A stretch of 64,000 nt of DNA from Octopus sinensis. Lineage: Eukaryota. The notes beneath the pieces were generated by a model that saw only the letters and a list, made by a program, of their open reading frames with translations, did not search any database and had not been told where the DNA came from. Below are positions 1 through 64,000 of this stretch, one piece after another; positions within the stretch are counted from its first letter, which is position 1, and each line of letters begins with the position of its first letter. A program made the translations under genes and the position numbers. The stretch covers positions 19,914,464-19,978,463 of the forward strand of contig NC_043011.1 in assembly GCF_006345805.1 (NCBI RefSeq), read 5' to 3'.

Positions 1-161
1 ATGTATATAGATAGGTAGATACATAAATAGATGGATAGATAAATAGGTAGATAGATATGTGAATATAATCATGGATGCTGTCATGTTACGTAATCGCATA
101 CACAAATACATAATACGTACATACATACATATGTATGTGTAAGCATAAATAACATTCTGTG

Positions 162-490
162 AAGGCACATGGCTCAGTGGTTAGAGCTTCGAGCTTACGA
201 TCGTGAGGTTGTGAGCTCAAATCTCGGACCGGGCTGCGCGTTGTGTTCTTGAGCAAAACACTTTACCTCACGTTGCTCCAGTTCACTCAGGTGTAGCAAT
301 AAGTTGTGACGTCACAGGTGTCAAGCTGTATCAGCCCCTTTGCCTTTCCCTTGGTGGCGGGGAGAGGGGAGGCCGGTATTCATGGGCGACTGCCGGTCTT
401 CTATAAACGACCTTGCGCGGACTTGTGTCTGGGAGGGTAACTTTCTAGGCGCAATCCTATGGTCTGTGTCGTGACCGAAGTGAGTCTCAG
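162..490 (+). mobile_element. tRNA-derived SINE, family D (CORE-like body), full length with TSD
   Basis: Head GGCACATGGCTCAGTGGTTAGAGC...GAGCTCAAATCTC (A/B-box-like). CORE-like TGTGTTCTTGAGCAAAACACTTTACCTC. Perfect 15-bp direct repeat AAATAACATTCTGTG at 147-161 and 491-505. Confidence 0.85.
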
Positions 491-1870
491 AAATAACATT
501 CTGTGGATTGTAACGATCATTATTAAAGCAGTATAACAGAGTATTGTGTGATTTGCAAGTGACTTTGCGGCAATGTCATCTATACCTCGCTAACACATGG
601 ATTGGACGTATATTTATTGAACTATCTAGTGTCTAACTCCAATTTTCATACTGAAGAAGTATACATGTTTACGTGCACACATACACGCATATATGTTTAT
701 AGGAGTTTCTGTTTGTTTATGAGTCTGAGCAAACAGAAAGAGAGGGGGTGAGATAGTGAGAGATGAAAGCAATTTAAGTTGTCAAAGAAGAATTACGAAC
801 TGCATCCTTCAAAAATCACCTATGTCGTCTGGCGTGGCTGAAGATGACAAATCTGCTACCGTTGGAGTAAGTTCTACGGCATCTATTGATGTGTCATCAT
901 CAAACGTTTTCGGTTGGCAAAGACACGAATTCATTCAGTGTAGAATTCTTTGGAATCCTACACAAGGACGGCCGATGAAACCCGGGCGGTCAATACGTTC
1001 GGAAACGTTGGAAAAAATAAGAGAAAATAAAGATTATCGAATATGTTAACGCAAAAATATATTGAATAGATAACTGCAAAGAGCTGACTTCCAAACAGGT
1101 GATAATATTGCAAATGAATAGTATCGCAATATTGTAACGTCTCTATCCATTTGCAATTATGATGTCATAACTGGATAAAACAGCTTTAGATAATGCTTTG
1201 ATTTTAAATATCTTTTGAACACCTGGCTAATATACGGCACATGTAATAACCAAAATTATTTTCATTCGAACACACACGTAAACACATACGTACACACATC
1301 AGAATCACAGTCATGCAGACACACATGCGCAGACACACATGCACAGACACAACGCAAATTCATCTATATGCACACATCAAAGCACAAACTTGAACTGAGA
1401 TATACAAATCCGAATTTCTTATCTGCGACTTCCTTCATCAAGTTTTCTGCAATGAGAAAATTTTTTGTTCTATACATCTTGCACTGAGGAGGACAGTGAT
1501 ATGTGATTAATTTAATTTAATCAAATCAATTTTATTTTTTCTACCATGTTATTGACATGCTAATATTACTGTTTGAAACGATCGTATGCCTGTATTAAAA
1601 TTATTTTCAATTTTAACGTCTTCTTTTCTCCATGTTTAACATATTTGAGGAGTTTCTATGGGATACCTTTCCATAAAGTCTCCTAACACACCATATACAT
1701 GTAATAATTTCATATTTGCAAAAATCTTACGCCAGTAACCTACTAGAAAAATTTGCAGAATCTTTGTTAGAAATCGTGCTTTGGAATCCTCCAAAGTAAA
1801 GGATGAAATATAATTCACCCTTCACACACACACACACCACACACACACATATATATATATACACACATTT

Positions 1871-2085
1871 CCTTTTATCTGTTTCAGTCATTTGACTGTG
1901 GCTATACTGGAGCACCGCCTTTAGTCGAGCAAATTGGCCCCAGAACTTATTCTTCGTAAGCCTTGTACGTATTCTATCGGTCTCTTTGCCGACCCGCTAA
2001 GTTACAGGGATGTAAACACACCAGCATCGGTTGTCAAGCGATGGTGGAGGAGAAACCCAGACACACAAACATTCACACACACTCA

Positions 2086-2121
<36 letters not shown>

Positions 2122-2282
2122 ACATACTTCTTTCAGTTTCCGTGTACTAAATCCACTCTCGGGGCTTGGGTCGGCCCAAGGCTATAGTAGATGACACTTG
2201 CCGAAGGTACCACGCAGTGGGATTGAACCCGGAACCATGTGGATAGTAAATAAGATACTTACCACAGAGCCACATCTGTGCC
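1871..2282 (-). mobile_element. tRNA-derived SINE, family A (CORE-like, internal (TA)n/(CA)n)
   Basis: Reverse complement aligns over its whole length to 2312-2730. Confidence 0.85.
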
Positions 2283-2311
2283 TATATATTCATATATATT
2301 TTTCACCTATA

Positions 2312-2730
2312 GGCGCAGGAGTGGCTGTGTGGTAAGTAGCTTGCCTACCAACCACATGGTTCCGGGTTCAGTCCCACTGCGTGGCACCTTGGGCAAGTGT
2401 CTTCTACTATAGCCTCGGGCCGACCAAAGCCTTGTGAGTGGATTTGGTAGACGGAAACTGAAAGAAGCCCGTCGTATATATGTATATATGTATATATATA
2501 TATATATATGTGTGTGTATGTTTGTGCTTCTGTGTTTGTCCCCTAGCATTGTTTGACAACCGATGCTGGTGTGTTTATGTCCCCGTCACTTAGCGGTTCG
2601 GCAAAAGGGACCGATAGCATAAGTACTGGGCTTACAAAGAATAAGTCCCGGGGTCGAGTTGCTCGACTAAAGGCGGTGCTCCAGCATGGCCGCAGTCAAA
2701 TGACTGAAACAAGTAAAAGAGTAAAAGAGT
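2312..2730 (+). mobile_element. tRNA-derived SINE, family A, full length
   Basis: Head GGCGCAGGAGTGGCTGTGTGGTAAG...GGTTCAGTCCC. CORE-like GTGGCACCTTGGGCAAGTGTCTT. Internal microsatellite and tail GTAAAAGAGTAAAAGAG. Homologous copies at 1871-2282, 60421-61048 and 61875-62046. Confidence 0.9.
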
Positions 2731-3061
2731 ATTATTTTTACCATTCTTGTATTCTTTAATTTTTTATGTATTTCAGCCTAAACCTGTGGCAATGCTGGAG
2801 CACGCCAGGGTAGTCAATTTTTCAATGACCATTTTTATGTGGTTTTCTTTTGTTGAAGGATTAACTTCGACTTTGCTTCCTTCTTTTGAGTTTCTTTGCG
2901 TGATGTAGCTTAATCTGAGACCTTAGACAGCAAGAGATTAAGTTGTTTCTTTAAAACATCTACCTGTACTCCATGAAGACCCCCCCCCCCACAAGATATT
3001 TCGGCAAGGTAGAGGCTCTTGAATTCCAAGCTATATCAGTACATGGTCCTCGTTCTAAACG

Positions 3062-3170
3062 GGAGAGCTGGGACTTTAGGAACAGTGAGACGTAGTAGCT
3101 GAGGTCCTGGAAACAGTGAGATGTGGTAGCTGGAAACTTTGGAACAGGGAGACAATATAGCTGAGACCTT
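3062..3170. repeat. degenerate ~31-bp minisatellite, about 3 units
   Basis: GGAACAGTGAGACGTAGTAGCTGAGG-like unit starting near 3079, 3110 and 3141. Confidence 0.5.
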
Positions 3171-3490
3171 AGTTTAACCTCACTTGATAAAATGGTGTAG
3201 TAACGTAAAAATATAACAGTACGTAATATCATGTAATATTCAGAACAAATAGCCACGATCAGGAAACGTGAGTACGATAAAATTAACATATTATAGATAT
3301 TCTCTAAACGTAAAATGTGCAGCGTTTGTTCTAGTTCCATATATAGATTTGCAGGATGCTGAAAGCCATTTTACGACTATTAGCATCGGACTCTCTAGTA
3401 TACTGAACGGTGTTTGTTAGTTAGCATTAATGCCTTTTATTCTCACTACTGTATAAATGTGTATGTGTATATACATGTTTATATATCAGC

Positions 3491-3511
3491 TATTATTATT
3501 ATTATTATTAT

Positions 3512-3553
<42 letters not shown>

Positions 3554-3582
3554 GAGGAGGAGGAGGAGGAGGAGTAGTAGTA
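3491..3582. repeat. compound trinucleotide microsatellite (TAT)n(TAG)n(GAG)n
   Basis: Directly visible. Confidence 0.95.
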
Positions 3583-4212
3583 TGTATATTTATATTTATA
3601 TATATACATATAGTATATATGTGTGTGTTTGTGTGTGTATATGGATAGGTAGAAACATAAATAGATAGATAGATATATAGGTAGATATATAGGTATATAT
3701 CGAATTTATTAGATTATAATTTAAGGTGAAAATGAAATACAACTCATTGAAGAAGTTCAGTACCTTCTTACCAGCAATTTCATGGGGCACACATATATCT
3801 CTTTAGGAAAGAAGAAACTATAACGAAGAGTTGTTTAGCTTCGTTTAGGCTCCAGTTCTTAAGACCTTTGTTCAAATACATGTCAGCAATACGCATTTAA
3901 TAAAACATATTAGACTGCATTGTTTAACGTGATTTCTGTGGCTTAACATGGACAACATGTCTAAGAGTTCGAACCGATAAGCAGAAGCACACTCGCAGTC
4001 TCATATAAGTTAATATATTATAACTTAAATATTTGTGTTTTCAAATTGTGGTATAAGTTTACAAATGACTAATGTGTATTATTGATCATGCTATATCCGG
4101 CAATTTATGATTTACACACGCATACACATCAGCAAGTACACAGACCCCCACCCCACCCACATATCTGTATATATATAAATGTCCGTGTATTACATACATA
4201 CAAATATACACA

Positions 4213-4248
<36 letters not shown>

Positions 4249-5771
4249 AAACAATATTTATATATGAGTGTGTGTGAGTTTGTGCATGTTTGTCTGTGTG
4301 AGGTGAGGTATATACAACCTCAAGCTACTTGCTATTCTAACAAGTGATATTATCTTTAACTCGAGAATAATATAAAATGTGAAGATGAAAAACATTTGTA
4401 CAAATATTTAAATAATTAATATTAATGTCAATACAACGAGGACTGAAATAATACTCTGCATATATATCATATACTTTTAATTCAACTAAACTATTTAAAT
4501 GTTAACAAAATGCGTGTTCTGTCATCTATTCCTGACATTAAAAAAATAGTTAGTTGTTGCTCGTTCATCATTTGTTCTCGCAATTGTAATATTTTTTCTA
4601 CTTCCAATTATAATGCAATTTAATTTAGTTTATACCACGAACTTTTGACAAGGGCATTACTGATCTAAGTTTTTAGCACTCTGTATTTCTTCAGCTCTCT
4701 CTAACAATTTATCTCTATTTATACATATATCTGTCTATCTATTTACCTTTATCTTATTGCATAATGAGTGTTATATAAAACTTCGAAAAGCAGGATATCA
4801 TTTAAAATTATCAAGTTATATATCTACATAAAGTCAACATATCGTAACACAACTCTCCTCATGGAAATATTTTGTCACATATTTATGAGTGACTGATTGT
4901 TAAACCCTTCTTGTTTACTCCCAAGTAGTTCTGTGAGTAAATCACTACACATAGTAATCCAGTTGTTTCCTTACTTAATGAACACTGCGCCGTTCAAAAC
5001 TGTCATATAAATCTAAAGATAAAAGCGATTTTGTGCTGCACAGTGGCGCTGATCGTATGCAAAGGAACGACAAGTCAGTAGTTACATTGACATTGAATTG
5101 GTTCGGTGAACTGTAGATCTCAAATATAAATGTTTACAATTAGTAATCGATAGGTGAGAAAACAATGAAAAAAGGAAACCTACAGAGATTTCATAAACAT
5201 TAGTCCACAAAATGTCTCTCAGAAACAGGAAATTGCTTCTATTGATGTTCAGTCCGAATATTTCCAAATCGATTCCAGGCTAAACAAACTAGGCCGTAAA
5301 AATGCATTCAAATTTTAGTAGATTAGGGAACAAATACGGACCTAAAACTTTAGACAAACCGTCTTCCATTTTGGAGGGGAAGCAGAGTATGTCGTAATAT
5401 TCAGAGGAACAGGGAGAATATGTTGTAACGATGGAAGGTAGGTAACAGAAGCAAAAAGAAAAAAAATATTCAATCTAGTTGTAGAATTTTGGGAGAGTAT
5501 TTCTAGATTTATTATCTAGGACGTTGACGTGCAGCTGTAACACTATCTCGAACATATACACTGCACTTTAACATGTTCCACAGTATAGCTTTGGTTGAAG
5601 ATTAATTTAAATTCAGATATTCTCAGGTTTTAAAATGAAACTAAGTGTATATTGTTAGTTTGGAAATGTCCACCATCTCTCCTCTTTGTAAATATATATG
5701 TGCATAAATAAATATATACAAGCATGCTCCTCACACACACATACACATACTCACAAAGATATTTATAGATG

Positions 5772-5903
5772 TGACTGTGTGTGTGGTAAGAAGCTTCCTT
5801 CCCAATGGCGCCGGACATGATGGACAAGAGTTTTCTACTAGAACCTCGGGCGGACCAAAGCCATAAAAATAAATTTGGTAGATAGAAACAGAAAGAAGCT
5901 ATA
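5772..5903 (+). mobile_element. degenerate 5' part of SINE family A
   Basis: TGTGTGGTAAGAAGCTT...CCTCGGGCGGACCAAAGCC...TTTGGTAGATAGAAACAGAAAGAAGC matches the 2312 copy with deletions. Confidence 0.6.
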
Positions 5904-5905
5904 TG

Positions 5906-6002
<97 letters not shown>

Positions 6003-6082
6003 TGCATGTATGTATGTATGTATGGATGGATGCATGCATGCATGCATGCATGCATGCATGCATGCATATGTGTATGTATGTA
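5904..6082. repeat. compound microsatellite (TA)n(TATG)n(CATG)n
   Basis: Directly visible. Confidence 0.95.
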
Positions 6083-6469
6083 TAGTAAGAAAGACAGGAA
6101 AATAATTTCGATTACCCCCACGAAGTGAGCTGTAATGCAAAAATATATACCTAAAATAAAAGAGGGGAAATACACTTTAATATATTTTAAATGAAGGAGT
6201 ATTGTGTTTGTCGACTGGTTTCTAATCATGACATTGACATTAGTGTAATTTCGTATTTTCTTAAGATTTTAGTCCATGCACTTGAATGGAAGTTTGCGAA
6301 TGAATCAACAAGTAGAAAAAATTTAGGGGATGTAGGTAGTGATAGTTATTACTCGGGACAGTGGAGGTAATTGCTCATTCGTGGGGTGGATTAAATAAAC
6401 TCACAAAAACTAAAGTTGTGAGATAAAATTTGTACAGTTGTGGATATGTGATCATGAATTAAAATATAT

Positions 6470-6905
6470 ACTGAAACTAAAGTTGGTTATGCGTTCATAT
6501 TTAAACGTGTTCCGTATTTTTCTATAACTAAATTTTCTTTATTTAAACGCTCTTGTACAGAAATTATTTCTTTGCACTGGTAGATGGAGAAAACTGCGAA
6601 ATTTGGTTGGAGATTCCCTGCACATCACTATGTATTCACTTAAAGATATTTATACTTTGGAAAATGGATCTGTTTCTTTTGTAGTGTGGTTCTCCGAGTT
6701 CAAACATAGATTAAATTCTCGTATGCACACGGGAAGTTGGTCTTAATAGTGAGCCTCTCTCCTTGTTTGAATTGGAATTCCAAACCTTCCTGTAGTTTGA
6801 GACATTTCCCACAGTTTGGACGTCCTCATTTTTAAACTATTTGTCTCGTAGTTGATTTTGTAAAGCTTTGCATTTGTCAGGAGTTTTTTCGGCGATTTGT
6901 GTTGC
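6470..6905 (-). pseudogene. decayed Penelope-like element, GIY-YIG region and ORF end
   Basis: Frameshifted minus-strand translation gives GRPNCGKCLKLQEGLEFQFKQGERLTI, then KTNFPCAYENLIYV, then RLNKE...IEKYGTRLN. This resembles the PLE Cys-rich linker, GIY-YIG start and C-terminus. Confidence 0.55.
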
Positions 6906-6945
6906 TTTTTACATTTGATGACTTTATGTGGCGTGAGTCCTGGTT

Positions 6946-7078
6946 GGAAGAAGAAGAAGAAGAAGAAGAAGAAGAAGAAGAAGAAGAAGAAGAACAAGAA
7001 CAAAAACAAGAACAAGAACAAGAACAAGAACAAGAAGAACAAGAACAAGAAGAACAATAAGAAGAACAAGAACAAGAT
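6946..7078. repeat. (AAG)n grading into (AACAAG)n
   Basis: Directly visible. Confidence 0.95.
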
Positions 7079-8146
7079 CGGATGTTCTTTGTTGCTGTAG
7101 CTGAGTGAGTAAGAGCTGAAAAAGAAAACGTGCTTAACAAGAACCTGTTAGACATTAGAGAATGCCCAGTATATTATGACAGCGGAATAGTTGATAGTAT
7201 AAAGTAACGAAACGAAATAATTCAAAGCATTAATTCAAAGTTAATACTTTGAATTATTTGGTTTCAGTTCCCATTCTAACTTCAGAATCAACGATTTCAC
7301 TTTTACCTTTCATCTTGTAGGAGTTCATAATTTAAATACCAGTGAAGTAGAAGTTTCATCCCAATTAATTAAACACTTCATCTGTCCACTTCGGGCATTT
7401 TCGCAATATAGGGAATGGACATTCCTTCATGGGAGGCTATAATTGCCAGAAATAATGAACAGCCTTTGTAGCTTTACTTTATTCATCCATGTTCAGATTT
7501 CAAGAAACATTAATCAATCGTGGTTCATTCCATCGATTAAACACATTAGAAACGCTTTGTCCTTTCTACAGTAGAGTCTATCAACCATATCCTTATTGAT
7601 GACATAAATCCAATCTGATACACCCTGTGAATTAGCCATAACGGAAAAGCCTTTCCTTATCCATTTACAGATTTTCACAAAATCGACAAGATACATCCCT
7701 GTGGATTCTAGTAGAAAACATCATTTGCTCTTTGCTTTTTAAGATATTTGACATTGTGTGACATCTGAAAAACTTACAAGCAATGCTTAATAATAAACTG
7801 TGTTGTGTGCCAATCAGTCAATTAATGAAAATACAGCTTTTTGTTCATACAGAAACAAATGTACTTTTAATACATTCAGTACAATCGTGAGAGACAATAC
7901 TAATTTTCACCTTATTACAGCAAGACAGGACTATATTTAGACTGTAATAACTCACAAGAATATTAATTATATAAGCATCGAGGGAAGATAATTTGAAATA
8001 TATGCATTAGGTCGTAATTACACTATGTTCCAAGCAAAGGCACAATCAAAAGTGCAATATTCGTGGATTGCGTTAACCTGATTTCAACATCGCCCACGTA
8101 TTTATTTTGGAAAGAGTTTATCAAAAGTAACTAGTCAACACACACG

Positions 8147-8321
8147 TATGTATATATATATATATAGATATACATATAGATATATATATGCATACATACA
8201 TACATATATATATATGTATGTATGTTTGTATGTATGTATGTATGTATGTATGTATGTATGTATGTATGTATGTGTGTGTGTATGTTTGTATGTATGTATG
8301 TATGTATATATGTATGTATGT

Positions 8322-8352
<31 letters not shown>
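8147..8352. repeat. (TA)n/(TATG)n compound microsatellite
   Basis: Directly visible. Confidence 0.95.
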
Positions 8353-8355
<3 letters not shown>

Positions 8356-8534
8356 CAAATATACAGAAAGCACAGAAACAGGTGAATAAAAAACAAGCAG
8401 GTGATTTAGTTTGAGGCTAGGGAAAGATGGAAATGTCTTTGACATTTCAAGCCTACACTTTTCGACAGAAAGTTTTGAGAGGAAAAAAATGGAGAGAGCG
8501 AAAAAAGATTGTGTCCGGATAGAGAGAAAGAGAA

Positions 8535-8578
<44 letters not shown>

Positions 8579-9071
8579 AAGAGATGGAAAGGAGTTTATA
8601 GGATGATATTTTTATCTATTGAGCTGTGATGATATCAATACAGGTTTGCTCGATAACCACCACAACGATTTATGTTCAAACTCTTTAGCTCTTAACTATT
8701 TTGCAAATAATTACCTGTTATATGAGCTATAAAGTATCGATGTATAAAAGTTTGTCACAAAATTGTTTGACGAAAGTTATTTCAGTGTGAATTGTATTAA
8801 GCATATAAAAATGCTCACTGCATTGGCATGTATGCCCTTAAATTAATATCTCAGTATATTATTATATATTTACACCTCAATTAAGTTTCGCTTATTCATC
8901 ATTCTATAATTGCAATTAATCTAGGGAAGAAACGTGTTAATTAGTTTTCCAATTATGGCGCAAATTTATTCTACTGGAACACATATATCATTCATTGTGA
9001 TTTATGTTTGAGTTATTACTTTTTCAATTCGTTATATATGTATGAGAATATGTGTGGGTGTGTCTATGTGT

Positions 9072-9108
<37 letters not shown>

Positions 9109-9493
9109 TAAGTTATCACTTATAGCTCATGGTTACCCCTTTTCAATTATTTGTAAACTATTGCAACGGCATTTAGTCGCTAGTATTTATTCTTAGTTAT
9201 ATACAACATAGGCGCCATACCCCGTTCAATTTCTACAAACACGACTTCTCCCCACTCACCGCTCATGTTTCTGTTTGTGACCAAAGAATCATGGTAGATT
9301 CAGGTAACCAAAGAAATGGCATTTTACGACAGACGTAATTATGTCGTCTTACCCCATCGTTTCCCGAAGTCAGTGAGCCATTTCCTTAGAACAACATTCC
9401 TCACTTATGTCTTGTACTGTGGCTGTTTCTTTCGCAAATTTATAGAAAGTTGTAAGGTTTGTTTTTACGCTTTCCTCAGCTCAACTCTCCTCC

Positions 9494-9530
<37 letters not shown>

Positions 9531-9599
9531 CCTCTCTCTGCTCTGCTCTGTTATTTCATTTTCATGGGATGTTTGATATTTTTTTCAATTAATGGGAGT

Positions 9600-10420
9600 G
9601 TCCATCTTTAAGTTTCCCTCTCAACCGGTTTGATACCTTTGATCTGCGTCTCATAAGGATTTTCTGGTCTCTGTAGATTGTGGTAGTAGGTATGCTAGCC
9701 CTTCTTTCTAGGGTATGTTTAACTCATATAGCTTCCATTCTCGACATAAATTGACTGAGTTTTCAGTCAATGTCATAGATAGAATGTCGAATCAGTTTCG
9801 TTTGTGGACCTCTTTGCGGATTGATTTCAGTTTTGTTTTATTGACATTCAAGTTTGATATGACGTGAGACCCTCTAATAAGACAGATGCCAACAGTGTTG
9901 TTGGCGTCGTCTTCACATTATTTGTAAATCAGATATCCAAGATGTTGTTACTGTTGGTTGGCGGGAGTATCACTTGTTCAATAAACAGCATATTAGCAGT
10001 TTCAAGTAATGATTCTACCGCCCATTGTACATGCAGGGACACCCCAGAGAGGATGGGCCTGCGGGCTATTTAATATTTGGAAGGTTGAATTCACCCAGGT
10101 GGTGTATATTGATATGCTGGTCAAAGCTTGTGAAAACCTCTTCTACATGCTTGCGTCTATCCTCAAGTTCACTATTATGGTTCAGGGCATTTGGTGGACG
10201 ATATGGTGTGTATAGCTACATCAGTTTGCTTTATATGCATTATTGAAGTGTCACAAACTAAGTCTGAGTGTGACAACAATACAAGTCGGTGACATTTTCG
10301 CGAATGTACGAAACAGTCCGTGGATTCTTTCTCTTCTGTGTGCACGAAATACAATATACCTGATATGTGTCTTCCTGCATTTGTTATATTAGAGGTTAGA
10401 TGTGATTCAATAAGCGACAT
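9600..10420 (-). pseudogene. decayed CR1/L2-type LINE, AP endonuclease domain
   Basis: Minus-strand pieces ESHLTSNITNAG.HISG, SHSDLVCD...HIKQTDV, LGEFNLPN and EQVILPPTNSNNILDI*FTNN follow the CR1-type EN motif order, with many stops and frameshifts. Confidence 0.6.
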
Positions 10421-11163
10421 GCATATTGTTTAATTGAATGCGGTGACATTTTATTTCTCTTCCTTTTTCCTCATATAGTAGAGTATACATCTCTGAATTC
10501 GCTTATATTGTAGCAATAAGCTAACCGATTTAATGCACTGTGTTCTAAAGTACCAACACCACCGTTACTGACTTAGCTTTCATTGCTTTAAAGTTGTTAA
10601 AACGAATTCCAGACATGAAAACTTATTTTACCAATCCTCTATAAATAGAACGCAATCCAAGCTTCATTAGAAACAATTATATAAACTGTATTCATACCTG
10701 TTCAGTCTTTATAATGAGATACTCATATCTCATGAAGTAACACTGATAATCCAATTTTTGTACTCTATCTATTCAGATATTATTTATTTATGTGCACTAA
10801 ATCTATGAAACTTATACATTTATGTCTTCATTTGCCATCTAAGTTATAAGAATATGTCATAGGAATAGTAATTATATTGTATGAAATTATTGTTTTTCAT
10901 TTAGACATTTCTGACGAAACAACGCTACAACACAACCAGCTATTTATGGAAATAATAAAATAATAAACAGGAAATCATCCACGTGAGCAGAATATTGAAA
11001 CTGTAGGCTGAAATGTAAATGCAAAAGCGACATTTTTGTAGGCGAGTTATCTCTCGTTTTTGTTTGTATACCAAATTCTATTGCAGTCATCCACTCTATA
11101 GTCCAGTTATATATAGTAGCGTTTAAATGCATATTATATGAATATATATATATATATATATAT

Positions 11164-11666
11164 GAAAGGTCTAGAGATAAATACTTTCCTCTCTGGTGAA
11201 TCTGTCATCAACTTCTTCAAGTATCACTTGAAGAGGAAGATGAGACTAGAGAGGGAAGTTTTATCTATTAAAATGTTTCAAAAAATGTTGGGCGAATGTA
11301 GCAAGAATGGCGCGTGTGAATGACGGAGCCACCTTGAATATAATCCTATGAACCAGAAAAAGAAAGGAAAAATACATTACAGTCACTTACTGCAATGTGT
11401 TTTTTGCCTGACATTATTGACCGAGAACACCGTGGTCTTTTCTGTAGGCTTTTCTTTCCATGGATCTACCTAATCTGTTTCCCCTTTTACGATATGACAT
11501 TTTTGTGATACACAATCCCCATTGATCGGCTTCCTTTTTTTTTCCACGAACTCTTTTAATCGAAATTCTACTCCCCCCCCACCTTTTTCTTTCCTTGCCA
11601 AAAAGAAAATCTCTTCTTTGTATTTTGTCCCCTCTCTGTTCAGCCCTCCGTGGCTAATAAAGAAAC
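11164..11666 (+). mobile_element. 5'-truncated Tx1/L1-like LINE (ORF2 end, 3'UTR, AATAAA)
   Basis: KGLEINTFLSGESVINFFKYHLKRKMRLEREVLS is homologous to ORF 25791-26315. T-rich 3'UTR, AATAAA at 11656-11661, and (TA)n/(CTAT)n on both sides. Confidence 0.85.
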
Positions 11667-11712
11667 ATATATACATCTATATAATATATATATATATATA
11701 TCTATCTATCTA

Positions 11713-11762
<50 letters not shown>

Positions 11763-12093
11763 ATGAAGGGAGCTATTTTTCGTCCGATATGCTTCCACTC
11801 AGTTTCCCCTATATCCAATTTTACTCAATATGTATATGACCGTTAGTTGCTCTGACGACAATTCGGAGCAGAGAAATTGAAACCGGGACTTGTTTATTTC
11901 AAGGTCTACTTACTACGCAAATATTCTGTCATGCAGTTTCACTACACGCACTAGTTATTTCTTTCTCTTTCTGTCTCTAACTCCGTATGTATACATAGAT
12001 AGATATTTGTATGTATGTATGTATGTATGTATGTATGTATGTATGTATGTATGTATGTATGTATGTATGAATGTATGTATGTATGTATGTATG

Positions 12094-12545
12094 AATGCAT
12101 GTATGTATGACAGAAAGAGAGTGAGAGAAAACCAGTAACAGAACGAAAGTCGCACACACAAATACACACACACACGCACACACACACACACTGGCACACA
12201 TAAGCACAGACACAGAACCACACACACACAGACATACAAGCAAAACCTGTATGTATGCATGCATGTATATATGTACGTATGTATGTATGTATGTATGTAG
12301 TATGTATGTATGTATGAATGTGTGTATGTATGTATGTATGTATGAATGCATGTATGTATGACAGAAAGAGAGTGAGAGAAAACCAGTAACAGAACGAAAG
12401 TCGCACACACAAATACACACACACACGCACACACACACACACTGGCACACATAAGCACAGACACAGAACCACACACACACAGACATACAAGCAAAACCTG
12501 TATGTATGCATGCATGTATATATGTACGTATGTATGTATGTATGT
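12094..12545 (+). repeat. tandem duplication, period 251 bp, embedded in (TATG)n
   Basis: GACAGAAAGAGAGTGAGAGAAAACCAG... begins at 12109 and 12360; the copies are near-identical. Confidence 0.9.
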
Positions 12546-12739
12546 ATGTATGTATGTATGTATGTATGTATGTATGTATGTATGCACGTGTGTCTGTGTG
12601 TCTGTGTGTGTGTATGTGTGCGTGTGTGTGTGAGATTTGAGTGGACGTAATAAATAATTATAATACACTATAATCTAAAAAAAATATAGATTTGTTACAT
12701 AAAATCCTCCTGACTCTTTGCAGTGTATCGCACTTAATC

Positions 12740-13035
12740 ACTTCAAAAGCCCAATGCGGCGGTCGGTTTTCAGGTTCTTTACACCTAGAAATATGTATCC
12801 TTATGCCATTGGGGAAATCGATATTCATCTATACTTCTTTACAACCTAACATTCCATTATACAACGATTTCATTCAATTCGCTTCGTAATTTTGCCGAGT
12901 ATAGAATAGAAATCAAGATACCTACGTATTTCACAAGGACATTCGAAATGTATCTGAAATTAAGTATATTCAACTGGGAACTGAAAGGTTATTTACGTCA
13001 TGTTCGTATCCTGGACGAGAATAGTAAACGTTGTT
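12740..13035 (+). pseudogene. possible decayed PLE 3' end
   Basis: GKSIFIYTSLQPN weakly resembles a GIY-YIG C-terminus, followed by a broken hammerhead-like CTGGACGA...TAAACGTT. Weak. Confidence 0.25.
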
Positions 13036-13489
13036 TTCATGTTCAGTAAGAAATATGCGTCTAAGATAATGTGAGACTTATGAGGTCTTATAGACTTGTC
13101 AGCATTTACGTTAAATAAAGATGAAATATTACGAGGTAAATGTTACAAATCTTCTGTTGGCAATGTATTTTCACTTGTAAGATATACAATTAACATGGCC
13201 GTAATCGGTCGTATAGACCAAAGAGGAAAATATAAACTAGTGATAAATATGTTATAACGCAAGACTCCTTTAAGAAAAATGTCTATGATGTCAGCAATAA
13301 ACACATTAATCATCCATTTCTGCTGCTCTCTCTCTTCTTTTTCTACTTCTTCCGATATAAGTACGTATATCTATACATTTTTAACTGTACGTGTATATAT
13401 CTATGCGTTTGCGTGTGTATGCATGTATGTGTGTGTGTGTATGTATTACGTATTCTGTATGTATGCTTATATACGTTTATAAATTCATG

Positions 13490-13543
13490 GGTTTTGCTTG
13501 TATGTCTCTGTGTGTGTAGTTCTGTGTCTGTGCTTATGTATGC

Positions 13544-13590
<47 letters not shown>

Positions 13591-13649
13591 CGTGTGTGTG
13601 TGAGAATTTCGTTCTGTTACTGGTTCTCTCTCACTCTCTTTCTGTCATA
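13490..13649 (-). repeat. inverted, more diverged copy of the 12109/12360 unit
   Basis: GGTTTTGCTTGTATGTCT...CTCACTCTCTTTCTGTCATA is the reverse complement of the unit. Confidence 0.85.
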
Positions 13650-14990
13650 TTCTCTGAATTGCATTAGTGCGTAAACGTTGAATCTAATTTATCGAAGAAT
13701 AAATTAATTTGGTTTACTTCCAAAACATTGTGTTCTAGAGGATGGAAGGTGGCAAAGCTACACCAGAGTGTAATATCTGTCTCATATTCAGGTTATAATC
13801 TTAAGATCGTCATATGATAATCATGCAACACTGAGAATACTCAGGCGATAAAGCTACGATATAACGGCGGAGAAGGACAAAATGGATGGTCGTGAAAAAG
13901 ACAACTGCATGCATTATTTTATCTCATCTAATATTAAATTGTATTCATCTGTTTATCTTAATAATTGAATGGCACACAGCTTTCGCAATAAAGCAGCTGG
14001 TATGGGAGAGGGAAACGTAATGTGTTATTTGATATTGTTCATTATTAATTTAGTGTAGAAACCAATTTTGTTTCTGTAACTATATTGCAAGACTGAAGTT
14101 TCGAATCGTAAATATGGAAACTAATACGTTTTCCAGGTACAAAGTGCTCCAATGATATGAGAATTAAAGTAAATTTCTGGTTGTATGGCAATATGAGTAT
14201 ATATAGAGATAAGTTTTCAGGTCGAAGTCATTATTTCTTTGTCTATATCAGCAAAATACTGAATCATTTGCCTCATACACTCGATTCACAAAGCTGTCTG
14301 AAACAGTAACTAAATTTTGCACGAATTTAAATTTGATAAACATGCTTTGCACCTGCATTTTGTTATGACATAATTTCAGAAGGAGGAACAGTTTGACATT
14401 ATCCTGGATATACATGCCTGGTGAGAGTGGGGAAAAGGAAATTATTCGCAGGCTAGAGATGTGGTTTGAATGCATGCAAAAGTGAACACCAGTTAATGGT
14501 AGTCTTTGGTTAGGGTAAGAGTTACGTCTCTCACACAGTCTTAAACAACGTAACGCTACAACGATTCAGCATGAGTTAGCATACCATGCTTCGATATAAA
14601 ACTACACAGTGTTTAACAGTTATTTGTTTCATTGCACGTCCTGCACACATGACTGACTGGTTACTCTCCCATGCTATATTACATATTACAGACCGTCAGC
14701 TACTGGTGACAACACCGACTTCACAACCTAAAATCCAACAAAAATAATCACGCTTTTTACAAGGCTTTAAGTACAGTGAAACTTCTACTTACTTATAGAA
14801 TTTCGGCAGAGGTTCTCAGTTCTATAAATGTCATCTAACATCTCACATGCTCTATTTCACATTAGGTTAACTTTTCCTTATAGTTCAACTTGACAAAATA
14901 TATCATTATTAAAATCTTCGTAAAGCAGAATGTTGTCTTATTCATTGTTACTTTTTAGCCAACAAGTTTTGCCGTTGCTTATAATGATAA

Positions 14991-15283
14991 TCACCGTGAT
15001 CACCGTGACCGATCAAACTATCAGATGTTGCTACAAATCGCTGGTCACAATGCGCTTTGCATTGTTTTAGCCTTAAAATGACGCCACCCCGCTGGTTAAG
15101 CGAGCAGGCCAACAGAGAAAAGAGTGAGAGAAAGTTGTGGTGAAAGAGTACAGCAGGGATCGCCACCATCCCCTGCCGGAGTCTCGTGGAGCTTTAGGTG
15201 TTTTCGCTCAATAAACACTCACAATGCCCGGTCTGGGAATCGAAACCGCGATCCTACGCGATCCTACGCCATTGCGCCTCCAC
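14991..15283 (-). mobile_element. tRNA-derived SINE, family C with tail type 2
   Basis: 5' part matches 56637-56822; internal deletion in the head; candidate TSD ATAATGATAA (14981-14990) / ATAAAGATAA (15284-15293). Confidence 0.8.
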
Positions 15284-15914
15284 ATAAAGATAATAAAACC
15301 ATGAATATATGATCAAAACTGCGTCCCACTTATCGGTTATTCTTATACTTGACTTTTAGCAACATATTTTATATAATGCAAGCTCCATATCATAAACTTT
15401 ATAACATTTATGATAATTTATGTTAATTCTTAATACAAATTCACCTCTTTGGCATAGTATACATAATTAATTATCAATATCTAATCTATTTTGCAGTAAC
15501 GGCAATAGACCAGAACGTCAGGCTTCGATCGTCATGAATAAATCTGAACCCAAAAATGTGATTTAAGAAAACAATCTTTCCATGCATGCAGTTGTATCTA
15601 CTTACATTTATTACAACTTTGAAAGTGTTGACTATGTCTCTCGGCTTTTAATGTGATTTTGCATCGATTTGGTAATCTACGGTTCATATATTAGTCATCA
15701 GTAATATTTATTCTCGAAGAAAATATACCTGACATGTTACGAATTCTGGTGAGGTAAATGGAGCATTTATAAGAATCGTTATTCCTAAAATGAACTGAAA
15801 CAAATTGTCTGGATTCTATTGAAAACTCGCTAAAGATAAAATACTTTGCGAAAACTTACTCCCTCAACGAGATTGAACCACTTATCAAATACTAATATAA
15901 TACATTCAATTTAT

Positions 15915-16142
15915 AGGCGGCGAGTTAGTAGAAACGTTAGCGCGCCGGGCGAAATGCTTAGCGGTATTTCGTCTGTCCTTACATTCTGAGTTCAAATTCC
16001 ACCGAGGTCGACTTTGCCTTTCATCCTTTCGGGGTCGAAAAATAAAGTACCAGTTTCGCACTGGGGTCAATGTAATCCACTTAATCCCTTTGTCTGTCCT
16101 TGTTTGTCCCTTCTATGTTTAGCCCCTTGTGGGCAGTAAAGA
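15915..16142 (+). mobile_element. tRNA-derived SINE, family B, full length with 21-bp TSD
   Basis: GGCGGCGAGTTAGTAGAAACGTTAGC...GAGTTCAAATTCC...GAGGTCGACTTTGCCTTTCATCCTTTCGGGGTCG. Perfect TSD AATATAATACATTCAATTTAT at 15894-15914 and 16143-16163. Confidence 0.92.
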
Positions 16143-17001
16143 AATATAATACATTCAATTTATCAGTACATTCATAGAGATTTATTCACGAAAATATTAA
16201 TGACACATTGATACTATAAAACAGATATTATGAAGATATTCAGGGGTAACATTTCTGTACACGCTTTATTCAATAGTTTTATCTATCCGTTCACGAGGCC
16301 AGTTTGGTTTGAAATTTTAAACTATAGAGAGGAATCTTTTGTTTTATCCGTATCTGAGTGTACAATATGACATATAAGCAACGATTATTCCTCATTATAA
16401 GTTTATTAGTAATACATTATTTACTAATTCAAATTCTACTTACTAATTCAAACGGAAAACTATTAATGAAATGCTTTGCAGTATATATTTTCAGTACCTT
16501 ACATCCTGCCGATGCCAGTTTTGTTTTTTATAAGCATATTGGAGTGATAATGTTAGAATAAAATAACAGAAAAATATTTGAAGTTGATTAAAAGTTCATA
16601 TAATGTATTATAGATGTGAATGGAATAAGAATACATTTAACGCTTATTTACAAGGAAGTTAAAAGGAAATGATGAAGTTAATGAAATAGTTATACCCCTT
16701 ACATAGCAGCTATGATATCACAAGCTTTGGTGTGATAACTGTTACGGGTATAGTGTATAGAAAAGAATATTTTTTGACATACAAACATGTATATAAATAG
16801 GATATTTATATAAAAAAAGGGGTTTTCCGATGGCCGGATAACTGAAGAGATGGTGGCGTGGATTTCCACCTCGGCATCGGAAACTCGGAGTTTTATCTTG
16901 ACTACCAAATACTTGTCACATATTACTTTTACAGATAAATTCCTCCATTTACATAATATTGAGGTCTCTTTCTTTCTTTTGTTATCTTACCGTTTTTATC
17001 A

Positions 17002-17036
<35 letters not shown>

Positions 17037-17048
17037 CATACACACACG

Positions 17049-17113
<65 letters not shown>

Positions 17114-17155
17114 CAGAATGAGCTAACAAAGCCAAGTCTGTAAGGAGTTTTCAAG

Positions 17156-17205
17156 ACATTTACAGCTGTTTCTAGGATATTATGGATATCCATTCATCAG
17201 ACTGT
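17156..17205 (-). ncRNA. minimal type I hammerhead ribozyme motif (PLE-type), partly decayed
   Basis: Minus strand reads CACAGT CTGATGA at GGATAT ccata ATATCC ta GAAAC AGCT GTA AATGT. Core intact, stem III palindrome ACAGCTGT, GUA triplet; mismatches in stem I and at the base of stem II. The element ends in (TA)n at 17111. Confidence 0.75.
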
Positions 17206-20200
17206 GGGAGAAGGTTACGTAGAGAAAATATTTGAGTTCGAATTATTATGGAAAAGGAGGAGATATGGAATATAGAGGGAAATAAGACAATGAAAGTAGA
17301 AATAAAATATATAAAGATATTGTAGTTTCAGTTCCATTATCCGAGGAAATTGGTGTATAGAAGTGGTAAAAGAGTTTCCTGTTTAATTTTACACAGATGC
17401 CAAACTTTTGTTAAGCATATTACATTTTTATAAATCAAATATATCAAAAATCTGAATACTGCCAGAGCTGGAAAAGAATTTCTCTTTAAATCTCTATTTG
17501 GGATAATGAAATATTAATTTTAAAGGGAAAATTGAAAAGATTTGGTGTGTAGTAGCTTAATCATTCAAATGTCATGATAAACTTTCAGAAAATATCTCCT
17601 GGAATACAAAAACCATTCTGCGAGGAATGAGTTAATATTATTCACACTTTGTAGCTAAGGATTCCATTCGCAAACAATAGTGTAAAGTATCAACGTTTCA
17701 GGCAAAGTGACTCGCCTTTCACATATTTCATGCTTAACAAAAACAGTTGAGAGAATTTTGCCTAATACGTTATTGGACTATGTACTTGAAAGTACTTAGC
17801 TCAAATCAACTGCAGGAATTTTGTCGAATTTTATGTCAGACAATGTGTATGGCTTCACTGAAGTTCACCAATGACCGGTAATAGAGTGTTTGACTCCTTG
17901 ACGACCGGAAATGAAATAGTGTTCTCTGGAAAGGGATATCTATCACATATTGTACAAGATGCAATAAATTGACAGCTTTCGGTACTGGGTGCATTATGAC
18001 ATATTTGAAGCAGATTTTGTTGGGTTTTCTTTTCATGTAACAGGTGGTAAATATGCTTCGATAAAACGCTTAAGAATATATGCATTTTACTTGGTATAAT
18101 TGGAGAAACATATACAAGAAAGTGTGTTACGTTACAGAATACAGAACCAATCTTTTAAAAATAAACATTTCATGTAATGTAGCAGTCAAAAAGACATTTA
18201 TTTTATTTAAAACTACATCTGCAACTAACTCATAGAGTATTTGAGAATTGGGTACGTATTTAAAAATATTCCTCAAATATTCAGCTAGTGAATATAAATA
18301 CGAATTTCATTACAAGAATTAAAGAGTGAGCCGGAAAAGAGTTAACAGTTTTATGACAAAAATCTAACCATAAATTTTAATAGACAGTATAGCATAGAAC
18401 ACACAGAATTAGTTTTATAGCTTTTATAGCTATTACATAACGCCTGTAGACTCATATGTACGAGAATAAATTAGAGAAAAAATATTAAATTTGGCAACAC
18501 CTTTTGACTTTTTCCCTCTCTAAACATACAATGTTCTAATGTTTTCCTCTTAGTAGCTATTTGCTTCGACATTAGTTTGATGATGTTTATAGTTTACGAT
18601 GCAGTAACAGTATATTTTGATATAACCAAACAATACAGTACCTAACGTAATTATTAAAAATCTTGAACCGGTCTAGCTATATAGAAATATGTTTCTTCCT
18701 TGCGCCTGCTTAACTAGCAATGTATTCTGTCATCACAAACTCCAATTCAATGTTGTTGCATTTCGTGAATGTTTCAATCTAATAGACTGGAAATAATGAT
18801 TGCAGGCAGAAATTTATTTGGAGGAAACCAATTCATATGGGACAATTGGTGTTGTGCTAAATGTGATTATAATTAACGAAGACGAAGAGTGATAGAAAAC
18901 GTTATTGAGATTGCAAAATTTAGGATCCAAAGTTGCCCTTTTCTATATGCGGAGAAAGGTATCCAATCGTAAACTTACTACATAATGAACCACTATAAAA
19001 CGAGAGGTCAGATGAAGAAGAAGCGTAACGACTCACGCGATTTCTTATTTAGGAGTTTAAAAAGTAATAAATTCGCTTTAAACAATTCTGTTACTGAAGA
19101 TCTCGGACGAAAACATTTAAATACTGAAGTTATTCTACTGTTGCTAAAGTAATATATTCGCTTAAAGCATTATGGATTGGATTAAGACTGTTCAGATAAA
19201 TAAGAGGAATGAAACAATATTTTACAGTACGGATTGTGAAAAAATTCATCACCAACAAAAATTGCAAGATATTTAATCCAAACGCCAACATGAAACCTTT
19301 GAAGCAGATCCATTATTTAACTATTTTCAGGAAAGAAAGAAATTTCATGAGACAACTGCACCGTGTTAATGCTTTTTATCAAAGCTTTTTCAAGAGCAAA
19401 TTAATATAATATAAAGTAATGCATTCGGTTGAAGTGAATTTGCAGATGAAAAAACTCGACAAAAAACATCTCAATGGTGCAGTTGATTCATTTAATTACT
19501 TTCTATCATATAGATATTTAAATAATGCAACTACAATAAAGATTCCATTTTGCTCTCTGGATTCACTACTTTACATTGAACGTTGGCAAAGCAATTTTAT
19601 GTTTTCTCTTAGAACCACGTACACTAAAACGTCAATTTATTTATGCTCCTCCTCTGTTAAGTATAAGCAATATAGATAATGATTGAATGTGTTTTTCATT
19701 TAGTGTGACTATTCTTAGCGATTACTTACTTACTCTTAGTAAATATGTATCACATAGCTATCACTGGACTAATAGGTAGTATGAAAAAATTATAAGGGAA
19801 TGTTTTTAAAGCCTATATCATTGTTTCAGATTATGTTCGGCGTGAGAGATCGAGATTGCATTTGGATGATGCTTGAGTACGATAATGGGGAAATAGGAAG
19901 GAATAGTGATATCGGCGTAGAACAGAAGTGTCAGCAGAATCATCTTAACTGTTTAGGAGAAAAATTTAAGGGAGAACTGCCGAAAATTGGAAAACATAGG
20001 AGTTGGTACATCGAGGACCCGAAAGAAAACCATCGAAATATGTTCGTTTGAAGTCCTATAGATGCTCCTGAAGCCATGACAACATGACCACTGCAGTTGT
20101 GTAATTTTCAGTTGCTAACACACTGAGGATAATCTCTGCGGGAAACTGTCAGTCTTCTCATGAACCTTATGCTAAGCTAGTTTTAACAAACACAGAAGAG

Positions 20201-20466
20201 GACTTCGATTGCTGCTTGTTTCCTCATCACTTAACTTCAACTTCTTAATCCCGATATCATCAGACAGGACCCCAAAATTTGTACCCATTATTTCTAGAGC
20301 TGTGTATCTATTTAAAGGCAAATAAAGTGATTCGAATACCAAACATTAGTTATATATTTTAAAGCATGTTCAAAAGATACATTGTTATATTCCTATATTT
20401 AAAACATATATGTGTATACATAAACTTATACAAGTTCATTCCTATTTATATATATATATATAAAAT

Positions 20467-20544
<78 letters not shown>

Positions 20545-21274
20545 ATTACATAATATATATACAGTGAAATAATCATATATATTTTCTGACATGACAATAT
20601 TCTAGATTATATTTGCAGTAAAAATGTCAGTATCCCAAGGCATTTACATTTATATGCCATGAATGTGTATAAGTGCAATGACGAGATTGTTTTCAGAATA
20701 AATTCTACAATCGGTTAAAAGGTGGCATCAAGTATTAGTGGATATATAAAATTCCTGAAGGTTATAATTAGCGTTCACAACTTCAAATGACATGGAAATA
20801 TGATGCGAAGATTTCGGACTTAAATCATATTTCAAACTTTCATATGGTATTGAGGCAAAAACTTTATAATTATATTTTCATTTTCAAGTAAATGTCTATG
20901 AAATAGAATTCAAATAACGAAAAATTAATTTGCTAAAATAAATAATGTTATGTATATATTTTAACTTCTCTAAAATATACGACATATATTTCTCGATTTG
21001 TATATAACAATTTCTTTTTAATGTGTAGAGAGATGTTTCTGTGTTGCTTAGTTTCAGGTCAGTCGTCAGTCATACGTATCGGGGCCGGTGTATGAACAAG
21101 CACGCTTTGCGGCTTCATTTATCTAAAAAAAAAAGTAGCCTATGTAGAACTGCACCATTCGATGTAGTGTTCCTTAGTAAATCGGTAATGTGTACATTTG
21201 ATTGTCTGTTCTCACATGGCTTAATATCGTAGAGGTTTTACATTGATGATTCAAACACACACACACACACACAC

Positions 21275-21330
<56 letters not shown>

Positions 21331-21668
21331 TCTTATATATTGTATGTGCAACTCGATGTGCGATTGCTAAACAATATCTTCCCTCCTTGAATTCCACCAG
21401 TGTGTTGTTGCAATAGTTGAAACAAAGAATTAAATGTGATTCACTCACCTCCGTTATTTGCTTCTTACTTTATATTCTACGACTGAAATAATCTTCCGGA
21501 TTTTGTATTAAACACGTACAAAATAGTATTGTCTCTCAATCGAAATATCGACATATATATATATTATGTTTGGCAGTACGGGCGGGAGTAAGAAGAGAAC
21601 AGCCGGACCCTCTTCATTTACCACACACACACATATATATATATATATGTCTGTGTGTCTGTGTGCGT

Positions 21669-21762
21669 TTACCGTCTCATGGCATCAGTTCCTCCTGGCC
21701 AAAGACCCATTCACTTTGGCGAGTGGGAAAAAACACCTCCTATAGGAGTTAATATCACACAC

Positions 21763-21851
<89 letters not shown>

Positions 21852-21978
21852 TGTGTGTGTGTGTGTGTGTGTGTTGTGTGCATGTGTGTTATTAACTCCT
21901 GGTAGGAGGTGTTTTTTTCCCCACTCGCCAAAATGAATGGGTCTTTGGCCAGGAGGAACTGATGCCATGAGACGGTAA
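21669..21978. repeat. ~310-bp hairpin: ~90-bp unique arms around (AC)n(AT)n(GT)n
   Basis: TTACCGTCTCATGGCATCAGTTCCTCCTGGCCAAAGACCCATTCA... at 21669 is the reverse complement of 21880-21978. Confidence 0.92.
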
Positions 21979-23495
21979 GCAATGTTCATCAGGTACCGTT
22001 CACTCTGACCCATTGGTGGTTCACTTTCTCCAGTTGGTGGTTCACCAGAGGTGGTAAAATCACTGCTCTTCACCTCTTCCTCGCCTGCAGCTTTACTCTT
22101 CTATCTTGCTTCAAACCCAACAAGAGGATTTTTTCAGCTGCCTCTCCCATCCTGCGCTCAGCCACCCTTTGCCCCTTTCCTCTCATTCCAATGGCAGGAA
22201 GTATCATCCATGCCGACTGAACAGGGAACCCCAAACAACCAGCCTCGACTGGGAAAAGTCATATCTCCTTGCAATCCTGCACACGTCTTTCCAGAATGGA
22301 CAGTTGAGATTGAACGTATTTCCTGGAATTTCAGCTCTACAGACATTTGGGTTGATATCAAGGGCTTGATTTCTGAGGTTATCATGGTGGGTCTCCCTCA
22401 AAAATACTTTTACTTCTTCTCTAGAGCAGGTCAATTTCCTTGATTTGGTCTTCCTCAACATTTTTAGAGTGAACCTAAAAGGGTGCTTGACAAATTGCAC
22501 CCGCGTGGTTTACCTTACTTTCCTCCCATTCCGAGTACAGTCTGCCCATCTAAGCCTTTTTTATTTGTCAAGTCACTGATGCCTTCCCTTTCGTCAGCAG
22601 AAGCCCTTTTTATATTGCATATTGACAGGCTTGATTTCTCCCATCCGATGGTGCATCTCCTTTTCTCTTATGCTGTGTACCTTTTTGATTGTTGTATTAA
22701 GCGGTCTGTCCGCAGTTCTGAAGCAAGCTTTTGCCAAACTGAATGCGATAGTCATAAAATCATTCACTTTCTGTTCAGTTGTTCCTGTTAGCATGCAATC
22801 AAATATTATATCGAAGTCTTGGTCCAGTTGTTGCCATTCTTTTGTGTCATTTATCTTGGTCCATTTGATTCTAACTTCAGCTGGGTGGGATTGGCCCTCT
22901 GTGGTAGTATTGGGTGAGTTGCTCTTCCTGACGCCTTGAGGTGACACAGGTGCTGGGAGACTTCCTGTCCTCTGAGGATGTTTCTTCCTTGGACTTCTCC
23001 TGTTCCACGCCAGGTGTTAACAATGTCCGCTGCATCTGTAGCTCTTCTTCTTTTCCACAGCGGACGTGGTTCAGTGAATCTTGAGCCTTTTCACATTCTT
23101 GCCTTGCACATCTTTTATCAGTGACAATTCACTTCCAATACCACCCAAACTAATAATATCTCAACAGGTGCTACCACTGAACATTGCGGCTGTGTCTCTT
23201 CTTTTCCACTGTCACATTTGGCTCGGTGTATCTTTTTCATTTTTCCAGGTCTTTTCACATAGACATTCCTTTTCGAATATCTCTCAAATTAAGAATGGTT
23301 GGGGCAGCTTCTGTGTCCGTAAATCATTCATGGTTGTTAGAGATGGGTCCATCCTGCTGAGTCTTTTATTCTTTCCCCTCGTCTCGTGGGACTCTGGTGT
23401 GCCGCTTGCTCTTAATTCCTATAGCCCAATTGGTTCCCTTTCGCATATATATAACTGGTCTACAAGGATTTTGGCGTTTAGGAAATAGACATCAT
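21885..23495 (-). pseudogene. decayed HERO-like (R2-superfamily) non-LTR retrotransposon, N-terminal part
   Basis: In order: GKNVKRLKIH (zinc-finger remnant), RIKWTKINDTKEWQQLDQDFDIIF...GTTEQKV, FVKHPFRFTLKML...LTCSREEVKVFLRETHHD. This matches the HERO ORF layout as I recall it. Stops, frameshifts and a large internal deletion. Confidence 0.75.
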
Positions 23496-23619
23496 TCCTA
23501 TACAAATTCGGTCTCCTGAATCCAAATATAACCTCTTTGACGTACCGGGTCTAGTTGTTAAGTTATTGAACATCCCTGTAGTCACTATGTATGTGTGTAC
23601 GTCCAATGCGCGCTGTTAC

Positions 23620-24125
23620 CCTATTCTAATTCATTGATTATATGACCGACGTCAGGTAATGTTTTGAAAATACACCCACATAGATTGCACATCAGATTTG
23701 GACCAAGAGCTGCAGTTAAATTCTGATATTTGTGGATCTTCAAATGCCTTTTGAGGCCTCCATTAGAATTGCAGACCTTCTGGCATATATTGCATTGAAC
23801 GATTTGAGCCCAGCAAAAAAGGGTATAGTCTGTCACAAACTGTACAATCAAAATGGTCATTGTGATTTACGTCCTCGATCGTAACATTCTTCTTTAACTC
23901 TCTCATGAGTCTTGCATGCGTTATTCTTCAAATCCTTTCCCTCCACTCCACACTTTTGTTTGCCGTCCATCTCGATCCGAACAAGGGTTTTTATGTCCTC
24001 TGAATCCATTCCAAGTGACTTCATGATAGTCCTAATGCCGTCCTTAAACTTTTTTTTTACGTTTATACCGATAGCGTTTCTCTTCTGCAAGCTCACCTTA
24101 AAACAGCTTTAAATGATTATCGAAA
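23620..24125 (-). pseudogene. RTE-clade LINE ORF2 3' end with C2H2 zinc fingers
   Basis: LF*GELAEEKRYRYKRKKKFKDGIRTIMKSLGMD, DRDGRQTKVWSGGKGFEE, then CTVCDR (degenerate), CNICQKVCNSNGGLKRHLKIH and CNLCGCIFKTL. Confidence 0.8.
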
Positions 24126-24129
24126 TATA

Positions 24130-24585
24130 TGCTTGGTGAGGAGGGTGTTTATTGGACACCCTGCGGAATGAAAAACAAAACCCGTCAAAGGGCAGAGGAA
24201 CTCTTGAGAGTCAACGGCCATCCAATATATGTCTTAAGGCTGTATTATGCGCGGGGACATAGAAATAATCGGACCGAATACCCGATCGCGCGGTTAAACC
24301 ATTGGGAGTGAAGGACTCCTAACCTTTGTTAGGGCATCCTTCTAGGAGAAGTTAACTCAGGTAACTGGGATAACTCCCACATAAAACCTGCGGCTCAGTG
24401 GTTACCGATGATGTTGACCTGTTCTTCTTTTCGGATTATGGCTGCTGTTGCTTAGTGAGTGGGATTGACTCAGTGCACCGGCTTTCCTCACTTTAAAAAA
24501 ATCTTCTTGCACAGGCATTGCACGATAACAACATTGATTAAGCTTCGTGCAATGGCCATACTCGATAACGAGGGGGCAGCCATTA
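24130..24585. mobile_element. unassigned GC-richer repeat, possibly RTE 5'UTR pieces in opposite orientations
   Basis: GC-rich relative to flanks, several hairpins, adjacent to the RTE fragment. The assignment is inference only. Confidence 0.3.
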
Positions 24586-25789
24586 TGTATGTATGTACGT
24601 ATGTATGTACATAGGTACATATATATTCACCCACAAATATTGGTGCATGTGCACGTATGATTTTGCTTTGTGAGATTACATATGTGTTCATTTGTGTTTC
24701 AATTCACGGGTTATCGCCTGGAGATCACAGACAGTTTGACTATTTCATATGTCAATTAATTCCTGACTTTTAAATAAGTTTTCAGTATTTGAATTCTCAC
24801 TAATAGACATTCACTTCAGAATGAAAATGATATTATAAAGTTTATGCTTCAATACCAAATGAAAATTTGAAATACGAATTAAGTTTGAAATGTCGTCATA
24901 TTTGTATATGCCATTTAAACTTGTGAACACTAATTGTAACCTTTAGGAATTTTATACATCCACCAATAATTGCTGCCGCTCCTTTAAATTATTATCGAAA
25001 ACATTTAATAATTACTGGCAGTAATTGCTGAATAAGTAGTTCTGTTTCATTAGGTAAGTGATAAATTAAGTTAGTTACAAATTATATGCTGGATAGTTAA
25101 TCAATGATGATCGTTATAAACAATTAAATCATTTCAGACACTTATGAAAAATAATTGGTAATTTCTGTCGTCAATAAAAACTGTGATTTTGTGCTGCTTT
25201 CCATCATATTTATTCTATCATCGGCAGCTTATATTTCCCATTTGCACCTTTAATGTCAATGCGATGACGTATATCAAACTTTTCGCCTTAACACTTCGTT
25301 TTACGAATTCATTTAACGAGTTATTAGCCATTTTATCTTACTATTATCAATATTATTTATGTCATCAACGGAACGCACATCATTATTCATCCTGCAAACG
25401 CTTTCCGACATGCATAAAATAACAAATTTTATGTATAAACAGATTAAGCTTTGTGTATTCATATGAATTTTCTGTTGCCCGTTCATTCTTCCCCCCTCCT
25501 CCGGAATATGCTTTCTATGTCAAGTACACGCGTACGAAACGAACTAATTCTCTATATATTTGGTACTCAACGTGCAGAAACTTACAACTTCGTATTTCTT
25601 ACTATTTATATGTTGATGTTTTATTGGCTATAAGCAAAATGCACGTAACGATTGTGATTTTTTAGAATCTAGTCTCTTCGGTCATAGAATCAATGAAGGT
25701 TTCCGCAATACGTAGGTGACCTACAAATATTAAGTGTACAATATCTGAACAGAACTGCTAATTATCTCAACATTTTTCATGTTAATTAT

Positions 25790-27249
25790 CTCAACATAGG
25801 ATCATGTTCAAGGTGGCTTCGTCATTCATTCGTGCCATCCTTGCTACATTTACCCATCTTTTTTTGAAATAATCGCTAGACAAAACTTCCCTCTCTACTC
25901 TCACCTTCCTTTTCAAGTGATACTTGAAAAAGTTGATGAGAGATTGACCAAAGAGGAAAGTGTTTGTCTCTAATCTTTTCAGACGCGTCCACCAGATACA
26001 TTCTTTCGCCATAGCTACAAGTATTATGAAAATAGCTCTTCCTTCCCGTTTGAAGGAAGGAGGCGTAACGATATTGACGATAGACTCGGCTGATAAACCG
26101 ACTCGTCCCACACGTGACAGCAGTCGTTCGACATAAGCCCACAGGTCAGAAATGGTTGGACACTGCGCGAGAGCGTGCAGAACGGTTTCGTCGCTCTGAC
26201 CGAATCTCAGGCAGGTCGGCCCCGTGTTTCTCGAACCATGTCTATAGAGCTTATCCCGAACGTGTAGCGCTTCTCGATAGCACTGCCAGACTAGGGATCT
26301 CTGGAAATTGTCCATTGGTCCCGGCCCGAAAGTTGTCTTGAACAGGTGGGTCAGGTATTCCTCGTCGACGCCCCGAGATCGTCGTCGTACCTCCCCTCTA
26401 CTAATCCCCTACAAAATGCTTTCTTAGTGATGCAATGGCTCAAGTTCGACCCAGGAAGGTAAAGATGCTGGAGACAACAACGCGACACTCGCGGTGCCAT
26501 TCGCCCTTCCTCGGCCTCTTTTTGATCCTCGATTGCAGTTCGGTCATGGACAAGAGTTGCGGGAAAGCGCGCCGCACAAACGGCGACCACACATGCTCAC
26601 CGTCGTCTACATAGAGCCGACGATTTCGCAGTCTCAGCGCGTGTCTGCGCATCATCAAGCACGGCATGCCCAGCCCTCCTTTCAGCGGGTGTCGACAGCA
26701 AACGGATCGCCTGACCTTCGGAACGTTTCCTTTCCACAAGAAGTGGAAGAAGATGCGTTCCAGGTTGGTGACGGTGGGTCGGGACAAGGCACGACGGTCA
26801 GGCGGTAGTTGATGACGGACGCGATGTACGTGTTCGCCACCTCCGCCTGAACTTTTAGGCAGCCCTACACGTTATGCCGTCCCAGTTCTTCTCCGTTTCC
26901 AGGTCTGGACCGAACCAGACTCCGAGCAATTTGACCGGCCCACCCGTCCAGCGTCCCACTACTGAGGCGCTAGAGGACGGCATGGGCTTGCTTCTCCAGG
27001 TGCAGAGCCGCAAGCCCACCGACTTTTCTCGGTTGATTTTTGCTCCCGTCACCGCTTCGTAGTCTTGCAGTGTCTCACCGACTTTGGGTGGTCGTGTCGG
27101 TACCTGTCAGACAGTTGAAAGCGTCTGAGCAGGTCTCTGAGGCATTTACATCCCCGTCTATTTTTGCCTCTCCCCACGTAGTCTAGATGCGTGTCCAAGG
27201 TAGCATTCCAATACCCCACTAAAAGTAAAGTTCCCAGGAATACTTCTAG
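25790..27249 (-). pseudogene. internally deleted Tx1/L1-like LINE ORF2
   Basis: EN C-terminus (LLLVGYWNATLDTHLD...LSDRYRHDHP) is joined near 27083 to the RT end (DYEAVTGAKINREKS, VKLLGVWFG, FLWKG...KGGLGMP) and zf-RVT (CLRFGQSDETVLHALAQC). A 15-bp direct repeat TAATTATCTCAACAT lies at 25759 and 25783. Confidence 0.88.
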
Positions 27250-28220
27250 ACTAATTCATTCGGATGTACAAATTGTTTGCACGGGTAACCTGCCCTGTGT
27301 GGCGGTTTTCCCGTTTTTGTGTTTCTGTTTTCGGCTTTTTTAGCCATTTTATTTTCACGATGGTGACTTCAAGCCAGGAAGTCGTTGTTGAAAAGAACGC
27401 TGGTCTCCTTGACAATGTTTACGAAGTTGATTCACTTACACTGCCTTCACCACAGCTTCATGAAGGGGGGAAGAAGGGAGGAGCAAGACAGGTGCAGGTG
27501 TGAGCATGAACGCCAACACCGCCAGCGACACATGAAAAATTGGAAGCACCCAGACGACAGCTTCACAGTCAACTACTGAATCGGACAACTCTGCCATAAA
27601 CATCACCACCACCACCAACAACAACAACTACAACGATATCGTCGATTTGCTATCTACCATAACTTCCAACAACAACACCACTACTACAACCTCAACTACT
27701 ACAAATGACACCTCTGCCCCCAACACTACCACCAAAAACAAATCCAAATTTGTAGTAGTTGAGGTTGTAGTAGTGGTGTTGCTGTTGACAGTTATGGTAG
27801 ACGGCAAAACGACGATATCGTTGTTGTTGTTGGTGGAGGTGGGGGTGGTGGTGGTGGTGGTGGTGATGTTTGTGGCAGAGTTGTCAGATTCAATAGTTGA
27901 CTGTGAAGCTGTCGTCTGGGTGCTTCCAATTTTTTGTGTGTCGGTGGCGATGTCAGTTTTCATGCCCACACTTGCACCTGTGTTGCTCCTCCCCTTCTTC
28001 CCTCCTTCATGAAGCTGTGGTGAAGGCAGTGTAGGGAAATCAACGTCGTAAGCGTTGTCAAGGAGACCAGCGTTCTTTTCAACAACGACTTCATGGCTTG
28101 AAGTCGTAATCGTCAAAATAAAATGGCTAAAAAAGCCGAAAACAGATACACAAAAACGGGAAAACCGCCACACAGGGCAGGTTTCCCGTGCAAACAATTT
28201 GTACAACCGAATGAATTAGT
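27250..28220. repeat. 971-bp inverted repeat (arms 27250-27706 and 27748-28220, 41-bp spacer)
   Basis: The arms are reverse complements, about 90% identical by manual count. The ORF track shows the same peptide on both strands (27264+ and 28206-). Confidence 0.95.
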
Positions 28221-28315
28221 TGTTGCACAACTTTTACATACGAAATATTTTTCAATAATAACATTTAAACGCAAAAAGGCCAACTTACACGGAGTCGATA
28301 TGACTGACGTCCATA

Positions 28316-28474
<159 letters not shown>

Positions 28475-28558
28475 AACTTACTTGGAAAAGGATGCATAGC
28501 GGTCGATCATATAATAATATAAAATAATATATAAATACATACATATTGTGTGTGTTGT

Positions 28559-28749
28559 GACCTCCTTCGGTCATGAATGACCATGGAATTGCACCTTGAT
28601 GTTACCCTACGAGGTACAAGTCTGGGCAAGGTTGTTTATGGAAGACCAGCAGTCGCCCGCGCATACAAGCCTCCCTTCTCCACGCCACCGACGTTATCCA
28701 AGGGAAAGGCAAAGGCCGATACAGCTTGGCACCATTGACGTCGCAACTT
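28559..28749 (-). mobile_element. 3' half of SINE family D
   Basis: Reverse complement aligns to 301-490. Confidence 0.8.
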
Positions 28750-28780
28750 ATCTATTAACGTGCAAGTTGCTGAGCACTCG

Positions 28781-29123
28781 ATATATGGGTACAGGACATC
28801 AAAAAATCGTTGAACACAATTAGAAACGAAAACATAAATACAAAAACATAGAAACGAATTTTTTTTTCGAAGAATGAACGAAACAGAGAAACCAGACACA
28901 AAACAAGGTCTATTTTAAGGAAGTCGCGTCTTGTCCTTGCCGTCCTAACGTGGAGTGAATGAAACAGGGACAACTAAAGAAGGAGAATATTCTTTATGTT
29001 GTATGTCTCATTTCTCTGTTTGTTTTTTCGTTGTTCGAAAAACGTTTGTTTCTATGTTTTTGTTTTTATGTTTTCGTTTCTCATTGTGTTCAACGTTTTT
29101 TTTTATGTCCTGTACCCATATAT
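28781..29123. mobile_element. hairpin MITE-like element, ~125-bp arms
   Basis: ATATATGGGTACAGGACATCAAAAAATCGTTGAACACAAT... pairs with ...ATTGTGTTCAACGTTTTTTTTATGTCCTGTACCCATATAT; spacer about 100 bp. Confidence 0.8.
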
Positions 29124-29517
29124 GCATGTATATATATATGTAAATGTAGGTATGTACATATATGTATGTATATATGCATATATTTCTATATCATTTATTA
29201 TATATAATATATATATATTATATATATATATATATAATTTCAACAATTGAGGGCAAAATTAATTAATTATTAATCAATTTCACCAAGTGTTCAGTATGCA
29301 AAGGGACCATTCAAGGCGAATTCAAATTATTACATTATATAAAAGGGCTTAGTAAAATAAATTACTTTGCCGCATACTGAACTCATTAGAAATAGCAGCT
29401 AAAAAACTTTTTTAAAGCTATTTCTAATACTTAAAGAAAATCTCTCTCATATATAGTGTTTGCTTAATTCAACTCACAAAAGTTTGGGGGTAAGGACATC
29501 GAAAAATCAAATGCTAA

Positions 29518-29583
29518 GGTTTTTGAGAACGTACGTTTCAAGATTAGTCAAAACAACACTTCTATCATCAGCTCAGAAATTCC
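29518..29583 (-). ncRNA. type I hammerhead ribozyme, copy 1
   Basis: Minus strand reads UGAG CUGAUGA (29571-29565) ... GAAAC GUAC GUU CUCA. Predicted cleavage between 29528 and 29527. Confidence 0.75.
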
Positions 29584-30057
29584 TTGGTTCGGATTTGGAA
29601 ACACTGAAAATAAGAACATACCCTTTCGAAGATCTGCTCGTAACTAACAGTGCCAACAAATTCAAATAAGCAAGCGAAGAATCTCTGTTCTCCCCTTTCC
29701 ACCAGCGTGGGTTAAAATCATCAAACACTATGCTTATTTCGGTAAAATCCGAAGCATTAATCAGAGGGAGATTAATTATAATTTCAACAATTGAGGGCAA
29801 AATTAATTATTAATCAATTTCACCAAGTGTTCAGTATGCAAAGGGACCATTCCAGGCGAATTCAAATTATTACATTATATAAAAGGGCTTAGTAAAATAA
29901 ATTACTTTGCCGCATACTGAACTCATTAGAAATAGCAGCTAAAAAACTTTTTTAAAGCTATTTCTAATACTTAAAGAAAATCTCTCTCATATATAGTGTT
30001 TGCTTAATTCAACTCACAAAAGTTTGGGGGTAAGGACATCGAAAAATCAAATGCTAA

Positions 30058-30124
30058 GGTTATTTGAGAACGTACGTTTCAAGATTAGTCAAAACAACAC
30101 TTCTATCATCAGCTCAGAAATTCC
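30058..30124 (-). ncRNA. type I hammerhead ribozyme, copy 2
   Basis: Same core (CUGAUGA at 30112-30106). Predicted cleavage at 30069/30068. Confidence 0.75.
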
Positions 30125-30600
30125 TTGGTTCGGATTTGGAAACACTGAAAATAAGAACATACCTTTCGAAGATCTGCTCGTAACTAACAGTGCCAACAAA
30201 TTCAAATAAGCAAGCGAAGAATCTCTGTTCTCCCCTTCCACCAGCGTGGGTTAAAATCATCAAACACTATGCTTATTTCGGTAAAATCCGAAGCATTAAT
30301 CAGAGGGAGATTAATTATAATTTCAACAATTGAGGGCAAAATTAATTAATTATTAATCAATTTCACCAAGTGTTCAGTATGCAAAGGGACCATTCAAGGC
30401 GAATTCAAATTATTACATTATATAAAAGGGCTTAGTAAAATAAATTACTTTGCCGCATACTGAACTCATTAGAAATAGCAGCTAAAAAACTTTTTTAAAG
30501 CTATTTCTAATACTTAAAGAAAATCTCTCTCATATATAGTGTTTGCTTAATTCAACTCACAAAAGTTTGGGGGTAAGGACATCGAAAAATCAAATGCTAA

Positions 30601-30667
30601 GGTTATTTGAGAACGTACGTTTCAAGATTAGTCAAAACAACACTTCTATCATCAGCTCAGAAATTCC
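30601..30667 (-). ncRNA. type I hammerhead ribozyme, copy 3
   Basis: Same core (CUGAUGA at 30655-30649). Predicted cleavage at 30612/30611. Confidence 0.75.
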
Positions 30668-31145
30668 TTGGTTCGGATTTGGAAACACTGAAAATAAGAA
30701 CATACCCTTTCGAAGATCTGCTCGTAACTAACAGTGCCAACAAATTCAAATAAGCAAGCGAAGAATCTCTGTTCTCCCCTTTCCACCAGCGTGGGTTAAA
30801 ATCATCAAACACTATGCTTATTTCGGTAAAATCCGAAGCATTAATCAGAGGGAGATTAATTATAATTTCAACAATTGAGGGCAAAATTAATTAATTATTA
30901 ATCAATTTCACCAAGTGTTCAGTATGCAAAGGGACCATTCAAGGCGAATTCAAATTATTACATTATATAAAAGGGCTTAGTAAAATAAATTACTTTGCCG
31001 CATACTGAACTCATTAGAAATAGCAGCTAAAAAACTTTTTTAAAGCTATTTCTAATACTTAAAGAAAATCTCTCTCATATATAGTGTTTGCTTAATTCAA
31101 CTCACAAAAGTTTGGGGGTAAGGACATCGAAAAATCAAATGCTAA

Positions 31146-31212
31146 GGTTATTTGAGAACGTACGTTTCAAGATTAGTCAAAACAACACTTCTATCATCAG
31201 CTCAGAAATTCC
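31146..31212 (-). ncRNA. type I hammerhead ribozyme, copy 4
   Basis: Same core (CUGAUGA at 31200-31194). Predicted cleavage at 31157/31156. Confidence 0.75.
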
Positions 31213-31609
31213 TTGGTTCGGATTTGGAAACACTGAAAATAAGAACATACCCTTTCGAAGATCTGCTCGTAACTAACAGTGCCAACAAATTCAAATAAGC
31301 AAGCGAAGAATCTCTGTTCTCCCCTTTCCACCAGCGTGGGTTAAAATCATCAAACACTATGCTTATTTCGGTAAAATCCGAAGCATTAATCAGAGGGAGA
31401 TTAATTATAATTTCAACAATTGAGGGCAAAATTAATTAATTATTAATCAATTTCACAAGTGTTCAGTATGCAAAGGGACCATTCAAGGCGAATTCAAATT
31501 ATTACATTATATAAAAGGGCTTAGTAAAATAAATTACTTTGCCGCATACTGAACTCATTAGAAATAGCAGCTAAAAAACTTTTTTAAAGCTATTTAAAGC
31601 TATTAAAGC

Positions 31610-31695
<86 letters not shown>

Positions 31696-31698
<3 letters not shown>

Positions 31699-31886
31699 GA
31701 AAGTTTACGAAAAAAACAAAAGACGAAGACAGGTGGTGTACAAAACAAACAGATGTATTAGTATAACGCTCAGGAATAGATAATGTCTTTTTACGTTTCG
31801 AGCCAACGCTCTTCTACAGAAAGGTACACAGAAAAAACAAGGAGAGAAACAAGGAGAGGAAAAAAAGGAGAGAAAAAATGTGTGTA
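31696..31886 (-). mobile_element. short PLE pLTR-like element with variant minimal hammerhead (31787-31824)
   Basis: Reverse complement of 58689-58853. Motif TTT CTGTAGA A GAGC GTTG GCTC GAAAC GTA AAA. The 3' end is in (TA)n. Confidence 0.7.
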
Positions 31887-33229
31887 GTGGCTAACGATCT
31901 ATCATGGCGTCATCACATCAAGTCGCTTTGAAATTTAGTCACATCTTTTTGGCGTATTTATCTTCAAATCATGTAATTATATGTCAGAATTGTGTTAGTA
32001 GAAATACAATTAACTATGCAACCCACATATTTATGGGTTTGTGTCAATAAGCATATGCATGATAGTGTGATTGAGAATGTTGCTTTCTAACAAACCCTGA
32101 CTTCGGGCAAGTGCCATGTACAGAAATGTGAAATAAACACATAATTAATTTTGTAAGTGAAATGAGGTAGGTGAAAACTGCGAGAATCTTGTCATGTATG
32201 CGAATATATTCGTGTATGATTCTGGATTAATACCGATAAACTAAACAAATTACTTTAAAACGAGGCAGTCGAAACGATCGAATGGACAGATCATGGGAGC
32301 AGCGTTCCAACAGGAACAGGTTACAATGACCAAAGGTATAACAATGTAAGCTGTCGTGTCAGATAAACTTTATGACGTTTATAATTGCTAATTCATTGAG
32401 AAAAGAGGTTAAAATCTTATTTGAATTAAAGAACTTCTAACATTCCAAATTCCTGCTACTGCAAATCCGTATCTAATTTTAGACAGTCAGTTCTATTGGT
32501 TTCCTTGGAAGACTATAAGTGAGCAGAAAGGAGTTGGGGAGCCGGATATGCTATTTGCTTATAAATTCCCTTTACATCTTCATATATATATTTGACTTTG
32601 ATAAAGGGAACATAATCTCCTTTGGTTACTACGCTCAAAGATATAGGTACATAAGGGAAGAATGAAAATAGGTACATTCATTATGCATGTCAGGATCAAT
32701 TCCTTGCTGATATATTTCACTTCACATGCACTATGTGCCTTCGATTGCCTGCATTATTAAATAAATTTACAGATAGGGTGGCTCCAGCAAGTTCTCATAC
32801 GATTTGCACGCAATGAAGACCGCATTACTTTGAGATAACTCCTCATTAAATGCCTTACCTTATTCATGAATTCAAAACATGTAAATAATCTTTAATGTGG
32901 ATATTTTCTTAGAATATCGGATCCTGCATTATTAGCCTAGTGAGATCCTATTATATAGGCGGTGAGTGCATAAAAACAAAGCCATAGATCGCAGCAGACG
33001 AGAACCGTCTATAATGGGCGCCGGAATTCCCATATCACGTAATATCATTCTATTGAAAAACATCAGTTGGAAGCGTCTGGTTACCCTTTGCAATTCACAT
33101 CATGCTGCTACGATACATAAAATAGCAGCATCTTTTCAGATGCTGGTGTCCAAATACCGAGCAAGACTATTGAAAACTATTAGCGATGGACGCATTATGA
33201 ATGCCAAAAAAGTATTTCATATTGTGGTT

Positions 33230-33396
33230 ATTCGGTTACATGGACCTCAATACGAAACTGGTGCTTATTTTATCGACTCCGAAAGGATGAAATGCAAACT
33301 CGAGCTCGGCGAAAATTGAACTCAGAACGTATTGACGGACGACAGACGGTGAGCATTTGGCCAGGCATGCTAATGATGCTGCCAACCCGTCTCCTT
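33230..33396 (-). mobile_element. SINE family B, diverged
   Basis: Reverse complement matches the family B head and central block. Confidence 0.75.
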
Positions 33397-33688
33397 ATAT
33401 TAGACAATAATATTAGTAAAGCTAACATCCATTGTTGTTTATTTGCTACCACACACACGCTCAATCGTGGTTAGATCAATTTACTTTTCTTAAGCTGCAA
33501 AAGCCGTTCCAACCATACCTGCACAGAACACAACTACATTTACCCCATTAGCAATCTAAAACATTTCACCGTTATTTTTAAGTAATTTCATATTTATATA
33601 CATACGAATAAACTTGATATATATGTATATACACACCCACACACATATGCCACATATATATGTACGTTTGTATTTATGCATCTGTATT

Positions 33689-33719
<31 letters not shown>

Positions 33720-35754
33720 GTATATGTATGTATGCATATAGATTATAGAAGAACCATCATAAAGCAATTCAACAATGAAATAACAATAATATAATTAAAT
33801 CATACCATATAGGAAAAAATTAAATATACAGTAAAACATATACCAATAATTAAGCAAATTACAAAATGATAAATATTATATAATTAGTAAAAAGCCTACA
33901 CGTGTTTCCTGGCTATATTATTATATATATTTTATATATATATATATACACGCACATACTTACACACATTCAAGCACTCACAAACACACACACAGATCGT
34001 AATAATAACAATATTTACCTTAGGTTATATCGGTACAGCTCGATACATACCCAAAAACTGGTTCATCAGTTCATCAGTCAGCATCATTAAACTATATATA
34101 TTTACATGTGTGTATTGTTTCATAGTTAAGTTAGTAGGTAATATATTTTAATATATTGTGTTTCGAGACGGTCATTTTATTACAATTATTGTTTTTTGTT
34201 TTTGTTTTTTTTGCCAAATAAATACATTGTGTTGGAGTAAGTGAAGCAAGAACATACATTCTGTTGGAGTAAGTGAAACAAAAAGTGTCTCTGGAGAGGT
34301 CATAGATGTGTGACGAAAGATTTCCGGTCAATGGACAAGAGTTAGAATAATAAAACAAGAACAGTAATAACCGAGTGAAAAAATAGATATAAAGTGCGTG
34401 TATTTATTTGGTACAACAAAAATAATACTAAAAAATAAAATAACCATCCCGAAATGCAACAATATCTGTTACAACACACGATTTCACATCAGGAATCTTG
34501 CAAAACGAATTGATAAACGTATTTTAATATAGTCTTCCTAAAATATCTCGAAATTACGGAGTTGAATAGATGAGACATAGGTACAATGCGTAGGATCGAC
34601 TCATTATGATCAGTTTTGTCCAAGTCATGAATATTATCGGTGCAACAACGTTGCGGAGTTATTGAATAAGCGATATTGGTAGAGTTTGAACTTATGAACT
34701 TGAAGAATGAATCGAAATTCTAAATCGTAATCAACAAAGTTCTTCACTATACTGACGCCTACTTCACATTAGTTTGAGAAATCTATAGAATAAAAACATT
34801 ATTTAGATATGTTAGGTGTGAAGACCTAAATAAATAATAAATAAATCCGCAAATTCATTGTATATAACATTAAGTATAGTCATCGTAAGATTATTAGATG
34901 ACAAAAGGAAACTAAGTAGACGTATATCTAGAGTATTTAAAACAAGATAAGCCGCTTATCTGTAAAGTATTATATTATTTCGTACTTCCTAATACTCTAC
35001 TGGTTCTAAGCATCGCTATAGTTTACCTGTTGATTCAGATTTGTTCATATTATTTATTCTTACTTTTCCAGATTTTCCTTTGCGCTATTTTATTTCTCAT
35101 TATTTTTTAAATGGATTCGTTCAAGTTTTTTTTACTCTGTATGCATAATTGAAGTGAATGCCCGAATGTTTATTGAGGCGTAGAGAAGTGTTGTAAAAAT
35201 TGTTTTGACGAATCGTTTTATGTCAGTATTTCTTTTTTTTTTTGTTGGTGTGTGATTTTATTGTCACTATAGTACTAAGATACGATAACAGATTAGTACA
35301 TGCCTGCAGTAAGTCCATTACGTACTAGTGAACTAAATATGTCGTCCAGTGGCTTTTTGTCATTACGTTTCCTTAAATGATTCTGTGGAAATGGATGCAA
35401 AATTGTATCACAAAATATAAACTCTCATTCATGGCAATGATTAAAATATCTCGAGTTTACTTTGATCCAATAGATATAACTGTCAGATTACTCATGTCTT
35501 GTACATGGATTAGCAGTTTATAAACTGGGCAGCCATACATTACGAGTTAAATTGTTACTTAGTCCTAATTATATAGGTCGCATTGGGAGGAATTCTCATT
35601 TTACACCAGTTTATTTATAAATGCTGAGATTTTTCTGCTTAGAATTTAATCTTGCACACGGCTGAAGCTGGAGTAGACATTGAAACATTGAAACATTTTG
35701 GCGCTTATCTTTTCCTTCTGTAAAGTTTCGATTATATTCAATCATATTGCTTGT

Positions 35755-35961
35755 AAATTTTGGCACAAGGCCAGCAATTTCAGGGGGAGGGATAAATCCG
35801 TTATATCGATCCAAGTGCCCAACTGATGCGTATTTTATCGACCTCGAAGGGGATGAAAGGCAAAGTCAATCTCGTCAGAATTTGAACTCAGAACTTAAAG
35901 GCGGACGAAATACCGCTAAGAATTTTGAACTGAGTGGTAACTATTCTGCCAGCTCGCCTCT
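35755..35961 (-). mobile_element. SINE family B (tail variant B2)
   Basis: Reverse complement of GAGGCGAGCTGGCAGAATAG...CTTTGCCTTTCATCCCCTTCGAGGTCG...GGCCTTGTGCCAAAATTT. Confidence 0.8.
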
Positions 35962-36139
35962 TTATCCTATTTAACCGTTTTAATACTTGTAGCAATATCG
36001 CCATCATGCATACGGTCTGGTACCTGTTTATACCGACTATAATCCAAATTGAAGAAAAAGGAATTAGATGTAGCTGCCGCCTTGACTGTTTTGCTGAATA
36101 TACTCGGATTTGGCAAAGTTTGAACAAGCAGTAATGTAG

Positions 36140-36720
36140 TTACTCGTATTGATGTATTACCTGCACAGCATGTACTTGATGTTAAAATGCGTTTTTTTAT
36201 TTTACTTTTATACTTAGTTGTATCTATGAATTGATTCTGTGAAGCTATCAGATATTTTGTTTCTAATTTCAATACTAAGCTTTTGAACGCCTTTAGCTTA
36301 CACACAGGCTTAAATTCTCTCTTACGTGTCTTCTGGGGACTGTCATACAGTGTTTGTTTCAGCTCAATAGCGTTTTTGAATTCAGTTTTTAATCCTTGGG
36401 AATGTAGAATTCAGTTTGTTTATCACAAACGCTATCAATTATTTAAGAGTTTTATTTTTTAGGTTTGATGTAATTGTATGTGTAGTCCCTTGTGTAAATT
36501 TAAATTAATAGTTATTTTATTTTGTTGGAAGCCATTTTAACTCTTCGATATGCTATGGGATTGGTGTTAAGTTTTCTCATATCACAAAGGTATTATTAGA
36601 GAAAAGACTGTATGGGTTGGTTATGTTAATATGCTGCAACTGTTTAGAATGTGAGTTACGAGAATCTATTTTATAGTATCTGGTTTCTATTATGCAAGCA
36701 CGTTCAGTGTGCAATTATAT
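36140..36720 (-). pseudogene. decayed Penelope-like element, RT thumb to GIY-YIG start
   Basis: IETRYYKIDS...NITNPYSL, HIEELK, LIAFVI...STFP and NIKYMLC follow the PLE thumb-linker-GIY order; many stops. Confidence 0.5.
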
Positions 36721-36907
36721 CTTGTGATTTTGGTGTATTATAGGTAATACTGTTGAAGCTATTGGAAATATAAATATATGAATTATGCTGTTTTATTGCA
36801 TGCTTGTTGTATAAGGCACGTGTTTTGCATTAACCATGTACTTTTAAGATTTGACATTCAGTTGAACATGAGATGAATATGAGTGTGCGTGTGCATGGTT
36901 GTTTATA

Positions 36908-36960
36908 TTCTTCTTCCTCCTCTTCTTCTTCTTCTTCTTATTATTATTATTATCATTACT

Positions 36961-37028
<68 letters not shown>

Positions 37029-37067
37029 CACCATGATCATCATCATTATTATTATTATTATTATTAT

Positions 37068-37103
<36 letters not shown>

Positions 37104-37106
37104 CAA

Positions 37107-37156
<50 letters not shown>
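36908..37156. repeat. (CTT)n(ATT)n(AGT)n compound microsatellite
   Basis: Directly visible. Confidence 0.95.
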
Positions 37157-37157
37157 A

Positions 37158-37338
37158 GGCGGCGAGTTGGCAGAATCGTTAGCACACTGGGCGCTACGTT
37201 CTCAGTTCAAAGTCCGCCGAGGTCGACTTTGCCTCTCATCGTGTCGGGGTTGATAAATAAGTACCAGTCACGCATTGGAGTCGAGTAATCGACATATTTC
37301 CTCCCACCAAATTTGAGGGATTGTGCTTCCAGTAGAAA
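37158..37338 (+). mobile_element. SINE family B2
   Basis: GGCGGCGAGTTGGCAGAATCGTTAGC...GAGGTCGACTTTGCC; ends in TAA/ATT runs. Confidence 0.8.
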
Positions 37339-37372
37339 TAATAATACTAATAATAATTATTATTATTATTAT

Positions 37373-37968
37373 TCAGTAGTTTTATTTTTATAGCGTGCTT
37401 TCACTTCACTACCGAGCGCAGCTCTGTGTGCCTTGGGTATGTGCTGTGATTTGTTGTGATGCTCTGATGGTTATTGTATGGAAAGTGTTCTGCGTAGGAT
37501 GTGTGCAGTGCCTAGTAGTGCAATTTTCTGTATGTTATATGTGTTTGTAAATCCTGGTGTTTTTGTTGTGTATTTGTCTGAATATTTTTTTATCATGCCT
37601 ATGCACCTACTATGATAGGAATTGTTTCTGTTTTCAGATTCCACATTCTAGTTACCTCTATTTCCAGGTCTTTGTATTTTGAGAGTTTCTCCATTTCTTT
37701 TAGAGACACGTTGTCATCAGCCGGTATTGATACATCAATTAGAAAGCATTTTTTTTCTTCATGGTCTCTGATAACTATATCTGGTCTGTTGGCCTTAATT
37801 TCTCTATCTGTGTGTATCGGCATATCCCAGAGTATGGTTGCTTTCTCGTTTTCTGTGACCTTTTCTGGTGTGTGCCTATGCTATCTTTTTTGTGTTGTTA
37901 TTCCATAATGTTGGCATAGCTTCCAATGTATGTAGGTTCGAACTCTGTCATGTCTGTGAATATATTCC
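37373..37968 (-). mobile_element. R4/Dong-like non-LTR element, 5'-truncated, RLE domain and 3'UTR
   Basis: KEYIHRHDRV...ILWDMPIHTDREIKANRPDIVIRD...CFLIDVSIPADDN..KEMEKLSKY (PD-D/ExK-type RLE), LLGTAHILRR, and a (TAA)n tail. Confidence 0.9.
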
Positions 37969-37983
37969 TTCTTCTTCTTCTTA

Positions 37984-38057
<74 letters not shown>

Positions 38058-38106
38058 GTTGTTATTATTATCATTATTATTGTTGTTGTTATTTTTAGTA
38101 TCATTA

Positions 38107-38138
<32 letters not shown>
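37969..38138. repeat. (TTA)n microsatellite between two R4/Dong copies
   Basis: Directly visible. Confidence 0.95.
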
Positions 38139-38139
38139 A

Positions 38140-38730
38140 GACGTCACACAGTATAAAATATTGTCAGGTTGTGGATTGAAGATAGTGTCTCTACCGGAGG
38201 TTTGTACTATTTGTCAAGTCACAACAACAACCTCAGACAAACAATACTTTACACAATATACGTGCAGTTCCAAGTAATGTCCACTTTTACAATACGTTTA
38301 GATTGTAGGGTATTTCTGAGATTTTCAGATGATTTTTCAGATTGGGCGATATTGTACCCAATGCTCCGATGAAAATAGGGATAACATTTATGTTTGACTC
38401 TCATAGCTGCTACATCTTGACGATCTCAATTCTCTCGTCTTTATCAATCTTTTCTCTCTCTTTCATGATGATGTGTTGATCTCCTGGCATTGTCGTGTCA
38501 ATTATTAGGAAAATTGTGTTTGTCCCTCCTAAAGGTTACTATATATGGCTTTCGGTTCTCTGTCTAAGAGTCAATGTCCCAAAGGATTTTTGCCTTCCCC
38601 TTTTCGTCCATTACCTTTTCCGGTGTATGTTGGTACCGTACCAAGCAGTAGTAACCTCATATCCATACATCCAGCCTAGTAGCCATTGGAGGTTTTGAGC
38701 TACCTTATCTTGTCTACGCTTGTACTCTTT
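38140..38730 (-). pseudogene. second, more decayed R4/Dong-like 3' fragment (different subfamily)
   Basis: KEYKRRQDKVAQNLQW, PEKVMDEKGKAKILWD, GTISPNLKNHL and LLGTARILCKVL; its tail runs into the (TAA)n at 38138. Confidence 0.75.
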
Positions 38731-40149
38731 CCGTCGTCATCGTCGTCATCATCATCACCATCATCATCTCCGTCATCATTATCATTATCTTTGACTCTTA
38801 TAATGCGCTGACATTTTTAATTCAATCTGGGAAACACCACCACTTCAAGTGCTATCACATATTTTTTTTCTTCTTTTGATTGTTAGTAAAAAGAGCTTTT
38901 AAGAGAATGGGGAATCATTTAGTGAACAATCCTTCACTCTTTTTGAGTTAAACCGCCCAAGTTGGGCAAGGGTTAAACTCAAATAGTACACTATGAAACA
39001 TTTTTGCGTTTTAAAGTCAAAGTTTAGAAATGAAACAGTTAACCAAATCACATTTTCTTTCGTATTATCTTTCAGTTTATCGCCCTTATACTTTTCACTA
39101 TTATAACTGTTTCCTATACCATTCTCATCAATCACTAATATTTTTCCGCAATAAACATTTCTATATTGCTAATCAATTGATATATAGTTAAAAGCTCCGA
39201 AGTTGGTGTTTCGAAGTTTGGCTTTAGAACGACTTTTGATAACCGTACAACGAACAAAGGGTGAAACAGGATTGATTTGTAAAACAATTTTCCGTATGGT
39301 TATTTGTTTCGTCGTAAATCAGAAACATATAAAAGCTGATACAGAACAAATATTTGTGATTTGATAATTGGTGGTATATTGATTAGCTTAGAGTAAAGAT
39401 AGCTTATCTAAATGAGAGAAAAAGAAAGATTTCACTCATTGACGAATTATTTATTATATGAAACTATTATTATTACACGGTTCATCTTTCGTAATGTATA
39501 AAATTAGCATTATGTCTGAAACGAATTGTCGGATATAATTATCAGGTTCACACAATTAAAATATGCGCCTTTACTTTTGTTTGTAGATGCCTATAAGCGT
39601 TCGATTTTCCAGCGAAATCTCTCTTACTCAAATTGCATCCTAAGGTCTTAGAAACGCGCGACGCATTAGATGTCGTGATCCTGGATTATTAGGAAAAGGA
39701 CGGTAATATCTTTGATCGTAAATCTCTTTTATCAAACGTGACTTGATGTTAAGCATTAGTAATGTCTATTGTATCATAAATCACTGTTAAGTACAGTTCA
39801 CAATCATAGTCTATGGCCGTCTAAAGGCTTATCAAATATATGGGTTGAGCTTTTTTTAAGAGAATGAATCATTTCTCGGAAACTGTATTGCTGTAAAGGA
39901 ATCTGGCGCTTCGCCGGTTTAATAATAATAATTGCTTAAAATCAGTATTTATAAAGGGAAGGAGTTATTTATTTACATCGAATCGAGTTCTCACCTGGTA
40001 CATATTTTAGTGAAACCAAAATGATGAAAGAGTATGCTTGTCTCGACGAGATTTGAACACAGAAAGTAAAGAGTGAGAAGAATTACCGGTAACTATTTTC
40101 TCTGGTTCAAACATTTTCAAGATCAACGACTTAGTTTTGTTCACCACTG

Positions 40150-41420
40150 CCCACGTCAATATCCACTCCACAAGTTTGCAAATTCGGTATCTGTAAACAT
40201 CACCCTTTCCTATCCGCTAGCCGCACCCAATCCACACATGCATCCAAAATGACCTTCCAATCCCCCATTAACACTAAAGAACGAGACGTCCCTGTAAAAG
40301 CCTCCTGGCGTCTGAAGAAATCCGTCTGCCTGCTCCAGTCGGTGCGTACACTGCGACCAGTCTAAAAGCACTGCCTTCGTTATCGTTCACATCCAGGACC
40401 GCCGACTTACCTTCCGGGTCCCGTAAGACCGACCATATCTCGAGATCCAGGTCTTTTCTGAACGACACTGCCACTCCACACCCCGTTCCTGGTCGACTAA
40501 GTGATGCGAAAATATCAAAGTGATCGGAAATTGGAGCCATGGTCCGTGTCCGCGATCCTGGTCTCACTGATGGCTATTACATCCAGACTTAGCCACCTGA
40601 GATCGTTGTGCAAGCGTCCTTGCTTCCACGACTACCCTTGGCCACTTACGTTTATACAACCTACTTTAAGAACTGCCACGCTGGCCAAGAAGAAAGCAAA
40701 GGAAAAGGGAGTCACTTACCCTCCTGGTACTGTTTGTGGTCAAGTGGTTCTCCCACGCTATCTATTTTGTTGGGCACCACTGGAACCACCTTCAAAGCCA
40801 ACTGCTGGGCGTTACACTGGGAGATCCAATGTCATACCAATTGTGGCTTTGTTGTCACTTTGCACCTTCACCACCTGGGCCAATCGAACGACTTTTATTC
40901 TTTCTTCTCTTAGCGCACGTATCCTCGCTCTGTCAAAGTAACCTTCGTGTATGGCTTTGAAGAATTGATGAAGAACCAATTTGTGGCCATAATGTTGGTC
41001 GTTATGCTTTATCTAAGTATTTCTCAAAATATTCTTTACTTCATCTCCGTCTATTCTAGAGTCCTCTAACGCGATGATCGTGTAAATCTCTAATGTCATT
41101 CCCAACAACATTAGGCTCTCCGGTACTCTCCTCAGTTTTAATGTTCTCATTTTGTGCTCTGAAAGCCATCAGCTTTTCTTTGGCACTCCTCACTAGAACG
41201 AATTTTCCCTGTCGCGCGAATGGTAGTTATTGTAGTGACCATTTTTCTTTGGAAAATGTGTTGTGGTTTTGATTCTGTTGTTGGTGTGGGTGTGATGGTG
41301 TTGGTGATTGCAGTGATTGTAGTGTTGGTGCTGTCATCAGTGTATCTGTGTTTGCCGTTTCTTGGATTTCTCCCAACTGGACAGACAAGCAAACATCTCA
41401 AGAAAACTTTAAAATTTTAT
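40150..41420 (-). pseudogene. Tx1/L1-like LINE 5' part (Thr-rich ORF1-like region and AP endonuclease)
   Basis: LKVGCINVSG...LDVIAISETR, GCGVAVSFRK, FRLVAVYAP and LVLMGDW are L1/Tx1 EN motifs in order, frameshifted. Confidence 0.8.
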
Positions 41421-41520
41421 TAAATTTTGTATGAAACCTATCCCTGACTACTCAAATGTGTAAACACACCTTTATTGCAACAACACAATTGAATTCAGAA
41501 ATTAAAAAAATTCATCGACG

Positions 41521-41620
<100 letters not shown>

Positions 41621-42149
41621 TATTATTATTTTCTACCAGTAATTACAAATAGAACACGTTGAATTGCTTCTTTTCAAGGATAAGGGCAGCGCTATCAGTG
41701 GTCGCTGGTAGTAGTAAACACATTTGACCTCTGCTAACCCCAAAGGTGCGAAGATTCTTTTGTCTCTATGGCTGACCTGCCCACCATCTGCCGAATCTAT
41801 TTATAGACCTGTAGAATTTGATTTATTCACCAAGCTGGTACACTACCCACAAATATTTCCTCCAACAACCACATATTTATGATTATCCCAATTTCAAGAC
41901 AAAAGTTGAAAATAAAGAACATTTAAGAAAATCTTTTAATAATAAACGAAAATAGTAAAAATGATAATAACAGTGGTAGTGGTGGTGATGGTGATAATGA
42001 TAAAACTGATGATAATATGCTGCTTCTGCTAATACTAAAACTACTACTATTCTCATAGTACAGGAATCTGAGGCCCAACTACAACTACCTCCACCCCTAC
42101 TACTGTTGCTGTTGCTGCTACTACACATAGATACAGAAATAAAGGCAGT

Positions 42150-42347
42150 AATTGACAAATACATAACAAAAACACCAGGACTTACAAGTACATATAACAT
42201 ACAGAAAATTGCACTACTAGGCACTGAACATCCTTGCAAAACACTTTCAATACAGTAACCATAAGAGCAAATCACAGCACATATCCAAGGCACACAGAGC
42301 AGCGCTCGGTAGTGAAGTGAAAGCACGCTATAAAAATAAAACTACTG

Positions 42348-42397
<50 letters not shown>
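42150..42397 (+). mobile_element. R4/Dong-like 3' end with (TAA)n tail
   Basis: Same sequence as the reverse complement of 37373-37570 (CAGAAAATTGCACTACTAGGCACTG...GAAAGCACGCTATAAAAATAAAACTACTG); (TAA)n at about 42351-42397. Confidence 0.9.
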
Positions 42398-42399
<2 letters not shown>

Positions 42400-42570
42400 G
42401 TTTCCAATTTTGCCACAAAGGCAGGAACTTTGGAGCAGTGACTGAGTCGATTACATCGACCCCATGGTTCAACTGATGCTTATTTTATCAAACCCGAAAG
42501 AACGTAGCGAACTACTGCTAAGCATTCCTTCCGACCGACGCAATAACGATTCTGCTAGCTCACCGCCTTG
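42398..42570 (-). mobile_element. SINE family B2, internally deleted
   Basis: Reverse complement of GGCGGTGAGCTAGCAGAATCGTTA...GCCTTTGTGGCAAAATTGGAAACC. Confidence 0.7.
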
Positions 42571-42589
42571 GTCAGTTATACCGTGAAGC

Positions 42590-42770
42590 TAACAGCTTAA
42601 AAGAACAGGAAGCATCATGGAAGTGGCTCAGCAAAGGTGACCTAAAAAAGAATACTGAAATCCTAATCATCTCTGCCCAGGATCAAGCATTGTATACCAA
42701 CTCAGTGAAAAGGTATATATACCACACACGTGTAGCGAACCTCTGCAGAATGTGTGGGAAAAGTGTCTTA
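42590..42770 (+). pseudogene. R4-type ORF fragment upstream of the zinc knuckle
   Basis: SWKWLSKGDLKKNTEILIISAQDQALYTNSVK...CRMCGK. Confidence 0.8.
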
Positions 42771-42774
42771 TTCC

Positions 42775-43040
42775 GGGTAGGAATTATGTGGATATCGAGT
42801 TACTACCTGTAAACTTAGGCTTTCACAAGTTTTCAGCAGTCTTTCAAGTGCTTAGAACCCTCCTGATAATACTTACTATCCCTAAAAGACAAACTTTCTA
42901 TTGGAGCCCTAACGGATATTTTATTTCAGTCTCCTTCAGACATTTTTCTGTATCTTTGCTTACTGTTCGCAATGCGCCATTTATTATAGGCACGACCTTT
43001 ACTATTCGCATGCACCAATTTCTTCCGATTATTACATCTG
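42775..43040 (-). pseudogene. R4-type ORF C-terminus and 3'UTR
   Basis: IIGRNWCMRIVKVVPIINGALRTVSK...KVCLLGIVSIIRRVL. Confidence 0.7.
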
Positions 43041-43410
43041 CCTTAGCAAAGGAGGAGGTATTGTCTCTGGTCGTATTTGTTTGTTTGTTTGTTGTTTTTC
43101 CGTGGATGAGATATCTCAAGAACTGCTAAATGGATTCAGATGAAACTTTCATGAACGTTTGGCCTCGTGTCTGGCACGAAGTTGTTAGATTTGGGAATCG
43201 ATCTTCTACCGGACAAGGATTCTGGATTAGTTTTTCCGGATATTTTTACATAAGTTTTGAGAGCGGTCAGCTGCATTTTTAGTATTCTTGTTTGTGAGAG
43301 CAGTCGAGTTTATTTCAGATATTCTCATTTTAAAAATCATCTCCGGTTAATCGTTGAGAGGACATTGGTGTTGCCTTGGCGGAAGTTTTCACTCTCTGAG
43401 TGCTCTTGTT
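43031..43410 (+). mobile_element. non-autonomous Helentron-associated (HINE/DINE-1-like) element
   Basis: 5' ATTACATCTGCC...GGAGGTATTG, (GTTT)n, and 3' CCTTGGCGGAAG...CTCTCTGAGTGCTCTTGTT resemble HINE-type termini. Pattern recall only. Confidence 0.5.
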
Positions 43411-43439
43411 ATCATTGTTATTATGCGGTATTTCGTCTG

Positions 43440-44265
43440 TCTTCAAGTTTTGAGTTCAAATTCCTCCAACGTCGACTTTGCCGTTTATCCTTTCGGGGTC
43501 GATAAAATAAATACCAGTTGAACACTAGTGTTGAAGTAATCGACTCATTCCCTCCCCCAGAATCGTTAGCATACTGGACTAAATGCTTATCAGTTTTTCG
43601 CCTGTCACTACCTTCTGAGTTTAAATTCCGCCGGGGTCGACTTTGCCTTTTATCTTTTCATGGTCGACAAATTTAGTACCAATGAAATACTGGGGTGGTA
43701 TTCGAATTATCCCATCCCCAAAATGGCTGCCCTTGTTGCAAACTTTGAACCATTATTATAATTAAGGCGGTCAGCTGGCAGGATCGTTAGCACACCGGAC
43801 GAAATGCTTGACAGTATTTCGTTTGGATCTACGTCCTGAGTTCAAATTCCGCCGAGGTCATCTACGCCTTTCATCTTTTCGTGGTCAGTAATTTAAGTGG
43901 GATTGATGCAATCCACTCGCCCCGCCCCCCAACAAAAAAATTCAGGCCTTGCGCCTTTAGTAGAAAACTTTATTATTATTAATAAGGCAATGAGCTGGCA
44001 GAATTGCTAGCAGCTGGGCGTAATGATTAGCAGTATTTCATGCATCTTTGCATTCTGAGTTCAAACTCCGCGGCGGTTGTCTTTGGCTTTCATCCTTTCG
44101 AAGTCGATAAATTCAGTACCAGTAAAACATTGATGTCTATGTAATCGATTAGGAGGTAAATCGATTCCCACTGACCCCAGTACGTAATTTATCGACCCCG
44201 AGAGAATTTGAACTCAGAACGTAACGGCAGACGAAATACCCTAAGCATTTCGCTCGGTGTGTTAA
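43440..44265. mobile_element. cluster of about five SINE B/B2 copies and fragments (four +, one -)
   Basis: Repeated GAGTTCAAATTCC...GTCGACTTTGCC...TCGATAAA blocks, some separated by short ATT runs. Confidence 0.8.
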
Positions 44266-46441
44266 CGATTTTTCCAGCTCGACGAATTCCGAATAATCGT
44301 ATTAATAAAGACTATTTGTTAGGTTATTATTATATTTTATTTATTATTTATTTATTTATTGCGATATTTATCCAATTTACATTTTTATAGAATATACTAT
44401 GAATGTAGAAACAATAATGACAATATTATATTGATAAAGGAAAAACAAACTCCAATAGGTTGTGATATAATATAGGGATGCAGTAAAAATACCCTGTAGT
44501 CTACCTTTTTTTTATTAGATATGACTGTATGAACCATCTTTAATACCTGTTTCAAATAGGAAGCCCACGTGACGATAAACATAGAGAAACCGTGTTCGAT
44601 ATGATTTGTTTTTTTTTTCAGGAGTACAATTGAAGATTACTTACGTTGCTTTCAATGCAGGTTTGCACATAGTGAAAATACTATTTCTTTGATGCTGAAA
44701 TCAGAAAAATATGACCTTAATCAATACTTATTTTTATTCATATCGATTCGGCAAAATTTCAAACCATAGACGCAAACTTTGAATGGACCCCAGTATCTTT
44801 AAGTTATTCGACAACAATATCATTTTTGATTATGAAAACAGTTGTAGCAACAAATGCAAATTTTGAAATCAGAGAGAAGAAAGACTAGACTAAATGTTGA
44901 AAAGAATTTAATCCGCTTCTTTAGCTTCAGTTGTTTACATAAATCATTGTTATGTTCTTTTGAGAAGTGGTAGGATTCCCGCAGCAATACCGCAATAATT
45001 TATACGTAGTTTTTAAGCCCAGCAGAATTCACAATCGCACACAATGCCTATTTAACTATCATACTCCTGCTTCTATTTTATTTATCTTTATTTTTGTTTT
45101 CAGCAGCAGTATTTGTTGATTGGCCTATAAATATTCTCTATCTTTTCCAAGAAAAAGAAAAATTACTTCAGCAGACATATCATTTCCCATGTGTTATTTC
45201 CTAAATGTAGTTTTAGAATTGAAAATAAGAAAAGGAAAAAGGCTTGATTTGTTTGCAGCAAATAGCAAGAAATTATAGAAAAGAAAATCATTCTTATTTA
45301 TTTTCAAAATATTATTTTCATCAATCATGTTTTATATTCTTCAAAAGTCAGAATTTTCTAAAATAAAAACAAATTGAGGTAAACATTGAAGATATCCAAG
45401 AAACTTTTCGTATGAGTGAAATAAAAGTTTACAACATTATGACAACGTAACATGAAAAATAAAATTAGCATGGGATTATATATTAAATGTTTCTAACTTT
45501 GGAAACATCCTATAATTTCAGCGATGTACGTAGTCAATCGAATGGACGCCACTACTAGGATGGTGGGTATAATTTTTATCGATTCAGCGAGTGTGAAAGG
45601 CAAATTGGATAACATGCTATATACTTTATCATTGGTTCTATCGTTCTAGGTCCAACGTATTTTTGCGAAATGCTGTAGCCGAGTGTGTAGGATGTATGTA
45701 CACATCTTATGATCATGGGTTCGATTTGCAGATCGGACGAAACATAGTTATGTTCAATACCTTACCTCATTTCATATATTTTTATCCTGTCAACAAATTA
45801 AAGCTAACACTGGCTATGAGGATTAACTTTGCGATATACTAGTGACCACTTAGGGAAAATTTTCGAAGATACCAACCGCCTCGTATTCTATTTCTTCTAA
45901 AGGAAGGCTATCACAACAGCACGATTTGCCCCACTGGCAAGCCTTTCAACCGCAGAATATCTGGGGTTTGAACACATGAGGGATTGTTTGATAATATCTA
46001 TAAGCTTAGTTAGTCGCGGTTACTTTAGTGAAGATGATGCCGAGGACCCTCTAAGAATAGTGGGTGAGGAAAATTGATTGGATTGATGATCTGAGCAAAT
46101 AAAATATATTTATATTTGTTAACACCCCTTTGAAAGACTTGAAAGTCAGAATGAATTATTCCTGTTCTAAAGTATTCCACTACTTATTCCTTTAAACAGA
46201 TTAATCAGAACATGTCCAAATTATTTAGTATAAATCACAGATACAGTCTAGATCTGCTGTTTACAATAATGTACACGTTTGTGATATTTAAAGAACCATA
46301 CAGTAACATTTACTGGGGATTATACCGTGTGAATTTAACTGGTTTCGGCCTACGATACGTAAATATTCAATCAACAGAGATGTAAAGTGAATGTGACGGT
46401 GTGTCATGAATGAAACTAAACATCATATAATATATTTGTTT

Positions 46442-46620
46442 CAAATTTTGACACAAGTCCAGCAATTTGGGGGGAGAGGCTAAGTCGATTACATCGATCC
46501 CAATGCTCAACTGGTACTTAATTTATTGACCTCGAAAGAGTGAAGGTCAAAGTCGACCACGGCGGAATTTGAACTAAAAGCATGAAGACGGACGAAATGC
46601 CGATAAGCATTTTTCCTGGG
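46442..46620 (-). mobile_element. SINE family B2, 5'-damaged
   Basis: Reverse complement of the family B central block and B2 tail. Confidence 0.75.
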
Positions 46621-48193
46621 TTACCGCATTTAACAAAATATAATACATGAACTGGCATATTCGTATTCCTTCGCCAACATTCTTGCATTAATGACTTTTC
46701 CACATCTTGCCGATTTCAGCAGGATTCTTTTCTGAGCTTTATTGTGGGACGTGTTTCTACCTTAGCTCGGATGATAATTGTAAGGATGAACGCAAATGCG
46801 AGGTCTAATCAATAAGTATTCGGACTGTTGCCATAACAGCGAAGCATAAGCACGCAGAATGAAACCGCTCTTTGAGCAGAAATTGACCATGAACTCTGCT
46901 GTGCATTCGCACTAAGTTTCAACGTTGTAGCTCGCTAAATTTCTGGAGCAAGTGCTGAATAGGGAAATGTAGAGGTCTGCCCCTATTACTGTCTTAATCG
47001 TTATTAATGTCTGAGTTCAAATCCCACCAGAGTTGACTTGTTTTTTCTTACTCCTAGACCATATGATACGAGACATATTAGTATAGATTCGATTTATCGT
47101 TTGTGAAAGTCATGTGTGGATGGATTGCTAGTAAAATATACTAAGAGAAAATTCAAATATATGAGAGTATTTGCTTTTGTTTATATGTTCAAAGAAGGCA
47201 AATTTGCGCTTCAATTTAACTTCTATATACTTTCGATACCCACTAATCACACACTGCATTAAATTAAACTGACATCACTATATTCCATATGTCATTAACG
47301 TTTGAATATTGACAAAACACAATGTTAATCAACAGGGATTCGGAATTAATGAAAATGTTTTACAATTCCATTTTTATCTTCCAGCTCACACATGATACCC
47401 AATTATTTTGATTTAGATTTAATCAACATACATTTCTCATACACGTTTTGGTATTGTCACAAAGCTAGAAATCCTAACGTTGATGCATGCATAATCGTAT
47501 TGTTTCTCTTTTTTCTTTTGCTAATTTTCCTCTTAAACTGTTGCATTAAAAGATATCCCAATAAGAAATAGTGGTATATTTCAAAATTAGAGTATCCTTA
47601 TTGCTCTATACAGAATCTATTTATTGATAAGTATATGGAACAAGTGAGAGTTGGGTTTCTTTACCATATACAAAGTACCACGGTAGGAAGGATCGGAACT
47701 AAGAAAAATACCTCGTAAGGGCAGCTGCTGTGAACATGTTTTTTTTAGATCTCCCCCAACGAGGATTCTTAAATATAGTTCTAGATTTCTAAGTTAATTG
47801 CCCTTTTTATACACATTTTAGATGTAATTTCAAACCGAGAGCGAAGATAACGAAACCTTTATGTTGTTCAACTGTAAACAACAACATTCAATTTTCTGTT
47901 ACGGGATTCGGACGCGTTGGATAAAGCAATAATAACAACGGTTTTGAAGTAGCTTGAATACTTTTTATCATAAGCGTACTCAATCAGACATGACCTTTTT
48001 TGAGCATCTTAAGTTTCCTGGAGTTATAAAAAGTTAAGATAATTCTAGCATACCAATATGATACTTTTTTAATATCTTTCAAGAGTTTCTTTATATTTTG
48101 GTAATGAAAGCTTTTTTTGTGATGTCTTCCTGCCGGAGGAGAATAACGAATGTCATTCATTTAGGAATCGGTCGTAAACATATAAAAAAATTA

Positions 48194-49147
48194 GGATCTA
48201 TTCAATTTCAATCACAGATTTTTTTTTGATTTTTTGTTATTTTCAACTAAACAGTTTAAAACTTAGAATACTGATAGAATTTCTCACGTAGAACACGGTT
48301 TACTCTGAACGTTTTTGTCAAAATTTCATATTTTAGAAGTTATTTCGTGTTAAAGTTGTCGTATTAGGGTAATTGCAATCAATCAGTGACGAGTATTCGG
48401 TTGAAGAAAGCTACTACTGTTTGCGAAAGTAAAAAAACATCAGGGTCATCTCTACTAAATGTCACCACACTGTTCGAAGAATCAACACCATAGAGCAACG
48501 GGTCCGCAGCTAGCTTTTTTGCTGTTGACATATATGTAGTTTTAAAATCCCTTATTTTACAGCTATGTGATGTATTGTTATTGTCATGATTTTATCTTAC
48601 TGTAATCAACAACAAACGCATTTCGTCTTTATAAAAATCTTTATTAGATAAAAATAACATTATCAAAACATGAAGGTAAGACAAAACGAATAGCGGCCGG
48701 CTTATACACCGGAAAATACGGTAATTGTAGTGGCAGTGACAAGGTCGCTCGCTGGTTGCTAATTGATAGTGTAGAAGGGAGGGAAAGAGTAAGGAATGCA
48801 CGGTGCTGACTTGAAAGGAAGTAAAGATAAAGGTGACATCGTCTTTGCTCGCTGTGCGAATAGAACAGTATGGTGACATTTAGTAGAGATGACCCAAATG
48901 TTGTTCCTCTTCGATTACTATCACAAACAGCTATAGATTTCTTCAACCGAATACACGTCGTTGATTGGTTGAAGTTACTCAAAAACGACAACTTTAACAC
49001 GAAATAACTTCTAAAATACGGAGTTTTGTCAAAAGCGTTCAGAGTAAACCGTATTCTATGTGAGAAATTCTACCAGTATTCGAATTTTGAAACTGTTGAA
49101 TTAAAAAAAATTAATTAAAAAATCTGTGATTGAGATGGAATAGATCC
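48194..49147. mobile_element. foldback/MITE-like element with ~280-bp terminal inverted repeats
   Basis: 48194-48476 is the reverse complement of 48864-49147 (e.g. ATTTTAGAAGTTATTTCGTGTTAAAGTTGTCG / CGACAACTTTAACACGAAATAACTTCTAAAAT). Confidence 0.85.
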
Positions 49148-49750
49148 GAAAATTATCTAATTTTGATAATAGTTATACCAGAAGGCTTTTGTAGCATATC
49201 ATACGAGAAGTACATGATTAAATATAACGTTTAAATTCCTAAGTTTCCGAATTTTTTAAAGGGTGCTCACTACTTTAAACCCAAACACTTAGTCCATTGA
49301 AATATGATGAGATTAACTTATAGGAAGAAGAATTGATTTATTATTTAGTGTGGTGTCTCGATTTTGACAGATAGGTAGTGATAGCAGAATATATAATAAC
49401 TATTGTAGTTTAATATATTAGTCAACTGAAAACAAACAATATAACAGTTCTTATAAAGTATAAACTATCAGGTTATAAATATAGACACAACTGTATACTT
49501 ATATTCTCATGCAATGTCAAGAGAAAAGGTCATACAATCGCTGTGTGAAAGAGTTCAGGCTCGTTATTAAATTATTGAGAACATCTATTTTGTAACGATT
49601 AATGAGATGGCATGAAGATTCGAAATCACCACACATAAAGTTGGAATTGTTATATAGCATTTAGAGACATGTTTGAATTTCTTTCCCTTTCTTAATCGTT
49701 CTATAGGTTTTAAAAACAAAAAATTTGCTAGCCTATATTTGCTTGTTTTA

Positions 49751-49983
49751 AGGCGGCGGGCTGGCAGAAACGTTAGCGTGCCGGGCGAAATACTTAGCGA
49801 CATTTCGTCTGTCGTTACGTTCTGAGTTCAAATTCCGCCGAGGTCGACTTTGCGTTTCATCCTCTCGGGGTCGATAAATCAAGTACCAGTTACGCACTAG
49901 GGTCGATGTAATCGACTTAATCCGTTTTGTCTGTCCTTGTTTGTCCCCTCTGTGTTTAGCCCCTTGTGGGTAATAAAGAAACA
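49751..49983 (+). mobile_element. SINE family B, full length with 16-bp TSD
   Basis: TATATTTGCTTGTTTT at 49734-49749 and 49984-49999. Confidence 0.92.
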
Positions 49984-51009
49984 TATATTTGCTTGTTTTT
50001 TCTTTTTTTAGATTTTTCTTTTTTTTCGTTTATCTACCCAAAAACGTAAAGTTACAGTCACTGCTCACCCTGAATAAAATACATATAAAATCGAAGCAAT
50101 TCTAATCTCCATTCTATCTTTTCATTCAGATTTTATGTATATCTACGACTACTCTATGCAATGTGTACTGACATTTTAAACTAGTAATGTATAATTTTGA
50201 GTAGATTGCCCAGTACTTTTGGCTGCCTAAATGAGATAATGGATGGAATTGCATGTGTTGTGTTGCGACGGAACTGTATATGTTGCAATGCAATAAAAAT
50301 TATCATATTGTTATGCAGTAAACTTCATGCGTTATGACTGAATAAAACTTTCTACGTTATGCGGCATTTCTCATAATATCAGAATTCATGTAATAAAAAT
50401 ATGAGTCATTAATATATTGCAGTTAATAATTTGTTAGAAACAATTATACTGTGATTAAAAATTATCGCATTAATTAATTGCAACACTATTTCTTCGAATC
50501 TATTTAACTAAACGTACAAAATCGTTAAGCGTACACTTTTGAAACAAGGTCTAAATTAAGGTAATAATTATTTACTTCTATAAGTTACATAGTTACTTCG
50601 AGAAGATGTGAAAACATTGTTGACGAATTCGGTAACAGTGAATTAATGGTAATTATATTACCAAATAAACAGAAGCAGTTTAAGCGTCAGACAAAATGCC
50701 TGGGGTATTCAGTTACAGCACTTAAACATCTGCGCTCGCATCGTGCCAAGGTCAATTTGGCTTTCGTCCTTCCGGCAGTAAACGACAAAAATCTGACAAT
50801 CAAATATTGAGGGATAATTAGATAACTTTATGTTAATGTATCGTATGATGGTGTAGTAGAAACCGAAAATTGTGATTTAAGCAATAAACAAATAATTCCT
50901 GCAAGACATTTTACACGGATGCACCACCGTTTTTGCTGAACTGAATTCCGATAAACCTTTTTCAATAATCTGCTAGATGTAATCATCAACGTTCCGTTTT
51001 CGGATTATA

Positions 51010-51487
51010 GGCGGCCAGCTGGCAGAAAAGTTAGCGCGCCGGGTGAAATGCTTAGCGGTATTTCGTCTGTCGAAAGGGCGGCGAACTGGCACAATCGTTA
51101 GCAGGCCGGGCGAACTGCCTAGCGGCATTTCGTCTGCCGTTACGTTGTGAGTTCAAATTCCGCCGAGGTCGACTTTGCCTTTCATCCTTTCGGGGTCGAT
51201 AAATTAAGTACCAGTTACGCACTGGGGTCGATGCAATCGACTTAATACCTATGTCTGTCCTTGTTTGTCCCCTCTGCTTAGCCCCTTGTGGGTAATAAAA
51301 AATAGGTATTTCGTCTGTAGTTACGTTCTGAGTTCAAATTCCACCGAGGTCGACTTTGCTTTTCCTCCTCTCGGGGTCGATAAATCCAGTACCAGTTTCG
51401 CACTGGGTCGATGTAATCGACTTAATCCCTTTGTCTGTCCTTGTTTGTCCCCACTATGTTTAGCCCCTTGTGGGAAGTAAAGAAATA
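51010..51487 (+). mobile_element. SINE B nested inside another SINE B
   Basis: Outer copy 51010-51072 plus 51305-51487; inner copy about 51076-51304. TSD GGTATTTCGTCTGT(C/A)G at 51057-51072 and 51305-51320. Confidence 0.9.
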
Positions 51488-52455
51488 TATATATCTTGCT
51501 TACAAAGCTTCCTCTTCATGGTGGCAATTGCATGTAGGACACAGTACTACCGTAACCCGGTAATCAATTCTGCTTATCGACAATTGGCGAATTTTGAATA
51601 TAGTTCACAAAGAACCGAAAGTGTCATTTCAAGATATCAAGCGCGCTCGCAAAATGTTTCCAGTCGTCAGCCGTAGACCTTTAATATTTCTATCGACTCT
51701 AAAACGATGTACAAGGAATTTGCCGAATTGAATCTAAACCAAAAATCTATGATTCAACTATAAGAAGCCCGTGGTTTGTGCGAGACGTAGAAATTGTATT
51801 AAATTATTGGTATTTCTTTACTTGGCAGTTTTACTTTCATTGTTTTCTTTTACAGTAGATTTTACTTCTTACGTTCTAAGTTCAACTGAAACGTTGGTGA
51901 ACTTTCTCTTTTGTCATTCAGGTTGGTAACATACAATTACCAGTCATGTACTAGTAGCTGATTCCTTCCCTCAGAATTAACGGTGTCATATCTCAATCAA
52001 AACCCAAATTTATTTTATTTGGCGTGGTGAACGTGAAAGAAATAGTAGAGCAGCGGAAATGGTCTTTATGATATTTCTCCCCAAATCTTACGTTCTGAAT
52101 TCAAATCCCACCGAGATGAATTTCAAATTGTATCAATCGAGGGTCGATAAAATTATATACTAACCAAGTACTGGATTTGGTGGTAGAGAGCATACATATT
52201 TCTCTAAAACTGTTGGCCTCATACCGACGTCAAAATAATTTATATTTTCATTGCTGAAGAGCATATTAAGCAGGGGTAGGCATAGCTGTGTGATCAAAAC
52301 ATTCCTTTAAATTCTTCGTTTTTTTTAATTTGATCCTACTAGTAAAAGACATTCTCGGTGCGTTCTGCGGGAGCTTCAGTTTTGCCAATATATTATGATT
52401 GTATTTTGGTAGACCCAAATTTTGTTGTCTATCAAATCGTAAATTAGCGATTCTG

Positions 52456-52504
<49 letters not shown>

Positions 52505-52526
52505 TAGATAGATAGATTGATTGATA

Positions 52527-52772
52527 GATTTCTTTTTAAGCCACACATGGTTGAACACAGGGAGGAAATAAAATGCAGATCTTTGCTTTTCAAAAGAAAG
52601 AAAGAAAAAGAAAACTTCCCATCAAAAGGGATCGAAAGCGTTTGGGATATGTAAACAGCAGAATAATGGGGAGTAAAAATGTAAAACAGATTAGGTTTTT
52701 CCGTAGAAAAGAAAGCTTACGAAATAGATCGCGGTAACCTCAGGCAGGGAAAGAATCACATAAGAGCAAAGC

Positions 52773-52827
<55 letters not shown>

Positions 52828-53280
52828 TTTACACGATCATCCTCAAAGTGGTTTCGTCATTCCCGCGTACCATCTTTATTACATTCACCCACTTTTTATT
52901 GAAACTTTCATGAGACAAAACTTGCCTCTCTATTCTCACCTTCCTTTTCAAGTGGTACTTGAAAAAGTTGATGAGCGATTGGCCAGAGTGGAAAGTGTTT
53001 GTTTCTAAACCTTTCACACGAGAACACTACACACATTCTTTCACCATAGCCACCAGTACAATGAAAACTGCCTTGTCTTCCCGCATAAAGGAAGGTGGAG
53101 GGACAATATTCCCGATAGACTCGGCCGATAACCGAATTCGTCCTACACGTGACAGCAGCCGTTCGACATAAACCCACAGGTCTGAAATGGTTGAACACTG
53201 CACGAATGCGCGCAGAACGGTTTCGTCGCTCTGACCGCATCTCGGGCAAGTCGATCCGTTGTATCTCGAACCGTACCTGT
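52527..53280 (-). mobile_element. 5'-truncated Tx1/L1-like LINE with 3'UTR containing internal (GA)n
   Basis: zf-RVT and KYHLKRKVRIERQVLS are homologous to 25791-26315; the 3'UTR is homologous to 11345-11666 and ends in (CTAT)n(TA)n. Confidence 0.88.
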
Positions 53281-53409
53281 TATGGATTATTCTATTACGA
53301 CTTCATTGCTTTCAGGCTTAGCTTAAGGTATTTTCGCGACCGACATCACAAAATGCGCCTGATTAAACATTGCCGGACAGCAAATAGGGACTCACACATT
53401 GCTTAGAAA

Positions 53410-53507
53410 ATATTTTTTATTCTTAACCTCGTATATATTACGCACGAGGGATTTTGACCTTTAAATTTTGGGGAAAAAATGCGAATTACACTCGAGGATT
53501 TACGGTA
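53410..53507. mobile_element. single terminus of a pogo/Tc2-like DNA element
   Basis: Ends in CGAATTACACTCGAGGATTTACGGTA (rc TACCGTAAATCCTCGAGTG); no partner end found. Confidence 0.4.
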
Positions 53508-56134
53508 CTTGTTTTATTGTTAATGTTTTCTAATATGTGATGCGGTGTCTTTAGGTTTATTGTGCTACCCTCCTTAGATAATCTGGTGAGGCGTAAAAGA
53601 AATAACTCCTTTTCTTTGCCTAGAAACTAAAGCACAGTTTCTTTGACTGTTCGCGTTGTTGTTGTTGTTGTTGTTGGTTTTGGTGGTGGTGGGAGCAGCG
53701 ATGGTTGACATTTCCTCATTGTTTTTGCTTTCCTTTCTCCCTTGCTTGCTTAGGACGCTGTTGTTAGAATGTGTGTTGACGCTGTTCAACTGTGTGTGTG
53801 TGTGTGTGATACAGTATTCTCTTTCTTCCCTCCAGTATTCGGCAATTCAGGGAAGTTAATGTTTAAATAGGACGAAAGGACGCTGACCGCTTCAGCCAAG
53901 TTAGTCATTTTTAGGAGAGATTTAAAAAAACAAATTTTCTAAATGAAATTTAAGAAACGAAAATACACCCGTAGGACGGGGATTTTTCGGAAAACCGATT
54001 CAGTCACATGAAAGTTGATGTTGTTAACCAACTCTTAGCAAAAATGCAATACAAACATATATTCATGGATACGAGCAATTGTTCTGACTCACGCAGACGA
54101 AGTGACGATAGCCGAAATAGATAGATAGATAGATAGAGAGACAGGCAGATATATTATTTCTTATACTAGATGATACCGATAATATTACTCTTCATAAAAT
54201 TGAAGGGACAGCAAATTTTGTTGGCGCTTTTCGTTTTTAGATCATGAAAAGCACAGCATTACCCTACGTCTTATTTATGTTCGTTTTATTTCTGATTTTA
54301 AATTCTGTCAGTTGTCTATAAAATAAGAACTAGTTAAATATTGTATATTTTATCGGCATTGCCGTTTCACATCAACGTTTCACACTTTGTCGCAATGTTA
54401 GAAGCCATTATGTAGCGACGTAAAACCTCTGAACTCTATGAAGTAAGTGGCAATGTCAATAATAAGCAGCAATACAGGAAATTATCTACATTCCATTACT
54501 TTTAAATTTCAATCCACTTCAAAGCGAGATATTTTCACAAATCGAAAAGGCTATTTATCAGGAATGCTAATTAATGTACCTAGAATCCTAAACATACACA
54601 TTATAACAGACATTATGTTTTTTCTTTTCAAGGAGGCGAATTATCCCAGCCATTAAAGTGACAGACATCTTTCATTACAATATTTCTGTTGGATCACAGC
54701 GCTCTTATTTCAAATTGTGTGGAGATTCCCTTTGACGTTCCATCTTCCGTCGCCGATAATTAAAACTCCAGTAAGATATTGTGGCCATAACATTTCGTAT
54801 GGAGTCGACAACATTACACTAGAACCTGAGTCCCGGGGTAGCTCTCACATCCTCCTTCTCAGTAAAATAAGAGAAGGGATGAGTTACAGATTAGAGACCT
54901 TTTCGTATATTTAAAACTTATATTATACTAGAAGCATTCCAACGATGGAGCGATGAACAGCACAGAACACACATAAAGAAATTTACTATTTTCCGAAGTT
55001 ATTGCTTATAGTTTCAGAAGAGGGGGAGAGAGACAAAGAGGAAGATACATGGGGGGGAGAAGGAGACAGAGTCAGAGAGCTCTATGTGGAAATGTCCAAA
55101 TGAATATATCTTTATTTGTTGTTACACCTTTTTTATTTCACTTATATATTGATTGTTTTATTTCTTTCAAAACCCCCACATCCATCATGTACCCCACTTG
55201 GCCCATAGGATGGTAGCCCTTCCAGCAAGGAAAATAAAACGCCCAAAGGGTCCTTGATCATATCTATCAGAAGAAATTATGTTCGGATTACAACTAAGCT
55301 TTAACCTAAGCCTAAGCTAACCAAATGATAGGGGGCTCGGGAGCCTCTAAAAGGCAGTGACTAATCCCGATCTAGTCCTAACCCCTCCCATGGGTACTAT
55401 CGGTCAAGGCTGTATCGAAGATATGCATTGGAGAAGGTTGCATCGAAGATTTGCATGCTATTGTATATATATATATATATCTTTAATAATGAACCATGTA
55501 ATTCACTCTCTGGAAAAATTTTTTCTGCAAAATGTTGAGAGTGGGTAAAATTTCCGAGGCTTCCACCTCACCCCATTTTTCGGACCTTAAGAAGGGGTTT
55601 GCAGCATATTAGGAGGTCAGGGCACTTGATTCCAAGCAAAAAATCCGAGTTTCTTTTTTTCTTAATGAAAATCGTGCGGGAGTTAATCTAATAAGTAACT
55701 CTTTGTTTATCTTTTTTCCCATTTCTAGACAGGTGACGTAACTCATGTTAGCAAACTTACGGATTTCACCGACGTGGAAATTGGTAAAAGTTATGGTTGA
55801 AAATTGATTTTTTACCGCTATCCACGAGTGCCTCGGGGAAAATAAATTGACAGAAGCACAGCCATGGTCGTGACTAATGTCCTCCTAAAATTGGAGAGAC
55901 ATGCATGCTAATTTGTGGACGTGCATAAATTACATTCAAGTGTACACACACACACACATCCTGCCTTTTATAGATGGAGATTACATATATATAAGTCATG
56001 TGTGTATGTGTGTGTGTGAGTGTGTGAGTGTGTTTGTGTACAGATATGTGTATGAATATATACAAGTTAGTGGATACATACATATATAAATTATATGTAT
56101 ATAGTATTGGGAGATGAACTGACAGGGCTTATGT

Positions 56135-56520
56135 TCTAAATGAGACACATAGGAAGTACCCCTCTACAGTTTAAAGACGCAACGGTGGTACATCTGTATA
56201 AGTATAAAGGTAATAAGTGTTTATGTGATAGTCACCGCGGCATACCGCTGCTAATTGTTGCTGAAAAAAATCCTCTCTAGAGTCATCTTAAATAGAATTA
56301 ACACTGAACTATTCGGTTGCGCCTATCCAGAGAGTTACTGTGTCTTAGGTCATATCGAAGAACAATGAATATGATATTCAATACGCAACAATTTGATGAG
56401 AAGGCCCGAGAGCACAATGAATACCTCTATGGTGTATTTGTTGACTTTACAATTGTCAGCAGCCTTTATGGAAAGTATTATCAAAGTTTGGGAATCCCGA
56501 GCCATGGCTGATTGTCAGGG
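56135..56520 (+). pseudogene. RTE-clade LINE reverse transcriptase fragment
   Basis: FKDATVVHLYKYKGNK..CDSHRGIPLL, ILSRVILNRI, RSYRRTMNMIF..QQFDEKAREHNEYLYGVFVDFT and LWKVLSKFGNP. Confidence 0.85.
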
Positions 56521-56636
56521 TGTCCCTACACTAAGCTATCAAGGCATCCGTTTTCTCAAATGGCAGGTAGTTTCAGCCTTGAGGTTCAAAATGGTACAAA
56601 ATAAGTTTTTATTTTGGCAACAGTATTATTTCCACT

Positions 56637-56960
56637 GTGGAGGCGCAATGGCCCAGTGGTTAGGGCAGCGGACTCGCGGTCGGAGGATCGCCGTTTCGAT
56701 TCCCAGGCCGGGCGTTGTGCGTGTTTATTGAGCGAAAACATCTAAAAGCTCCACGAGGCTCCGACAGGAAGTAGTGGTGACCCTTGTTGTACTCTTTCGC
56801 CACAACTTTCTCTCACTCTCTCTTCCTGTTTCTTGAGTAACGCTGCGATGAAGTGGCGTCCCGTCCAGCTGGGAGCAACACATACGCCACAGAAACCGGG
56901 AAACCGGGCCTATGAGACTGGCTAGGCTTGAAAAGGGCGACGTTTAGACGTTTATCCTTT
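56637..56960 (+). mobile_element. tRNA-derived SINE, family C with tail type 1
   Basis: GGAGGCGCAATGGCCCAGTGGTTAGG...GTTTCGATTCCC head. Candidate TSD TATTATTT(C/G)CACT at 56624-56636 and 56961-56973. Confidence 0.88.
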
Positions 56961-58108
56961 TATTATTTGCACTATTTTTAACGTACTGCTGGATTATGGC
57001 TTTTCTAGTGTAGAAGAGGGAGTGATTCGTGAATATAGGATAATGCGAGCATTCTCAGCCAACACCTTTTCAAAGTAAGGACTAACGTTGCATCTCAGAC
57101 AATAAGAGACTTAGTTTTTGCTGGTCATAAATTCGTGGGCATCCAGCACAAAATTGATTAGATTTGCTGCATCAGCCACATATTTTGGATTAATTATCGG
57201 CATAAAAAAATGAACTTTTGCATCTGATACGTCCGTGTTACAATGAGTAATAGGATAGAAAAGTTTTGAAATATCGCAAGAGAGTGCAGACTCAAAGAGA
57301 CTGTTTTTTTCCCCCATCTTCGAAATTTTGAATCTCAAAGTGTACTTCATTAAAAGTGGTTACGGGAAAGTAGGAAATGAGACCAAGAGAACAACACATT
57401 TCTCGCAAGCAACCATTATCCTCCTTGTGACTTCTCAGCTAGATCATGTGATCGTTTAATAAGTCATGCTTATGCTCATATCCATATTGCTTTTTGTGGT
57501 CTGGCCTCTCCCATGAAGTGTCATCAGATGCAGTTGAATAAATCGCAAAAATTGGTTTAATGGTAGTAACATTAATGTATTGATTGTCTATGTTGGCCTT
57601 TTTTCTTTTTCTGTCTTCTCGCTGAACACTTATACATCGTCTTCGACGGGAGAGTCTGTCATGTGTGTGTGTGTGTGTATTAATTGCTGATAGTGACACA
57701 TATTTCGTTTTGCAGCCAAAATATACTACTAAGTATATAATAATAATTTTACAAATCAATACAATGTCCTACTTTTTATGTTAGCAGTGCGATTAAATCA
57801 TTTTGAATTTATTTGTACATATTGTAGATAGTTTAAGGCCAGCACCAAACGTTATAATGTTTCGTGACCGAGTAGGTCTATGCGAACGATGCGATCGAAG
57901 AGAGGAACATACCCAATATGCTTGTGGATGTTTAATGGATTTGATGCAGTGCTGAGAAGGAGTAATAACTCCTGCAATATGCATATACATCCATTAACTG
58001 CCTTTCTGTCATCAACCACACTGTTTACATAGACGTCTCCGTATAGGAAACGTCATATCTTTCAGTGTTGGCTCTAAATTCATTAGAGAATCTGCAGTGA
58101 TAACTTAA

Positions 58109-58146
<38 letters not shown>

Positions 58147-58158
<12 letters not shown>

Positions 58159-58320
58159 GAAATAAGGTACTCAGAAATCTGGATGGTTTTATATTTACAG
58201 ATATTTATTAAAGTCACATGTTTTTATAAATCGTATATTATAAAAACATGTGACATTAATAAATATCTGTAAATATAAAACCGTCCAGATTTCTGAGTAC
58301 CTTATTTCTTCTAATATATA
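58147..58320. repeat. near-perfect 174-bp palindrome (83-bp arms, 8-nt loop, 2 mismatches)
   Basis: 58147-58229 is the reverse complement of 58238-58320; it abuts (TA)n. Confidence 0.95.
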
Positions 58321-58349
58321 ATACCTGTACATCATCTCCAAACCTTCTA

Positions 58350-58385
<36 letters not shown>

Positions 58386-58688
58386 TGTGTGTGTGTGTGT
58401 GTGTGTGTGTGTTGTGTGTGTGGTACAAGGAATTTTCATCGGGGTGACTCAAACTAAAAGGTATACGCTCTGAGGAATATTTCTCTACTGTTACACATGC
58501 TTAACCTATCTTTGTCCGGTGACGCAACATTCGGCCTACGGAATCCCCGATCGGCACGATATTCCAATAGCTGGGTTATTCTATAGACAGCTGTTAGAGA
58601 CTATGTAAAACGTTTTGTTATATATCTAAATTAAATGTCCTTGTCAATTCTTGCCAAACATTTTGCCTTTTCATATCTGTATTAATAG

Positions 58689-58853
58689 ACACATTTTTTT
58701 CTCACCTTGTTTTTTCTGTGTCCCTTTCTGTAGAAGAGCGTAGGCTCGAAACGTAAAAGACTTTTTCTATTCCTGAGCGTTATACTAATACATGTTTGTT
58801 TTGTACACCACCTGTCTACGTCTTTTGTTTTCTTTTTCGTAAACTCACCCTAT
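58689..58853 (+). mobile_element. short PLE pLTR-like element with variant minimal hammerhead (58724-58759)
   Basis: CTTT CTGTAGA A GAGC GTAG GCTC GAAAC GTA AAAG; same family as 31696-31886; ends in (TA)n. Confidence 0.7.
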
Positions 58854-58854
58854 G

Positions 58855-58913
<59 letters not shown>

Positions 58914-59735
58914 TGTGTGTGTATCAGCCGAAATCTTAATGGATTTTATTGATGTTCGTTGGAGCGACAGACTCCCTAGACTTGGTTATCAAATCAGAAG
59001 ATTTAACTTCACCAAGTAGTCTTTTGATGTATTGAGAAATCCTTTCTCTTCTAACCATTGACTCCGTGTCTCCAATATGTGGAAAATATCCTACGTTTAG
59101 CCCATCCTTTTAACCTCGGGTAACCTCAAAACGTTTATAAATGTTTCTCTACCAACTCTATCTCAGTGACGGCCAATTTTCAGTATAGCGTCTGACGCAC
59201 GAAACGTTTCTTAGGTTAGAACTCGTAAAAGTGTACGTACAAATTTTCGATAAATCGCTGCAAATTTGAGACTGGAGAAGCACTGTCGATATAAAGTAGT
59301 GAATGTATTAACCATTAGTTGCTATTTTAACCTCTTTTACATCACTTTTGACATGAATCACGGCAATGAATAACGCTACAACAGAACAGCTTTGAAAGAG
59401 GCAACGACTTACGTATGTAAATGAAGAAAGTCAATGTTTTGATTAGGAGTGAATAGCATCGTTTCAACTTCTATTGTGTTCTCGGCATATAAAACCGTTG
59501 CGAACTTGTAACTTGAATCAACTCATTTATAGCTTTCCGGTCGATCTTCGTAAATTTATGGCAGCATACGTAATTAATGCAACTCGTTCTCCGTAATTCA
59601 TTCTGTATTTCTCGATATTTCTTGCATTTATTCACTTCAGCTCAGTTCAGTCTCCTCTTCTCATCATGTCCATTTCTATCTTAATCTTTCTCTCTCTTTC
59701 TCTTCTTTTCTCTCTTTTTCAAACTATATCTATTA

Positions 59736-59767
<32 letters not shown>

Positions 59768-60024
59768 GTCTATCTGTCTATCTATCTATCTATCTATGAA
59801 AATATACGCAGTCATACATACACATATATATGTCGATAGTCACTACCACCCTTCTTCTTTGAAAGGCGGTGAAGTGGTCGTGTGTGTGTGGGGTGTATGT
59901 GTGTGTGAGTGAGAGAGCGGGGGGTACTTCCCTCATTTTATTATCTGATTGTGTTTTATGTATGATCATTATCTGCATGTATGTGCAATGCATGATTACC
60001 AACGAAATGCAGATCATTATCAAC

Positions 60025-60026
60025 AC

Positions 60027-60066
<40 letters not shown>

Positions 60067-60250
60067 TTTTTCTTCTTATTCTTCCTCTTCTTCTTATTCC
60101 TATTCTTCTACTTGTACTTCTTCTTCTACTACTACTACTACTACTGCTATTATTCCTGCTGCTGCTACGACTACTACCACTATAAATGCAATTGCTGCTA
60201 TTACTACTACTACTACTACCAGTGCAAAAACAACTACTAATGCTACTACT
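60025..60250. repeat. compound trinucleotide array (CAT)n(CTT)n(CTA)n
   Basis: Directly visible. Confidence 0.9.
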
Positions 60251-60420
60251 AAAATAATAATAAACGTAGGAAGAATTATATCATTTTATTTGCCGAAAGG
60301 TTCACTTTACTTGAGAAAAACTTGAAAAACACGGGAGGACTATATTTCAGAAAACAGAGCTATGAATAAGAGTACAGAAAATGTAATCAAGAATCCCGAT
60401 GTGGTGGAGGTATACTCTTT

Positions 60421-60799
60421 TACTCTTCTACTCTTTTACTTGTTTCAGTCATTTGACTGCGGCCATGCTGGAACACCGACTTTTCAGTCGAGACAATCGA
60501 CCCCAGGACTTATTCTTTCTAAGCCTAGTACTTATTCTATCGGTTGCTTTGGCCGAACCGCTAAGTTACAGGGACATAAACACACCACCATCGGTTGTCT
60601 TGGATCTCACCTGCATCGTGCAATGCAAGAGAGACAACCCTGAAACGATTTCCTAAACGTTAACTTCTTATATCAAATCAGTTTCAAAACTTTAGCCGAG
60701 ATCAGCGTCACCTGTAATCAGTGAATGCGGCAAAGGGTCTCTGGAAATGTGTTTGGGGGGACAAACACAGACACACAAACATATACACACACACGTACG

Positions 60800-60859
<60 letters not shown>

Positions 60860-61048
60860 CATACATATATATATATACATATATACGACGGGCTTCTTTC
60901 AGTTTCCATCTACCAAATCCACTCACAAGGCTTTGGTCAGTCCGAAGCTAAAGTAGAAGACACTTGCCCAATGTGCCACACAGTGTGACTGAACCCAGAA
61001 CCATGTGGTTGGTAAGCAAGCTACTTACCATACAGCCACTCCTACGCC
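60421..61048 (-). mobile_element. SINE family A, full length, interrupted by a 154-bp insert (60596-60749)
   Basis: Both flanking parts align to the reverse complement of 2312-2730. Confidence 0.9.
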
Positions 61049-61344
61049 TATGTATGTAAGGTATGTAAGGACAAACAAACAAAATTTCTATACCTCAAGA
61101 TAGGGTAGGCGCTCTCTGCCATGTGTGTCGGACTCATTCTGCATTCGCTCTCGGACTAGATCCTGGTACATTTTTTTTTATGTCTTCCTTGCATGAATTA
61201 CCCATACAGTTTCATTTCTCTCGATGTTTTCTTTCTTTTGTTCTTCGTGTTCCCTTTGAAGTATCTTACTGTTTCGGTCAAATATGGGGTATCTCTGGCT
61301 GTCGAAAACATTTTTTTTTACTCTGCACAACATGATCGTAGTAA

Positions 61345-61671
61345 AAAATCCGTATTCACTGTTATTTGCTGCTGAGAGTTCTCGTTTCAAACCAGTGGTC
61401 ATTTCCAGAGACCCTTTGCCGCATTCACTGATTACAGGTGACGCTGATCTCGGCTAAAGTTTTGAAACTGATTTGATATATAAGAATTTAAAGTTTAGAA
61501 AATCGTTTCAGGGCTGTCTCTCTTGCATTGCACGATGCAGATGAGATCCAAGACACTAGAAAATCATTCATCACTTCCACCAGAGGAAACCTTGAAATAA
61601 TTGTATATTTAACAGATATTACCGAAAGCGGAGACTATTTTCCAAGGCAAACAACAGTGAATACGGCTTTT
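61345..61671. mobile_element. possible MITE with ~25-bp inverted termini
   Basis: AAAATCCGTATTCACTGTTATTTGC (61345-61369) versus GCAAACAACAGTGAATACGGCTTTT (61647-61671). Confidence 0.45.
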
Positions 61672-61770
61672 GTATAGGTCAAAAATATCCTAAATATATT
61701 TCAAACGATTCGTTTTTCCGAATATACGTATCAGAATATACGTCTTATGCATAGATGGTTGGATGGATGA

Positions 61771-61841
<71 letters not shown>

Positions 61842-61874
61842 TCTTTCCGCCAGGTCACCACCGTGTAACAAAGT

Positions 61875-62046
61875 GTGTTGGTGTGTTTATGTCCGGTAAG
61901 CTAACGGTTTCCTTGAAGAGACCGATAAAATAAGTACCAGTCTAAAAATTACGTACTTTAAGTCGATTCATTCGACTAACAATTCTTCAAGATGATGCCC
62001 CAGCATAATCGCAGGCTAATGAGTGATACAAGTGAGAGATAAAAGA
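61875..62046 (+). mobile_element. 3' part of SINE family A, diverged
   Basis: GTGTTGGTGTGTTTATGTCC...GACCGATAAAATAAGTAC...GATAAAAGA. Confidence 0.65.
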
Positions 62047-62484
62047 AATACAATGTTAAAATCCAAGGTATCAAGCCATCGAACGACTTAAAGGTGCTAA
62101 TGCCACTAGTAACTACGCATTCACCACTTCCACCAGAGGGCGCATTGAAATAACTGTATATTTAACAGATATTACCAAAAGCGAAGATCATTCCCCAGCA
62201 CATATTCTTTTAACACTGGTATCATTCTATCAGTTTCTTTTGCCAAACCGTTAGCTTCCGGGAGGCAAACACACCAACACATGTTGTAAAGCGGCAAAGG
62301 CCTGGCGGAAAGAACTCACAACGTAGCAACAGAAGAAATACCGTTAAGCAAACAATTCTGCCCGCACGCCATAATAATAATAATAATAATAAGCAGAAGG
62401 TACCAGAACAAACAAGACTGAACGTCCTGAGAAGTAAAGCTATAATAATGTCTAATTATGATATAAAACCAGCTTTAGTCACCC

Positions 62485-62710
62485 AGCTCCCAAAGAATGA
62501 AAGGCAAGTTTGACTTCGGCTGGATTTGAATAATGGTTTCCGTTTTCAGTACATGACCAGTTTTGAGAAGGGCTGTAAAATGATACTATTGGCACTAGAC
62601 ACGAACGGCCATTTATTTTAACCCATCCCGGAAGATGAAAGATATAGACGACCTTGGTAGGATTTGAACTTAGAAAGATTACTTGCTGGAACAAATACCG
62701 CAAAGCAACT
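62485..62710 (-). mobile_element. degenerate SINE B fragments
   Basis: ATGAAAGGCAAGTTTGACTTCGGCTGGATTTGAA and a second decayed block at 62590-62710. Confidence 0.5.
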
Positions 62711-64000
62711 TTTTTTACGACGTGATAACGAAGTAGAAGAAGGAGAAGAAAAAGAAGAAGAATAGTCTTCATATATTTTGCTGTATATTTTTACAGTACA
62801 CTTGCAATCGAAAATACATAAAGGTTGGTTTGTGAGGATAAATGGCGTATTCAAATTACCGGGATTGGTGAAAAGTTCTACGTATAAATGCTATACATTC
62901 AAATATATTTCTATAGCATTATTGCTCCTTCATATTCAGAATTCCCTGAATTATATTGTTTGTATTTAGGTTTTGCGTTTTTTTTTTCTTTACTGGAGTG
63001 ATAACCGGTTGTTAAATGCTGCGTTAACTAATGCTATTTGGCAGATTTATACAATAAGATCAACAGAGAAGTTTACAAGGAGACGATAATCTGAAGATAT
63101 TTGGCTTCACACTGAGCTGGCTATGGAAATATGTCAAATAGTACTGTTCTTTAACAGATCATTGCATCTCATTTTTGCTTAAATGAATGCAGGCTGCATG
63201 ATTAGCAGGGACACAGCAAAATCTTATGAAATGGAATTAATGGAGGAATACTGTTGTTGAAGTTGAATTATTATTGCAATTGCTGTTGTTGTTTTGTTGT
63301 TATTTTATCGAGAGAATTGCCGTACTGAACTTTTTCTGTTGCTGCCAACATAGGAACGTTGTCAGATTACTGTCCCCTTTCGCAAGATAAATATTGGAGA
63401 TAAAGTTGAAATGATATTGTTTTTCTACTCCACTGGAAGATACTGATTCCATTGGTCTGTGACTCATCCACGAGGGTAAATGTGTGTAGCCATGGCAAGT
63501 TTTTCTTGTTAAATGAGGTTGATAGTATTAAACTATTAAAATTAGATGTGAGCTTCGGGAAAGGTGTAATAATATTATATAAACCTTTGTGCAAAAGTAT
63601 CAAGTATAATGAAACGATAGCAACGATTCGAGTTAGACAGATGGTTGATCGAATGATGTTGGTACACAACTTGATAATCCAAAGTAAAACAGATACAGGT
63701 TGGTAAGGTAACAGAGAGAAGGTAGACTCGGAGTGTTAATCTTGAGACAAGCTATTCAGTCCGATTAATTCCTTTGTATTATATCTGCAAAATTTCAGCT
63801 ACAAGTTAAAATAATCCATCAGGAAATTAACATAAGCCTAAAACAAATAAAAAATATTCGTGGGGCACATTTGTATTCCTTTATCAAAGTCATGAAACCC
63901 TATTTCTAATTGCTTTTGTTGTTTTGGAGTAGCTTAAAGAAAGCTCTGAATGAGGTAAAGTTTACTTCAACTACCTAAACGTATCAGTTATATATAGCTG

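What the first reader, a model, noticed from the sequence alone, without database searches (positions are those of the whole stretch)
29233..31595. Tandem ~545-nt units, each with a hammerhead ribozyme: candidate retrozyme / circular-RNA element
Seen in sequence: each of the four full units reads on the minus strand GGAAUUUC-UGAG CUGAUGA UAGAAGUGUUGUUUUGACUAAUCUU GAAAC GUAC GUU/ CUCA-AAU-AACC (copy 1 has AAAAACC). All invariant core nucleotides are present (CUGAUGA, GAAA, NUH) and stem I closes (UGAG/CUCA). Stem II is AGA/UCU plus a weak distal helix, and stem III is the palindrome ACGUACGU. Predicted cleavage points are 541, 543 and 545 nt apart. Established: tandem repeats with one type I hammerhead per unit occur as newt satellite 2, Schistosoma SM-alpha, cricket pDo500 and metazoan non-LTR retrozymes. 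Their multimeric transcripts self-cleave to monomers that can circularise, and PLEs carry similar motifs in their pLTRs. Inference: this is a non-coding, non-autonomous ribozyme retroelement making ~545-nt monomers or circles, probably mobilised by a PLE. That is long for this class as far as I recall. I cannot tell whether this family has been described. Caveats: the U10.1-U11.1 pair and the GUU triplet are suboptimal, so activity is not guaranteed.
Basis: partly seen in the sequence, partly recalled or inferred. Interest (0 to 1): 0.93.

Follow-up and report, generated by a model that had tools for sequence, protein, structure and literature searches.

The report
Hammerhead-ribozyme tandem repeat (retrozyme) in cephalopod
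A short array of about 545-bp non-coding repeats, each carrying a self-cleaving "hammerhead" RNA motif, sits inside a TA microsatellite. It looks like a new, somewhat unorthodox member of the known animal "retrozyme" class of small circular-RNA mobile elements, not a new kind of element.

Summary
Window 29233-31595 holds 4.35 head-to-tail copies of a 541-545-bp, 33% GC, non-coding unit. Each copy carries the described type I hammerhead motif on the minus strand. The motif is not chance: a descriptor just loose enough to admit it hits only these four sites. In 6397 shuffled windows it gave 64 hits, none with the palindromic helix III seen here. No Rfam hammerhead model detects it, even at E<=10 on 121 nt. 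Three features are non-canonical: a U.U then A-U base of helix II instead of G10.1-C11.1, a GUU cleavage site, and a thermodynamically disfavoured active fold. All three are in line with published dimer-acting metazoan and Penelope-type hammerheads. The monomer RNA is unusually structured (z -6.5 on the ribozyme strand). The array lies in the (TA)n tail of a short repeat whose paralogue elsewhere in the window lacks it. TA microsatellites are a reported target of Penelope-like elements. No homologous copy could be retrieved, so core conservation, transcription, cleavage, circularisation and mobilisation remain inferred. Verdict: a probable non-LTR retrozyme, a new member of a known kind, of modest interest. 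The 545-nt unit is not unusually long, since published families span 51-972 bp.

The parts
29233..31595 (-). Head-to-tail array of 4.35 copies of a 541-545-bp non-coding unit. On the minus strand it reads 5'-[unit positions ~107-545][545][543][541][1-296]-3'.
31144..31214 (-). Hammerhead motif 1. Parts: distal helix I AAGG/CCUU; internal loop AAUUUC/AAUAA; helix I UGAG/CUCA; core CUGAUGA (31200-31194); helix II of 25 nt (U.U, then AGA/UCU, AA bulge, AGU/ACU, 9-nt loop); GAAA; helix III AC/GU with a GUAC loop. Predicted cleavage after U31157.
30599..30669 (-). Hammerhead motif 2, identical to motif 1. Predicted cleavage after U30612.
30056..30126 (-). Hammerhead motif 3, identical to motif 1. 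Predicted cleavage after U30069.
29516..29585 (-). Hammerhead motif 4. Its only difference lies in the internal loop of helix I (CUCAAAAACC). Predicted cleavage after U29528.
31583..31612 (-). 5' junction of the array on the minus strand. It holds three short partial duplications, AGCTTTAAT / AGCTTTAAAT / AGCTTTAAAAAAG, abutting (TA)n.
31610..31695 (.). (TA)43 microsatellite bordering the array. It is the tail of the adjacent short repeat.
29118..29236 (.). Imperfect TA/TG microsatellite bordering the other end of the array. The array ends inside the unit's own ATTATA, a microhomology with (TA)n.
31696..31852 (-). Short dispersed repeat whose TA tail received the array. Its paralogue at 58695-58875 (90.8% identity) ends in (TA)10(TG)24 and has no hammerhead unit, so it serves as a paralogous empty site.

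Best explanation
This is a non-autonomous, non-coding retroelement of the metazoan non-LTR retrozyme type. The proposed mechanism has five steps. (1) The array is transcribed on the minus strand as a multimer. (2) Each unit carries a type I hammerhead whose helix III is only A-U and C-G closed by GUAC. Because AACGUACGUU is a perfect palindrome, two motifs in one multimeric transcript, or in two transcripts, can pair into a double hammerhead with an 8-bp helix III. They would then cleave after GUU, releasing 541-545-nt monomers with 5'-OH and 2',3'-cyclic-phosphate ends. (3) A host RtcB-type tRNA ligase circularises the strongly self-paired monomer. (4) The circle serves as a rolling-circle template for a reverse transcriptase supplied in trans, most likely from a Penelope-like element, giving more-than-unit cDNA. 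(5) That cDNA is inserted at a TA microsatellite. What is shown here: the array, the complete catalytic core and three helices, the non-randomness of the motif, the palindromic helix III, the stabilisation by dimerisation, the strand-biased RNA structure, the lack of coding capacity, and the location inside a (TA)n tail with a paralogous empty site. What is inferred: transcription, cleavage, ligation, reverse transcription and the identity of the mobilising enzyme.
For: The core and helices were read directly from sequence and recovered by two independent descriptors, only at the four array copies. In shuffles, 64 relaxed hits arose in 6397 windows and none had a palindromic helix III. A single hammerhead fold scores +0.6 kcal/mol, whereas the double hammerhead scores -13.4 kcal/mol for two 67-nt domains. 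The monomer RNA has an MFE of -142.7 kcal/mol (z -6.5) on the minus strand against -118.5 (z -4.0) on the plus strand. As a circle the values are -138.0 (z -5.7, 24 G.U pairs, 64% paired) against -111.5 (z -4.3, 10 G.U pairs). The unit is 33% GC with ORFs <=75 aa that have no relatives. The literature gives matching precedents. Metazoan type I hammerheads have a helix III of 1-2 bp capped by a small palindromic loop and act as dimers, and PLE variants have a 4-5-bp helix I, a long helix II and an unpaired nucleotide at its 5' base (PMC4209133). Axolotl HHR_Amex2 has a 2-bp helix III with a tetraloop and a U.U mismatch at the base of helix II, yet self-cleaves 22% in 1 h and better as a dimer; RtcB circularises these RNAs (PMC7229834). 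Retrozyme units of 51-972 bp, mostly <=7 repeats per array, are related to PLE pLTRs. PLE clades prefer (TA)n targets (PMC8557442). The array lies between TA microsatellites, and the paralogue of the flanking repeat has the microsatellite tail without the array.
Against: No Rfam hammerhead model matches at gathering score or at E<=10. The G10.1-C11.1 pair, highly conserved even in PLE mini-hammerheads, is replaced by U.U followed by A-U. U17 is a poor and rare cleavage-site nucleotide (my own knowledge of minimal-hammerhead kinetics). The active fold is predicted to be unfavourable. A local alternative hairpin that sequesters GAAAC-GUACGUU scores -6.6 kcal/mol, and enforcing the hammerhead in a dimeric full-length transcript costs about 11.6 kcal/mol. 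Even the dimer MFE of -23.6 kcal/mol is not the double hammerhead. No second genomic copy, no homologue from any collection and no PLE gene were found. Core conservation, covariation and mobility are therefore untested. A z-score of about -6 to -7 is not unique in this window, which is rich in foldback repeats: one of 24 random segments gave -7.5.
Confidence: 0.68

Rival explanations
1. Decayed retrozyme relic. The unit descends from a hammerhead retrozyme or a PLE pLTR, but the ribozyme is now catalytically dead or nearly so, with the G10.1-C11.1 pair lost and a GUU site. On this reading the 4.35-copy array grew or was homogenised by DNA-level processes such as unequal exchange or replication slippage between TA tracts, not by circular-RNA retrotransposition.
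For: The motif has a non-canonical helix II base and U17 and finds no Rfam match. The active fold is unfavourable. There is only one locus in the window. The copies are 98.7-100% identical, and their differences are mostly homopolymer indels, compatible with recent DNA-level duplication.
Against: All 11 invariant core nucleotides are intact in every copy, together with the palindromic helix III that a functional dimer needs. HHR_Amex2, which has the same U.U feature, is active. Near-identity of the copies means there has been no time for decay since the array formed.
Confidence: 0.17
2. Ordinary local tandem duplication, such as a minisatellite or young satellite, that carries a hammerhead-like string by chance.
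For: Rfam is negative. No homologues were found. The window is full of microsatellites and foldbacks that promote duplication.
Against: The chance expectation is about 1-2e-4 per unit for the relaxed motif. It is at least 64-fold lower once the palindromic helix III is required (0 of 64 shuffle hits). The one-motif-per-unit arrangement, the strand-biased structure and the TA-tract location all match the retrozyme class.
Confidence: 0.05
3. Part of a Penelope-like element proper: tandem pLTR remnants of a truncated or rearranged PLE, not a separate non-autonomous family.
For: PLE pLTRs carry dimer-type hammerheads. PLEs form tandem or partial-tandem insertions and target (TA)n. Retrozyme families are sister to pLTRs.
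Against: No reverse transcriptase or GIY-YIG piece lies next to the array. The nearest coding remnant, 25794-27255 on the minus strand, is a LINE with zf-RVT, separated from the array by microsatellites and a foldback. The array is >4 identical short units with nothing between them, which is the retrozyme layout and not pLTR-ORF-pLTR.
Confidence: 0.07
4. The copy number is an assembly artefact: a single unit or a dimer has been expanded, or a longer array collapsed.
For: Inter-copy differences are nearly all homopolymer or short-repeat indels, typical of long-read errors.
Against: There is one substitution (T/G at 29853) and a 4-nt indel. Distinct 5' and 3' junctions with unique flanks argue for a real multi-copy array. 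This rival affects only the copy number, not the nature of the unit.
Confidence: 0.03

Closest known systems
Metazoan non-LTR retrozymes (Cervera & de la Pena 2020, PMC7229834), especially axolotl Rtz_353 with HHR_Amex2
   Same: Both are head-to-tail repeats of a few hundred bp with one type I hammerhead per unit. Both have low GC, no LTR, PBS, PPT or ORF, and a highly self-paired monomer RNA. Both have a 2-bp helix III with a tetraloop and a U.U mismatch at the base of helix II, and both are expected to act as dimers.
   Different: The unit is 541-545 nt against the 170-400 nt described there, although it lies within the 51-972 bp range of the 2026 survey. Helix II is much longer and interrupted (25 nt). 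The cleavage triplet is GUU. No canonical loop1-loop2 contacts are recognisable. The motif is not detected by Rfam. The host is a cephalopod, and no family of this sequence has been reported.
Minimal or variant hammerheads of Penelope-like element pLTRs (Cervera & de la Pena 2014, PMC4209133; Lunse et al. 2017, from my own knowledge)
   Same: Both have a short helix I (4 bp), an enlarged helix II with an unpaired nucleotide at its 5' base, palindromic 15.2-16.2 and loop 3, and predicted dimeric action with low activity as a single motif. Both are associated with TA-microsatellite insertion sites.
   Different: Those hammerheads flank an RT/GIY-YIG ORF, and none is present here. They keep G10.1-C11.1, which is absent here. 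This motif has a real, if tiny, helix III hairpin and an extended helix I.
Newt satellite 2, Schistosoma Sm-alpha and cricket pDo500 hammerhead satellites
   Same: All are tandem genomic repeats transcribed into multimers that self-cleave at one type I hammerhead per unit. The newt motif needs the double-hammerhead conformation.
   Different: Those are high-copy satellites or SINE-like families with canonical helix II and loop-loop contacts, and Rfam RF00163 detects them. Here there is a 4.35-copy array with a non-canonical helix II.
Plant LTR retrozymes
   Same: Both are non-autonomous elements whose hammerhead-bounded RNA of about 600-1000 nt circularises. The monomer size is similar.
   Different: Plant elements use type III hammerheads inside LTRs and have a PBS, a PPT and 4-bp TSDs, and they are mobilised by Ty3/gypsy elements. 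None of these features is present here.

Membership tests
Hammerhead ribozyme, type I | Conserved catalytic core C3-U4-G5-A6-N7-G8-A9 ... G12-A13-A14 ... U16.1-H17 | tested here: met
   CUGAUGA, GAAA and GUU are present and identical in all four copies.
Hammerhead ribozyme, type I | Three helices around the core, with helix I open and helices II and III closed by loops | tested here: met
   Helix I is UGAG/CUCA plus distal AAGG/CCUU. Helix II is AGA/UCU plus AGU/ACU. Helix III is AC/GU with a GUAC loop. The helices are weak: the single-motif fold scores +0.6 kcal/mol.
Hammerhead ribozyme, type I | G10.1-C11.1 pair closing helix II | tested here: not met
   The positions are U10.1.U11.1 followed by A-U. 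Axolotl HHR_Amex2 is an active precedent with a U.U base.
Hammerhead ribozyme, type I | Match to the curated covariance models (Rfam RF00163 and the rest of the hammerhead clan) | tested here: not met
   No hammerhead family is listed at gathering score, at E<=10 on 2.8 kb or at E<=10 on 121 nt.
Hammerhead ribozyme, type I | Covariation or conservation of helices and core across homologues | not testable with these tools
   No homologous copy was retrieved. The four copies are identical in the motif.
Hammerhead ribozyme, type I | Site-specific self-cleavage giving 2',3'-cyclic phosphate and 5'-OH ends | not testable with these tools
   This needs in vitro transcription and cleavage assays.
Metazoan non-LTR retrozyme | [quoted passage not shown] | tested here: met
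   There are 4.35 units of 541-545 bp with one motif each. The size lies within the published 51-972 bp range.
Metazoan non-LTR retrozyme | Non-coding, GC <50%, and no LTR, PBS or PPT | tested here: met
   GC is 33%. ORFs are <=75 aa with no relatives. There are no terminal repeats other than the units themselves.
Metazoan non-LTR retrozyme | Monomer RNA predicted to be stable and highly self-paired | tested here: met
   The z-score is -6.5 for the linear form and -5.7 for the circle, with 64% of bases paired. Structure is stronger on the ribozyme strand.
Metazoan non-LTR retrozyme | Dispersed multi-copy family in the genome, with TSDs when discernible | not testable with these tools
   The window holds a single locus. 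A TSD cannot be discerned because the insertion lies in a TA microsatellite. No eukaryotic genome search is available.
Metazoan non-LTR retrozyme | Expression as unit-length linear and circular RNA | not testable with these tools
   No transcriptome data are accessible.
Metazoan non-LTR retrozyme | Co-occurrence with autonomous Penelope-like elements in the same genome | tested here: inconclusive
   No PLE domain was found in the window ORF pieces tested. The literature reports PLEs in octopus and squid genomes, and the taxon is inferred only from a 55% hit to Argonauta hians.
Penelope-like element pLTR hammerhead | Motif located in direct repeats flanking an RT / GIY-YIG ORF | tested here: not met
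   There is no such ORF beside the array. The neighbour is a LINE remnant with zf-RVT.
Penelope-like element pLTR hammerhead | Extra nucleotide after A9, palindromic 15.2-16.2 and loop 3, short helix I and long helix II | tested here: met
   U follows A9, AACGUACGUU is a palindrome, helix I is 4 bp and helix II spans 25 nt, as described in PMC4209133.

The most novel reading that the evidence does not exclude
The motif is a fully active, dimer-dependent hammerhead variant with a U.U/A-U helix II base and a GUU site. It would define a cephalopod retrozyme family that current covariance models cannot see and that produces abundant circular RNAs of about 545 nt in octopod tissues. That would imply that Rfam-based censuses, such as the 235 Hammerhead_1 hits in the giant squid, substantially undercount ribozyme-bearing mobile elements in molluscs.
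Probability: 0.35. Interest if true: 0.45.

Novelty: new member of a known kind. Interest (0 to 1): 0.32.

Why it matters
If confirmed, this would add cephalopods to the animals known to carry circular-RNA-forming hammerhead retrozymes. It would also add an example of a natural hammerhead that lacks the G10.1-C11.1 pair and uses a GUU site. It would show concretely that standard Rfam scans miss such elements. Finally, its position inside a TA tail, with a paralogous empty site, gives a tidy insertion-site example linking retrozymes to the TA-microsatellite targeting reported for Penelope-like elements. It does not open a new class or settle a long-standing question.

Tried and rejected
(1) Rfam was run at gathering score on the whole window and at E<=10 on 2.8 kb and on 121 nt. 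No hammerhead or other ribozyme family matched. The only listings were sub-threshold mir-297/mir-466-like hits on the TA/TG microsatellite hairpin at 29110-29184 and C/D-box or CRISPR-DR noise, all well below their gathering scores.

(2) I hunted for homologous copies through translated unit ORFs. Two word-index searches found no candidate.

(3) An exhaustive phmmer search of 1.8 billion representatives returned one hit, P0007. It proved to be one weak 31-aa match counted 19 times in a 61-nt tandem repeat of an unrelated ENA contig. That contig has no DNA similarity to the unit and no hammerhead, so I rejected the hit.

(4) An exact-pattern scan of JGI metagenome contigs for stem I, core and helix III found nothing. 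A back-translated scan also found nothing.

(5) I looked for PLE genes in the window. Pfam on 19 stop-free pieces gave only zf-RVT (LINE) and a C2H2 finger.

(6) tRNA and bacterial promoter/terminator scans of the region were uninformative.

(7) I tried an alternative register that would make the cleavage site GUUC with C17. I rejected it because helices I and III do not form.

(8) A distal helix I criterion was useless as a discriminator: 40 of 64 shuffle hits also met my loose definition.

(9) A scan for mini-hammerheads elsewhere in the window found none.
Full report
**Observation.** Searching for GAAACGTACGTT gives four sites, with predicted cleavage points 545, 543 and 541 nt apart. BLAST of one unit against the window delimits the array at 29233-31595. 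It contains three complete cleavage-to-cleavage units, a 5' partial of about 440 nt and a 3' partial of 296 nt, which makes 4.35 units and four ribozyme motifs. Identity is 98.7-100%, and the unit occurs nowhere else in the 64 kb. TRF did not list the array only because its period limit is 500. The copies differ at seven places, mostly homopolymer or short-repeat indels. Only one difference touches the motif, in the internal loop of helix I of the last copy.

**Is the motif more than chance?** I wrote a type I hammerhead descriptor just loose enough to admit the candidate: helix I >=4 bp, CUGAUGA, helix II >=3 bp with one basal mismatch allowed, GAAA, helix III >=2 bp, UH. In the real window it hits only the four array copies. 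In dinucleotide-preserving shuffles of the window it gives 0.010-0.023 hits per 64 kb on both strands, or about 1-2e-4 per 545-nt unit. Of the 64 hits in 6397 shuffles, none had a self-complementary helix III. The real motif has A-C-GUAC-G-U, which lies inside a perfect 10-nt palindrome, AACGUACGUU. A second descriptor for palindrome-type mini-hammerheads also finds only these four sites. The motif is therefore not a chance string.

**What speaks against a textbook hammerhead.** No Rfam hammerhead family is reported at gathering score on the window, at E<=10 on 2.8 kb, or at E<=10 on 121 nt centred on a motif. Helix II starts with U.U and then A-U instead of the G10.1-C11.1 pair, which is highly conserved even in PLE mini-hammerheads. 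The cleavage-site nucleotide is U17, which is permitted but poor. Thermodynamically, the single-motif hammerhead fold scores +0.6 kcal/mol, while a competing hairpin that buries GAAAC-GUACGUU scores -6.6 kcal/mol. Forcing the hammerhead at the junction of a full-length dimer costs about 11.6 kcal/mol.

**What the literature says about such features.** Cervera and de la Pena describe most metazoan type I hammerheads as having a helix III of 1-2 bp capped by a small palindromic loop, so that they work as dimers in tandem transcripts. PLE-associated variants have a 4-5-bp helix I, an enlarged helix II and an unpaired nucleotide at its 5' base (PMC4209133). The axolotl HHR_Amex2 has a 2-bp helix III with a tetraloop and a U.U mismatch at the base of helix II. 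It cleaves 22% in an hour as a monomer and much better as a dimer, and its 353-nt RNA is found as circles in vivo and is circularised by RtcB (PMC7229834). For the present motif, the double-hammerhead arrangement with an 8-bp intermolecular helix III scores -13.4 kcal/mol, against +1.2 for two separate motifs. Dimerisation is thus the plausible active form, although it is not the predicted MFE dimer (-23.6 kcal/mol).

**The unit as an RNA.** The 543-nt monomer on the ribozyme strand folds to -142.7 kcal/mol (z -6.5 against 100 shuffles), and the complementary strand to -118.5 (z -4.0). Folded as circles, the values are -138.0 (z -5.7, 64% paired, 24 G.U pairs) against -111.5 (z -4.3, 10 G.U pairs). 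This strand bias fits selection on the minus-strand RNA and matches the 'highly self-paired' retrozyme RNAs. There is a caveat: this window is rich in foldbacks, and one of 24 random 543-nt segments reached z -7.5. The unit has 33% GC, and its ORFs are at most 75 aa and have no relatives in a 5.8-billion-protein index.

**Surroundings and insertion site.** On the minus strand the array begins at unit position about 107 with three short partial duplications (AGCTTTAAT, AGCTTTAAAT, AGCTTTAAAAAAG) abutting (TA)43 at 31610-31695. It ends inside the unit's own ATTATA, abutting an imperfect TA/TG tract at 29118-29236. The (TA)43 is the tail of a short dispersed repeat at 31696-31852. A paralogue of that repeat at 58695-58875 (90.8% identity) likewise ends in (TA)10(TG)24 but carries no hammerhead unit, so it acts as a paralogous empty site. 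Arkhipova and colleagues report that PLE clades show a strong insertion bias for microsatellites, (TA)n in particular, which often hides target-site duplications (PMC8557442). This is indirect support for PLE-type mobilisation.

No PLE gene is present among the window ORF pieces tested. The nearest coding remnant, 25794-27255 on the minus strand, is a degenerate LINE with a zf-RVT domain. Octopus and squid genomes are reported to contain PLEs, and the giant squid to contain 235 Rfam Hammerhead_1 hits. I found no report of a cephalopod retrozyme family.

**Comparative evidence.** I could not obtain any. The metagenome pattern and back-translated scans were empty. The protein-index searches were also empty. 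The single phmmer hit was a spurious repeat protein from an unrelated 61-nt tandem repeat. Conservation of the core relative to its flanks, covariation, copy number in the genome, transcription, cleavage and circularisation therefore remain untested.

**Comparison and verdict.** In architecture this is a metazoan non-LTR retrozyme: one type I hammerhead per few-hundred-bp unit, AT-rich, non-coding and self-paired. Its ribozyme lies between the canonical amphibian type (Amex2-like helix III and U.U base) and the PLE variant type (short helix I, long helix II). The unit length is not exceptional, since 51-972 bp is reported. It fails two membership criteria for a canonical hammerhead, the G10.1-C11.1 pair and the Rfam model. 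I therefore file it as a probable retrozyme with a variant hammerhead whose activity is unproven.

My probabilities are about 0.68 for a functional or recently functional retrozyme, 0.17 for an inactive relic, 0.07 for a PLE pLTR remnant, 0.05 for a chance motif in an ordinary duplication, and 0.03 for an assembly artefact in the copy number. Novelty: a new member of a known kind. Interest is modest at 0.32. It would be somewhat higher if the variant proves active and widespread in cephalopods while remaining invisible to standard models.

Noticed in passing
window 31696-31852 and 58695-58875: A short dispersed repeat of about 160-190 bp has two copies at 90.8% identity in opposite orientation. 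Each ends in a TA-containing microsatellite tail, which suggests a SINE or LINE 3' end with a microsatellite tail. One copy's tail hosts the hammerhead array.
   Followed up: partly
window 27250-28220: A palindrome of about 970 bp (arms 229 nt at 93%, overall 86%) lies in a GC-rich stretch next to the LINE remnant. Both arms read the same 75-aa-plus ORF-like sequence in opposite directions. It may be an inverted 5' duplication of a retroelement.
   Followed up: partly
window 1872-2719, 21669-21978, 28781-29123, 58147-58320: Several foldback inverted repeats (74-95% identity) are present, some centred on (CA)n(TA)n(TG)n-type microsatellites. The 1872-2719 family has further copies at 60421-61055. 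Foldbacks are unusually dense in this window.
   Followed up: no
window 20715-24987: 219-bp inverted ends at 80% identity lie about 4.3 kb apart and enclose a C2H2 zinc-finger ORF piece at 23624-23866. This may be a DNA transposon with terminal inverted repeats.
   Followed up: no
window 15910-16148, 33232-33412, 35793-35964, 43425-44284, 46481-46612, 49749-49990, 51077-51495: A SINE-like family of about 130-240 bp has more than a dozen copies at 70-92% identity. They include a cluster at 43.4-44.3 kb and a 67-nt internal tandem duplication at 51010-51136.
   Followed up: no
window 25794-27255 (-) and 52835-53302: There are two degenerate copies of the 3' part of a non-LTR (LINE) retrotransposon at 81.5% identity, with a zf-RVT domain. 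The best named relative is from Argonauta hians at 55% identity, and unnamed ENA contigs reach 77%.
   Followed up: partly
window 29110-29184: Rfam gives sub-threshold 'mir-297 / mir-466 / mir-3149' hits (up to 45 bits against gathering scores of 85-100) on a TA/TG microsatellite hairpin next to the array. This is a low-complexity artefact, not a microRNA.
   Followed up: yes
L001 (ENA ERZ21930224 ctg37333l) 3001-7077: A 1358-aa 'protein' was called through a 61-nt tandem repeat that stays in frame every three units. It surfaced as a spurious phmmer hit because one weak match was counted 19 times.
   Followed up: yes
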